A stretch of DNA of 63,502 nucleotides, counting the filler, from Welwitschia mirabilis (Eukaryota): NCBI GenBank assembly GCA_051453625.1. It is 5 parts of one record of this genome, joined end to end, with 100 filler letters (N's around TTAATTAATTAA, not from the genome) between each part and the next. Parts side by side here need not be neighbours in the genome. Positions count along the whole stretch, not along the records: positions 1 to 24,234 come from JBOZIK010000001.1; 4 more parts are not named here. One strand, 5' to 3'. The notes below the pieces were generated by a model that had not been told where the DNA came from, searched no databases, and saw only the letters and a list, made by a program, of their open reading frames with translations. The position numbers and the translations under genes were made by a program. Below are positions 1-63,502 of this stretch, in pieces (position 1 is the stretch's first letter; the number at the start of each line of letters is the position of its first letter).

Positions 1-19
1 TAAAGAGATTCTCAATCTT

Positions 20-319
20 ATGAAACATTCTCAAAAGCACTTCAAGATTTCTTGGATCCATTCTTTGAGTAGTACTTTGATTGAATTATCTAATGATACT
101 CATACTTTACACTATCTTCATAAGAGATTATTTATCAATGAAATGTATCACTTCTTTATCTCTTATTTAGACTCTAAACTTTGTGCTCTCAAAGTTTTAT
201 CATTTTACTTTCTTTATCTCCAATTGATTTTACTCCAAAATGATTCCATACCATTTATGTTTTATCAATTGGTTTCTATTTGGTTTGTCCCTTATTTTTT
301 TGAAAAATATAATACCTAA
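20..319 (+). pseudogene. C-terminal fragment of the unknown ORF of the gag-pol-less Athila-like family
   Basis: HKRLFINEMYHFFISYL resembles KKRLFCHELYEFFISYI in ORF 59413..59748 (-). DNA homology to ~53370-53560. Confidence 0.55.
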
Positions 320-1594
320 GTGCATTTTTTACACAACTAGTTAAAGTTCTTAATAATTAGGTTCTTATCTTTCAGACAAAGTACATTTTAAATGGCTATG
401 TTGAATCTTCTAATCTAAACACTTAGGAAATTCAGAAGTTAATGGATAAAATGTTAAGAATCATTGACATATCTCTTAGTAACCTTGAACATGATAGAAG
501 CACTTGTGTTGGAATTTTTTTCTTGCCATTATCTAAATTCTTTTTTAGCTGATTTCTTTGGTAAATATCATGCTATCACTTAAAGATCTTTAACTTGACT
601 AATGTTTTACCTTATAAAGTTACCAAGATTAGTAAATATTTTACTTGGGAATTTTCAATGATAATATTAGTTTCACCTAGTCTTTAGAAATTTATATGTC
701 TATGAGCTTTATTTTAAAGGAAGATGTCTTGATTCTTTTGTTTTTTTCAATGGTATAAGTAATCAGTTATTTTAGCATGTTCTTCCTTGTTATTTATCTC
801 CTCACTTCACTTTTATTCTTATGAGTATTTGGTCATGTNNNNNNNNNNNNNNNNNNNNNNNNNNNNNNNNNNNNNNNNNNNNNNNNNNNNNNNNNNNNNN
901 NNNNNNNNNNNNNNNNNNNNNNNNNNNNNNNNNNNNNNNNNNNNNNNNNNNNNNNNNNNNNNNNNNNNNNNNNNNNNNNNNNNNNNNNNNNNNNNNNNNN
1001 NNNNNNNNNNNNNNNNNNNNNNNNNNNNNNNNNNNNNNNNNNNNNNNNNNNNNNNNNNNNNNNNNNNNNNNNNNNNNNNNNNNNNNNNNNNNNNNNNNNN
1101 NNNNNNNNNNNNNNNNNNNNNNNNNNNNNNNNNNNNNNNNNNNNNNNNNNNNNNNNNNNNNNNNNNNNNNNNNNNNNNNNNNNNNNNNNNNNNNNNNNNN
1201 NNNNNNNNNNNNNNNNNNNNNNNNNNNNNNNNNNNNNNNNNNNNNNNNNNNNNNNNNNNNNNNNNNNNNNNNNNNNNNNNNNNNNNNNNNNNNNNNNNNN
1301 NNNNNNNNNNNNNNNNNNNNNNNNNNNNNNNNNNNNNNNNNNNNNNNNNNNNNNNNNNNNNNNNNNNNNNNNNNNNNNNNNNNNNNNNNNNNNNNNNNNN
1401 NNNNNNNNNNNNNNNNNNNNNNNNNNNNNNNNNNNNNNNNNNNNNNNNNNNNNNNNNNNNNNNNNNNNNNNNNNNNNNNNNNNNNNNNNNNNNNNNNNAA
1501 AGAAAAAAGAAAAAGAAAAGAAAAGAAAAAAAAAGAAAGAAAAAAAAATAATTCAGGCCATACCCTGTCATGTTATATCTTAAAATATGGCCCT

Positions 1595-1749
1595 CATGAT
1601 GTCCTACTGCAAGCGCACTAAGGCAAATAATCCCTAGAGGGGTCTTTGGCAGTGTGATATGGTAGCTATGGGAACTCCACCGGGAGATTAGTTGGCCATG
1701 CTATGTAGGTCCTTATTCCTTTCATAGTGGTTGCACTCCCCTCATCATA
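1595..1749 (+). ncRNA. Candidate structured cis-acting RNA element, copy 1
   Basis: CATGATGTCCTAC...CAGTGTGATATGGTAGCT...GTGGTTGCACTCCCCTCATCATA. One of six homologous copies with conserved helices. Function is inferred only. Confidence 0.5.
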
Positions 1750-3350
1750 GTAAGAATAAAATTGTAGTTAGAGGTTACGGGATCAGTGGTGTCCTTGGTA
1801 TCATTAGAGGCATTGCTTGTTTTTTAGCCTTATTTTTATTTATTTATATAACCTCTACATGGTCACTTTACTTTTTTGGATTCTAGTGTTGTTTTGAAAT
1901 GATAGCTTGTAAGTTCCTGTTTTAACATCTTTTTATCTTATCATTTATTGGTTAATAATATTAGACATACTTGACATCGTCATAATCATTATGCATTCGA
2001 GTGGAACTTTATGAATTTTTATATTATGTCATGCATCATTATTAGGTGATTTTATGATTTTTTCCAAGGGACTTTACTAAAGATTAATTTTGGGTAGGTA
2101 AGCAAATCTTTTTCATGTTCCTAGTTGTCCATTTTTTATTATATTTTTCTTAGTTATTTATTTGGGATTTTCAAAGTTATTACAATATCTTTTTCTATAT
2201 TATAATTAGAATCTAATCATTTGGTAGCTCTCTAGTTGTCTTTTTATTTTCACTCATAGGTTTTCTTTATAAGGGCTATTTTTCTTTTTCACACTATTAA
2301 TTGATGCATTTCTTTTAACTCAACTAATGTGATCTTTTTGTGCTAACGTTTTTGTTGTCTGGTTGTATGGTTTTGCATTTATCCACTTACAGATTTTCTC
2401 ACACTCTTGGATTTAAGAATACATTGGAGGAATACTTATGAGCATTTCTATATTTAATGCATGACTATGATCTCATTAGTTTCTTCTTTAAGGTTCTATT
2501 TTTAAAGATTAGTTCTTTATATTTTTCTTCTTTTTATTTTTTTTGCCATGTCTCTAATACTTGCTTGCTGTTAAAATTTTCTAGAATTTTTTCTAAATAG
2601 TCNNNNNNNNNNTCATCCACACTACAGAAGGGACGACAGTCATCCTTTTTTCTTTGTGCAATCCAAAACGTCTTGCTTTTCCTTTGAGAGGGATGCAGGA
2701 TAGCTCTCTGAGCTTTTTTCTAAAATATTACAGCAAAAATATATCATTTTTAAGGATTATTTTGAGCTTGGATGATGCATATTTATAATGTATTGTTTGG
2801 ACATGATTCCATATTACTTGAGTACATTTCATGGAATTTATTTAGCAGGAGTTCTGATCATTTAAAAGAATNNNNNNNNNNTTTTTTACCCTTGTAGAAA
2901 ATATTAATGAGCTTTTCATGCATTATTTTTTGATATTATTACTACTTAAGCTTACATATCAATTTCAGCATTATTTCTACACATTTTCAATTTTTCTGAA
3001 CTATCACTCTAACTTGTTATGTGTATGACATTTATTTGGACTGTTGTAATGAGTTTAAGTAGGGGGCTTATAACTACAGTAGTAATTGTATTAATGAATT
3101 GTTATCCTCTATTCCTGCATAATAAATAGAATTGAAATTCCATTTCTTTAGTTGATGATTATCTTAGTCAAATTAGCTTACAATCTAGTTGATCGCCTAC
3201 TTTGTCAGGAATTGATAAGGCTAAGTAGGGNNNNNNNNNNNNNNNNNNNNNNNNNNNNNNNNNNNNNNNNNNNNNNNNNNNNNNNNNNNNNNNNNNNNNN
3301 NNNNNNNNNNNNNNNNNNNNNNNNNNNNNNCTAGTTGATCGCCTACTTTG

Positions 3351-3381
3351 TCAGGAATTGATAAGGCTAAGTAGGGGGCTA
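3351..3381 (+). promoter_or_regulatory. Athila-type polypurine tract region
   Basis: TCAGGAATTGATAAGGCTAAGTAGGGGGCTA directly before the LTR TGTT. The same motif abuts LTRs on the minus strand at 23050, 41305, 51612 and 57180. Confidence 0.8.
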
Positions 3382-3950
3382 TGTTTCGATGCTGATTTGT
3401 AGGAATTTGATGGTGTATTTGGAGTACTTTTGCAAGACATTTATATAGGTTTAGATGCAGTTCTACTAATTATAGAGAGATAATACGATAATCATGAAAA
3501 CTTGTAATTCTTGGCATAATTGGAGTCATTTCAGGCATGTTCTGATACTTAGCATATTGAAAGAGGACTAAAGGTGAAGAAGACCAATTTACACTATTTT
3601 AGGAGCTTGAGAAGAGTGTTGTTCCCACTAACATCCCTACAACAAAGGGGATGACAGCTCATTAACATAGCTACATAGGAGCAGTACATGGGCAACACTT
3701 AAATAGCAGCACATGTTGATAAGGCATTGTTCTTTAGGTCATCTGGATGACAGGTAAGATGATGAATGTGAGTACAACTCACGGGGCTGATAGTAGATAT
3801 GGGCATGCAATCCAAGGAATCATCCACTCTATCATATGAATGACAGATAGGATGACAGAATCAATAACATGTGTAGGTAACCCATGGGATCATAGGCACA
3901 CAACCTAAGCTGGTAAGGTGGTGTCGTCCCCTATGTTGTATGGATGATAT
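3382..3950 (+). repeat. Athila LTR, 5' part only (truncated)
   Basis: Starts TGTTTCGATGC and aligns with the reverse complement of the LTR end at ~8000-8245 (shared ATTTATATAGGTTTAGATGCA). Confidence 0.75.
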
Positions 3951-3954
3951 GTAG

Positions 3955-6670
3955 GACTTTAAGATTACATAAATTTGTACTATAATAATGTGTTCTTCAT
4001 CCTCAGACTTAACACAATGTGCTTTAGTAGGATCATCATATAAAGTTGGTTTATGTAGCATGATCAATCTCTCCTCAATGNNNNNNNNNNNNNNNNNNNN
4101 NNNNNNNNNNNNNNNNNNNNNNNNNNNNNNNNNNNNNNNNNNNNNNNNNNNNNNNNNNNNNNNNNNNNNNNNNNNNNNNNTTAGACTTAAGATAGTGTGT
4201 TTTAGTAGGATCATCATATAAAGTTGGTTTATGTAGCATGATCAATCTCTCCTCAATGGTCGATGTTGTAAAAATAAGGTTTATTTTAGTTCATCTTCTA
4301 AGTTAAACACATTTCATATGTTATTTTCAATAGCATTAAAAACTCTAATGGTAAACTAATTATTACTAAAATAACATTCCATCGTCCTAGATCATGTATC
4401 AATGATACAATGGGTAGTTGCATAAAAAGCTCTTCTCAAAATGAGTGGATAACCTCCATCATGTTCTACCTTAATGATGAAAACATCTATGGGATAAAAG
4501 GCTTACTCAGTTTGGATAACTAAGTCTTTGATAATTCCTAATGGTTTTTTAATTAAGGTTTCAACCATTTCTAGAATAATTCATGTAGGTTTTATCCTTT
4601 ATTTTAACCCAAGTCTCTTATATATGTGGAAAGGCATGATGTTTACAATTGCTCCTATGTTAATTAAAGATTTTTAAACCCTTTTGTTTATTTCTAAAGT
4701 AATAGTAATAGTTGTAACTCTAGGATCTTTTAATCTAGAACACTTTTCCATGACTAAGTTGGAAAGATATTGAGTAATAAAAACTTTACTAGAAATGATA
4801 CATTTCTATTTTCTTCTTACTAAGTCCTTCTACAACTTGGAATATTTTGGATTTTCTCGTAAGAGTTTTTAAAAGGAAAGTTGATGTTTACTTCTTGAAT
4901 TAAAGTTTTTAAGTGCTTATTAAAGGTAGGATTTATATTTATTTAATCAAGTCAAGGAGTGGATGTTTCATTCCTTTATTTTCTTATGAGAAATTCTTAG
5001 TAAAAGTTTTAGTAAGTGATGTTGAAGGAAAGGTGTATGAATCCAAAATTTTTACATCATCTTCTTCATTTATTTCATTGTTTTTTGAAGTTAAAACCTT
5101 ATGGGTTGGAGGTATTATATCATTTTCACTTCATGTTAATATCTTTAAATCTTCCTTGACTTTATTTGAATTGGGTAAAGGTTGATATGCAAGGGATCCG
5201 TATGGTATTTGATTAGCAAGAATTGTTTTTTGGAGTTTTCAATGTTTTTATTAGTTTTTTCTTAACTCTTATCATTTTTTATATAGATTCTCTAAGTGAA
5301 TCATTTTGATTTTATTGGAAGTTGAAGTTATTTGATTGTAAGTTTAAGTTTTTGAATCTATTCTCAAATAGTTTTCATTTTGATTTTTCACCTACTTTTT
5401 GTCGAACTTGTGATTCATTTTTAAAGTTGGGTGTTCTTTAGTTGAATGCATAAACTTCCTAAAACATCCTCTCCTTACAAATTGATAACAAGGGGCACTC
5501 TTTAGTTGCATGAGATTTATCTTCACAAGTTTCAACATTTGAATTTAAGTTTTCATTCTTTACTATTTTTTCATCAACTATCATTTGCGTATACTTCTTT
5601 AAATTGGTAGTAAAATCTTTCATCAAGTTGGTTGAGTTCTCTCTTTCATTTTCCTTATCATGTTTAAGTTCTTTTAAATCTTTTAAGATTTAACCTACAA
5701 TTTAATTTTCTTTAGTCAATTTAGGCCAAGTTTGACTTATTTCTATAAGGTTTTCCAACACACTCCATGATTCTTCTAGGACTAATTTCAATAGGTTGCC
5801 TCCATAAGAAAAATTCACAAGTTGGTTAGTTTAATAATTTAATCTACTATTGAAATAATCCATTAACTCTTCCTTACAAAATTCATCAATAAGGTTGGAA
5901 TGACTAGCTATAATAAAAAATTCATAAGCTATGGCATAATCCTAATGAGATTGTTATTGAGAGTTGATTACTTCTTTTATTCTTTTTCTCATAGAACTTT
6001 CACTTAAAAATTGTTTGATAAATACTTCTTGCACTTGACTCTAAGACTTAAGATTTTTATGTGGAATAGCTATAAGCTGAATTTTTTCCCGTTCTCTAAA
6101 TGTGACTAAAAAGATATTCATGTAGGTATAGTCACTAATACATTTCTTCTCATTTCTTGAGATAAGCACAAGTTGTTCAATGTCAGCTAAATGTTGAAAA
6201 AGGTCTTCCTTAGGTTCCTCCTAGAAAGTTAGATAATCACTTAAATTTCTTAATTCTACATCATTTATGGAAGGTAAATCAAAAGGGTTTTGAATTTCAC
6301 ATTTTCTATTAGCATTAAGTCTCTAAGAGTAATGTTTGCATTCAAGGAAGAAGTTTCTATTACGATTTGGATATTAAATGAAGCAACTTGCTTTTTTTAT
6401 TTTTTTTGTTATAAGGATTATGATACTTTCAACATGTTTAAAAAAGAAATGACATGATCTATTTCTGTACTATAATTTTATTTTGTAAAATCTGATTCTA
6501 AAATAATAAAAGCAAAAAAAATATTTTTTTTAATTTTGAGAATTTCTATACCTAGAATGTGTGTACCAGGATTTCATTTGAAGTCAAATAATCCTTCTCT
6601 AATGTTTTCTTCAATCAAGTTTCACTCTTTCTGATATTTTATCTTTTTACTAGAATTCATCATGTTCCTA
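3955..6670 (-). pseudogene. gag-pol: Athila gag-protease remnant
   Basis: Minus-strand translation gives DYLTF*EEPKEDLFQHLADIE (gag), LVNFSYGGNL (gag) and SLINIGAIVNIMPFHIYKRLGL (aspartic protease, ALxDLGASVNLMP type). Many stops. Confidence 0.85.
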
Positions 6671-7122
6671 CATGCTTAGACAGTAAACAAAAGTCAAAAT
6701 AAAAAATAATAGACTATCATCCACTTAGTCATAAGGATGATAGGGAGGACAATGACTCCACTCATAAAAAACTGAAACTGAGAAACTTAGAAAAATTACA
6801 AAAACTTAAAAAAAAAAAAGACTATCATTCAGGCTGTTGTGAGGACATTAGATAAGATAACAGTACCTTTATTACTAAACTACAAATAAAACAAAAATTA
6901 TAAAAACAAAACATAATTTTAAAATTTTAGATCTATCATTCCTAATATCATTAAGATGAAGAGAGAACAATAAAAACCCTACAAGCTATAAAAATAAAAA
7001 TTGCTAAAATAAATCTACTCTAAGCTATGATAAAAATACAACTCTAATTTAAATAAATAACTTGAATAGAAAATTCAAGGTACCTATTTAGAAAGTAATA
7101 ATTCTCCCCCTTCTTACCATCT

Positions 7123-7140
7123 CCTCTACCAATGGCATAA
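7123..7140 (-). promoter_or_regulatory. Degenerate tRNA-Asp primer binding site
   Basis: TTATGCCATTGGTAGAGG versus canonical TGGCGCCGTTGCCGGGGA, 3 nt from the LTR end. Confidence 0.65.
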
Positions 7141-7143
7141 AAA

Positions 7144-8245
7144 TGTTGTGGTGTGTATTTATGCAATGTTAAAGTCCTTTAAGTAAATCTGTAAATCAAA
7201 ATACTTGTAGAAAAATAGACACTAGTATAAACAGGAGTTTACTTAAATGTTGATATCTCAATAAAGGCACTAGGATCAGAGTTAAAGCATTTATTTTTAA
7301 AGGTATTTTTAGTCTTTTTATCTTTGAATGACTAAAAGTAAATAATAAAGTAAAATGTAATGCAAAGTGAATGGAGATGAAATGCAAATGGAAGTGTAAT
7401 AAAAATGAAATAATAAAGCAAATCTAAACTAGCATAATCAACCTTGAAAAAGGTTGCTCTTATAATTTAAATAAATTATAGAATTATCACTTAAAATATA
7501 ACCAACTTAAACCATAAAAGATATAAATAGAATTAAAATGAAAAGAGTAATTATATTGATTTACAAAACTTTGCATCCACTTACAACAAAGTAGCAGCAC
7601 CTCAAAGGAAGAGACTCAGCCTAATACTAAGGGAACTAGATACTGGATGAATCTCTTATTTTTTAACCTTCTATCACAAGCATGTCAAGTACAAAAAATG
7701 GAAACAGAGATGAGGAAGGGGAAGGATATTAACAGTTTCCCATTGAAGTTCTAAAAGCTCAACCATAAAAGTCAGAAAATAAATGCTAAAAGCCTAAATG
7801 GATCTCATGATCCCATTACAAAGTTAAATATTTTTTACCATTAAAAAAATAGCTATCATCCTAAATGTTATAAGCATAATAGAGGGGACATTACTCTATG
7901 TCAAAAGGTACTCCATCAGCTTCAAGCCCTACTATCAACCCTAGAGCTTCTATCCACATCAGTAGTGCTATCGTCCTATCTATCATAGGAATGACAGAGG
8001 GGATAACAGGCTTCTTTATCTTTAATATCAATAAGGAATTAATCTTCTATATGGTAAATCCTTCTTTCAAAGTATATATTATTAGAATAAACTTGAGAAG
8101 CCTTCAAAAATGCTAAGAATCACATGTTTCAATTACCATCCTATCAGTTCTTTATAATTATTGGTATTGCATCTAAACCTATATAAATATCTTGTAAAAA
8201 CACTCCATATACACCATTAAATTGCTACAAATTGGCATAATAACA
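7144..8245 (-). repeat. Athila 5' LTR of A1
   Basis: + strand termini TGTTGTGG...ATAACA. Homologous to the other LTRs and adjacent to a PBS. Confidence 0.85.
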
Positions 8246-9692
8246 AGGGGATAGATCTTTTTTAGTTATCAAAGGTTTTTTCAGATCATTTTATAAAAAC
8301 ATATACTTCATACTACTATGTAAAAGTTTCATATTTAGATTTAAATTTAGATTTTTATTTTTTGTTAAATTTTACGAAAATTCACTATCGTCTCAGACTA
8401 TTAGCTGAATATATATAGTAAATGAACATCCTTAAAATAAAAATCTTAATTTTACTCAAATCTCATACTTCTACATAGTTGATGGACTTAGTCTTTCTAC
8501 TCTCTAGATTACAATAATCAGCTTCTAAATGGTTAAAATCAAGTTGATATTTATCAAAATATTTTAAGTTATATACTTCAAGTTGATCATTAAATAAAAT
8601 TAGTTCATGAAGCATTAACCATCTTTCCTTAAGTGAATGGTGTTATAAAAATAAAGTCGATTTCATCTTTTCTTCCACATTTAAATCATTACTTAAATCC
8701 TTTTTAGTAGCATCAAAAATTATTATTAAAACTTCTTATTCCCTAAATGATACTACATCATTTATGTTCTCGTATCTATAATACAATGGACTATTATACA
8801 AAAAGCTCTACCTAGAAGTAATGGATAATGACTATTATGTTTAACTTCAATCACAATCACATCACTAAAGTAAAATGATTCTTCAATTTAAATCACTAAA
8901 TCCTTAATCATACCTAAAGGTTTCTTAATTAATGTATCTACTTATTTTAGGACAATCCTTGTAGGCTCTATTCTACTTTCCAACCTAATTCATTAACAAA
9001 TATGTAAGGTATAATGTTGACAATTTCTTTTTTTTATTTTTGTTTTCTTCCATAGTGACATTAATAGTTGATATCCTTAGATATTTAAACTTTGGACATT
9101 TCTGTAAAACTAAGTTGTTAATGGATTGAGCTAAGAAGACTTTACTAGGGATGGTTTGTTTTTACTTCCTTGTAATTAGATATTTTCACAACCTAGAATA
9201 TTTAGAATTTTCTTACAAAAGTTTCTAAAATGGTAAATTTATGCTCATGTTTTTCATTAAGCCTTTAATATTTTTATCAAAAATAGGATTTGTTTTAATC
9301 TATCAAACAAAGGGGTAGCAAGTTTCTTGGCTTTTTTATGAGAAGAATGTTTCTTTTTATTACTTAAAGGAGAAGGAAAAGAATGATTTTTTAAAATTTC
9401 TATATCCTTTTTTTTATTATTTTTATCACTTTAAGATGTTTAAGCCTTATGAGTAGGAGGTGTTCTCTTATTTCTACTTCTTATCATAATATTATAATCT
9501 TTTTTAACTTCATTTAGATTTGGTAGAGATTGTGTGGTAAGTGATCCTGTGGTTTTTGGTTATCAAGTATGATTTGTTATAAAATACTCATAAGAGTTTC
9601 AAGGTTGGAATTTGTTCTTTCTTAGGTTTTTATCCATTGATTGATGGAATTCCTAAGTGGATCACTTTAAGTTTTTGAGTTGGATGAGCTTG
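8246..9692 (-). pseudogene. gag-pol: Athila fragment A2: gag tail, protease and pre-RT linker
   Basis: Diverged colinear homologue of ~11440-12900. Cut by A1 on the left and by a gap on the right. Confidence 0.8.
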
Positions 9693-9792
9693 NNNNNNNN
9701 NNNNNNNNNNNNNNNNNNNNNNNNNNNNNNNNNNNNNNNNNNNNNNNNNNNNNNNNNNNNNNNNNNNNNNNNNNNNNNNNNNNNNNNNNNNN

Positions 9793-12700
9793 CAAGATAT
9801 TAGATTTTTCCCAATTAGATATACATTTTCACATAATTAGGTCTCTACACCTATGATACAAATATGGTTCAATTCATTCATAGCCACCTATTCCATGGAG
9901 AAAGGTTTTACATTTATTATCAATCTAATGTTATGGCGTTTTCATGGTAACAAGGTAATTAACAATATCAACATACCAAGAAGAAGAATAAGAAGAAGAC
10001 ATAGCAAAAAGTTATTCATTTAGAAAAGAATCATCAATCATAGAATCACTAAGAGAAGAAGAAAGATAAGACAAATAATTAGCAACCCAATTATACTTTC
10101 CTACTTTACCAATGATGGTTAAGTTAAATTCTTATATGAGTAGGATCTATCTAATCAATCTAGTACTTTAATCTTTTTTAATCATAAGGTAACGAATTAT
10201 GGCATGATCTGTATAAATATTTGTATGAAAGCCTAAAAGATAATGTCTAAGCATATCAAGGCAAAACATAATTGTTAACATTTCCTTATCTATAGTAGTG
10301 TAATTTATTTTAATTCTATATAGGATTTTTATATGTTAAGATATAAATTTAAAATCATTTCCATATTTTTAATAAAGTACCCCACCCACAAAAAAATTAC
10401 TAGCATCACATATCAAATCAAAATATTTTTTTCCAATCAGGTCCCATTACAATAGGAGCATAAGAAATTTTACATTTAAGTATATCAAAAGCAAGTTGAC
10501 AAGATTCATTCCATTCAAATTTAGCTTCTTTTTTTTAGTAATAAGTGAAGGCATTTATAAAAGCTTATATAATTCTAAATAAACTAATGATAAAAACAAT
10601 AATAATCAAGAAAGGATCTAACTTGTTTAATATTTATTGGAAAATTTGGTTTTGAATGATACCAACCGTTTTAAAGCCCATCCTAATCCCCTTTTTTGAA
10701 ATATGATGATCTAAAATAATTCCACTTTCAACTAAAAATAAACTTTTATCCCAACTTAAATGTAGGCCACTAGAAATGCATCTATAAAGGACTTTCTCTA
10801 ATATTTATAAGATTTGTCCAAAATTCTTAGCATAAATAGAGAAGTCATCTATAACAATTTCTATTGAATCCTCTAACATATCAGAAGAAATACCTATCAT
10901 AGCACATTGAAAATACCATAATCATTGCAAAGTATAAAATACATGCATAAAAACAAAATACCACAAGGTAAAGTAAAAATAGTTTTGGCTTAATTCCCAC
11001 TAGCAATATGAACCTGATTGTACCCATTATATCCATGAATAAAAATAATAAAAAGTGTATCCTTGTATTCTGTCAAATATCTAACCAAGAAAAGGAAAAG
11101 GATAATGATCTTTTCTTGTTACTTTATTTAATTTTCTAAAACCAATGCACATAATTAACATCCCAATTTTTTAGGTACTCTCATCAAAGGACTAATCCAC
11201 TCACTATCACCTATGGCATAAATGATTCTAACATCCATTAATTTTATGATTTCATATTTAATAACTTATTTAAGGAATACATTAAGTCTACTTTGGGGCT
11301 CTCTAATAGATTTTGCATTATTCTCAAGGTAGATTTTTATGTTGAATAATTGAGATAGGAATGGCTATTAATTCTTTATGGGACTAAACAAATGCATTTA
11401 TTCATAGATTGAAAAATTAAGATTAAACTTGATTCTTATAAAGGGGATATATTTTTGTTGATTATTAAAGTTTTTTTAGATCATTATATAGTATTTTAGT
11501 CTACTAAGTAAAGGTTATAGATTTATATTTTAATTTTGATTTTAATTTAGATTTTTATTTTATATTAAATTTTTAAGAAAATTCAATATTGTATTAGAAT
11601 GTCATATGAATGTTAGTAGTAGATGACCACCCTTAGAATAAGAAATCTTAGTTTTACTCAGATCTTAAACTTTTGCATAATTAACAGACTTAGTTTTTTA
11701 CTCTCCAAATCAAAATAATCAATTTCTAATTGGTTAAAATTAAGCTTATTTCATCAAAAGATTTCAAGTTATTTACTTTAAGTTGATCATCAAATAAAGT
11801 TGGTTCATAAAGGATTAATCATCTTTCTTTAAGTGGATAGTGCTATAAAAAAAAGCTGGTTTCATCTCTTCTTTCATACTTGAATCATCACCTAAATCTT
11901 TTTTAGTTGCATTAAATACTATTATTGAAAACTTCTTATTACCTAAATAACACTCCTCAATCCTATTATAGTATCTATAATATAATAAGATATTGCACAA
12001 AAATATCTACCTAGAAGTAAAGGATAATCACTGTTATGTTCAAATTATATAATAACCACATCAATAGGGTAGAATTCTTCTTTAATTTGAATGACTAAAT
12101 CCTTAGTCATGCCTAAAGGTTTCTTAACAGATGTATCCACTAATTCTAAGATAATATTTATAGGATCTATTCTACTTTTCAACCCAAGTTGTTAATAAAT
12201 ATGTAAGAGTATAATGTTGACACTAGTTACAATATCAATCAAGACTTTTATTATTCTTATATTTACTTCTAAAGTCATACTAATAGTTACTAGTCCTAGA
12301 TCTTTAAAATTTAGACACTTCTATAAAACTAAGTTGTTAATGGATTGAGCTAGGGAGATTTTACTAGGGGTGGATCATTTTTATTTCCTCCTAATCAAGT
12401 CTCTCCATAACTTAAAATACTTAGGGTTCTCTTGAAAAAGTTTCTAAATTGATAAATTGATACTCACATTTTGCATTAAGGCTTTTAAATGTTTATCAAA
12501 GGTAGGATTTGTATTTAATCTATTAAGTCATGGAGTAGCAGGCTTTTATTGAAAGAAATTTTCTTTTTATTATTTAAAGAAGAAGGGAAAAATGATTTTC
12601 TATAATTTCTATATCTCTGCTTTATCATTTTTATCACTTTGAAATGTTAAAGACTTATGTTTAGGAGGTGTTATCTTATTTCCACTTCTTATCATAATAT

Positions 12701-14325
12701 TATAATCTATCTTAACTTCATTTAGATTTAGTAGAAGTTGTGTTGCAGATGACCTTGTAGTTTCTGATTAGCAAGCATGGTTTGTTATAAAATAATAATA
12801 AGATTTTCAATGTTGAAGTTTGTTCTATATTGTATCTTTCTCAACTCATCAATGTAATTTCTAAGTGGATTACCTTGGTTTTGTAAGTTGGATGAGCTTA
12901 CTTGAATATTTGAATTGTTTGATTAGAAATTAGCATTCTTAAATCTCTTTCCAAATGGTTGGAAATTAGGATGATTCGTTTAAATTTTTTTGAAATTAGG
13001 TTGTTTTAATCTAGATTAAAAGTTGTTTTAATTTTGGATTTGACTTTGATTTTGGTTTTGATTAAAGTTTGAAAACCTTTAATCAAAGGCACACACTTTT
13101 TCATAAATTCTTTCTCTATATCTTAATAATAAAAGATAATATTTTATTACATGATAGTTGTCTTTACATAAATTACAAGTTATTGCTTCAACCACACTCT
13201 TTTCTATTGTTACATATATATCTAAAATCATTTGAGTGTATTTCTCTAAAGATAAGGTAAAATCCTTAATAATATTAGTTGGTTCTTTTTAAATTTTTAC
13301 TTCCTCCTTCTGTATTTTAACTTATTTAAGATCTTTAATGATTTAACTTACTATTCAATTTTCTCTAGGTAAGGATTTAAGCCAAGTTTGGTTCATTTTT
13401 ACTAACTATTTTAACACTCTTTAAGCATTTTCTAATATAAGGTTTATTAAATTTCCTTCATAAGAAAAATTGACAAGTTGCTTAGTTTGACTATTGAATC
13501 TATTATAAAAGTAATCTACCAACTATTCTTGATAAAAATCATTTACGATGTTTGAATGTAAAGTAATAAAAACTCTCTTATAGATAGAGACATAATTTTC
13601 ATTAGGCTATTATTGGAAGTTAATTACTTCTTTCTTACATTTTATAATGGTAGTTTCACTCATGCATATCTTAATGAAAGCTTTTTGAACTTAACTTCAT
13701 GTTTTTAGACTCTTATGTAGAATTGTTCTTAACCAAATTTTAGCTTTACCTTCTAAAGTAATGGGAAAAAGTACCATATAAGTTCTCTCACTTATTGTTT
13801 TTGTACCATTTTTTAAAGTGAGTATTAACTATTCAATGTTGGCAATATGTTGTAAAGGATCTTCATCATGTCCACCACTAAAATTAGGATAAGCATTTAA
13901 ATAATTGAGTTTAATATCGTCACCATAACGTAAATCAAAAGAGTTTGAATTTTATATTTTTTATTATTAATAACCTTGCTAAGGATGACATTATCATTGG
14001 ATTTATTGGTGTAGTTGTAAAGGTTATAATAATGAGTGGATTAGGCCAAGCAACTTGCTTTTGCTTTTGTAATAAACTAGACATATTTAAAAATTGATTT
14101 TCTTCTAAACTATTGTCAAAATAATCTTCTAAATTTTTTTTTATAAGATCAAATTCTAAAGTAATGAATTTAGAAATTTATCAAGTTTTTAAAAATTATA
14201 TACCTTTAGTGTGTATACCTGAGTTAAATTCAAAGTTAATTAAATCTCCCTGGATGTTTTCTTCTATGGAAAACCATTCTCTTTAATATTTTTCTTTCTT
14301 ACTAGATTTATTATGTTGCAGCATG
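9793..14325 (-). pseudogene. gag-pol: Athila gag-pol remnant
   Basis: gag AYPNFSGGHDEDPLQHI; RT EWISPLMRVPKK and DSIEIVIDDF; RNase H RHYLLGFHTNIYTDHAIIRYLM; integrase N-terminal WYVDIVNYLV. Confidence 0.9.
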
Positions 14326-14775
14326 CTCAGTTTTGATGTTTAGTATGTTGTCCCTATGATCATTCAGATGATAGTCTAGATAATAGATAACACAGAAAAC
14401 ATAAAAATAAAAAACATAAAAAACAAAAGCGCATAATAACAAACATAGAAAATACTAAAAATTGATTGTTGTCTCCTAACTTATCTACATAATAGAGGGA
14501 ATGATATAAAAACCCTAATTTTCTAAGAAAGTGAAAAATTGAAAAAAATCAAGGCATAAAGGTCATCATAGTTGCACATTATTAGATGATGAAGTGGATG
14601 ATAAAGCATTTATTTTGGAATGTAAAACTAGAAATTATAAAAAGAAAAATCTGTATTACTGTAACTAAAAATATAGTGCTACTATAGGAAAATATCCAAA
14701 CTAGAATCCAAACACTTACTTGATCAATGATAATCCTTAAATGTTAAGTAGCCTTCTCTATCAATGGCACAAAGA

Positions 14776-15772
14776 TGTTGTGATCTGTATCTGTGCAAAT
14801 GTTATAATAATAAGAAAATCCTATCATTCATAAATAAATATATATTTTATGCAATACAACACACTGATATAAATGGGAGTGGACTCAAGTGTCATAATTC
14901 ATCAAAGGCCTAGGTTAAAAGAAAGAGAATTGATTTCAAGAAAAACACTTAGATATTTTAATAGTAGAAATAGAATGTAATGCAAAAAATAATAATGAAA
15001 ACACACTTATGAAAATTTAATCTAGAAAAGAAAAAAATATTGCACTTAAACTAACAATGCTCAACCTTGATAAAGGTTGCCCTTTATAATCTATATCACT
15101 TAAGAAGCTATCAGAGAATCAGAAACAATATAAACTATAAGGGATAAGTAATATAATATATATAAGAAAATAAAAAGAGTCCTTTAATTAGTTTTTAACC
15201 AATATCCATGTTATAAAATAGCCACACTTTAATGAAAGAATCACAACTCAACAATAAGGAAGATGTCTCTTTGCAACTATAAGGATAGATCTCTAGTCTT
15301 TTAATCTCCTATCACAAGAATTTTTAATAAAAGTAAAGACAAGTAGGAGTTGAGATTAGAATCAATACTTATTGATAAATAGACACACAAACAAATAAAT
15401 AAGATAAATAGGCATGATCATAAACCTAATAATCGTGCAAGAGAAATAGAGATAAATGGCAAAAGCTAGGTGAAATTTAGTAAAACATTATAATAGATTT
15501 TTTACTACTAGTTTCTCAGACGATGAGGTGGACAATAGGATTTTTACAAGTGTTCATGTAATGGATCAGCTTCAATGTTTGTAGAAAGTTTGCTTCAAAA
15601 TACAAAATTTTGTAAACTACTTTATATGCTATAAAATATCATAAAGATTGCATGTTTTTGTAGCTTTCATCTCATCTTTCTATTATCATAGAAATTTAGC
15701 ATAAATTTGTTTAATATCCTACAAAACTACTCAAAATATCATATCAAATATATGGATGTTGGCAGCATAACA
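14776..15772 (-). repeat. Athila 5' LTR of B
   Basis: + strand termini TGTTGTGA...GCATAACA, adjacent to a PBS. Confidence 0.85.
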
Positions 15773-16321
15773 ATATGGTTCTTTCATAAGCTAGATGTTG
15801 TTTTAATTCATATTACAAGCTCTATTTCTTTTGTTAATTGATACTTTAATATCCTTTATGATTTATATTTTTTAATTTGGTAATAGTATCATTAGTAATA
15901 TAGGTCTTAAGAAAAACCTTTATTAAGGTTGATGAGAGTAGTTTAGAAGCATTTTTCATTACACATTATTTGACTTAATTGATAGCTTAAGTTGGTTTAA
16001 GTTAGTGATAGTTTTTCTAGTTGATTTAGGTTATATAGGATCAATCTTCCTTATAAATTAATTTAGTAATCAAATAGGTGTTCATCTAGATTAAGTGCAT
16101 TTACATTGCATTACGTGTTTACGTTTTTGCATTGTAGTTAAGTTTAATATATAATATTTTTTTTGAAAATTAATTCTCTTCTTCTCTTACATGCCTTTAA
16201 TGGGTTTATGATAATTGTATCACTTCCATTTATAATAGTGTATCATATTTTGCAATATATATATTTGTGATTAATAGGATTCAATAAAGGATGAAAATTT
16301 ATAAAATTACACACTATAACA
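15773..16321 (+). repeat. 3' part of the Athila 5' LTR of A+
   Basis: Ends ...ACACTATAACA, matching the reverse complement of other LTR ends, and is followed by a PBS. Confidence 0.75.
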
Positions 16322-16324
16322 TCT

Positions 16325-16342
16325 TGGCATCATTGCTAGGGA
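16325..16342 (+). promoter_or_regulatory. tRNA-Asp primer binding site (deaminated)
   Basis: TGGCATCATTGCTAGGGA differs from TGGCGCCGTTGCCGGGGA (complement of the plant tRNA-Asp 3' end) only by C>T/G>A changes. Confidence 0.85.
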
Positions 16343-17048
16343 AGGTTGCTAAGGAGCATGAAGATTGTCATTACTTAAATAAATAAATTGAAGTTTAGTT
16401 TAAGTATTTATCTATAGTAACATTGTATTTCTATTTATGAATCATAGGTTTTCTATTTATATTTTTTAATTTTTCTTAGTCTATAATAATAGTTTATCAT
16501 TTTTTCTCTCATCTAGATGACATTGGGAATAACAACATAAATTTTTCAATTTTATTTTTTATTCATAACTTTTCTTTTCTACTTTTATGAGAATAATAAA
16601 ATACCTATCATCTTTTTTATTGTCCCCATGGATGACAATCTTTCTATTTCTATTTTCTACTTATGGCTTTTTACTTATAGTAGTTTTTTTAAGTTCAATA
16701 ATAATCTATTTTGTTATTCCTTATGTCATTTGCATGACTAAATGAATGAATACTAGTTGTTTTGTATTTTGTTTTTATTATTTTCTATTTAAAGTATGAT
16801 ATAATATGATTAATTTAGGAAAGAAATATCAAAGATAAAGGCTACTAATAGAAGAATATATCAGAGAAGGATTAGTCAATTTTAAAATAGAATTAGGTAT
16901 ATAATCTCCAAGTGCATATAATATTTCTTCCAAGTTCATCTTTTTAGAATCTGATTTTATGAAAAAAATGTTTTCAGAAAGTAATTTAAAATAAGATAGT
17001 TTTAAGATGTTAAGTTCTTCACATTAAAAAAAAACTCATAAGGTCTTT

Positions 17049-18382
17049 TATTAAGTTATTATTTGCCAATTGTCAAACTAATGTTTTCTATGTAGTAAAA
17101 CATATTGTATCTTATGCAAAAAATATTGAACATTGCAAGTCAGAACATGAAATAATTTATTACATTTTGATCCTAAAACTTATCAATGTTTTATACCCTC
17201 TTGAGGGATTGATTATACTTCTAAGGAATTGACTGCACCTGAATCTTAGATGGAAATGAAGGATTGACTAAATAATGAGGGGCTAATCAGACTTGTGTAC
17301 TTAAGCATCAATACTTCTTAACTAATTATCAAGGGTTGGACCTAATACCTAAGGGATCGACTAGACCTATTTACCTGAGCATAAATACTTTATAGTCAAT
17401 CATCAAGGGGTAAACTAGATTCTTAAAGAACTGATTAAAGTTAAAATATCATTTACTCCTTACTAGTAAGGGATAGACTAGACTTTTATGAGGTTAACTA
17501 AACCTAGAGCAAAAAACTATGTTGGATTTTTTTCTTAACCAAGGAAGACCGAATAAATATACCAGTGACCAGATGAGTAGTTAATTAAATCCTAAGAAGT
17601 CAACTAGACATGGATTTGTAAGAAATAAGGGTAGAATAAAAGAACCAAAGGGCAACCAATTTGAGTGACAATACTAAATGGGATTGATTGGACTTTTAAG
17701 AAGTGGATCAGTTATAATAGAAATGTGATTTTTCTAGCTATTACATATCCATTTTTATGTCTGTTAGAAGTTATTTTTAGTTGTAAAAACTATAAAATTC
17801 TTTCCCTATATATTCGCTAAGAGTCAAAATCACTGTACCACTTTTGAATCTTTTTGAAATCATTCTTGTACTCATTAGCATCTCATACTTGACCAAAGAT
17901 AAACCTTGAACTATTATTATCATTACATACTTAGTTGAGTCTATTTGCACTCTATGCTTTTTGATTGTACCATCTTTTGAAGAAGTGCATCAATACTATT
18001 TTTGAGTCAAAGATTAGATAAAATCTATTCATTTTATTACATCATTGTTACCACTTTGCTTTTTTGTAAAAGATTGAGACTGAGCCTTAAAAATGTCCAT
18101 TTGTAAAGGTTATAGGTAAATTTGGAATACCTAGAAAGAGTTTAATAGAGATTCAAATCAGACTTGAATGTAGGCTTATCATTAAGAATGGAGTAGGAGA
18201 TTTCCCAAACTATTATAAATCTTATTTACTTTTCATCAATATTTTTGTGCTTTCCATTCTTTACTTTGTCAGAATAGTTTTAATTTACTTGCATAACTTT
18301 TTTTGTATTCATTTTAAGTAAAGTTATTTGAATAAATTTTTAGAATTTTATTCATCACTCCTCTAGGGTTCTTAATCCTACA
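17049..18382 (+). repeat. C1 5' LTR
   Basis: TATTAAG (TG>TA)...AATCCTACA. Aligns with 33827-35050. Confidence 0.9.
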
Positions 18383-18384
18383 TT

Positions 18385-18396
18385 TGATATCAGAGC
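18385..18396 (+). promoter_or_regulatory. tRNA-iMet primer binding site
   Basis: TGATATCAGAGC versus canonical TGGTATCAGAGC, 2 nt after the LTR. Confidence 0.9.
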
Positions 18397-18449
18397 TTCA
18401 TTGAACTTGTGTTAAGATTCTAACAAGTCTAAACTCTAGAACTTAAAAA

Positions 18450-21400
18450 TAAGTGATTATTTAGATGGGTTTTTCATTAGTCATTCATCCATGTTTGATG
18501 GGTTAAATTATGCGTATTAAAAATACTGAATGATAATCTTCCTTAGTTCCTTACATGTAGACATTAAAAAGGTCATTTAAAATAGATATACTTTGTCTAC
18601 TTTATCTAAAATTGATGCTCATAATAATACCATTGTAGTTCCAAAAACCTGAGATCAATGAACTCCCAATAATAGATGCAAAGCTATCATAGATGCCCAT
18701 GCTCTTAATGTAATTTTTTATGCAATTTGTAAAGATGATTTTAAATTAATTGTAAACTATGAACATGCAAAGGAAGCATGGGATACTATTGAAGTTGCAC
18801 ATAAAGGGGCATCCACTGTCAAGTAAGTCAAACTCAAAATGCTCATTTTCAAATTTAAAGACATGCATACAGATGAGAAGAAGACTTTACAAGAATTCTT
18901 TGCCAAACTTACTAACATCATAAATTCCATAGCAAGTCTAGGTAAAAGAATGAATGAGGCAAAGGTGGTCTAAAAAGTGCTAAGATCCCTTTTAAAAATA
19001 TTTAAATAAAAAGTTATTATAATAAAAGAAAATAAAAACATAAACATAATNNNNNNNNNNNNNNNNNNNNNNNNNNNNNNNNNNNNNNNNNNNNNNNNNN
19101 NNNNNNNNNNNNNNNNNNNNNNNNNNNNNNNNNNNNNNNNNNNNNNNNNNNNNNNNNNNNNNNNNNNNNNNNNNNNNNNNNNNNNNNNNNNNNNNNNNNN
19201 NNNNNNNNNNNNNNNNNNNNNNNNNNNNNNNNNNNNNNNNNNNNNNNNNNNNNNNNNNNNNNNNNNNNNNNNNNNNNNNNNNNNNNNNNNNNNNNNNNNN
19301 NNNNNNNNNNNNNNNNNNNNNNNNNNNNNNNNNNNNNNNNNNNNNNNNNNNNNNNNNNNNNNNNNNNNNNNNNNNNNNNNNNNNNNNNNNNNNNNNNNNN
19401 NNNNNNNNNNNNNNNNNNNNNNNNNNNNNNNNNNNNNNNNNNNNNNNNNNNNNNNNNNNNNNNNNNNNNNNNNNNNNNNNNNNNNNNNNNNNNNNNNNNN
19501 NNNNNNNNNNNNNNNNNNNNNTAAAAGAAAATAAAAACATAAACATAATGGCACTTAAAGAATTATAAGGTAATTTACAGACTTATGAATTAAAATTCTC
19601 TAAATATAAGAATCTTTAAAATGTTTGCAGGAAGAGTATAGGTCAGAAAAATCAAATAAAGATCTAGATGATGATGACATTACTCTACTAGTAAGAATAT
19701 TTAAGAAATTTTTACACAAAAGAAAGAAGGAAGGTGAGCCAAGTAGAGGAACAAGAAGAGGTCACTTAAAGTTTACAAAAGATCAAGACAAAGAGAAGGA
19801 GATCTAATGTTATACATGTAAAGGCTTTAAACACATGGCAAATGACTATTTAAACAATAAGAGAGGATTAAAAAAATTGAAAGACATCTTCATTCATTAT
19901 AACATGAAACAACATGGATGAAGATGATAACAGTAATTCAAGCTAAGATTTAGATGGAGATCGAAGGCTCTCTTTCATGTCAATTATGCCTTCATTATCA
20001 AATATATCCAATACATCTAAACTTGATGATTTAAATATCATTAAAGAAGATTAGAATAAGCTTAAAGACACCTATCAAGAACTGTACATGAAGTGTGAAA
20101 AGTTGGTAAAGCACATAAATGATTTGAATAATATTATAAAAACACTCATCAAAGAAAAGGAGTAATTAGAATCAAGATATAAGATGGTTAAATCTGAAAA
20201 TTTTGAACTTGCAGAAGAGGTAAAGAACTTGTCACTTTTTATCAATAAGTTTTCTAATAGTTTAATTAAATTGGAATATATGCTTAAAATTTAAAACTAG
20301 TTCATGATACATTAGTTATTGTTTTCATCCCTTAAAGGGCATAACTTTAGCAAAATTAGGTAACTTGAAAAAATAAGTTTATTTATAAAGTTACATGTTA
20401 TTTTTGTTGTAAGTTAGATCATTCAAAGTTATTTTATAATGCTAGAAAATTGATTTTATTTTTAAATTTAATTAGTACCTTTTCATTTAAATTTGTTTTA
20501 AGAGGAGGTGTATTACATTAGTTTAAAAGAACTAAGTAAATGAAAGCTAATGATTTAAAAATTCTTTTGATTCAAATAGCTTTCAAGATTTTAAATGGCA
20601 CTAGCTAGTTTTTGAGTAGTGGCTACTCTTGACATATGATGGGAGACAAGTCTAGATTCAAATAATTAAGTTACTTTGATGGAGAAGTTATATTCAATAA
20701 TAATGGAAGAGCCAAAATCGAAGGAATCTAAAGCATTGGTGGAGGTAACTTATTTAAAACAAATAAAGTTTTGTATGTCAATGGTATAAAGCATAATTTT
20801 GTGATAAAGGTTATAAAGTTATTTTTGATAGTACCAAATGTAAAGTTAGGCATGAAAAATAAATGATCCTATTCTAAAAGCAAATAGAATAGATAATGTA
20901 CATAGCATTTATCAATCATTTTCTACTTGTTGTTTTTCCCATTGTTAATCAAAAAGAGCTTTGGTATAAATGTTTAGGGCATGTGAATTAGGATCATTTA
21001 AAAATGGTTAGTAGAAAAGAAATTGTCAAAGAAATTTTAAAAACAAATGTAGAAAAATATGGTCTTTGTAATGTGTGCCAAAAAAGAAAACAAATAATAA
21101 CATCACACAAAAGTCAAAACCAAGTTTTTACAACCATGCCTTTAGAAATTATTCATATGAACTTGGAAGGACCAGAAACTTGATGTTTAGGAGATAAATG
21201 CTATTTCTAATCATGGTTGAGGATTTCTTAAGATATAAATGGGTTGCATTTCTTTTAAACAAATCTAAAACATATAAATATTAGGCTAAAATATCCAACA
21301 AGATTCAAAATAAGAAAGACTATACCATAAAAAAAATAAGAAGCAATCATGATGGTGAGTTTGAAAATAATTTATTTAAGAAGTATTACATTAACAATGT

Positions 21401-22104
21401 CATTGATCACTAATTATTACCCCTAAAATACATCAACAAAATGGTTCCTCGAAGAAAAAGAATAGAATTCTTCAAGAAATGGTAAGAACAATGTTAAATA
21501 ACAAGGAGGTTTCAAAATATTTTTGGGCTAAAGCTATTAGAACTATATGTTATATTATAAATAGAGTTTACGTTAGACTTGATATGGATAAAATGCCTTA
21601 TGAGTTATGAAAAGAAAGATAACAAAAAGTTCCTTACTTTAAAGTCTTCGAGAGTAAGTGTAATGCATTAAAAAATAGAGAACATCTAAGTAAATTTGAG
21701 TCTAAGGCTAATGAAGTAATATTTTTGGGATATTCAACTAGAAGTAGAGCTTATCATGTCTTCAACAAGAGAAGTTTAACTATAAAAGAATTAATNNNNN
21801 NNNAAATAGATGATGTTAGCACAAAAAATATTTGTTTAAATGATGAGAAATACATATTTCTAAGCACTTCCATAAGAAAATAAATTTCTATTGAAGAAGA
21901 AGAAGAAGTTTATAAAAAAAATCACTACTAAAAAGTTTAAAGAGCTAAAATATCATCCTTTATGGTAAAGTTAGCTCAAAGATAAAGACAAGGAGATTTA
22001 TGAAGAATTTCTATACCCACATTTGTTATGTGTCACAAATTAAACCTAAGAAATTTTAACAAGCAAAATCCCATGTAGAATGAGTGATGACTATGCAAGT
22101 TAAG
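18450..22104 (+). pseudogene. gag-pol: Copia gag-protease-integrase and first RT codons
   Basis: MFDGLNYAY (gag N-terminus), CYTCKGFKHM zinc knuckle, FLSSGYS*HMMGDK (protease), LWYKCLGHVN, IRSNHDGEFEN, KFESKANEVIFLGYS (integrase region), E*VMTMQ (RT start). Confidence 0.9.
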
Positions 22105-24234
22105 TGTTGCGGTGTGCATTTACGCATAATTTTATGTTTAAATAGATTCTATCATNNNNNNNNNNGACTCAGGTTGCTTTTGTAAATTAACTTAGGAACC
22201 AGAAATAATAGAGAATAATGTAAGAAAATAAACCACCATGCAAAGTGCAAGATGCAATCTAAACTAACATGCAATCCAAATAATCCTAATCCTACTTGTT
22301 TTTTAGTCCTAACAAAGGTTGCCCTTGATAATCTATATCACCAAAGAAATTATTACTAGATCAAGGGCAACATTAGACTATAATGGTCGGAAGAAGATCT
22401 ATCATGCAAATATGAAAATGAAACAAAGATTTATATTAAAATGGTAACATTCATTTGGGTTACAAAACAACTAGGTTTTAATAGAAGATACTCAGCCCTT
22501 TACCAAGTGCATGTCTTTTTATAACTCACATAACGAGAATCTCTGATGCATCAAAGATGATAAGAAGAGTTGAAAGGGGACTTATTTATAAGGAATATAT
22601 AGTAGATAAAGATAGATAGTTAGTGTGATTAGGCATGCTTATAATAACTGAGAAGTGCATGAAATAGTCAAGGGAATCTTATCTAAGTCAGTTACATGGG
22701 AGTATCTTCCAGACGGGGACAAAAGTACATTATAAAATTTTCTTAAAATGCTGACTCAGCAGTCCACATTGGCACAATGTTGTCTTTCTTGTCATTTGGA
22801 TGATGAAGGGGATGAGGCCTTCTTTACTTATTTTCTTGAGAAGAAACCAGCATTTTATCAATAATCCTTTTTCAAATATTTATGCATCAAAAAGTACCTT
22901 TAATGCATCAAATTTAAATAAGAATTGCATTTTTTTGATATTTCTTCTTGTATCTCCAAAATCCTCATAATTTCATCTAAACTTGTATAAAAGTCCTGTA
23001 AAATAACTCATAAAACCCCATCAAATAACGTTAAATTGGCAATGTAACATAGCCCTCCACTTAGCTTTTGTCAGTTCCTGATAGAAACTAGACTAAAAAA
23101 CCATAATTGCAAGATAATTTATTTTTTAAAAGATAAATCTAGAAATCATAAAATAGGCTCATAAAAACACATCACATGGATAAATAACAAGTAGTTCGTA
23201 ATGTGTATGAAAATTTTAAAAATTTTATGTCATAAAAGCTGTAAATTAAGTTAAAAATTTTTGAAAACTGAGCCATGAAAATGAGTCTCCACTCCCCTCC
23301 CTCTCATCATAAAGAGAAAGAAAGATGTTCCATATTAAATAAAGCAAATAAGATAAATGAGAGTGAGAAGGAGGTGCAAGATAATGAAAATGGAATCAGG
23401 TTTCAAAACAAAGTGCAAAGCTAAGTAATGTCATATTTGAAAAATATAAAGATAGAAAATATTTTAATAAGAAGAGGGAATAATAAAAATGTTTTCTCAT
23501 AAAAAGAACATGAGCAGCACTTACAACACCAAAAATATGAAAAATAACACAAATTTATTGAGAAAAAATCAGCTAAGAAACTATCTTTTATTGAAAACTT
23601 AAATAAGAAAAATATGTTAAGAAAATACAGTAATGACTTTGAAATAACAAACTAAACCACAAATAAAAATAAGAAGAATGGACATAAGATAACATAAACA
23701 AAAGATAGCTCACCAATATAACATTTGAACCTAGCAAATTTCCATGAAAGAAAACATAACATCACTTAATGTAAAAAATGAATGACTTAATGTACAAAAT
23801 ATCCATTCGATAATGCAATGATTATGATGATGCTAGAGTAATATGCTTTAAACAATGAATGATTAGACCAAAGAATTGCTCAAAAAATGAACTCTCCTAC
23901 TATCATCTCAAAACAAACAACAAAATCTCAAGAAATGAAATGGATATTTAGAAAGACTAAAAGTCTAGGAAATAAGCAATGTCTATGATGACACCAGGAA
24001 CACCATTGATCCTGTAGCCTTAAAGTTATTCGAAAAAATTTATTATCTATAATGAGGGGAGTGCAACCATAGTCAAAGAAGTAAGGACCCAGGAGGCATG
24101 GCTAACTGACCTCCTAGTGGAATTCCCATAGCTATCATATTACACTACCAAAAGCTTCTCTTAGAAATATTTGCCCTAGTGTACTTACAGTAGGACATCA
24201 TGGTGACCATGTTCTTAAAATATCTCAAATATAA
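22105..24234 (-). mobile_element. Athila element D: 3' LTR (22105-23049), PPT, 3' UTR; inserted at the C1 RT start
   Basis: TGTTGCGG...GTAACA termini, PPT complement TAGCCCTCCACTTAGC at 23050. UTR homologous to 57180-58330. Confidence 0.85.
24048..24202 (-). ncRNA. Candidate structured RNA element, copy 2
   Basis: Reverse complement aligns end to end with 1595-1749. Confidence 0.5.
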
Positions 24235-24278
24235 NNNNNNNNNNNNNNNNNNNNNNNNNNNNNNNNNNNNNNNNNNNN

Positions 24279-24290
24279 TTAATTAATTAA
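24279..24290. other. Artificial six-frame-stop scaffold linker TTAATTAATTAA (also 42706-42717, 52357-52368, 56218-56229)
   Basis: Identical 12-mer centred in 44N+12+44N blocks four times. Confidence 0.95.
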
Positions 24291-24334
24291 NNNNNNNNNN
24301 NNNNNNNNNNNNNNNNNNNNNNNNNNNNNNNNNN

Positions 24335-24705
24335 CTAAAGGGTGTGAAATGAAGAGGTATAAGTTAAATACACCCTTTCATAATAATTTAATTAACTTTA
24401 CACATTATTTTTAATTATCTGACTGTTGTCCCAATTGTCGTCTCCATGACATAGAGGATGATCATACTTTCTTGACTGTCATTCCCTCTGTCATCCCCTT
24501 GATAGTAAGGATGACCAATATATCTTCATTAGTTTTCTTTGATCATTATTTTTTCAAAAATGGCTTCTTATTTGGAATATTATTACATATTTTAGCCTAT
24601 ATGGAAGCTCTATAGAATTTGCATTAATCCCTGGAAAAACCTGTAAATAATACCTAAAAATGTACTCCACAAGTGCATTAAATAGGTCAAGTTAGCATCT
24701 CAACA
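24335..24705 (-). repeat. Athila LTR 5' end (element D'), inserted ~17 nt into the C2 5' LTR
   Basis: Ends TTAGCATCTCAACA, then TCAATTAATG matches position ~18 of the C2 3' LTR. Contains dyad motifs. Confidence 0.75.
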
Positions 24706-26913
24706 TCAATTAATGTCAAACTAATGTTTTCTATGTAGTAAATTTTGTGTAGAAGATGTTAAATTATTTATAGGTTAAAAGATGGAACTAAATTGATTAA
24801 CTTCTGAGCAGTAGAAACCTATCAATTTACTTACCCTCATGAGTGGTTAACCAAATTTTCAAGTAGTCGACCACATCTGAAGTAGATAAAAATAGAAACT
24901 ACATTTAGAGGATTCAACAATTTTGATGGAATTGATTGGACCTGTAACCTCGAAAACTACTGTTCCAGAACCTAACAAAAAGGGGTCAACTGGACCCTTA
25001 TAAGATTGACCAAATTTGAGAAACTGAGAAATAATACTTCCAAACTAAATGATAAGGGTTTGACTAGACCTATGATGGGGTCAATCATACCTGAGCACTG
25101 TGCAACTAGTACGCATGAACTAATGATCATAGGATTAATCAACTAGGGTTGATCAAACTCAGTGCAGAAAATAAGAAAAAAATTTTATCAGAAGAGTGGA
25201 TGACTAGATGAATAGTAGATTACTAGACTAGGGTCGACTAGACTTACATGGGGTTGACTAGACAGGGAACCATAATAATTTAGAGTAACCAAATTTCTCA
25301 CTTGATCGACCTATGTAAGTCATAACACCACATGGAATCGATCAGATTTTTGTGTGGTCGACTAGATAGAGTAGAAATGAAATTTTTCTAAATGTTATGT
25401 ATCCATTATGTAGCCATTAGGTAGTCATTTTATAGCCATTTATAGCTATTAAAAGTGCATTTCAAATGTAATAAATTATAAAAGCCTTTCTTAATAAATA
25501 ATTAAGACATTAATTACAAAATAATCTTTTTGGAACTATTTTCATTTGTAAAAATCTATTGGATCTGAAGGATCAAGCATTGTATTTGGATGACTTTCAC
25601 TTATATATCTTGGTTTTTATATTTCTAACTAAAGGAAATCTACTGGTGGCATTCTTTCTACATTCAAGGTTGGATTAAGAGCTTCAATTATTTTACTTCT
25701 ATAGGAGGAGTTCTCCATCAAAATTACTTTTTTAAGAACAAGTAATATTCATGCTCTAAAGGCATTATTTCATCACTACCTTACTTTGTAAAATGTTGAT
25801 ACTAAACCTTAAAGAGTCAATTCTAAAGGTTGAGACTAAACCTTGAAAAGTACATTTTAAAGGTTAATACTAAGTCTTGAAAATTCCATTCTAAAGGTTG
25901 AGACTAAACCTTAAAAAGTCCATTCTAGAGGTTAAGAATTAGTCTAGAAAAGTCCATTTATAAAGGTTACAGGTGAATCTAGAATACCTAATGGAGTGAT
26001 GAAGCTCTGAAATCTAGCTTGAGGGTAAGATAATCATCAAGAGTGGAGTAGGAGGATTCCTAAATTACTATAAATCTGGCTTACATCAAACTAATATTTT
26101 TGTGCTTTTAGTTTTATTTCTTTACTTTTATTATTTTCTTTTACTGTGTACTTTATAGATTAGTTTATTTTTATATGCAAGTTTTTCATTTTATATTGAA
26201 TTCTCTTAGAATATTATATTTGAATTTTTAAAGACCCTAGTCNNNNNNNNNNNNNNNNNNNNNNNNNNNNNNNNNNNNNNNNNNNNNNNNNNNNNNNNNN
26301 NNNNNNNNNNNNNNNNNNNNNNNNNNNNNNNNNNNNNNNNNNNNNNNNNNNNNNNNNNNNNNNNNNNNNNNNNNNNNNNNNNNNNNNNNNNNNNNNNNNN
26401 NNNNNNNNNNNNNNNNNNNNNNNNNNNNNNNNNNNNNNNNNNNNNNNNNNNNNNNNNNNNNNNNNNNNNNNNNNNNNNNNNNNNNNNNNNNNNNNNNNNN
26501 NNNNNNNNNNNNNNNNNNNNNNNNNNNNNNNNNNNNNNNNNNNNNNNNNNNNNNNNNNNNNNNNNNNNNNNNNNNNNNNNNNNNNNNNNNNNNNNNNNNN
26601 NNNNNNNNNNNNNNNNNNNNNNNNNNNNNNNNNNNNNNNNNNNNNNNNNNNNNNNNNNNNNNNNNNNNNNNNNNNNNNNNNNNNNNNNNNNNNNNNNNNN
26701 NNNNNNNNNNNNNNNNNNNNNNNNNNNNNNNNNNNNNNNNNNNNNNNNNNNNNNNNNNNNNNNNNNNNNNNNNNNNNNNNNNNNNNNNNNNNNNNNNNNN
26801 NNNNNNNNNNNNNNNNNNNNNNNNNNNNNNNNNNNNNNNNNNNNNNNNNNNNNNNNNNNNNNNNNNNNNNNNNNNNNNNCCCCATCCCCCAAACAGGGTT
26901 CTCGATCCTATTA
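24706..26913 (+). repeat. C2 5' LTR (first ~17 nt missing, contains an N gap)
   Basis: Colinear with 30927-32477. Ends GATCCTATTA before the PBS. Confidence 0.85.
25795..25965 (+). repeat. 34-bp tandem array, 5 units, in the C2 5' LTR
   Basis: Unit ~GTTGAGACTAAACCTTGAAAAGTCCATTCTAAAG, head to tail without spacers. Confidence 0.9.
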
Positions 26914-26977
26914 TTTGGTATTATAGCTGAGTTGAGTCCTTTTAGATTTTAACCAATCTTGATCTTATAACCCTAAA

Positions 26978-28830
26978 ATGACTAATCCTTTTGATGGTTT
27001 TTTCACTGGTCATCCACCTATGTTTAATAGATCAAACTATGCTTAGTGGAAAGCTAGGATAAGAATATTTCTTAGATCCTCGGATGCCGACATAGAGGAA
27101 TTTATCTACAAAGATTACACTAGGTCTATGTTAACACAAATTGATGTAAATGATAACACTATTCTAGTTCCCGAAGCTTAAAACCAGTGGACCATCACTA
27201 ATAAGTCAAAAGCCAACATAGATACCCATGATCTTAATGCCATATTTTATATAGTATGTATAGATGAATTTAAATGCATAGTAGAGTGTAACCATGCTAA
27301 GGAAGCTTGTGACATTCTCAAAGTAGCACACAAAGAAATATCAATTGTAAAACAAGTAAAACTCTATATGCTTATTTCAAAGTTTGAAGATATCCATATG
27401 GATGAAGAAGAAATATTGTAGGAATTTTTTTCTAGATGTACTGATATTGTGAACTTAATATCAAGCCTTGGAGAATGCATGAAGGAAAGAAAAGTGGTAA
27501 AGAAAGTCTTGAGATCCCTACTCAAGAGATTTGAACCAAAAGTCATATCTATCAAAGAAAGCAAGAACATTAATATGATGACAGTGGAAGAACTTCAAGG
27601 TAATTTGCAAACTTATGAGCTTAACTTTGTTAAGGATAAGAAGAAAGGTATTAATTTAAAATATGTGCAAGAGGACTATAGATCTAATAGATTAGATGAG
27701 GATTTGATGATGATGAAGTGGGTCTTCTAGCCAGAAGGTTCAAAAAATTTCTTCATAGGAAGAAAAAAGGAAGGAGAATCAAGTAAGAATGCAAAGAGGA
27801 GTTATCCAAAACATACATATGGCAATGATGATGATGATAAAAGCTATTCAAATCAAGAATCAGACAGAGATAGAAGGTTGTCCTTTATGGCATTTGTGCC
27901 ATCACTCAAAGATACTCCTAACATAATAGAGATTGATGATTTGGATATGATCAATGAAGAAGAGGATGAATTAGAAGATACATGCTAAGAGTTATATGAG
28001 AAATGTGAAAATCTAGTTAAGATAATAAATGAGTAAAATAAAATAATGAAGACTACCACTAAAGAAAAGGAGGAATTAAACTAGAAATACAATGTGCTAA
28101 ATTATGATAAAACCAACCTAATTTCTTAGGTAAAAGATCTTTTTTTAAATTAATAAATCCTTTGGTAGCTCTTCTAAATTGGAATAGATTATTATACTAT
28201 GAAAACTTATTGGAAACAAATTAGATATTGACTTTAGTTCACAAAAATCTCAAGAATAGGTAAACCAAAAGAATAAGTATACTTCTAATCTTTCATGTAA
28301 CATTTATGGTAAATTTGGTCATTTAAATCCTTTTTATAGAATTAAACAATTAATGTTTCTTTTTAAAACTACAAATACTTATCTTTTAAATTTATTTCTA
28401 AGAAAATTATACCATCAAAGTCTAATAATACTAAGTGGGTTAGAGCTAACAATCTTTGAATTTTTGTAACACAGATAGCTCTAAGAGGACCATGTATGAA
28501 TAATTGGTATCTAGATAGTGGTTGCTCAAGACATATATCATAAGAAAAATCAAGCTTTTAGTAGGTGAAGAGTACAAACAGAAGAGAATTCATTTTTGAA
28601 AACAATAAAAAGTAAAAGATAGAAAGCACAGAATGCATCAAGGGAGGTAAGTTACCTAAACTTGATGATGTGCTTTATATAAATGGATTAAAACATAATT
28701 CATTGAGTATGAGTCAATTATGTAACAAAAGTCCTAAAGTAATCTTTGAAAATCAAAATGCAATATTGTAGATGAGAAAACAAATGTCTCTATCTTTTCT
28801 ATAAAATGAGTTAATAATGTTTATAGAATA
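26978..28830 (+). pseudogene. gag-pol: Copia gag-protease remnant of C2
   Basis: HPPMFNRSNYA*WKARIRIFL; VVKKVLRSLLKRFEPKVISIKESKNINMMTVEELQGNLQTYE (UBN2-type gag); WYLDSGCSRH (protease). Confidence 0.9.
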
Positions 28831-29369
28831 GGTACTAAATCAATTAATAAAACTATGATCAACCATTTCATGTAAACTATGATGCTAGGCTAAAATTTGA
28901 TGAAACTAAATGTTGTCTAGTAAATTATGATGTAAAACCTATGTCTATAATTTAATTGTTAATCATGAAAATGATCTAGGGGTTCAGTTACTATCCCTTA
29001 TTGGGTTATAAAACAGTCTACTAGATCTATGATTCAGTCAACTAAATGTGGTTAGTTAATTAGCCTAAAAGCTTGATCACCCGGATCCCTTCTTATACTG
29101 TAGACCCATGTCTTAATAGATTGATTAGAACCTTGAGTGGTTAACTAGAGTTGATGGATCATAGTATGGAAATACAGTTAGTGGACCTAATTTCTTTCTT
29201 TGTTTTGCCCTATTTTACATATTCTATAAAGGAAAGAGAATCCTAAATTGATTACATTATGTTCTTATCCTTTTCAACTCTTAGATCTAGTGTTTTTCTT
29301 TCAAGATCCAGAGCTTTGCTTCTAGATCTAGTGTCTTTCTCTTAGTCATTTTGCTTGCAAAGTCCTGAA

Positions 29370-30324
29370 ATGACTGCAATCTCATCCAGGAGAATAGTAA
29401 AGGAGGCACCTTCAAGGGATTTGTAGCTACTTAGGAGCTCAGGGAGCTCAACAAAGTTATCTAACTCCTGAGAGATCAAAATCTTGATCAATTTTTTGAT
29501 GTCTCTGGTTTTGCTTATCCTTTTCTTACTAGAATGTTTTACTGTAATGCTTCTTTTGATCATGATACTAGAACCTCTAAAACCCTCATTTTTGGGAAGC
29601 AGATAAGAGTAATAGCTAATCTCATTTCAAAGCTAACTAATCTTTTAAAGGAAGACTATGAAGAGTTTTGGCCTCTTCAGGATACCATGAAAGAAAAATA
29701 TGCTATTACTAGGGAGCTCTATTGTAAGATTTATACTTGGAATCATAGTTTGTATACTTCTTTATTAACTCCAAAATATCACTTTCTTCATTTAATTTTT
29801 ACTTATAACTTCTTATTCTCAGCTGGCCATCATGATGAGGCCTCCTACTATCAAGCCTATCTAATATATTTGGTAGGGACTGAGCATTTCATTCATGCTC
29901 CTACCATAATATTGAAGAATATGATCTCACAGCTAAAGTATAATAGAAGTAGGGCTTTATCCTATTCTATTCTTATCACAAGTATTTCTCATCACTTTCA
30001 TGTTACCTTTTATCCAAAGTTGGAATCCTTTAGTCTATGGCATCCATTAGGCATGTGACCTTATCTCGCATGCATATTTTTTACCCTTATAAGAAATCTT
30101 CGAAATCCTTTTCTCTAAAGAAAACCTCTCCTGATGAGGCCCTCTCATATCTAAGACAGATTGACTCCCATATCAGATACATGAAGGAAGCCCTTATTGC
30201 AGCTAGTTATGATATTGCTAACACCTCAACAGAAACCACTAGTTCAGCTTGTATAGGAGGTGATGAAGAACATTTAGAGGAAGACTCTAAACAAGAAAAA
30301 GAAGAAGAGGAGGAATCTAATTAA
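29370..30324 (+). pseudogene. SIRE env-like ORF of C2 (frameshifted)
   Basis: Lies between pol and the PPTs. YPFLTRMFYCN, FLHLIFTYNFLFSAGHHD and LSYSILITSI resemble, from recall, the plant-transposon (Transposase_32-like) domain of SIRE/Athila extra ORFs. Acidic tail. Confidence 0.75.
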
Positions 30325-30909
30325 AAATTTTTAAATTATGTTTTTCTTTGTTCTCTTCTTTGTTATTGATATCAAAAGGGGGAGAATTAGTTGTGTGTTG
30401 TTTTTATGATTTCAGTTGTATACTCTTAATGAGCACTTCTAGCTTGTACTACTTGCACTTTTACTTTGTTATGATTTCTCATATCTAATGAAATGCACTT
30501 TTCTACTTTTGCACAAAATCTTGTTCCATATGGTATCTTAAATTTATTTATGCTTTTCAAAATCATAAAATGCCAAATATAGTTCTCTTTTAGTATCCTA
30601 AGTGTCTATCTTAGATACATAAAATCTTATAACATTAGAAAGAAATTTCAATTTATGACATTTGATTCAATGTTAAATAAGTATTTATGATCACATTATG
30701 TCTATCATAAAGTTGTATCTTTTAAACTCTTAAATGTACATATTAAATTGTTTTATTGAGAGCACAAAATCTAATTTTTCAAAATGCTTTCACTTATTTC
30801 AAATTAAAATATTATTTTCTAAATAAGTATTTTGTAAGGGGGAGTTTTTCTATGAGTTCTAAATTTGTCACAACTAAGTAGTATTTTCTATTAACGTTAA
30901 AGGGGATAT

Positions 30910-32477
30910 TATTGGATTATGTTTTATCAATTAATGTTAAATGAATGTTTTCTATATATCAAATTTTATATATTTTATGCAGAAGATGTTAAATTACTTA
31001 TAGGTTGAAAGATATAACTAAATTGATCAACTTCTGAGTACTAAAAACCTACCAGTTTACTTACCGTCAAGAGGGATCAACTGATTTTCAAAGGGTTAAC
31101 TACACCTAAAGCAGATAGAAAAATGAACTGCATGCAAAGGGGTCAACCAAATTTTAATGGTGTTGACTAGACCTATAACCTTAAAAACTAGTGTTTCTAA
31201 ACCAAATGGAAAGAATTCGATTAGACCTTTATAGGGTCAACCGAATTTGAGGACTTGAGAAATAGTAATTTCGGATAAAGTGATAAGGGATTGATCAAAC
31301 CTATGATGCGGTCAACTAGACCTGAGCATTGTGTAGTTGATATGCCTGAAGTGATCATCATGGGGTTGACTAGACATCTAAAGGAGTTAACTAGACTTAA
31401 TGTAGGAAATAGAAAATAAATTTTATCATAAGATTAGATGACTAGATAAATAGCAGGCAACCGGATTGGGGTCGACTAGATCTAAATGTGATTAACTAGA
31501 AAGGGAGCTATAAGAAATTGGAGCAACTAAATTTCTCACTTGAATGACTTCTGTAACTCATAACACCACATAACATTGACTATATTTTTATGAGGTTGAC
31601 CAAATAGAGTGAAAATTAATTTTTCTAAATTTTATGTATCCATTATGTAGTCATTAGGTAGCTATTTTCTAGTTGTTTATAGCCATTGGAAGTGCATTTC
31701 AAATGTAATAAACTTAAAATCCTTTTATTATAAATAGTTAAGACATAGATGATAAAAGATTATTTTTGAACTATTTTCATTCTGAAAAATATATTGAATC
31801 TAAAAGATCAAGCATTATATTTGGATAACTTTCACTTGTGTATCTTGGCATCCATATTTTTTATCAAAGAAGAGCTACTATTTCAAGATTTGATAAAGAG
31901 CTTAAATTATTTTACTTATACAGGAGGAGTTCTCCATCAAAATTACTATTTCAAGAATGAGTGAAATCCATGCTCTAAAAGCATCATTTCATCACTACCT
32001 TGCTTTAGGGACTAAATTTTGAAGCGTTCATTCTAAAGGTTGAGACTAAGCCTTGAAGTATGTTCTAAAAGTTGAGGATAAGACTTGAAAATTCCATTCT
32101 AAAGATTGAGACTAAGCCTTAAAAATTCCATTTTAGAGGTTAAGACTTAGCCTAGAAAAGTCTATTTTTAAAGGTTATAAGGAAACCTAGAATACCTGAT
32201 GCAGTAACAAAGATCCAAGATCTAGCTTAAAGATAATCTAATCATTGAGAGTAGAGTAGTAAGTTTTATAAACCACTATAAATTTGGTTTACATCAAATT
32301 GGTATTTTTATACTTTCAATTTTATTTCTTTACTTTTTTTATTTTCTCTTACTGTACACTTTTTAGATTAGTTCATTTTTCTAAACAAGTTTTTTGTTTT
32401 AGATTGAATTATTTTATAATATTGTATTTAAATTTTTAAAGAACCTATTCATCCCTCTCGGGTTATCTATCCTCTCA
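30910..32477 (+). repeat. C2 3' LTR
   Basis: Follows PPT AAAGGGGATAT. Termini TATTGG (TG>TA)...CCTCTCA. Confidence 0.9.
32008..32174 (+). repeat. 34-bp tandem array in the C2 3' LTR
   Basis: Same unit and position as 25795-25965. Confidence 0.85.
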
Positions 32478-33321
32478 GTTTTAATTCCTACTTACCCCTT
32501 TCTCACTATGATGTACTATTGCAATGCTTCTTATGATGCCAATAATGTAACCCTAGAAACCTTGGTCTTGGGGAAGAAGATAAAGGTTATTGCAAACTAC
32601 ATTGCAACTTCTACTAATCTTCTAAAAGGATACTATGATAATTTTTAGCCTTTTTATGATTTTATAGAAGAAAAGTAGAGGTAACAAGAGGACTTTGTGG
32701 TAATTTTCATAGATGAAAACACATCCTTTCTACTTCTCTACTTACTCCAAAGTATGGGTTTTTGCATTTAGTATTTATCTGTAATTTCTTGCCTTTAGAG
32801 GGTTATCTTGATAAGACCTCTAACTATAGGGCCTATTTGATGTACTTGGTTGGAACTAGGCATTTATTAATGCCTATACTATAATATTGAAGAATATTAT
32901 CTCCCAGTTGGAATATCATAGGACTAGGGATTTACCCTATTTAGTGCTGATTACCAATCTCTGTCATCATTATAAAGTCTAGTTTCATCAAAACCTAGAA
33001 ACCCTTAACCCCATGTCATCCATTGGGCATGTGATATTATCTCATATGCATATCTTTGTAGGTTCCAAGAACTTTTCAAAATCTCTTTCTCCCAAATAAG
33101 CCTCACTAGAGAAGATTCTTTTATACCTGAGGTGAATTGACTCTTATACAAGGCATATTAAAGAATCTCTAGATTGCAGCTAGATATGAGATTGCAAATA
33201 CTTTATAAGAAGTTAAAAGTTAGTGTAGAATGATGTCGAAGAAGAGGAAGAGAAAGAGGAAGAGGAAGAAAAATAAGATTCTAAAGAAGAATTAGAGGAG
33301 GAAGCCAAGGAATCTGATTAG
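32478..33321 (+). pseudogene. SIRE env-like ORF of C1 (3' part)
   Basis: YPFLTMMYYCNASYD...LLTPKYGFLHLVF...DLPYLVLIT. Colinear with ~29500-30324 but with more stops. Confidence 0.75.
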
Positions 33322-33826
33322 TTCTCTTTTTATGCTTTATTTTTTCTGAAATTTTCATGCTCAAGTTTCTTCTCTTCTTTGTTATTGATATCAAAAAGTG
33401 GAGAATTAATTAGTTATTTTTATTACTTTCAGTTTTTTTCCTCTTGATGATCACTTTACATTGTAATGTTCATATTTAAATAATAGAAATTCACTTGATT
33501 TTCATGTTCTATAATTTTCATCTCATCTTTTTAATGCACATCTATTTTCATTATGAATTATATCTTTTATTATATGTTATGCTTATTAAATATTTCATGA
33601 TTAAAATGTTGTTTATCACATATAATTTGACATTTTTATGTCTCATAAATTGTAATACAAATTGTTTTAATTATGGAACAAGTTAAAAACTTTTTAAAAT
33701 TGCCTAATTGATACAAAATGTTTATTATCTCTTGTAAAAGTTAATAGGCATTTAGTGAGGAGAGTTATTCCAAGTATAATATTTTCAATTAAAAAATATT
33801 ATACCATTAATATCAAAGAGGGAGAT

Positions 33827-35050
33827 TGTTAAGTTATTATTTTTCAATTGATGTAAAACTAATGTTTTTTATGTATAAAAACATGTTGTATCTTGTGTAA
33901 AAAATATTGATCATTGTAGGTCAGAAGCTAATATAACTTATTACATTTTGATCTTAAAACCTATCAATTTTTTATATCCTCCTAAGGCATCGACTGAACT
34001 TCTAAGCAATCAATCGCACCTAAAGCTTACATAAAAATAAACTAAATTTAGAGAAGTTGACCGGACCTATGTACCTGAGCATTAATACTTCATAATCAAT
34101 TTTTAATGGATGGACCAGATTCCTGAGAAGTCAACCAAATCTAAAGTAGCATTTACCCTTTATCAGCAAGGGATGGACCAAAATTTTATGTGGTTTACCA
34201 GATCTAGAGCAAAAAACTATGTTGGATTTTTTTCTTGATCAAGGAGATGACCAGATAAATATGAGGATGACCAAATGAGAGATCAACTGGATCTGAAGGG
34301 GTTGACTAAACATGGAGCTGTAAGAAAGAGGAGTCAACTAGAAGAACATAAGGTTAACTAATTTAAGTGATGGCATTAGATGGTGTTAACAAACTTTTAA
34401 GGGATCAACTGGTTGTGACAAAAAAAAAAAAAAAAAAAAAAAATCTAGCCTTTGAATATTCACTTTTATGTCCATTAAAAGGTTTTTTTACTTGTAAAAA
34501 TCCTAAAATTCTTTTGCTATATAATTGGTAAGAGTCAAAATCATTATACCACTTTTGAATCTTTTTGAAATTATTCACTATCCTCATTGGCATCTCATAC
34601 TTGACCAAAGATAAGCCATGAACTATTATTTTCATTGCATACTTAAGCAAGTCTATTGCACTTTATGCTTTCAAATTGTACCCTCTTCTAAAGAAGTGCA
34701 TTAATAATATCCTTGAGCCAAGGATCAGGTGAAACCTATGCCTTTTGTTACACCATTATTACCTTTTATTTTCTTACAAAAATTTAACATTGAGCCTTAT
34801 AAAAGTCCATTTGTAAAGGTTACAGGTAAATCTTACATACCTGAAAAGAGTTTAATGGAGGTCTAGATTAGACTTGGGTTGAAGCTAATTATCAAGAGTG
34901 AAGTAAGGGAGTTTTTTAAATCATTATAAATCTTTTGGGGTTCTCATTGGTATTTCTGTGCTTTCTATTCTTTAGTTTTTTAGAATAGTTTTAGTTTACT
35001 TGTATAAGATTTTTATACTTATTTCAAGTAAAGTTTTTTTCAATCCTACA
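33827..35050 (+). repeat. C1 3' LTR
   Basis: PPT AAAGAGGGAGAT (33815-33826) then TGTTAAG...AATCCTACA. Small deletion near the 3' end relative to the 5' LTR. Confidence 0.9.
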
Positions 35051-35055
35051 TTTTT

Positions 35056-38000
35056 AACCCCTTATCCTAATACAAATCTTAATCTTAAATAACTAAGAGC
35101 TAATAAAAAATGAAAAATACAAATTTATTTTAACTTACCCCTAGGAGATGATATTAAGTTGAAAAATTTAAATGCTTATCCCATATTTAGTGATGAAAAT
35201 GATGAGGATCTAATCCAACACATTGGAGACATTGAATAATTAGTTTTTACCTTTAAAAATAGAAAGAAAAGAATTATTAATCATACATATATGGTTATTT
35301 TTATAATTATATTGAAAGAAAACGCAAAATTTTGGTTAAGAACTATACTCCACAAGAGTCTAAAAACTTGGAATCAATTTTAGAAAGTTTTTATTAACAT
35401 AGTTAAGAGTAAAGCAATCATTAGAAAAAGAAAAAATAAGTGATCAATTTTTAAAACAATCAAGTGAGGATGATACTTCTATATATGAATGATTCTTTAT
35501 TTCAATTCATTCTAATCCAATAAATTCTTTTACATGAGAAGAGATGATAGATTATTTTTATAATGGACTAAATATCCAAATGAAAAGACTTATAGATTTC
35601 TTTTGTAATGGAAATCTAATAAATATTATATTAGAAAATGCTTTAAAAAATTAGAAAAACTTATAAAGGTGAGCCAACTTAGCTGAAACCAACATTGAGA
35701 GATAACCACACTGTAGGATAAATTATTAAAGATTTAAAAGAAGTTAAATAAGAAAAGGAGGTAGATAAAATATAAACCAAACCAGTACATTTAATTAAAG
35801 ACTTCACAACAATTTTGGAAAAATATACTAAGATGATCTTAGATGTAAAATCAGTAACTAAAAAGAGTGTTATGTCAACATGTGACTTTTGTAAAGACAA
35901 CTATTACATAACAAAGGATTATCCATTATTTCCAACATACAAGAAGAAATATATAAAGAAGTTTCTTCTTTTAATATAAAAGTTTTAAACTTTCAAAATC
36001 AAAATTAAAATCAAAACCAAAACCAGTCACAACTTAGAATAAATATATAATATAATTTCTAAACCTTTGATAATAAATTTAAAAATTTTCAAAACAATTT
36101 TAAACATTTTAAAAATCAAGCTAAAAATTTAAACTTTCAATCAAGTTCATGAAATAAAAATGATTCAACTTAAAAATTCTATAGATAAACTTAGGAAATT
36201 ACAAGAAAAGACAAACTCTAGTATTGAAGACTTAATAAATTTCCTCTAATAAACCATGTTACCAAATTAAAAACCACAAAGATCATTAGAAATACAACCT
36301 CTACCAAATCTTAATAAAGTAAGAAAAGATTATAAGGTTATAGCACAAAGTGGACATGAAGCTAACCCTCCTCCTTATAAGCATCAACCTTATAAAATAG
36401 CATTAGAGATGATGAGAAATAAGAGTAGATCAAAATACTAGAAAATCATAACTTTCTTTCTTGTGGAAAAAGTAAAAAGAAAAATTCTTAAGAGATAGAA
36501 AAGAAATTAGTTACCTTGTGGCTTGATAGACTCAATACTAATCCAACTTGATAGTCTTAACATAAATTATTCTTAGCAAAGTCTTTTTAGCTTAATCTTT
36601 CACAAACTTAGTGTTATAAAATCCTCAAAATTTAAGGATCCAAGGGTAGTAATAGTGAGTATTAAAGTAAGGGCTTTAATTAAAATTTGAANNNNNNNNN
36701 NNNNNNNNNNNNNNNNNNNNNNNNNNNNNNNNNNNNNNNNNNNNNNNNNNNNNNNNNNNNNNNNNNNNNNNNNNNNNNNNNNNNNNNNNNNTAGTAATAG
36801 TGAGTATTACAGTAAGGGCTTTAATTAACATTGGAACAAGTATTAACATCATGCCATTACATATTTGTAAGAGACTCAGCTTAAAAGGTAGAATAGATCC
36901 TACTTAGATTATCTTGAAATTAGCATTAAATCAGTTGACAAATCCTTAGGAGTCATAAAAGACTTAGTGATCTAAATTGAAGAGGAATTATACCTAATAT
37001 ATGTAGTTGTAATAAAGTTTGAACATAATGAAGGTTGTCCATTACTTCTAGAAAAAGCATCTTATGCAACAGCCCATTACATTATCAATATAAGAATGGA
37101 GATTATAGAGTGTTATCCAGGGAATAAAAAGTTTACTTAACTAGAGTTTTTGATGTAGCTAATAAATACCTAGGTGATTAATGGGAAATAGAAAATAAAA
37201 TTAAACCTACCTTATTCCTATAACATTACCCACTTGAAGAAAGAGGGCTAGTGTTATACAAATCTACACTTTACGATGATCCATTTAAAATTGAANNNNN
37301 NNNNNGATAAATATAAATTTCAGCATTCAAAAAATGATCTTTTAGGTTAAAATAAAGAAGAAATATAACCCTTATTCTATAAGAAATTCCAACTACTAAC
37401 AACAAATAAAAACTCACACTTTAAGGAGTTCATCCACTACATGAGTCTATAATCGAAAATGAAAAGTTTGGTTTGAATTTAAAAAATATTCCTAGTAAAC
37501 TAAAGTATATTTTTTATGTAACGATTGGAATAAGTATCTAATACTTAATGAAAATCGCATTCCCAAATAAAATTTAACTTAATCTCCCTTTTAGCTTTCA
37601 AAATTCATGCCATCGCTTGGTCTCATAAAGATTTATCTATTATTCTTCCTTCTATTATTTAGCATAAAATCTATATTAAGGAAAATGAGAAACCTATTAA
37701 ATAACTACAAAGAATATTAAATCCAACACTAAAACAAGTAGTTAATGATGAAATTATTAAACTAATAGATGCTAGAATCATTTACGCTATATCAAATAGT
37801 GAATGGATTATTCTCTTAATTATAGTACTAAAAAAAGATGAAAAATGAAGAGTATGCATAGATTTTATAAAACTAAATTAAGTTAAAAAAAAAGGATCTT
37901 TATCCCCTATCGTTTCTTGATTAGATACTTGATAGAATGTAGTGACATTTTTTTTATTATTTTTTAGATGGATATAGTGGTTGTAACTAAGCATGCATAG

Positions 38001-40142
38001 CTAGTAAAGACTAGGATAAAGCCACTTTTACTTTACCTTTTAGGAAATTTAATTTTAGATGAATGTCTTTTAGATTATGTAATGCTCCCAAAAATTTTTA
38101 ATGTGCTGTGATGGGTGTCTCTTTAGACATGTTAGAGAATTCAATAGAAATCTCTATGGATGATTCTTCAACCTTTGGAAAAACCTTTGATTAAATCTTA
38201 AAGAGATTAGAAAAAGTCCTTAATAGATGAATAGAGTATGCTCTACATTTAAGTAGGGAAAAAAGATTATTTTTAGTTGATAATGGAATAGTTTTAGGTC
38301 ATCACATTTCAAAAAGAGAAATTACAATGAACCCTAAAAAGGTTGGTATCATTTAAAACCTAACTCCTCCAATTAATATAAAACAAGTTTAATCCTTCCT
38401 TAGTTATTTGATTTTTATTATTGGATTATTTAAGATTATGCAAAAATTTGTAAACCCCTTTACTAATTACTAGAAAAATAAACTAAATTTGATTAAAACA
38501 AACTTAGACCTAAACTCTTTTATTCTTCTATTATAATAGGACCCATTTGGGAAAAATATTTTGAGTTAATGTATGATACTACTAATTTTGCTATGGGAGG
38601 GGTACTTAGTTAAAAATATGAATATTTTTTCAAGATTATATATTAGCATAGTAAAACATTATTAAAAGATTAAAAAATTACATAACTACTAAGGGAGAGA
38701 TATTAGCCATAATCTTTTACCTTAAAAATCTTAGACATTATCTTTTAAGCTTTCACACAAATATCTACATAGATTATGTAGTGATTAAATACTTAATAAC
38801 TAAGAAATATTTTATTACTAGTTGATTAGATGGATCCTCTTAATACAAGAATTTAATCTCACCATCATAGATAAGGTATAAAAATACAAAAATGTAGTAA
38901 ATCTCTTATCACGTCATTATTCTTCTTTTGATAATCTTTCTATCATTGATTATTTTCTTGATGAATAACTATTTAAAGTATCTTATACTTACCCCTCTTC
39001 ATGATACATTGATATCATTAATTATTTTGTTACTTTAAAAACACCACAACATTAGAGTCACAATCAAAGAAAATCTTTTCTTCACAGGATAGATGACTAC
39101 GAGTAGATAGCATCTCATCTTTATTATAGGTGTAAGAATCAAATTATAAGAAACTATATACCATAATGGGAAAAACCTAATATCCTTCATCTTTACTATG
39201 GTAGTATTTTTTATGGACACTTTAGTAGTAAAAAAAATTCATGAAATTCTTACCTTCAGACTCTATTAGCCTAGTCTTTTTCAAGACTCTTTTGATTCTA
39301 CTAGAAGGTGCAATGCATGTCAATGTTTTGGTAGGCTTTTATGATTATAAGAAATGTTCCTTAAATCTATTATTAAGTGTAAATATTTTGACTGTTATTG
39401 AATCAATTTCATAGGCCTAATTAAACCATCTTCTAAAGATATAAATTAAAATTTTAGTAGCTAAGATTATGTGACTAAATGAGTTGAAGCAATTTATATT
39501 TCTTTAAATGATGCTAAAACTATTTGTAACTTTGTTAGAACTCAAAATTTTCAATTTTTTGGTTTTTCTTGAATAATTATTAGTAATAAATAAACCCATT
39601 TCATCAATGATCCTTTTAAAAAACTTCTTTGATCCATTGGAATAGAACATTGAGTAGCTTATGCTTATCATCCTCAAACCAATGAATAAGCTGAAAATGC
39701 TAATAGCAAAATTAAAAAATGCTTTGGAAACTTATCTCCAAAAAGTTTAAAATCATGAGATTTTAAACTGAATGATGTTATTTAGGCTTATCATACAACT
39801 TGGCGTAATTCACTTGGTTTTTTATTTTTTAAATTTGTATATGATAAGGTCTGTGTTTTACCTGTTAATGTTTGTTATAATTCCTATCATTCTACATATT
39901 AACTCAAACTTATGAATTTAATAGAGAATCTTAAACTCATTTAGCTCAATTAGATCGTTTAGATAAAAAAATAACTCAACCTATTTATCATCAACTTATT
40001 CACCAAGCCTAAAATCAATTCAAACATGATAAAACGTTAATTCATAAGAACTTTGAATCTAGTCAACTAGCCTTGTTATACAATACTAGGATAATCTTAT
40101 ACATAACAAGTTGACCTCAAAATGATTAGGTCCCTACCTTAT
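35056..40142 (+). pseudogene. gag-pol: Athila gag-PR-RT-RNaseH-integrase remnant of A+
   Basis: AYPIFSDENDEDLIQHI; ALINIGTSINIMP; RVCIDFIKLN, FLDGYSG, EISMDDSS; FELMYDTTNFAMGGVL; CNACQ, YHPQTN; KLTSK*LGPY. Confidence 0.92.
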
Positions 40143-42661
40143 TATTGCGGTGTGTATTTGTGCAATGTTTCACACTTTAATTTCAATCCTGTTAATTATA
40201 ATAAGATGTAAAATACAACACGATAGTATAGACATAGTGATACGAATGTCATAATTCNNNNNNNNNNNNNNNNNNNNNNNNNNNNNNNNNNNNNNNNNNN
40301 NNNNNNNNNNNNNNNNNNNNNNNNNNNNNNNNNNNNNNNNNNNNNNNNNNNNNNNNNNNNNNNNNNNNNNNNNNNNNNNNNNNNNNNNNNNNNNNNNNNN
40401 NNNNNNNNNNNNNNNNNNNNNNNNNNNNNNNNNNNNNNNNNNNNNNNNNNNNNNNNNNNNNNNNNNNNNNNNNNNNNNNNNNNNNNNNNNNNNNNNNNNN
40501 NNNNNNNNNNNNNNNNNNNNNNNNNNNNNNNNNNNNNNNNNNNNNNNNNNNNNNNNNNNNNNNNNNNNNNNNNNNNNNNNNNNNNNNNNNNNNNNNNNNN
40601 NNNNNNNNNNNNNNNNNNNNNNNNNNNNNNNNNNNNNNNNNNNNNNNNNNNNNNNNNNNNNNNNNNNNNNNNNNNNNNNNNNNNNNNNNNNNNNNNNNNN
40701 NNNNNNNNNNNNNNNNNNNNNNNNNNNNNNNNNNNNNNNNNNNNNNNNNNNNNNNNNNNNNNNNNNNNNNNNNNNNNNNNNNNNNNNNNNNNNNNNNNNN
40801 NNNNNNNNNNNNNNNNNNNNNNNNNNNNNNNNNNNNNNNNNNNNNNNNNNNNNNNNNNNNNNNNNNNNNNNNNNNNNNNNNNNNNNNNNNNNNNNNNNNN
40901 NNNNNNNNNNNNNNNNNNNNNNNNNNNNNNNNNNNNNNNNNNNNNNNNNNNNNNNNNNNNNNNNNNNNNNNNNNNNNNNNNNNNNNNNNNNNNNNNNNNN
41001 NNNNNNNNNNNCATATGTCCAATTAGGGTTGTTATCCTGACTATCGTCTGGATGACATCGGGGACGATAGTCTTCTACTCATCCTTTGTCAGTGTGATAT
41101 TTGGTTGTTTGTAGAAATAATCATCTGAAAATACAATTTATCCATATCTATAGGAAATCTTCATGAATTATCTAATAAACTACATGTTTTTGTCTTGTGC
41201 TTATAAATTCTCAATTGTCATAGGAATTAGGCATTTATTTGTTAGTTTATCTGTAAAACAACGTAAAATACCCAATCAAATACACTTAAGTTGATGTTGC
41301 AACATAGCCACCCACTTAGCCTTGTCATTTCCTGAAAAAATTAGGCGGTAAATTGTGTTTGCAAGCCAACTTTTCAAACAATAAAAGCTAGGATATGTAA
41401 AAAAAACATCTAACAAAAATGTATCTGTAATGAATCTGAATCTAAATTTCTAAAAATTTTAAAAACTNNNNNNNNNNNNNNNNNNNNNNNNNNNNNNNNN
41501 NNNNNNNNNNNNNNNNNNNNNNNNNNNNNNNNNNNNNNNNNNNNNNNNNNNNNNNNNNNNNNNNNNNNNNNNNNNNNNNNNNNNNNNNNNNNNNNNNNNN
41601 NNNNNNNNNNNNNNNNNNNNNNNNNNNNNNNNNNNNNNNNNNNNNNNNNNNNNNNNNNNNNNNNNNNNNNNNNNNNNNNNNNNNNNNNNNNNNNNNNNNN
41701 NNNNNNNNNNNNNNNNNNNNNNNNNNNNNNNNNNNNNNNNNNNNNNNNNNNNNNNNNNNNNNNNNNNNNNNNNNNNNNNNNNNNNNNNNNNNNNNNNNNN
41801 NNNNNNNNNNNNNNNNNNNNNNNNNNNNNNNNNNNNNNNNNNNNNNNNNNNNNNNNNNNNNNNNNNNNNNNNNNNNNNNNNNNNNNNNNNNNNNNNNNNN
41901 NNNNNNNNNNNNNNNNNNNNNNNNNNNNNNNNNNNNNNNNNNNNNNNNNNNNNNNNNNNNNNNNNNNNAAAGGAAAACATCATAACATTACCTGAGTAAA
42001 GATGTATGACAAAATGTATTAAATCGATAAAGTTCATTCGAAAGGGCAGTAGTTATGATGATATCCAATGTTTCAAGTGTGTAGAACAATGAAGGTTAAA
42101 TCAAAAGATATTTAGGAATGGACTCATCTATTTTTATCTACTAACTCACTAAAATCTTCAAAGGTGAAATGATCAAGTGGAAATATGTTTTATTTCTTTT
42201 GCTATAATGAGGAGAGTGCAACCACTATCAAAGGAGTAAAGACCTATAAAGCATGGCCAACTAACACCCCAATGAAGTTTCCACAGCTACCATATTACAC
42301 TGTCAAAGGCTCCTCTTAGAAATATTTACCCCAGTGTACTTGCGGTAGGACATCGTGCTTTTTCTTTTTTTCTTTATTTTTCTTTTTCCTTTTTTTTGAA
42401 ACAAAAAGAGTAATAATTTCCACAGGATCACATACTTGAGAAGACTAAAGTGTATAAGTAAAGTAAAAGAGAGAAAAGAAGACTCCTTGATAACTTAAGA
42501 TTTAGCCACCATTGAAAAAAAATAACACAATAAACAAGGTATCTTCCTATAAATACAGTCCATAGACATGATAATGTCTTAAAATTGGGTGAATCCTATC
42601 TTACCACTTATAAATGCCCTAGTATATATTAATCATAATACTTTATAAAGTAATACACAAG
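40143..42661 (-). mobile_element. Athila element F: 3' LTR (40143-41304), PPT, 3' UTR
   Basis: TATTGCGG (TG>TA)...GTTGCAACA, PPT complement TAGCCACCCACTTAGC. Interrupts the A+ integrase tail. Confidence 0.85.
42203..42357 (-). ncRNA. Candidate structured RNA element, copy 3
   Basis: Reverse complement aligns with 1595-1749. One of the least decayed copies. Confidence 0.5.
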
Positions 42662-42761
42662 NNNNNNNNNNNNNNNNNNNNNNNNNNNNNNNNNNNNNNN
42701 NNNNNTTAATTAATTAANNNNNNNNNNNNNNNNNNNNNNNNNNNNNNNNNNNNNNNNNNNN

Positions 42762-45700
42762 AGCATAAAAACATTTAAAAGACTTGGTTGAATGTAGTTA
42801 AGCATGGCATAAACCAAGAGAAAATAAAACTCTTGAGCAATCATTAAGAGAAATAAATCACATTAAACATCAAAAGGTTAAACAAAAATAAATCATTTAT
42901 GAATATAAAGATAGTAGTAATAGTGATAGCCCATATGTAAGAAAAATGATGAAAGCAATAAAAGAAGTAAAATTAGAAAAGGCCCACATCACATCTACTC
43001 CTACTTGTGAATCATGTAAAGAAAATAACTTAGTAATTAAATGTTCATTTTCACCAATAGTAAAGGAAGTAGTAAGGGAAGCAACATGCTATGAAAACCA
43101 ATCAGATCCTAATCATTACAAAGGACCTTATCACAATGAGAAGAAAACTTATCATCAAACAAGTCCTTCTTTTAAACCTAAATATAAACCCTCCTTAAAA
43201 CAACCATATAACCTAGGATATGAAGGATATAGTTAACATAAGCAAGATCCAATTAAGAAAGGTATGATAGAGATAAGAAAACATCCATGAACAGACTCAT
43301 AATAGTATTGAACAAACTCAAAAAAATATACAAGATTTGATTAGAGTCATGCAATAGATTATGTTAGTAAACCAAAGATCATAAGGCACATTAGCTTCCA
43401 ATACCTTGGCTAATTCAAATGATGTAAAGAAAAATTAAAATGTGATAACCCAAAGAGGCACTACTACTGCACCTAAAGAACCACCTAAAAATGATGATGT
43501 TGAAGAAAATAAGGATGAAGATGTATAAATCCTTGATGAGACATAATTTCCTTATATTTCTACTTCAATAAACAAGGATGAATCATCAATGAAAGAATAA
43601 AAACATCATATCCCTTGATTATATAGACTCAACTTTAATCCAACATATGATGAATACATCAAAATCATCATAAAGTATGTCAACGTCATACTACCATATT
43701 GGCACATACTTCAAGACAACCCTAAGTATGCCAAAGTATGGAAGGACCTTTGTAGATGGAAGCAAAAACATACATTACTAAGTAGAGTTTTTTCCTGATC
43801 TATGACCAACTTGGTAATGAAAAAATGTCTAAAATTCAAAGATTTAGGGGCAACAATTATTAGTGTAATATTAGAAAGTAACAAAAAGTTTAAGAACACT
43901 CTTATTGTCATAGGTATAACTGTGAACATTATGCCTCTACATATTTGCTTAACTAACAAAAATAATCTTGGAAATGGCTGATTTAACATTGAGAAAGTTT
44001 ATTGGAATTATCAAAGATTTGGTTATCCAAATATAGGAATCCTACTACCCCATTAATGTTATCATTATTGAAATTAATCACAATTACATATATCCCTTTT
44101 TTTTAGGTAGATTATTTTGTACTACTATCCATTGCATTATAGAAATTAGAACTGGAATCATGGAAATTCATGTAGATAGCAAAAATATCCAAGTTTAAGT
44201 CTTCAACATAATAGAAAAAGAAAAAATCCAAATGATGAGCTAAGAAAATATATTAGATTAATAATGTTTATAGATCATCATTTACTTAAATTAAAGGCCT
44301 TCACACATAAACAACTAATTCTTTTTGATGATATGAAGGAATTGTCAACAATCTTAAGTAGTCTTAATTCCATCAACCCTTGTTAACTTGATAGTACTAT
44401 GAAAACCCCAATGGAAGAAAATTTTAATAACAGCACAATCCAAGACATAGTAGAAGTAAAAGTCATGGAAATAACTTTTTATGGGAATGACCATGCAACC
44501 CATCATAGACATAAAGGAGTCAACTTTGAGATAAATTTTAAGGATATTAAAAAGGAATTTAAATACATCTTTATCAACAACCATCCTAAAAGGTAATTAC
44601 TCACTAGTATTCATCTCTAACCTAAAGCTGAGAAAGCCTTAGTATCACTCCTCACATCTAAATCTAAAGCTTTTACATGAAGTCATAAGGAGTTATATCT
44701 AATTCCACTACATATTATTCAATGAATGATATACTTAAAGGATAATTCAAAACCCATAAGGTAACCTTAAAGAAATCTAAATTAAGCAATAAAAGAAGTG
44801 ATTAAAGATTATATCATTAAACATTTAGATGCTGATATCATTTACACTATAAGTAATAGTAAATGGATTAGTCCATTAATAGTTGTACCTAAGAAGGATG
44901 GTAAGTGGAGCGTATGCATAGACTTCTAAATACTTAATGAAGTAACCAAAAAGTTTAACTATCCTCTCCCTTTTCTTGATCAAGTATTGGATAGAATAAA
45001 AGGACATACATTCTACTATTTCCTTGNNNNNNNNNNNNNNNNNNNNNNNNNNNNNNNNNNNNNNNNNNNNNNNNNNNNNNNNNNNNNNNNNNNNNNNNNN
45101 NNNNNNNNNNNNNNNNNNNNNNNNNNNNNNNNNNNNNNNNNNNNNNNNNNNNNNNNNNNNNNNNNNNNNNNNNNNNNNNNNNNNNNNNNNNNNNNNNNNN
45201 NNNNNNNNNNNNNNNNNNNNNNNNNNNNNNNNNNNNNNNNNNNNNNNNNNNNNNNNNNNNNNNNNNNNNNNNNNNNNNNNNNNNNNNNNNNNNNNNNNNN
45301 NNNNNNNNNNNNNNNNNNNNNNNNNNNNNNNNNNNNNNNNNNNNNNNNNNNNNNNNNNNNNNNNNNNNNNNNNNNNNNNNNNNNNNNNNNNNNNNNNNNN
45401 NNNNNNNNNNNNNNNNNNNNNNNNNNNNNNNNNNNNNNNNNNNNNNNNNNNNNNNNNNNNNNNNNNNNNNNNNNNNNNNNNNNNNNNNNNNNNNNNNNNN
45501 NNNNNNNNNNNNNNNNNNNNNNNNNNNNNNNNNNNNNNNNNNNNNNNNNNNNNNNNNNNNNNNNNNNNNNNNNNNNNNNNNNNNNNGAATACAAGGACAT
45601 ACATTCTACTATTTCCTGGATGGTTATAGTGGATATAACTAAGTATATAATTCAAATGAAGATTAACTAAAGACTAATTGTACTTCACCTTTTAATACTT

Positions 45701-47950
45701 CTGCCTTTAGGAAAATGCCTTCTAGTTTATGCAATGCTCCAGGTACCTTTCAACATGATATGATAGGAATTTTAAGTAATCTTATAGAAAACTTTATCAA
45801 CATTTTCATGGATGATTTTATAGTCTTTGGAGATTTATTTAATCAAATTTGAAATCATTTAGCACAAGTCTTAGAATAATGTATTGAGAGTGGACTTCAC
45901 CCTAGTTGGAAAAAGATCCATTTCATGATTAATGAAGGAATAATTTTAGGACATCATATTTCAATGAGAGGTATACAAATGAACCCATTAAAAATTAATT
46001 TCATTAAGAATCTTCCACCTTCTTTTAATGTAAAACAACTTTAATCATTCTTAGGACATTATGGATTTTATCATATATTCATAGAAGGATATGCAAAACT
46101 TTGTACGTTACTCATCAACTTTTGGAGACAAATGTTAAGTATGAATGAAGTAATGAATCCTAACAAGACTTTAAGAATTTTAAATTGCCATTACTAATGA
46201 AAACATAGTGAGTGGACTAGATTGGGATAAGGACTTCGACTAATGTGTAATTCTAGTAATCTTGCTATAGATGGGATGTTAGAAAAAAAACATGAGAGAG
46301 GAATAAAAGTAATTAGATACATTAGTAAAACCCTTTCTAGTGCCCAAATTAATTATACAACTATTAAAAAGAAATGCTAAAAATCATCTTTTGTCTCAAC
46401 AGACTTTGACATTATCTTCTTGGTTTCCATATTTATGCCTATACAAATCATGCTAGCATTAAATATTTAATGATAAAGAAATATCTTAATACATACCTTA
46501 TATAATGGATACTCTTATTACAAGAATTCAACTTGATGATATTAAAAAAAGTAGGAAAACAAAACCTAGTAGCTAATCATCTTTTTAGAATTCCTTTAAA
46601 TACTTCTCCTAATTCTTCTGATCAGCCTATTTATGATGATTTCCCAAATGAAGAAATTTTCATGGTTGAACAATTTTATGAAGTATTATTAAAACAACCT
46701 GCTTCATGATACCCTAATATTGTAAACTATCTTATCACACTTAAAAAACCTCCTCATTGGAACAGAAACCAATGAAAATTTTTCCTCTATAAGATACATG
46801 ACTATGAATGGATTGAACCACATATATATAGATGATGTACAAACCAAATCATGCAGAAATTTATTTTGGAATGGAAGACAAAAGATATACTTCTTCCTAA
46901 CCATGATAGAGTTTGTGGAGGTCATTTTAATAGCTAAAAGACTATCATATAAATCTTACATTTAAGATTTTATTGGCCCTCTATATTTAAAGATGCCTTT
47001 GAGTTTGCTAGGAAGTATGATTCTTATCAATGATCTAAAGATCTTACTCAAACTTAAAATATGCCTCTTACACCTATTTTGAAATGTAAACCTTTTGGTT
47101 ATTGGGGTATAGACTTTGTAGGTCCTCTTAAACCCCCTTCATATAGAAAGAATTATATCTTAGTGGCAGTCTATTATGTAACAAAATGGATTAAAGTCAT
47201 ACCTATAAAAACTTATGATGTAAAACTTGTTTGTCAATCCCTTAGATCAAATATTTTTCAAAGATTTGGATCTCCTAGGATTCTCATTTTTAATTAAGGT
47301 ACTCACTTTATTAATAAGATCCTTATAAAACTCTTACTTTAGTTGGGATTGAACGTAGAATATCTAACTCTTACCATCCCCAATTAAATGGGAAAGCTAA
47401 AAATATTAATTGAGAGATCAAAAAAGTACTCTTAAAACTTTGTTATAAGTCTCGAAAGTCATGGGTACTTCATCATAGTGATATCCGTTGGACTTACTAT
47501 ATGGCTTAGTGTAATTATTTAGGATTCCCTTCTTATGAACTTATCTATGGAAACACATATGTTCTTCTAGTTTATGTGTGCTATAATTCTTATAAAATAG
47601 TCCATTAACTTAACCTTGTTTCTCATGATAACAATATTTAAGTGTACTTAACTCAATTGAATCACCTTAATGAAAAAAGAATATAGACTCTTCATTACCA
47701 ACTTATAGTTAAATCCCAAGCCAAATTTGGACATAATAAAAACCTTATGCATAAGACTTTTACCCTAGCCAATATGTTTTACTTTTCAATGCTAGAGTTG
47801 ATTTAATTCAAAACAAACTAACTTTTATATGGTTAGGTACATATATAATTGAGAAGTTACATTCCAATGGTTTAGTTGAGATTTCTAACCTTAGAACTAA
47901 AGGAATAATAAAGGAAAATAAATAAAATTTAAAGCATTATCAGTTACTTG
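42762..47950 (+). pseudogene. gag-pol: Athila gag-pol remnant of B2
   Basis: KWISPLIVVPKKDGKWSVCIDF, YPLPFLDQVLD, FLDGYSGYN, NIFMDDFIVFG (RT); YTNHASIKYL (RNase H); WGIDFVGP...YILVAVYYVTKW (integrase, ORF 47061..47297). Confidence 0.92.
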
Positions 47951-48266
47951 ATAATTGCTCTTACTTAGTAAACATGATAGAACTAGTTAATTTGAGGTTC
48001 CTCTCCTTGAAGAAGAGGATTTCCTTTTCTTTGTTATTATCTGGATAACTTCTTAACTTGACCTATCTAGGATTCTTTAGACTACTTGATCATCATTAGC
48101 ATAACCAATGCTCTATCACTATGATTCATGATGTTTAAGAAGTAATGAGTTTGACTTTTATCCAAACTCAAGGTATTAAAATGCGTATGAATCCTTAATT
48201 CTCATTAAATATCTCATTGGAGAAGTATATTTACCTATAAAAGAAAAATAAAATTGTGTTTATTTC

Positions 48267-48438
48267 CATGATATCCTACTACAAGTGCACTAGAAGGATA
48301 GTTGGCTATCGATTTAATTCTATTTTGGTAGTGTGATATGGTAGCTATAAGATTCCACCCAACAGATAGTTAGCCATAATTAGGTTTTTACTTGTGGATC
48401 CTTTCTCTTGAGGTAGTGGTTGCACCTCCCTCATCATG
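48267..48438 (+). ncRNA. Candidate structured RNA element, copy 4 (divergent)
   Basis: Conserved blocks CATGATATCCTAC, GTGTGATATGGTAGCT and GTGGTTGCAC..CCCTCATCATG, while the flanks show little clear similarity to those of the other copies. Confidence 0.5.
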
Positions 48439-50520
48439 AAGAATAGTGGCTTTCAATACTAAATATTTCTCTTTAAATAAAACCCCCTTTAAAAAAAAAG
48501 AGGAAAAAAGAAGAGGAATGAAAATAAAATTCACTAAAAACCTTCCATGAATACTTGATGATCATCTCCTTATAATTACTAATTTTTGAATCTATTATAT
48601 TTAAGCACTGTGTCATGCATATGTTTTATATTAATTAGTTTAATAATCATATTGTGTAAGTATTATTAGGCTATCATCTAGAATAAAATAGACCAACCTT
48701 ATTCATGTTATCTATATCCATTTCTTTCATACTTTAATAGTTAATTCAAATTCTTAAAATCAAATTGCATTCTTCTTAAAATTCTTATTGGGTTTAATTC
48801 TTTAGTTAAGTCAAGTTATCCATCATAAACTCTATGCATTTTATCATTTAATTGTCAGCCTTAGAAAATATTGTGAAACATGTTAGGTCTCAATTTATGC
48901 ATTTCATCTTTAAATTTTTGCATGTTCAATTTGTAATTTCTAGTTCTTATGCTTCAAGCATCTTATAAGAAATTGTTACCTTAATTTTCTGCTATACCAA
49001 ATTTTTCTAAAGCCTTTTTGACACCCATGTGTCCACCCCACTTCAAATTCTAAATTTATTTNNNNNNNNNNNNNNNNNNNNNNNNNNNNNNNNNNNNNNN
49101 NNNNNNNNNNNNNNNNNNNNNNNNNNNNNNNNNNNNNNNNNNNNNNNNNNNNNNNNNNNNTCATGATCCTTACCCTTTCCTTAGTTAAAAAACATGAAAG
49201 CACTTAAATTTTGATGACTTAAGCATTAAGAAATTAGCTAAACATTAAATTTTCATGGATTTTTGCATTATTCCCTTTCAATTGCTATTCTTAGCTAATT
49301 GGAAAAATTAATCACTTCCCTAGATTCTTTACAGAGAATTTATCTCAGATCCATAACTTTTTATTAAGTTTAAGCCTAGTTTAATTAAAATTAATAAGGA
49401 TTATGTCTCTTAAATTAGCATTTTAATAATTCTTAAAGATAACTTTAACTTTCATAAAAATTAAGTTTAGGTTTAATATACACTTCATGATTAAGGCCTA
49501 ACTTAAAAATATATACTAGATCAAACTTAGAGAAATATGTCATTTCATATGTCATCCTCATGAGCTATGGGATGATGACTGTAATTGGCCTTGGGATTTT
49601 TGTATGATTGTGCCCTTTGTTATTAACATGATCATATGGCTAATGTAATCCTCATGATATAAAGGATGAAAACACAACAAAATTCCTTTATAACCCTTTT
49701 TTCCCTCATTTTTAAACCTATCCTCATGTCACTTATTTCCTTTGATTTCTCTCAAGTGCCTTAATTATCTTTGACTTTTAGAGCTATAAATTTCATGAAA
49801 TTTAGTCATATTTTATCAAAATGAGATAATTCTTCATCTTTTCCATGGTTTAAATTTCTCAATTTTGTTCATTTCTCTTATTCTAGGCAGTATCTAATGA
49901 TTTCTCTCCATATAAACCTATTTTTTGACTTATCTATGCTTTAAAAACTTACAAAATGAAATTTCATCTATGAGATTAAAAGTTATGAGTATTTTCTTCT
50001 AAAATTTCATGTTTTTCACTTTTTAGGAGTTTTCGCTCATTACACACTCAATTCATGGTAGTTTTATCATGTTAGGTATCAAAATAATCCTTTTTTAGAT
50101 AGTTATGATTTAGTTCTTATGGGAGAGCATTTGGTTACCTAGAACTGAAGTTAAAAATATTTTTTCCTTTTCTCTTAAAATGGCACATACCTATGTTATG
50201 GTTTTCTTCATGTAGTGATGTAGATGCATCCTCTTATCAAATCTACACATTTTCTATAAGAGTAATAGAACAATAAGAGTAAGAGCCTATTCCATAAAAT
50301 TAGGGACATAGTCTTGCTTCTATCATTTACTAGAGGGAGATGCATTTTGGAGATTATATTCAAAGGCTTGAGCCTGACCTAAATCATGCATTAGAGGATC
50401 TAGTATTTGTGGCTAGTTTTTTCATGTTCATGGTTATTATTATGAAGTGGAGATTATTTAATTTTACCAGATATTTAAGCTTATCTCAGCCACTAGGGAG
50501 GACAATTTAAGATATAACCA

Positions 50521-52312
50521 TGTTGTGATGCGAATTTATGCAATGTTTCACGCCTTGATCTAAATCCTATTAATTACAAATAAGATACACAAACATAGCA
50601 TGCTAGTANNNNNNNNNNNNNNNNNNNNNNNNNNNNNNNNNNNNNNNNNNNNNNNNNNNNNNNNNNNNNNNNNNNNNNNNNNNNNNNNNNNNNNNNNNNN
50701 NNNNNNNNNNNNNNNNNNNNNNNNNNNNNNNNNNNNNNNNNNNNNNNNNNNNNNNNNNNNNNNNNNNNNNNNNNNNNNNNNNNNNNNNNNNNNNNNNNNN
50801 NNNNNNNNNNNNNNNNNNNNNNNNNNNNNNNNNNNNNNNNNNNNNNNNNNNNNNNNNNNNNNNNNNNNNNNNNNNNNNNNNNNNNNNNNNNNNNNNNNNN
50901 NNNNNNNNNNNNNNNNNNNNNNNNNNNNNNNNNNNNNNNNNNNNNNNNNNNNNNNNNNNNNNNNNNNNNNNNNNNNNNNNNNNNNNNNNNNNNNNNNNNN
51001 NNNNNNNNNNNNNNNNNNNNNNNNNNNNNNNNNNNATCTTCTGTCATGAGTATATTAGGTACTGTAAAAGATGATTAGGAATTAAGGGAAAGACCTTTAT
51101 TTATAGACAGAAAAGAAAGGAAAAGTGACAGAGAAGTATAGGAGAAACCCTAGCTAACATGCAAAGTAAAGTTGTAATATAGTAGCGACAACTCGGAAAA
51201 ACATTCGATAAAAGTATGAGAGAATAGTATCATCTTTCTAGTCAGTCAGATGAAGGAGAAGCTGATAATGAGGTATCTGTTTAGCTCCTAGTCTAACTAC
51301 TCATCAACTACATGTAAACTTATTATCGCCTTGTTTGAGATGTCATCTTCTATTGATATCCGGATGATTAGGTGACGAGCTTATGTCAATCTTCAGTCAG
51401 TTTAATCACTTCTTATTTACAGGAATTATTATCTAAAAATACAATTTATCCATATCTGTACTAAATGCTTGTAATTTATTTGGAAACTGCATGTTTTCAT
51501 TCTCTTCATCTCAGTTCTTGATTATCATAATAATTAAGTATTTATCTATTAATTCATGTGTAAAACAACTCAAAATACCTTATTAAATACACATAAGTTA
51601 GCAACGCAACATAGACCTCCACTTAGCTTTATCAATCCCTGATAAAAATAGGTGGTAAACCATATTTATGAGCCAACTTTTAGACAATAAAAATAGCTAG
51701 GATATTTAAAGAAAGAATCTAAAAAAGATTTCAAGCATATTACAAAGGTAGACTGAATTTCTAAAAATTCAAAAACTCAATAAAAATACCTATGAAGCAT
51801 CAGAAAAATTGGTTGTCCTTTATGTTGTTCGAACGATAATGGGGACAACAGGCTCTTCAAAAGATTTTTAAAACTAGAACCTGTGATAGAAATCAAATAT
51901 TTTTTAATTTAATAATACTAATAATCAGCCTCTCATTTTGATAAATAGTAAAATATAAAGATAATCTTATGAAAATTAAGGGATCCTATTTAGTAACTGG
52001 CTTGAGAGGAGGATCTGTAATAATGTTTCTTATAATTGAAAAAATTTGTATCATAAATACTAAATCATAAGTACTGAAAATATATGTATCCTGCCCCCTC
52101 ACTTAAAATGTGCAATGCATCCCAAATTGCCAAAACTAATGAAAAGGGAAAATACTAAGGAAAAATAAAAATGTGAAAATGACTAGAAAATAGAAGACAT
52201 GAAAATAGAAGAAAAGTAGAGGAAAAATGAATGCAAAAAACAAGGAGAAGAATGACCTAGCTTAAGTACTAACTTAGCAAACTCCAAAGGAAAACATCGT
52301 AACATCACCTGA
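50521..52312 (-). mobile_element. Athila element G: 3' LTR (50521-51611), PPT, 3' UTR
   Basis: TGTTGTGA...ACGCAACA, PPT complement TAGACCTCCACTTAGC. LTR of the same subfamily as F and H. Confidence 0.85.
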
Positions 52313-52412
52313 NNNNNNNNNNNNNNNNNNNNNNNNNNNNNNNNNNNNNNNNNNNNTTAATTAATTAANNNNNNNNNNNNNNNNNNNNNNNNNNNNNNNN
52401 NNNNNNNNNNNN

Positions 52413-52721
52413 AACCCCTTTCCATTTACTTCAAGAACCCCAGTTTTTAAGGTTACAAGTCTGGTCGACCCCATCAAAATTTGATCAACCCCTCTAGATG
52501 TAGTTCTTTTTTCTATCTGTTTTAGATGCAGTTGATTCCTTAAAAATCTAGTCTAGACATCTTGCGGGTAAGTAAACTAATAGGTTTCTAGTACTCAACA
52601 GTTGACCATTTTAGTTCCATCTTTTGATCTATAAGTGATTTATCATCTTCTGCACAAAATACATAAAATTTGCTATACAGAAACATTAGTTTGATATTAA
52701 CTAGTAAAACATAATCAAACA
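52413..52721 (-). repeat. SIRE LTR 5' end (C2 family)
   Basis: Reverse complement begins TGTTTGATTATGTTTTA and aligns with ~30910-31215. Confidence 0.85.
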
Positions 52722-55600
52722 ACATTACCTTGAGAAGTATACTCTAGAAATCTCTCTATTGTTTCTTTTTAAACTTCATGTGGTACAAAAACTAACATCT
52801 TTTTCTCTTTTACAAAGTCAACTTTATCTTGTGCTTTTAATAATTACTCTTTCAAAAAATAAGTCTTGGGATTTTTTGGAACTCTAAATTATGGTAAACT
52901 TTATTTTCTTGATTAAATTCATGCTTATAATTAAAAGTTAAGGATCTTCTTAAGTATGTTAAACCTATCTTAATCAATCACCCTAAGAAGTTTCTTCAAA
53001 AGCATTAGATACCAAATTACACAATTAATGTCTTCCTTGTTCAATATTAAGATTTGAATGAAATATATGTTTTAAATTTTATAAATAATAAGTTTGCTAA
53101 AAGATTTTTTTTTCCTTTTTTGCAAAATATATGAATTTCTTATCTCTTATATTGCTACTAAATCTTATGAAGAAAAAATTCCATTTGGTTAGGTTAATTG
53201 GAAAAAATCTTATTTCTTTATTAAAAATCCATATCTTGAGTTAAATGATATAAAGCTTTTTAATCTCACTAGGAATTCTAAAGAGCCCTAAAAATTATCT
53301 TGGATACTTTATTTGAGTACTTCTTTACATGCATTATATGATGATAGTCATGATTTATGTCATTTTAATAAGAGATTTATTCTCAGTAAGATTTATTACT
53401 TTTTATCTATTATTTAAAATCTAAAATTTGTGCTATCAAAGTTTTATTCTGTTATTGTTTTTAGCTCTAGTTGATTTTACTAAAAAATGATTATAAACCT
53501 TTTATGTTTTATCAATTAGTGAATATTTAATTTGATCTTTATCTTTCCAAGAGAATGCAATATTTTAGAACCATCATCTTAGAAATGAATCTTTCTTTTT
53601 TTAAAAAAAATAAGGTGTTTAATAGAATTTAGAATTTAAATAAAACTTATTTTTAGTTTGATTTAGTTTTTTCCTTTTGATTTTATGTTGTTATGATTAT
53701 GTCTTTGGTTTTTATTTCAATAAATTAAACTCTAGATAAGTAGATACTTATCTTTTAGAGAAAATACATTTTTAATGGTTAAGTTAATATTTTCATTTTA
53801 AACACTATAAAAATTCAAAAAAAAAAAAACAAAGGTTACAAATTCGTAAATTATCAAACTATCTTAAACATGATATAAGTACTTATTTTGAAAGTTCTCC
53901 TACCATTATTTGAATTTATTTTTAGCTTATTATGTTGGTGGATGTAATGCTATTACTTGAACATCTTTTAAACTTGACTAATGTTTAACTTTACCCAATT
54001 TCCATGACTAATAATTTTTACTTAGACATTAAAGTGATAATATTATATTCACCCAATATTAATACATTCAAATATCTATGAAATTCTTTTTAAAAACAAA
54101 AATGCTTTATTTTTTAATGTTTTCTCTCAATGGTATGAGTGTTTGGTTGTTTAGAGATTTTCTTTTTTATTTTTCATCTCAATTCTTCATATTATTCTTC
54201 ACAAGTATGTGGTCATTTGAGATTTATCTTGAAAAAGTATTTAAAAAATAAAATAAAGAACAATGGCCATGATCTATTGTTTTTATGCTAAATACATGGT
54301 TACCATGATGTCTTACTTCACCAGGGTAAATCTCCTTAAGAGGGACCTTTGGTAGTAATGATAGCTATAAGAACTCCACTAGGGATTTGTTAGGCATGCT
54401 TCATGAATCCCTACTTCTTTAACTATGGTTATACTACCCTTATTATAGAATAATAATAATTCTTTGAAACTATAAAATAGTAGTATTCCTGATGTCATCA
54501 AAGAAATCACTTGTTTCTTAGACTCATTGAGCCTATAATGTTTCCATATGATCATCTTACTTTTATGGATTTGGATGTGTTTTGGGATATTATTAGGTAA
54601 GCCCATTTTTATGTAGCTTTTGATCTTATCATTTATTATTTAAAAATGTTAGTTACTTAGCATTGTCATAATTACTACTAATTCAAGTGGTACTTTATGG
54701 AGTTTTTGCATTATGTCATGCATCATTAATCAGGTAATTCTATAATGTCTTCCATGAGGATTTACTAAGCTTGAATTTAGGGTAGGTATACAGTCTTATT
54801 CATGTTCCTAGTTGTCCATTTCTGTTTTATTTTCTTTACTTATTTTCTTTGGAATTTCAAAGTCATTTCCTTAATTTTTCATCACAAATTTTTAGAACTT
54901 GATCATTTAGTATATTTCTTATTAACTTTTATTTTTATTTATAGTTTTTCTTTTTATAAGTTAATTTTATTTTTGTAAATAAATAAATTTCCTTAGTTTA
55001 GGATGCTAATTTTCCCCATTTATTATTTTGAATCTTTTCAAGTTTAGTTTTCTTGAATTTTTATTTTAAGTTTTGATGCATCTAGTAATATGTTTTAATA
55101 ATTATGGGTTCATGGCACATTTATCTTCCTTAACTTAGTACATTTATCTCCTTTATCATGCCTTGATTTATTATGATTCTTAGCCATTTACTACATTTTT
55201 AATTCTCTCATTGCTTTTTAAAACCTACTTGATGGTATCTAAGATTAACTTATTCTTCTTATACTTTGAATTTTTTAATCTTTTGCAAAGCCTTGTCATA
55301 CACACTGTCATCTAGAGGACAAGTGGATAACATGCAGATATTTTTTTAAATGATCATTATTTTCATATTTCAACTTTTTTAGCTTAAATTTGACCCTTAT
55401 TTTCATGCACAAAATATTATTCCTAGCCTACCTCTATTACTTAATTTTATCTAAACTTGCATATTGATCTTTTTCATCTTATCTTAATGCAATAAGGACA
55501 TATTGATTTACTTGTGGAGGGGAAAAGACATTTATTTTGATATACTTAAGCAAAATTTTAATTTTTTTAAGGGTTATTTGATATTATCATGAGACATATC
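52722..55600 (+). mobile_element. Internal region of a gag-pol-less Athila-like element (unknown ORF tail plus 3' UTR)
   Basis: LKVKDLLKYVKPILI at 52931 matches LKVKEFLRYINPILV of ORF 59413..59748. UTR homologous to 330-2300. Right end uncertain. Confidence 0.7.
54304..54447 (+). ncRNA. Candidate structured RNA element, copy 5 (decayed)
   Basis: Aligns with 1595-1749 with small deletions. Confidence 0.4.
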
Positions 55601-55979
55601 TGTAGTGTACTAATATAATTCTAAATTCCTATTATTTGACTGATATATATTAGGGATGATATTTACTAAAACATGTACTTAATAATAGAATATTTATAAA
55701 TTGTTTCCCTTGTAGGAATCATACAAGCAATTAATAAGATAATGGAAGAAGAAAATAATGTTATGATTGATTAGTTTTAATATATTTTGCTTGTAGATTA
55801 TTCTTAAAAATGCAATGTTTGGTTTATAAATATAGTTTTTGAGTTATTATTTTTTTGATGGTATATACACATCATTTATCTAAACTACTATGATTATATC
55901 TTATGATGATTCTTTTGTTTTAAATTCAATCCTTATTTTTTCAATGTTCTAAATATTTTTAGTGAGGGATTAATGCATA

Positions 55980-56173
55980 GGTAAGTTGTTTGATCTTATT
56001 TTTTGATAAGCATGATTGCAAGTAATTAATTTTATAGATTGATTTTTAAGAGGTTAACATCCCCATAATTATTTGGATGATAGTTTAGACAATACAATCT
56101 TCCAAGCATCTTCTAGAGTTTGGTTTAAGAGGTTGCCTCCACAAGAGAAATCTACGAGCTATTTTATGTGACT
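55980..56173 (-). pseudogene. gag: Athila gag fragment
   Basis: LVDFSCGGNLLNQTLEDAWK, homologous to the gag of A1, B and A+. Left extent uncertain. Confidence 0.7.
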
Positions 56174-56273
56174 NNNNNNNNNNNNNNNNNNNNNNNNNNN
56201 NNNNNNNNNNNNNNNNNTTAATTAATTAANNNNNNNNNNNNNNNNNNNNNNNNNNNNNNNNNNNNNNNNNNNN

Positions 56274-56935
56274 AAGATGATTAGGGATTGAGGGGAATAC
56301 CTTTATTTATAGACAAAAAGGAAAAGTAAACTGACAAAAAGGTAAAGTAAGAACTATAGCTAACATGCAAGAGAAAGTCGCAGATAACAAGCAATAACTT
56401 GGGAATACATTCTATAAAACTATAAGAGGACAGTGTCATCCTTATGGTCATCCAGACGATGGAGGAGACAATAGGGTTTTATAATGAGTTACCTATTTAG
56501 CTTTCAGTTTAACTATCTGTGATCCTGATGCAAAGTCCTATCAACTGGTTCTGAAGATGTCATCCACTAGTATTGTCTGGACGATGTGATGGNNNNNNNN
56601 NNNNNNNNNNNNNNNNNNNNNNNNNNNNNNNNNNNNNNNNNNNNNNNNNNNNNNNNNNNNNNNNNNNNNNNNNNNNNNNNNNNNNNNNNNNNNNNNNNNN
56701 NNNNNNNNNNNNNNNNNNNNNNNNNNNNNNNNNNNNNNTTTGCAGGGATAATCATCTGAAAATACAATTTATCCATATTTACATGAAATCCTCATGAATT
56801 ATTTGATAAAATACATGTTTTCGTCTTGTGCTCTTGGATTCTCAATCATCATAGGAACTAGGCATTTATCTGTTAGTTTATCTACAAAACAACTCAAAAT
56901 ACTCTATCAAATACACATAAGTTGGTGTCGCAACA
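56274..56935 (-). repeat. Athila LTR H (5' or solo LTR) inserted inside the 3' LTR of E
   Basis: Ends GGTGTCGCAACA with no PPT after it. The following AGGACGATGG... matches mid-LTR sequence at ~63390. Confidence 0.8.
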
Positions 56936-58151
56936 AGGACGATGGTTTTCTTTAATGATTTTCTTGAGAAGAGACTTAGCATTTTAAACATGAATCCTTC
57001 TTCAAAGATCTATTTATCAAAAAGTGCCTTTAATGCATTTAATTTGTATAATGATCGTACTTTTCTGAGATTTTCTCTTGTATCTCTAAAATCTTTAGAA
57101 TTGCAACTAAACTTGTATAAAAGCTCTACAAAAAAACTCATAAAACCCCATTAAATAACTATAAATTAGTAGTGCAACATAGCCTCTCACTTAGCCTTTT
57201 TAAGTCCTTGACAAAAACCAAGAAAAAAAACTATAATTGCAATCTAATTTATTTTTCAAAAGATAAATTTGAAAATCATAAAACAGGCTCATAAAATACA
57301 TAACATAGATAAATGACAAGCAATGCATAATGTGTATGAAATTTTGAAAATTTTATGTCATCAAAGCTTTAAAAATTTTGACAAATAAGCCATGCGAATG
57401 GGTCTCTTCCTCCCCCTCCCCAAAGTAAAAGCAATACATCCCATATTGGAGAATAAAGCAAAGAAAGTAAATAGGAGTAGGAAGGTAGGTAATGAAAATG
57501 AGGAAAACTTTTAAAACAAAATTCAAAGCTACGTAATGTCAGTTTTGAAAACTATAGAAATATGAAATATTCTGACAAGTAAAGAAAGGAGTGAATAATA
57601 AAAATGTCTTGTCACAAAAAGAACATAAGAAACACTTACAACACCAAAATATAAAGAAATTAAAACACAAATTTATTGAGAAAATACTTATCTAAACAAG
57701 AAATTATCTTTTATTAAAAACTTAAAAAAATAAAAGAAAATATAGTAATGACTTTGAAATAACTAATAAAAACACAAAAGAAAATAAGAAAAATGGACAT
57801 AAGATAACGTACACAAAAGATAGCTTACCAATATGATATTTTAGCCTAGTAGACTCCTATAAAAGTAATCATAATATTACTTGATGTTGAAAATGCATAA
57901 CTTAATGTATAAAAATTTCATTCGAGAAGGTATTGATTATGACGATGCTAAAGTAAAATGATTTAAATAATGAATGATAAAGAATTGCTTAAAAATAAAC
58001 TCTCCTATTATCATCTCAAAACAAATACCTAAATCTCAAGAAATAAAATGATCATGTGAAAAGACTAAAAATCTATGAAACAAGCAATATCTTTGATGAT
58101 ACCAAGAACACCACTGATCATAGCCTCGAAGTTTAAATATATTTTATTATC

Positions 58152-58306
58152 CATGATGAGGGAAGTGCAACCACGATTAGAGAAGTAAGGATCCACGAAG
58201 CATGGCCAAGTAACCTTCCAGTGGAGTTTCCACAGCTACCATATTATACTGTCAAAGGCTCCTCTCGAAAATATTTACCTTGGTGTACTTACGGTAGAAC
58301 ATCATG
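58152..58306 (-). ncRNA. Candidate structured RNA element, copy 6
   Basis: Perfect CATGATG/CATCATG closing stem and GTGGA-AAC-TCCAC hairpin. Confidence 0.5.
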
Positions 58307-59149
58307 ATGACCATGTTTTTGAGATATGATAAATATAAAATTTTATGGTCTTTATTCTAGTTTTTTTAAATAAAATAAAACAACATTTTACATGACCAAT
58401 CATTTCAAAAGACAAATCCAAAAGTCATAAGATAAAGATAGAAAAGAACACTCTTAAATAATCTAAAATATTTTCACCATTGAGAAAAACATAAAAAATA
58501 AAGAATCTTCCTTTAAATTGAAGTTTATAAACTTGTGAATGTTCTAATATTAGGTGAATTCAATCTTACCACAAAATTCCTAAGCTAAAAGACTAGTCAT
58601 GGAAATAAATACATTAGTCAAGTTTGAAAGATGATCAAGTAATGCCATAATACTCTTTCAAATGAAAAAGCTAAGAGAAAATTTAGATGATTTGCTTGTG
58701 TAATTCTAAAATTTTCCCATCGATTTCTTAAAAGTCTCAAGAAGTCAAGTCAAAAATCTCAATAGAGTCATAAAAATGTATTTTCTCAAAATAACAAAAA
58801 ATAAAAATTATCATTTTATTGACTATCGTCCTACTCATCATCTAGATGACATAGAGGATGACATACACAGGAAAAAGAAGTAGAACACAAAAAATTTAAA
58901 AAAAATTGGAAAACTATCAAAACCAATTATCATCCATCTTATCATGGAGACAACATAAGAGATGACATATTATTAGTAGGGAACACAAAATGTTGTAAAC
59001 TAAAACAAAATCCAAAAAATAGAAGATGAAAATAAAGAAAATAAAAATTAAAAATTAAAAGTACCATGAAAACCAAAAAGAAAAATCAAAGCCAATAAAG
59101 TTTTATTTAATTTCTAAAATATAACTCACAATTTTATTGAAAAAGAAAT

Positions 59150-61876
59150 CAAGAAAGCAAAAGAAATATGGTTTCAAGATTTTCATAAAAATGAGGTCCA
59201 AACCAAGTATTCACCAATTAATAAACGATAAAATGTATGTATGCAATCATTTTTTAGTAAAATCATTTGGAAGTAAAGATAATAAAAATATACTACCTTG
59301 ATAGAAAAATTTTTAGAATTTATATAAGAGATAAAAGAATGATAAGTGTCATTGAAAATTGATCTCTTATTAGAATTTTAGGCATCATTATGAAAGGAAT
59401 GTTAAAAGGGACTCAAAGAAAGTTTCTAATATAATTTTGAAGGATATCTAAAATTTTTTCTACCATTTGCTTTAGAACATGAATTCTCAAGGAGAAAATA
59501 ATGTTTACATGACAACTTGTTCCACAAGCATTAATGTAAGAGATAAAAAATTCATACAACTCATGGCAAAATAATCTCTTTTTAAACTCATAATGTGAAG
59601 GATTTAAAACATAAATTGTATTCAGATCTTGATATTGAACATGGAAGGCTTTATTTAATATACAAGGATTTGTAAGAGACTTCTTAACATAAGAGACTAG
59701 GATAGGATTTATGTACCTAAGAAACTCTTTGACTTTTAATTCAAACATTAATTAGAATCAAGAAGATATGGTTTTCTCCAATTAATAATTCCAAGACATT
59801 CCAAATTTTATTTTCAAAAAGAATGATTAATGGAAGCACATGGTAAAGTTAACTTTGCGAATGAAGAAAATATATTACTTTTTGTATATGAAGTTATCAA
59901 GGGAAGAGGTTGGAAGATTTTTAAACTCTAGATGAGGTGATTTATTCTTTTCAAGGATAAGAATGTGATTTAAAGAACTATTTGTTTGAATAATTTTTTC
60001 TTTGATTATATCTCCATCTTCTTCATGAATGATTATTTTATCTTCTTCTTTTTCATTTTGTTGAGAATCATTATTATTTTCTAAGATGGTGGATTCTTCA
60101 AAAATATCATTAGAAAGATTGTAAAAAGAAGAGCTCTTATTATTTAATAAAATATATTCTAATGCTTCTTGGCTTGATTCCTTTTTCTCTCTAAATAACT
60201 CCATTAGCTCAAAATTTTAATCCTCATCTGAGTTAAGTTGATCATTTTCCATTGTCTTAATGCTCATCTCCATTAATTTTAGAAGTTGAATCTCATAGAT
60301 TGGTGGAACTCCTTCATCCTTATAAAATATGTGAAACCTTGGGATATGATCTAAAATCTCAATTTCATCTTCCTCTTCTTCTTCACTATTCTCATCATCT
60401 TCTTGTATATTGTTGNNNNNNNNNNNNNNNNNNNNNNNNNNNNNNNNNNNNNNNNNNNNNNNNNNNNNNNNNNNNNNNNNNNNNNNNNNNNNNNNNNNNN
60501 NNNNNNNNNNNNNNNCTTCTTCACTATTCTCATCATCTTCTTGTAGATTCTTGTTTTCATTAGAAGGGAAAATGTGGTAATCCTTTTTATCATAGTTTTA
60601 CTCATGAAAATACTCCTCGCCATTATCATCCAAATAGCCATCCTTATCTTCATTATTAAAAGATGTAGTTAAGTTGATATTATCTCCTCTTTGCTTATCT
60701 CCTAATGAGTAGAATGATGAAGTTTGATCTAAAATTTTATTTTCAATTTGAAAGCAAGAATCATAGTCATTCATTCCTAAGTTGTTTTCATTTCCCTTAA
60801 GGTAGGGTAAATTAGCATAGTTTTGAGGATTTTAAATTTGAATAAAAGCAAGCAAAGTTTTTGTAAGTTTATTGAATTCTTCATTGCACTTTTTTATTAT
60901 GTTTCTTAATTCTTCAAATGAATCATTTTCTTCTTTGTAGTAGTTCATGGGAGATGGATGGAATGGGTAAACGTGATTAGATGAGGATTAATCCCTAAGA
61001 GTTTCTTTATTAGTTTTATATGGATTTTGAAAAGAAAAGGGGGAATAATAAGGTGGTTGAAAAGAGGAATGGACCCTATCCATAATCTCAACATTTTTTT
61101 GTGTTTGTCTTTGAAAAGAGGAATGGACCCTATCCATAATCTCAACATTTTTTTGTGTTTGTCTTCCTTTTTCTTCAAATAGCTCTCTAAGTGTTTTCTC
61201 ATTATTTTTCTTAGATTCTCTTCTCCTTCTCTCANNNNNNNNNNNNNNNNNNNNNNNNNNNNNNNNNNNNNNNNNNNNNNNNNNNNNNNNNNNNNNNNNN
61301 NNNNNNNNNNNNNNNNNNNNNNNNNNNNNNNNNNAAGAAAAGGGGGAATAATAAGGTGGTTGAAAAGAGGAATGGACCCTATCCATAATCTCAACATTTT
61401 TTTGTGTTTCTCTTCCTTTTTCTTCAAAAAGCTCTCTAAGTGTTTTCTCATTATTTTTCTTAGATTCTCTTCTCCTTCTCTCAGTAATAGGTTCTCCAAG
61501 TATTTTCTTATTATCGTTCTCAGATTCTCATCTCCTTCTTTCAACAATAATTTCTTCAACTATTTTCTTATTATCATTCTTAGATTCTCTTCTCCTTCAC
61601 TTATAATAAGTTTCCCAACTGTTTTATTACTATCTTCCTTAGGGTAGTTTTTACACCTTCCAAGATTTTTTATATGGATGATTCTATCACTATNNNNNNN
61701 NNNNNNNNNNNNNNNNNNNNNNNNNNNNNNNNNNNNNNNNNNNNNNNNNNNNNNNNNNNNNNNNNNNNNNNNNNNNNNNNNNNNNNNNNNNNNCCAACTG
61801 TTTTATTACTAACTTCCTTAGGGTAGTTTTTACACCTTCCAAGATTTTTTATATGGATGATTCTATCACTATTCAT
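59150..61876 (-). pseudogene. Long unknown acidic ORF remnant of element E
   Basis: One frame reads through ~61600-60520 with only a few TAA/TGA stops, then ORFs 59875..60204 and 59413..59748 follow. The C-terminal part is conserved in two other copies. Confidence 0.55.
61441..61645 (-). repeat. 60-bp tandem repeat, 3 units plus a degenerate partial one
   Basis: Units starting at 61441, 61501 and 61561 align in register (TTTTCTTATTAT..TTCTTAGATTCTCTTCTCCTTC). Confidence 0.85.
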
Positions 61877-63502
61877 TTTTTTAAAAGAAGAATGGGAGGA
61901 AGACAATCTTTAGGTCAAGATAAAGATAGATGCTAAAAGATGATAAAAATAAAATAATCTCAAAAAAATAATGTATTCACCTAGATTTTTTATTCTTTTC
62001 CTTCTTAAATAATTTCTTCTGTCAATAGCCCTTTTTTCTCTAATAAGCATTTTTTTAGACCAATAATGTCATAATACCTATAAATAGAAAATGATAGAAA
62101 ACAAATTAAAAAATAATAGACTATCATCCTATCTATCATGGCGATGGCAAAAGGGACAACTTACACAAAAACTTGAAAAATAGAAACAGAATCAAACCAA
62201 AACAAAAAAATAAAGAAATACAAAAAACAGTCTTGTTATCCAACTAGTTGTTCCTACATCATAAAAGATGATAGAAACTACTTTATTTTAGAAAAATTGC
62301 AATCCAAAAAACCAAAATAAAAAATAAAAATATGACACTGTCATACTGACTATCATGGGGAGACAGAGAAGACAACGATACTATATTATAGAAAATTAAA
62401 ACCAAAAAAATAAAACTAAAAAATAGCACACAGAAAATCTATAGCTCCTAATAAAATACAAGACTGAATAGATAAATAATCGAATAGAGGTCTGATACAC
62501 TCACCTAAACAACGACAACCCTAGTACTCCTAAATACTCTTCCTTAGTAATGATGCTAATTTATTACTATGTGTATTTATGTAAGCTTTTATGTTCAAAA
62601 AGATCCTGTCATTAATAATCAAAATAAATATTTTACACAATACATCACACTAGTATAATGGGAGTTAACCTAAAATGTTGTATTCTCATTGAAGTCTATA
62701 AGTATGAGACTCAAGTTACTTTTTAAATGAATAGGAATTGAAATAAATAATGATGCAAGGAAATAGATTACAATGCAAAATGAAATATGCAATCTAAACT
62801 AACATGCAATGAAAAAAAACCCTAAATCTACTTACTTTCATTCTTAACAAAGGCTTCTCTTGATAATCTATATCATCTAAGAAACTATCATCAGATTAAG
62901 GGCAACATATACTATAAGGGTCATAGGAAAATCTACAATGCAAATATGAAAACAAAATAAAGGTTTATATTAAAAAAAATAACAATCATATGGGTTACAA
63001 TACAGTCGAGTCTCAATAGAGGATACATAGCCCTCCATCAAGTGCTTGTCTTTCTACAACACATGTAAATGGATCTTTCACCCTTCGATCTCCTATTTTG
63101 AGAATGTCTAGTGTAATGAAGATGAGAAGGAGAGTTGAAGGAGAACTTATATATAGGAAATTATAGCAAAAAAGGATAAATAGTAGGTGCAGTGAGGTGC
63201 ACTTACTAAGGACTCAGAAATAAACAAAATAGTTATGGGAATCTGTCAGTGATATTTATATGTCAATGTCATCTGGGACATCATCTGAATGACATAGGGG
63301 ATGATAGTATATTATAAAATATCTTCGAAATGATGACTTAGCAGTCCACATTAGTAGTAGTCATCTTGCCTGTCATGTGGACGACAGAAGAACGACAGTC
63401 TTCTTTGATGATTTTCTTGAGGAGAAGCTTAGCATTTTATTATGAATCCTTCTTCAAAGCTCTATTCATCAGAAATTTCCTTTAATACATTAAATTTGGA
63501 TC

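Follow-up and report, generated by a model that had tools for sequence, protein, structure and literature searches.

A selectively constrained, probably non-coding internal block behind pol in decayed Athila/Calypso-type retrotransposons of Welwitschia mirabilis

Decayed Athila/Calypso-type Ty3/gypsy elements of Welwitschia mirabilis carry in their internal region behind pol a block of about 155 nt, which is under real selective constraint, beyond an effect of base composition. Six copies of it (c1 to c6) are contained in the window, i.e. the whole stretch of DNA that was analysed (63,502 nt of the assembly GCA_051453625.1, five parts of one record joined by N filler). The block is judged to be non-coding, a coding function being unlikely. 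We tentatively interpret it as a cis-acting module of the full-length RNA that would be used for export, stability or packaging, and give this reading a probability of roughly 40%.

The scaffold is rich in gaps (29 N runs) and has a GC content of 27.8% over the whole window, whose content consists of nested, decayed LTR retrotransposons that are mutually 60–78% alike. A first-pass annotation had listed six copies of the block, and all of them align at the coordinates given there, over 155–172 nt and with a mean column identity of 76%. Each was located by alignment and profile:

1595–1749, plus strand: block copy c1, the least decayed, GC 0.48
24048–24202, minus strand: block copy c2, with a contig end 32 nt upstream of the block
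42203–42357, minus strand: block copy c3
48267–48438, plus strand: block copy c4, the most divergent, with two insertions and a pol-bearing host element
54304–54447, plus strand: block copy c5, with small deletions
58152–58306, minus strand: block copy c6, in a pol-less host element

A profile built from the six copies matches exactly these six in the window (E-values from 1e-48 to 4e-34), which indicates one block per element. There is no seventh copy in the window, the next profile matches all having E-values of at least 1.5, and the profile search found no block in the window's other LTR-element family. Degenerate patterns derived from the block gave no match in metagenome, viral and prokaryote genome contigs.

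The type of the host elements and the position of the block within them were deduced from pol remnants, from junctions between the polypurine tract (PPT) and the 3' LTR, and from primer-binding sites (PBS):

45589–47360, plus strand: RT, RNaseH and integrase remnants of the c4 element, from Pfam domain matches
3365–3386, plus strand: PPT/3' LTR junction of the c1 element, from LTR alignment and pattern, with the LTR start TGTTT at 3382
23045–23066, minus strand: PPT/3' LTR junction of the c2 element, from LTR alignment and pattern, with the LTR start at 23049
41300–41321, minus strand: PPT/3' LTR junction of the c3 element, from LTR alignment and pattern
57175–57196, minus strand: PPT/3' LTR junction of the c6 element, from LTR alignment and pattern, with the LTR start at 57179
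51607–51628, minus strand: PPT/3' LTR junction of a further copy at 51.6 kb, from LTR alignment and pattern
62546–62558, minus strand: decayed Athila-type PBS of the c6 element, all of whose differences from the 13-mer given below are transitions
16325–16337, plus strand: PBS homologous to that of the c6 element, from a transition-tolerant pattern and alignment

The c4 element displays the gene order RT–RNaseH–integrase on the plus strand between 45.6 and 47.4 kb, as in the Athila/Calypso type (E-values of 4e-9 for RVT_1, 1.5e-7 for RT_RNaseH, 4.6e-6 for rve and 7e-5 for Integrase_H2C2); its RT is interrupted by an assembly gap (45027–45586). The block, which shares the strand of these domains, follows 906 nt past the integrase-core match, in keeping with the long non-coding stretch that separates integrase from the 3' LTR in this type. 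The contig stops 620 nt after the block, and an LTR junction was not found in the c4 element; likewise, no PPT/3' LTR junction is present behind c5 before the contig end. For the remaining elements a 5' LTR (about 7155–8245, minus sense) was aligned to what follows c1, c2, c3 and c6 and to the further copy at 51.6 kb. Its homology to these five 3' junction copies starts exactly at TGTT, and before the LTR they have GCTAAGTGGRGGGCTA in common, a G-rich polypurine tract. The 3' tract of the element reads AAGTGGRGGG and is of the 'ttgggg' type, which is known from Athila-like elements according to the available text of the FIDEL paper (PMC2844528). A search with the junction pattern yielded 10 matches compared with 2.3 expected, and five of them were counted as true. 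The junctions of the c1, c2, c3 and c6 elements are on the same strand as the block and are separated from it by 0.9–1.0 kb in c2, c3 and c6 and by 1.6 kb in c1, where the distance spans N placeholders. Since the true LTR start is found 0.9–1.6 kb past the block, the latter is internal to the element. The possibility that the block itself forms the start of the 3' LTR, at which the purine run ahead of it and its 5' TGATG had hinted, is ruled out by the mapped junction.

The PBS of Athila elements is described as a tRNA-Asp/Asn 13-mer, TGGCGCCGTTGCC, in the available parts of the ATHILAfinder preprint (10.64898/2026.03.20.713144) and of the FIDEL paper (PMC2844528); according to the former, an LTR-terminal pentamer and a spacer of 3–6 nt precede the 13-mer. 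The strict 13-mer has no match in the window at up to three mismatches. A transition-tolerant pattern matches seven times, compared with 3.2 expected, and two of these matches are homologous to each other and come immediately behind an LTR end (TAACA/TAATA plus 3 nt), followed by AGGGAAGG. The tRNA-Asp/Asn PBS characteristic of Athila/Calypso is therefore recognizable only when deamination decay is allowed. Given an LTR end TAACA in front of the PBS, the LTR start is expected as its inverted complement, TGTTA. The c6 element extends over 5.37 kb from the PBS (62546–62558) to the 3' LTR start (57179), and its LTR pair (56935–57049 and 63388–63501) is 83% identical; no Pfam domain matches at E≤0.1 in the 5.2 kb ahead of its block. 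Upstream of the block, c1, c3, c5 and c6 have sequence in common, which is shared more weakly by the pol-bearing c4, whose upstream internal sequence corresponds to that of c5 (47802–48191 with 53711–54082), and all five copies with visible upstream sequence are of the internal type there. The view that the block lies in element sense, after the coding region and before the PPT, is thus borne out by the junctions mapped in four of the six elements and by the integrase upstream of the block in c4. Its presence in both pol-bearing and pol-less elements is confirmed by c4, with RT, RNaseH and integrase, and by c6, which lacks a Pfam match.

The six copies have a GC content of 0.38–0.48. In a four-copy alignment it amounts to 0.42–0.43 in the block versus 0.10–0.38 in flanking 50-nt windows, in agreement with the GC-richness noted at first. 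Methylated repeats decay by deamination, and mostly transitions are hence expected; 58 of the 87 variable columns are indeed C/T or A/G. Transitions and transversions were therefore counted apart in an extended alignment of c1, c2, c5 and c6, pooled. In these copies the transitions reach 0.193 in the block, 0.175 in the next 700 columns after it and 0.168 in the 100 columns before it, and the corresponding values for transversions are 0.040, 0.191 and 0.299. While the transitions are flat (0.17–0.19), the transversions are 5–7 times fewer in the block than in the flanks. The equal transitions indicate that the copies of the block are as old as the flanks and that the block is no cold spot for the dominant mutation type. 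Few transversions together with flat transitions suggest that the active parent lineages were not free to change the block. Its better conservation compared with the flanks, as originally claimed, consequently holds after deamination is controlled for. The approach is reusable for old methylated repeats, as splitting transitions, the deamination noise, from transversions exposes constraint.

Contigs of two DNA runs with two organism labels (X1 and X2) were mapped on 57252–58806 at a likeness of at least 80%. The summed contig depth on 58188–58291 amounts to 221–235 thousand (X1) and 312–384 thousand (X2) and elsewhere on 57252–58806 mostly to 2–80 thousand. In the contigs of two plant genomes the depth of the block is accordingly 3–100 times that of its flanks, the depth being a contig sum and not a copy number. 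RNA reads from two raw-read runs, of which 194 and 50 aligned, nearly all at less than 95% likeness, also peak on the bins of the block (23–26 and 8–12.5 versus 0–10 and 0–4 elsewhere). As 74–82% of the aligned RNA reads continue into unlike sequence, the block appears to be the part common to transcribed relatives. The transcripts seen come from relatives of the c6 locus and not demonstrably from the c6 locus itself. First mates of the RNA reads are about equal on both strands, and the libraries gave no information on the strand. In each run eight reads pass from the 5' edge of the block (58308) straight into a purine-only run, as in c3. No pile-up of read starts or ends was detected in the block in the two runs, which is a weak result in view of the few reads.

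Coding potential was analysed in all frames. The sense frame opens with ATGATG after an A-rich leader and in each of the six copies is closed by a stop at codon 43 or 44. In c6 an antisense frame (58137–58304) is open for 56 codons, and the antisense stops in c1 and c3 fall where other copies read Q or W. The variable columns are distributed over the codon phases as 18, 17 and 21, i.e. lacking a three-base periodicity, and pN/pS ranges from 0.52 to 0.66 over all six frames, none standing out and the antisense frame having the highest value (0.66). This is not the codon-like substitution pattern that would betray a coding remnant, a check proposed in the first-pass annotation. Antisense third positions hold 8 of the 13 transversion columns (binomial p 0.035 before correction for three phases). 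An exhaustive HMMER search of the antisense peptide against 1.84 billion representative proteins returned only two hits, both repeat-driven, to proteins of about 1050 residues built of a repeated motif. The sense peptide has no relatives among longer or similar-length proteins, the blank among the longer ones being weak evidence. The antisense TRP28-type ORFs of the Retand lineage, as described in the accessible part of PMC11963269, were rejected as a counterpart, since they belong to another lineage and the block has no protein relatives here.

Among 4227 Rfam models none matches at the gathering score, and no match is confined to a block copy at the relaxed thresholds of E≤10 (1500–1900) and E≤5 (whole window). 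The same scan produced no ribozyme family at the gathering score or at E≤5–10 and no miRNA family at E≤5; the initial failure to assign the block to a known family is thereby borne out by its absence from Rfam. The folding energy of the six sense copies is no better than that of dinucleotide shuffles (MFE z-scores of -0.33, -0.38, +0.18, +0.01, -0.96 and -1.3, 200 shuffles each), and the MFE folds are not the same between copies. RNAalifold provides a consensus of -13.9 kcal/mol with a covariation term of -0.58 for the six copies, and the structure conservation index is 0.69 for the four most alike copies, falling to 0.53 with five and to 0.36 with all six. A long-range pairing between the block and the 5' leader of the element was discarded, as the duplex energy (-65.8) carries no signal relative to shuffles (-62.0 ± 5.1, 25 shuffles).

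The fold drawn by eye in the first-pass annotation was encoded as 39 pairs, and 230 cells were scored. Its stems are present, standard pairs occupying 89.6% of the cells compared with 87.0 ± 0.8 in shuffles (2 of 500 as high), a percentage which, like the slid controls and the contrast between paired and unpaired columns, is inflated because the fold was drawn from the same six sequences. Eight cells are doubly changed versus 4.3 ± 1.7 (17 of 500 shuffles as high), and doubly changed pairs may reflect one inherited event, as for the pair 38–47, which is U-A in c2, c3 and c6. The covariation score is 0.248 versus 0.186 ± 0.018 (3 of 500 shuffles), in a type of shuffle control that gives false signals in 5–25% of cases on tree-related sequences. 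Single-sided changes leave the pair intact in 26 cells and disrupt it in 24, which is the pattern that neutral deamination gives. Paired columns are hit by transversions less often (9 of 78) than unpaired ones (20 of 77; Fisher p 0.024, subject to the same inflation). The age and heavy deamination of the six copies leave tests for covariation and coding with low power. Based on these data the covariation across the six decayed copies is suggestive at best, and a defined RNA fold is possible for the block. The specific fold put forward earlier is not corroborated, given the ordinary energies, the weak consensus and the even balance of single changes.

The surroundings of the block contain further features:

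1499–1548, plus strand: uninterrupted A/G stretch (50 nt) that stops 46 nt ahead of c1 and is truncated on its far side by an N run
42358–42397, minus strand: polypurine runs of 21 and 18 nt adjoining the 5' end of c3, from the sequence, with the same layout in RNA reads
1556–1592, plus strand: inverted repeat with 7-bp arms (GGCCATA...TATGGCC), located past the purine run and ahead of c1, from the sequence
1781–1804, plus strand: downstream 24-nt mini-block of c1, exact, identical to that of c6
58096–58119, minus strand: downstream 24-nt mini-block of c6, exact, identical to that of c1
23988–24011, minus strand: downstream 24-nt mini-block of c2, with 3 substitutions

Purine runs of at least 10 nt precede the block in three (c1, c3 and c4, the last with 10 nt) of the five copies with visible upstream sequence; no uninterrupted run of this length is present before c5 and c6, and the upstream region of c2 lies beyond the contig end. 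In composition the runs are an A-rich (A4-5G)n simple repeat, unlike the 3' tract AAGTGGRGGG of the element. They therefore differ from a central polypurine tract, for which 15–19 nt, presence in all copies and a likeness to the 3' tract are characteristic. The arms of the inverted repeat are kept in c5 and c6, both arms carrying a change in c6. The repeat gives no more than a weak SECIS_1-like match (1537–1605, minus strand; E 0.029 on 401 nt and 4.6 on the whole window), which extends 11 nt into c1 and is the sole Rfam match at these thresholds to touch a block copy. A downstream block had been attributed to four copies; it is clear in c1, c2 and c6 and only weakly recognizable, as a more diverged version, in c5, while c3 and c4 are devoid of it. 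Transversions are 0.021 in the 50-column window of the mini-block. In c1 a hydrophobic stretch is encoded around the mini-block, and the frame joining block and mini-block is not the same in all copies. An interpretation of the mini-block as a tRNA-iMet-type PBS was dismissed, as only the first 8 nt fit the 12-nt motif which we take to be that of tRNA-iMet. At up to two mismatches this motif has two sites in the window (18385 and 26916), which is chance level; none is in the mini-block, and both belong to another LTR family that lacks the block. A MITE-like insertion with 7-bp inverted ends does not apply either, since contigs leaving the 3' edge of the block (58140–58143) share one Athila-like continuation, nor does a short TRIM-like 'PPT-LTR-PBS' unit, the LTR pair of the c6 element being more than 1 kb further on.

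In the favoured reading, the block as part of the full-length RNA would constitute a recognition site for its post-transcriptional handling, i.e. nuclear export, stability or packaging. It would probably act through a few local hairpins and not through one large stable fold, and the mini-block 30 nt downstream and the upstream purine-rich run may belong to the same module. Pol-less elements, which would be obliged to borrow proteins, keep the block as the pol-bearing element does. From the earlier suggestion of a cis-acting RNA module, the non-coding, constrained and internal nature of the block and its occurrence in pol-bearing and pol-less elements are retained, whereas the specific fold is not. 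A more far-reaching version, according to which the block would be the first cis RNA handling element of a plant LTR retrotransposon, either as a counterpart of the animal RTE, MTE and CTE elements (see below) or as a 3' packaging/dimerisation signal, is in our view rather unlikely. If true, both autonomous Athila-type elements and their pol-less parasites would need the block for export and/or packaging of the full-length RNA.

Other explanations have to be weighed against an RNA-handling module. In the main one, the upstream purine run might be an internal plus-strand primer similar to a central PPT, with the block serving as the adjacent copied or displaced flap or as a termination context. 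The runs before c1 (50 nt), c3 (21 and 18 nt) and c4 (10 nt) and the RNA reads leading from the block into such a run point in this direction, and precedents in plants are documented in the available texts, namely several internal polypurine tracts yielding replication intermediates in EVADE (PMC7197481) and clustered polypurine tracts in Sireviruses (PMC2829016). However, an uninterrupted purine run of at least 10 nt is missing before c5 and c6, the repeat is unlike the 3' tract of the element and 15–20 nt are enough for priming, so that 155 constrained bases are left unexplained; we consider a priming function doubtful. A block devoid of its own function might have been spread by template switching or recombination, or might represent a mutational cold spot or a younger shared piece. 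Segment exchange between retroelement families would be compatible with such an origin, as would the facts that the contig-summed depth is no copy number and that only six copies were compared. It is nevertheless unlikely, since the same 155 nt stand out from both flanks everywhere, even in c4 with its barely or non-alignable flanks, and since the transitions of the block equal those of the flanks, which makes it neither younger nor a cold spot.

The GC-richer island amid AT-rich surroundings could also be regulatory DNA, namely an internal promoter or enhancer driving an antisense or subgenomic transcript, or else give rise to small RNAs or be targeted by them. This would fit the first mates found about equally on both strands, and the Athila subgenomic RNA of Arabidopsis is heavily targeted by miRNAs according to the text available from PMC7197481. 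Both-strand first mates may, however, reflect unstranded libraries, no site where many molecules start or end is visible in the two RNA runs, and no miRNA family matches at E≤5. Moreover, an element would gain by evading the small RNAs of its host and not by conserving their target, and we rate a regulatory role as decidedly unlikely. A coding remnant, be it the beginning of a second, vestigial env-like ORF, a sense small ORF of 42 codons or an antisense ORF, appears improbable. The common ATGATG start and stop position of the sense frame, the open antisense frame of c6 with stops of c1 and c3 at Q or W positions, the uncorrected excess of transversions at antisense third positions and the hydrophobic stretch at the c1 mini-block can be quoted in its favour, and vestigial env-like transmembrane segments are reported for the post-pol region of the Athila-like FIDEL in the accessible text of PMC2844528. 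They are opposed by a pN/pS that is similar in six frames and highest in antisense, by the lack of periodicity and of real protein relatives, and by the varying frame between block and mini-block. Finally, the initial suggestion of a self-cleaving ribozyme or another catalytic RNA has nothing beyond conservation and a possible fold to build on; in view of the missing family match, the absence of a read-end pile-up among the few reads and the ordinary folding energy we regard it as highly improbable.

Athila-type elements, which shape centromeres in Arabidopsis, rank with the most abundant plant retroelements. An island that is constant across diverged families and retained by non-autonomous partners marks what the element cannot lose. 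As a defined fragment, the block is suitable for export, packaging and reverse-transcription assays, and it could serve as a lineage-specific seed for annotating Athila-type elements.

The CTE of simian type-D retroviruses is a cis-acting, non-coding element placed after the last coding region. As far as the available accounts go, the RTE of IAP, the MTE of MusD and the CTE are cis-acting, non-coding, 150–250 nt long and located between the last coding region and the 3' LTR, and the block likewise lies in the 3' untranslated part of the element, ahead of the 3' LTR, and is carried by transcribed relatives. They are also, according to the same accounts, needed by the full-length RNA and conserved within variable 3' regions, which is comparable to the presumed role and the conservation of the block. 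In contrast to the latter, whose fold is only a candidate, they have proven folds and the partners RBM15 and NXF1. There is no sequence or Rfam relation, and the likeness is one of position and presumed role, not of membership. The use of cis RNA transport elements by the mouse retroelements IAP and MusD is summarized in a 2025 review, the accessible part of which also states that the RNA export of plant LTR retrotransposons has had no direct study (PMC12786077). A full-text search on such elements yielded, to the extent of the text available, no paper describing an RNA export element of a plant retrotransposon.

Cassandra was included in the comparison on account of a presumed resemblance of the block to 5S RNA. 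Its 5S module is, as the block, a GC-richer, conserved segment of about 120–150 nt in a plant LTR element. A module of this type was rejected, because 5S_rRNA has no match (E≤10 around c1, E≤5 in the window) and the block lies outside the LTR and occurs once per element.

Among plant LTR retrotransposons, divergent Sireviruses (Ty1/copia) have in common short and strongly conserved non-coding motifs towards the 3' end of the internal domain, including extra polypurine tracts and an inverted repeat, according to the available sections of PMC2829016. They belong, however, to another superfamily, and their motifs are short boxes at or near the PPT/LTR junction, whereas the block extends over 155 nt and lies about 1 kb upstream of that junction. 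The central PPT/flap modules of HIV-1, Ty1 and EVADE, as portrayed in the accessible text of PMC7197481, consist of an internal purine run followed by conserved sequence, as found here; the purine run of the block differs from them in being missing or broken in c5 and c6 and unlike the 3' tract. The ATHILAfinder seeds, in the available text of the preprint (10.64898/2026.03.20.713144), are lineage-specific conserved non-coding Athila sequences based on the same PBS type and the same logic of PPT/3' LTR junctions. These motifs, of about 20 nt each, coincide with the junctions, and the block is a separate internal island. Full-text searches on non-coding conservation in Athila gave, as far as accessible, no description of the island; the classic Athila4/Calypso account or supplements may contain one. 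In comparison with all these systems, the block is not of a new kind and adds to the conserved non-coding cis sequences of LTR retroelements.

The four spacers of the window share one sequence, 44 N, TTAATTAATTAA and a further 44 N, with a stop in all six frames in the middle of each, and look like artificial contig linkers. The adjoining pieces are therefore possibly not genomic neighbours, and this accounts for several seemingly chimeric element layouts. Spacers and retrotransposon ends are located as follows.

24235-24334, 42662-42761, 52313-52412 and 56174-56273: spacer, four identical copies
14390-15401, minus-sense: Athila-type 5' LTR end with leader
15796-16870, plus-sense: Athila-type 5' LTR end with leader, PBS at 16325
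17048-18329 with 33826-35039: direct LTR pair, second family
24705-26242 with 30926-32450: direct LTR pair, second family
18385-18396 and 26916-26927: tRNA-iMet-type primer-binding-site-like motifs, second family

The two Athila-type 5' LTR ends, each with its leader sequence attached, form a head-to-head pair (14390-16870) in which both LTRs are truncated, which shows the dense nesting of the region. The window also holds a second LTR-retrotransposon family, positioned inside or adjoining Athila-type elements, whose two direct LTR pairs are 75-77% identical; the block, the conserved non-coding island of ~155 nt behind pol in Athila/Calypso-type elements, is absent from this family in the window. 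Throughout the window, transitions between repeat copies are uniform at ~0.17-0.21 per aligned site, independent of transversion divergence. This uniformity is a clean signature of deamination after insertion and explains the 27.8% GC of the window.

Further features belong to the Athila-type elements carrying the block copies c1, c2 and c6.

1750-1780 (+) and 58120-58151 (-): interval between block and mini-block, a conserved 24-nt stretch 3' of the block
59875-61559 (-): acidic and lysine-rich open frames of 113-204 codons, c6 element
23287-23305 (-) and 57404-57421 (-): G-rich purine tract, c2 and c6 only

In many genomic copies, block and mini-block are separated by a short telomere-repeat-like motif of ~1.5 units of the plant telomere repeat, as seen where aligned sequencing-run contigs run on into unlike sequence (58140-58143); the copies within the window hold a degenerate form of the motif. 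The open frames of the pol-less c6 element gave zero Pfam matches and contain a tandem duplication (61032-61234 and 61335-61543, 78% identical).

The G-rich tract precedes the true PPT/LTR junction by ~240 nt and is probably what the first-pass annotation had named the PPT. It may resemble the purine-rich, small-RNA-producing site reported near the 3' end of Athila in Arabidopsis.
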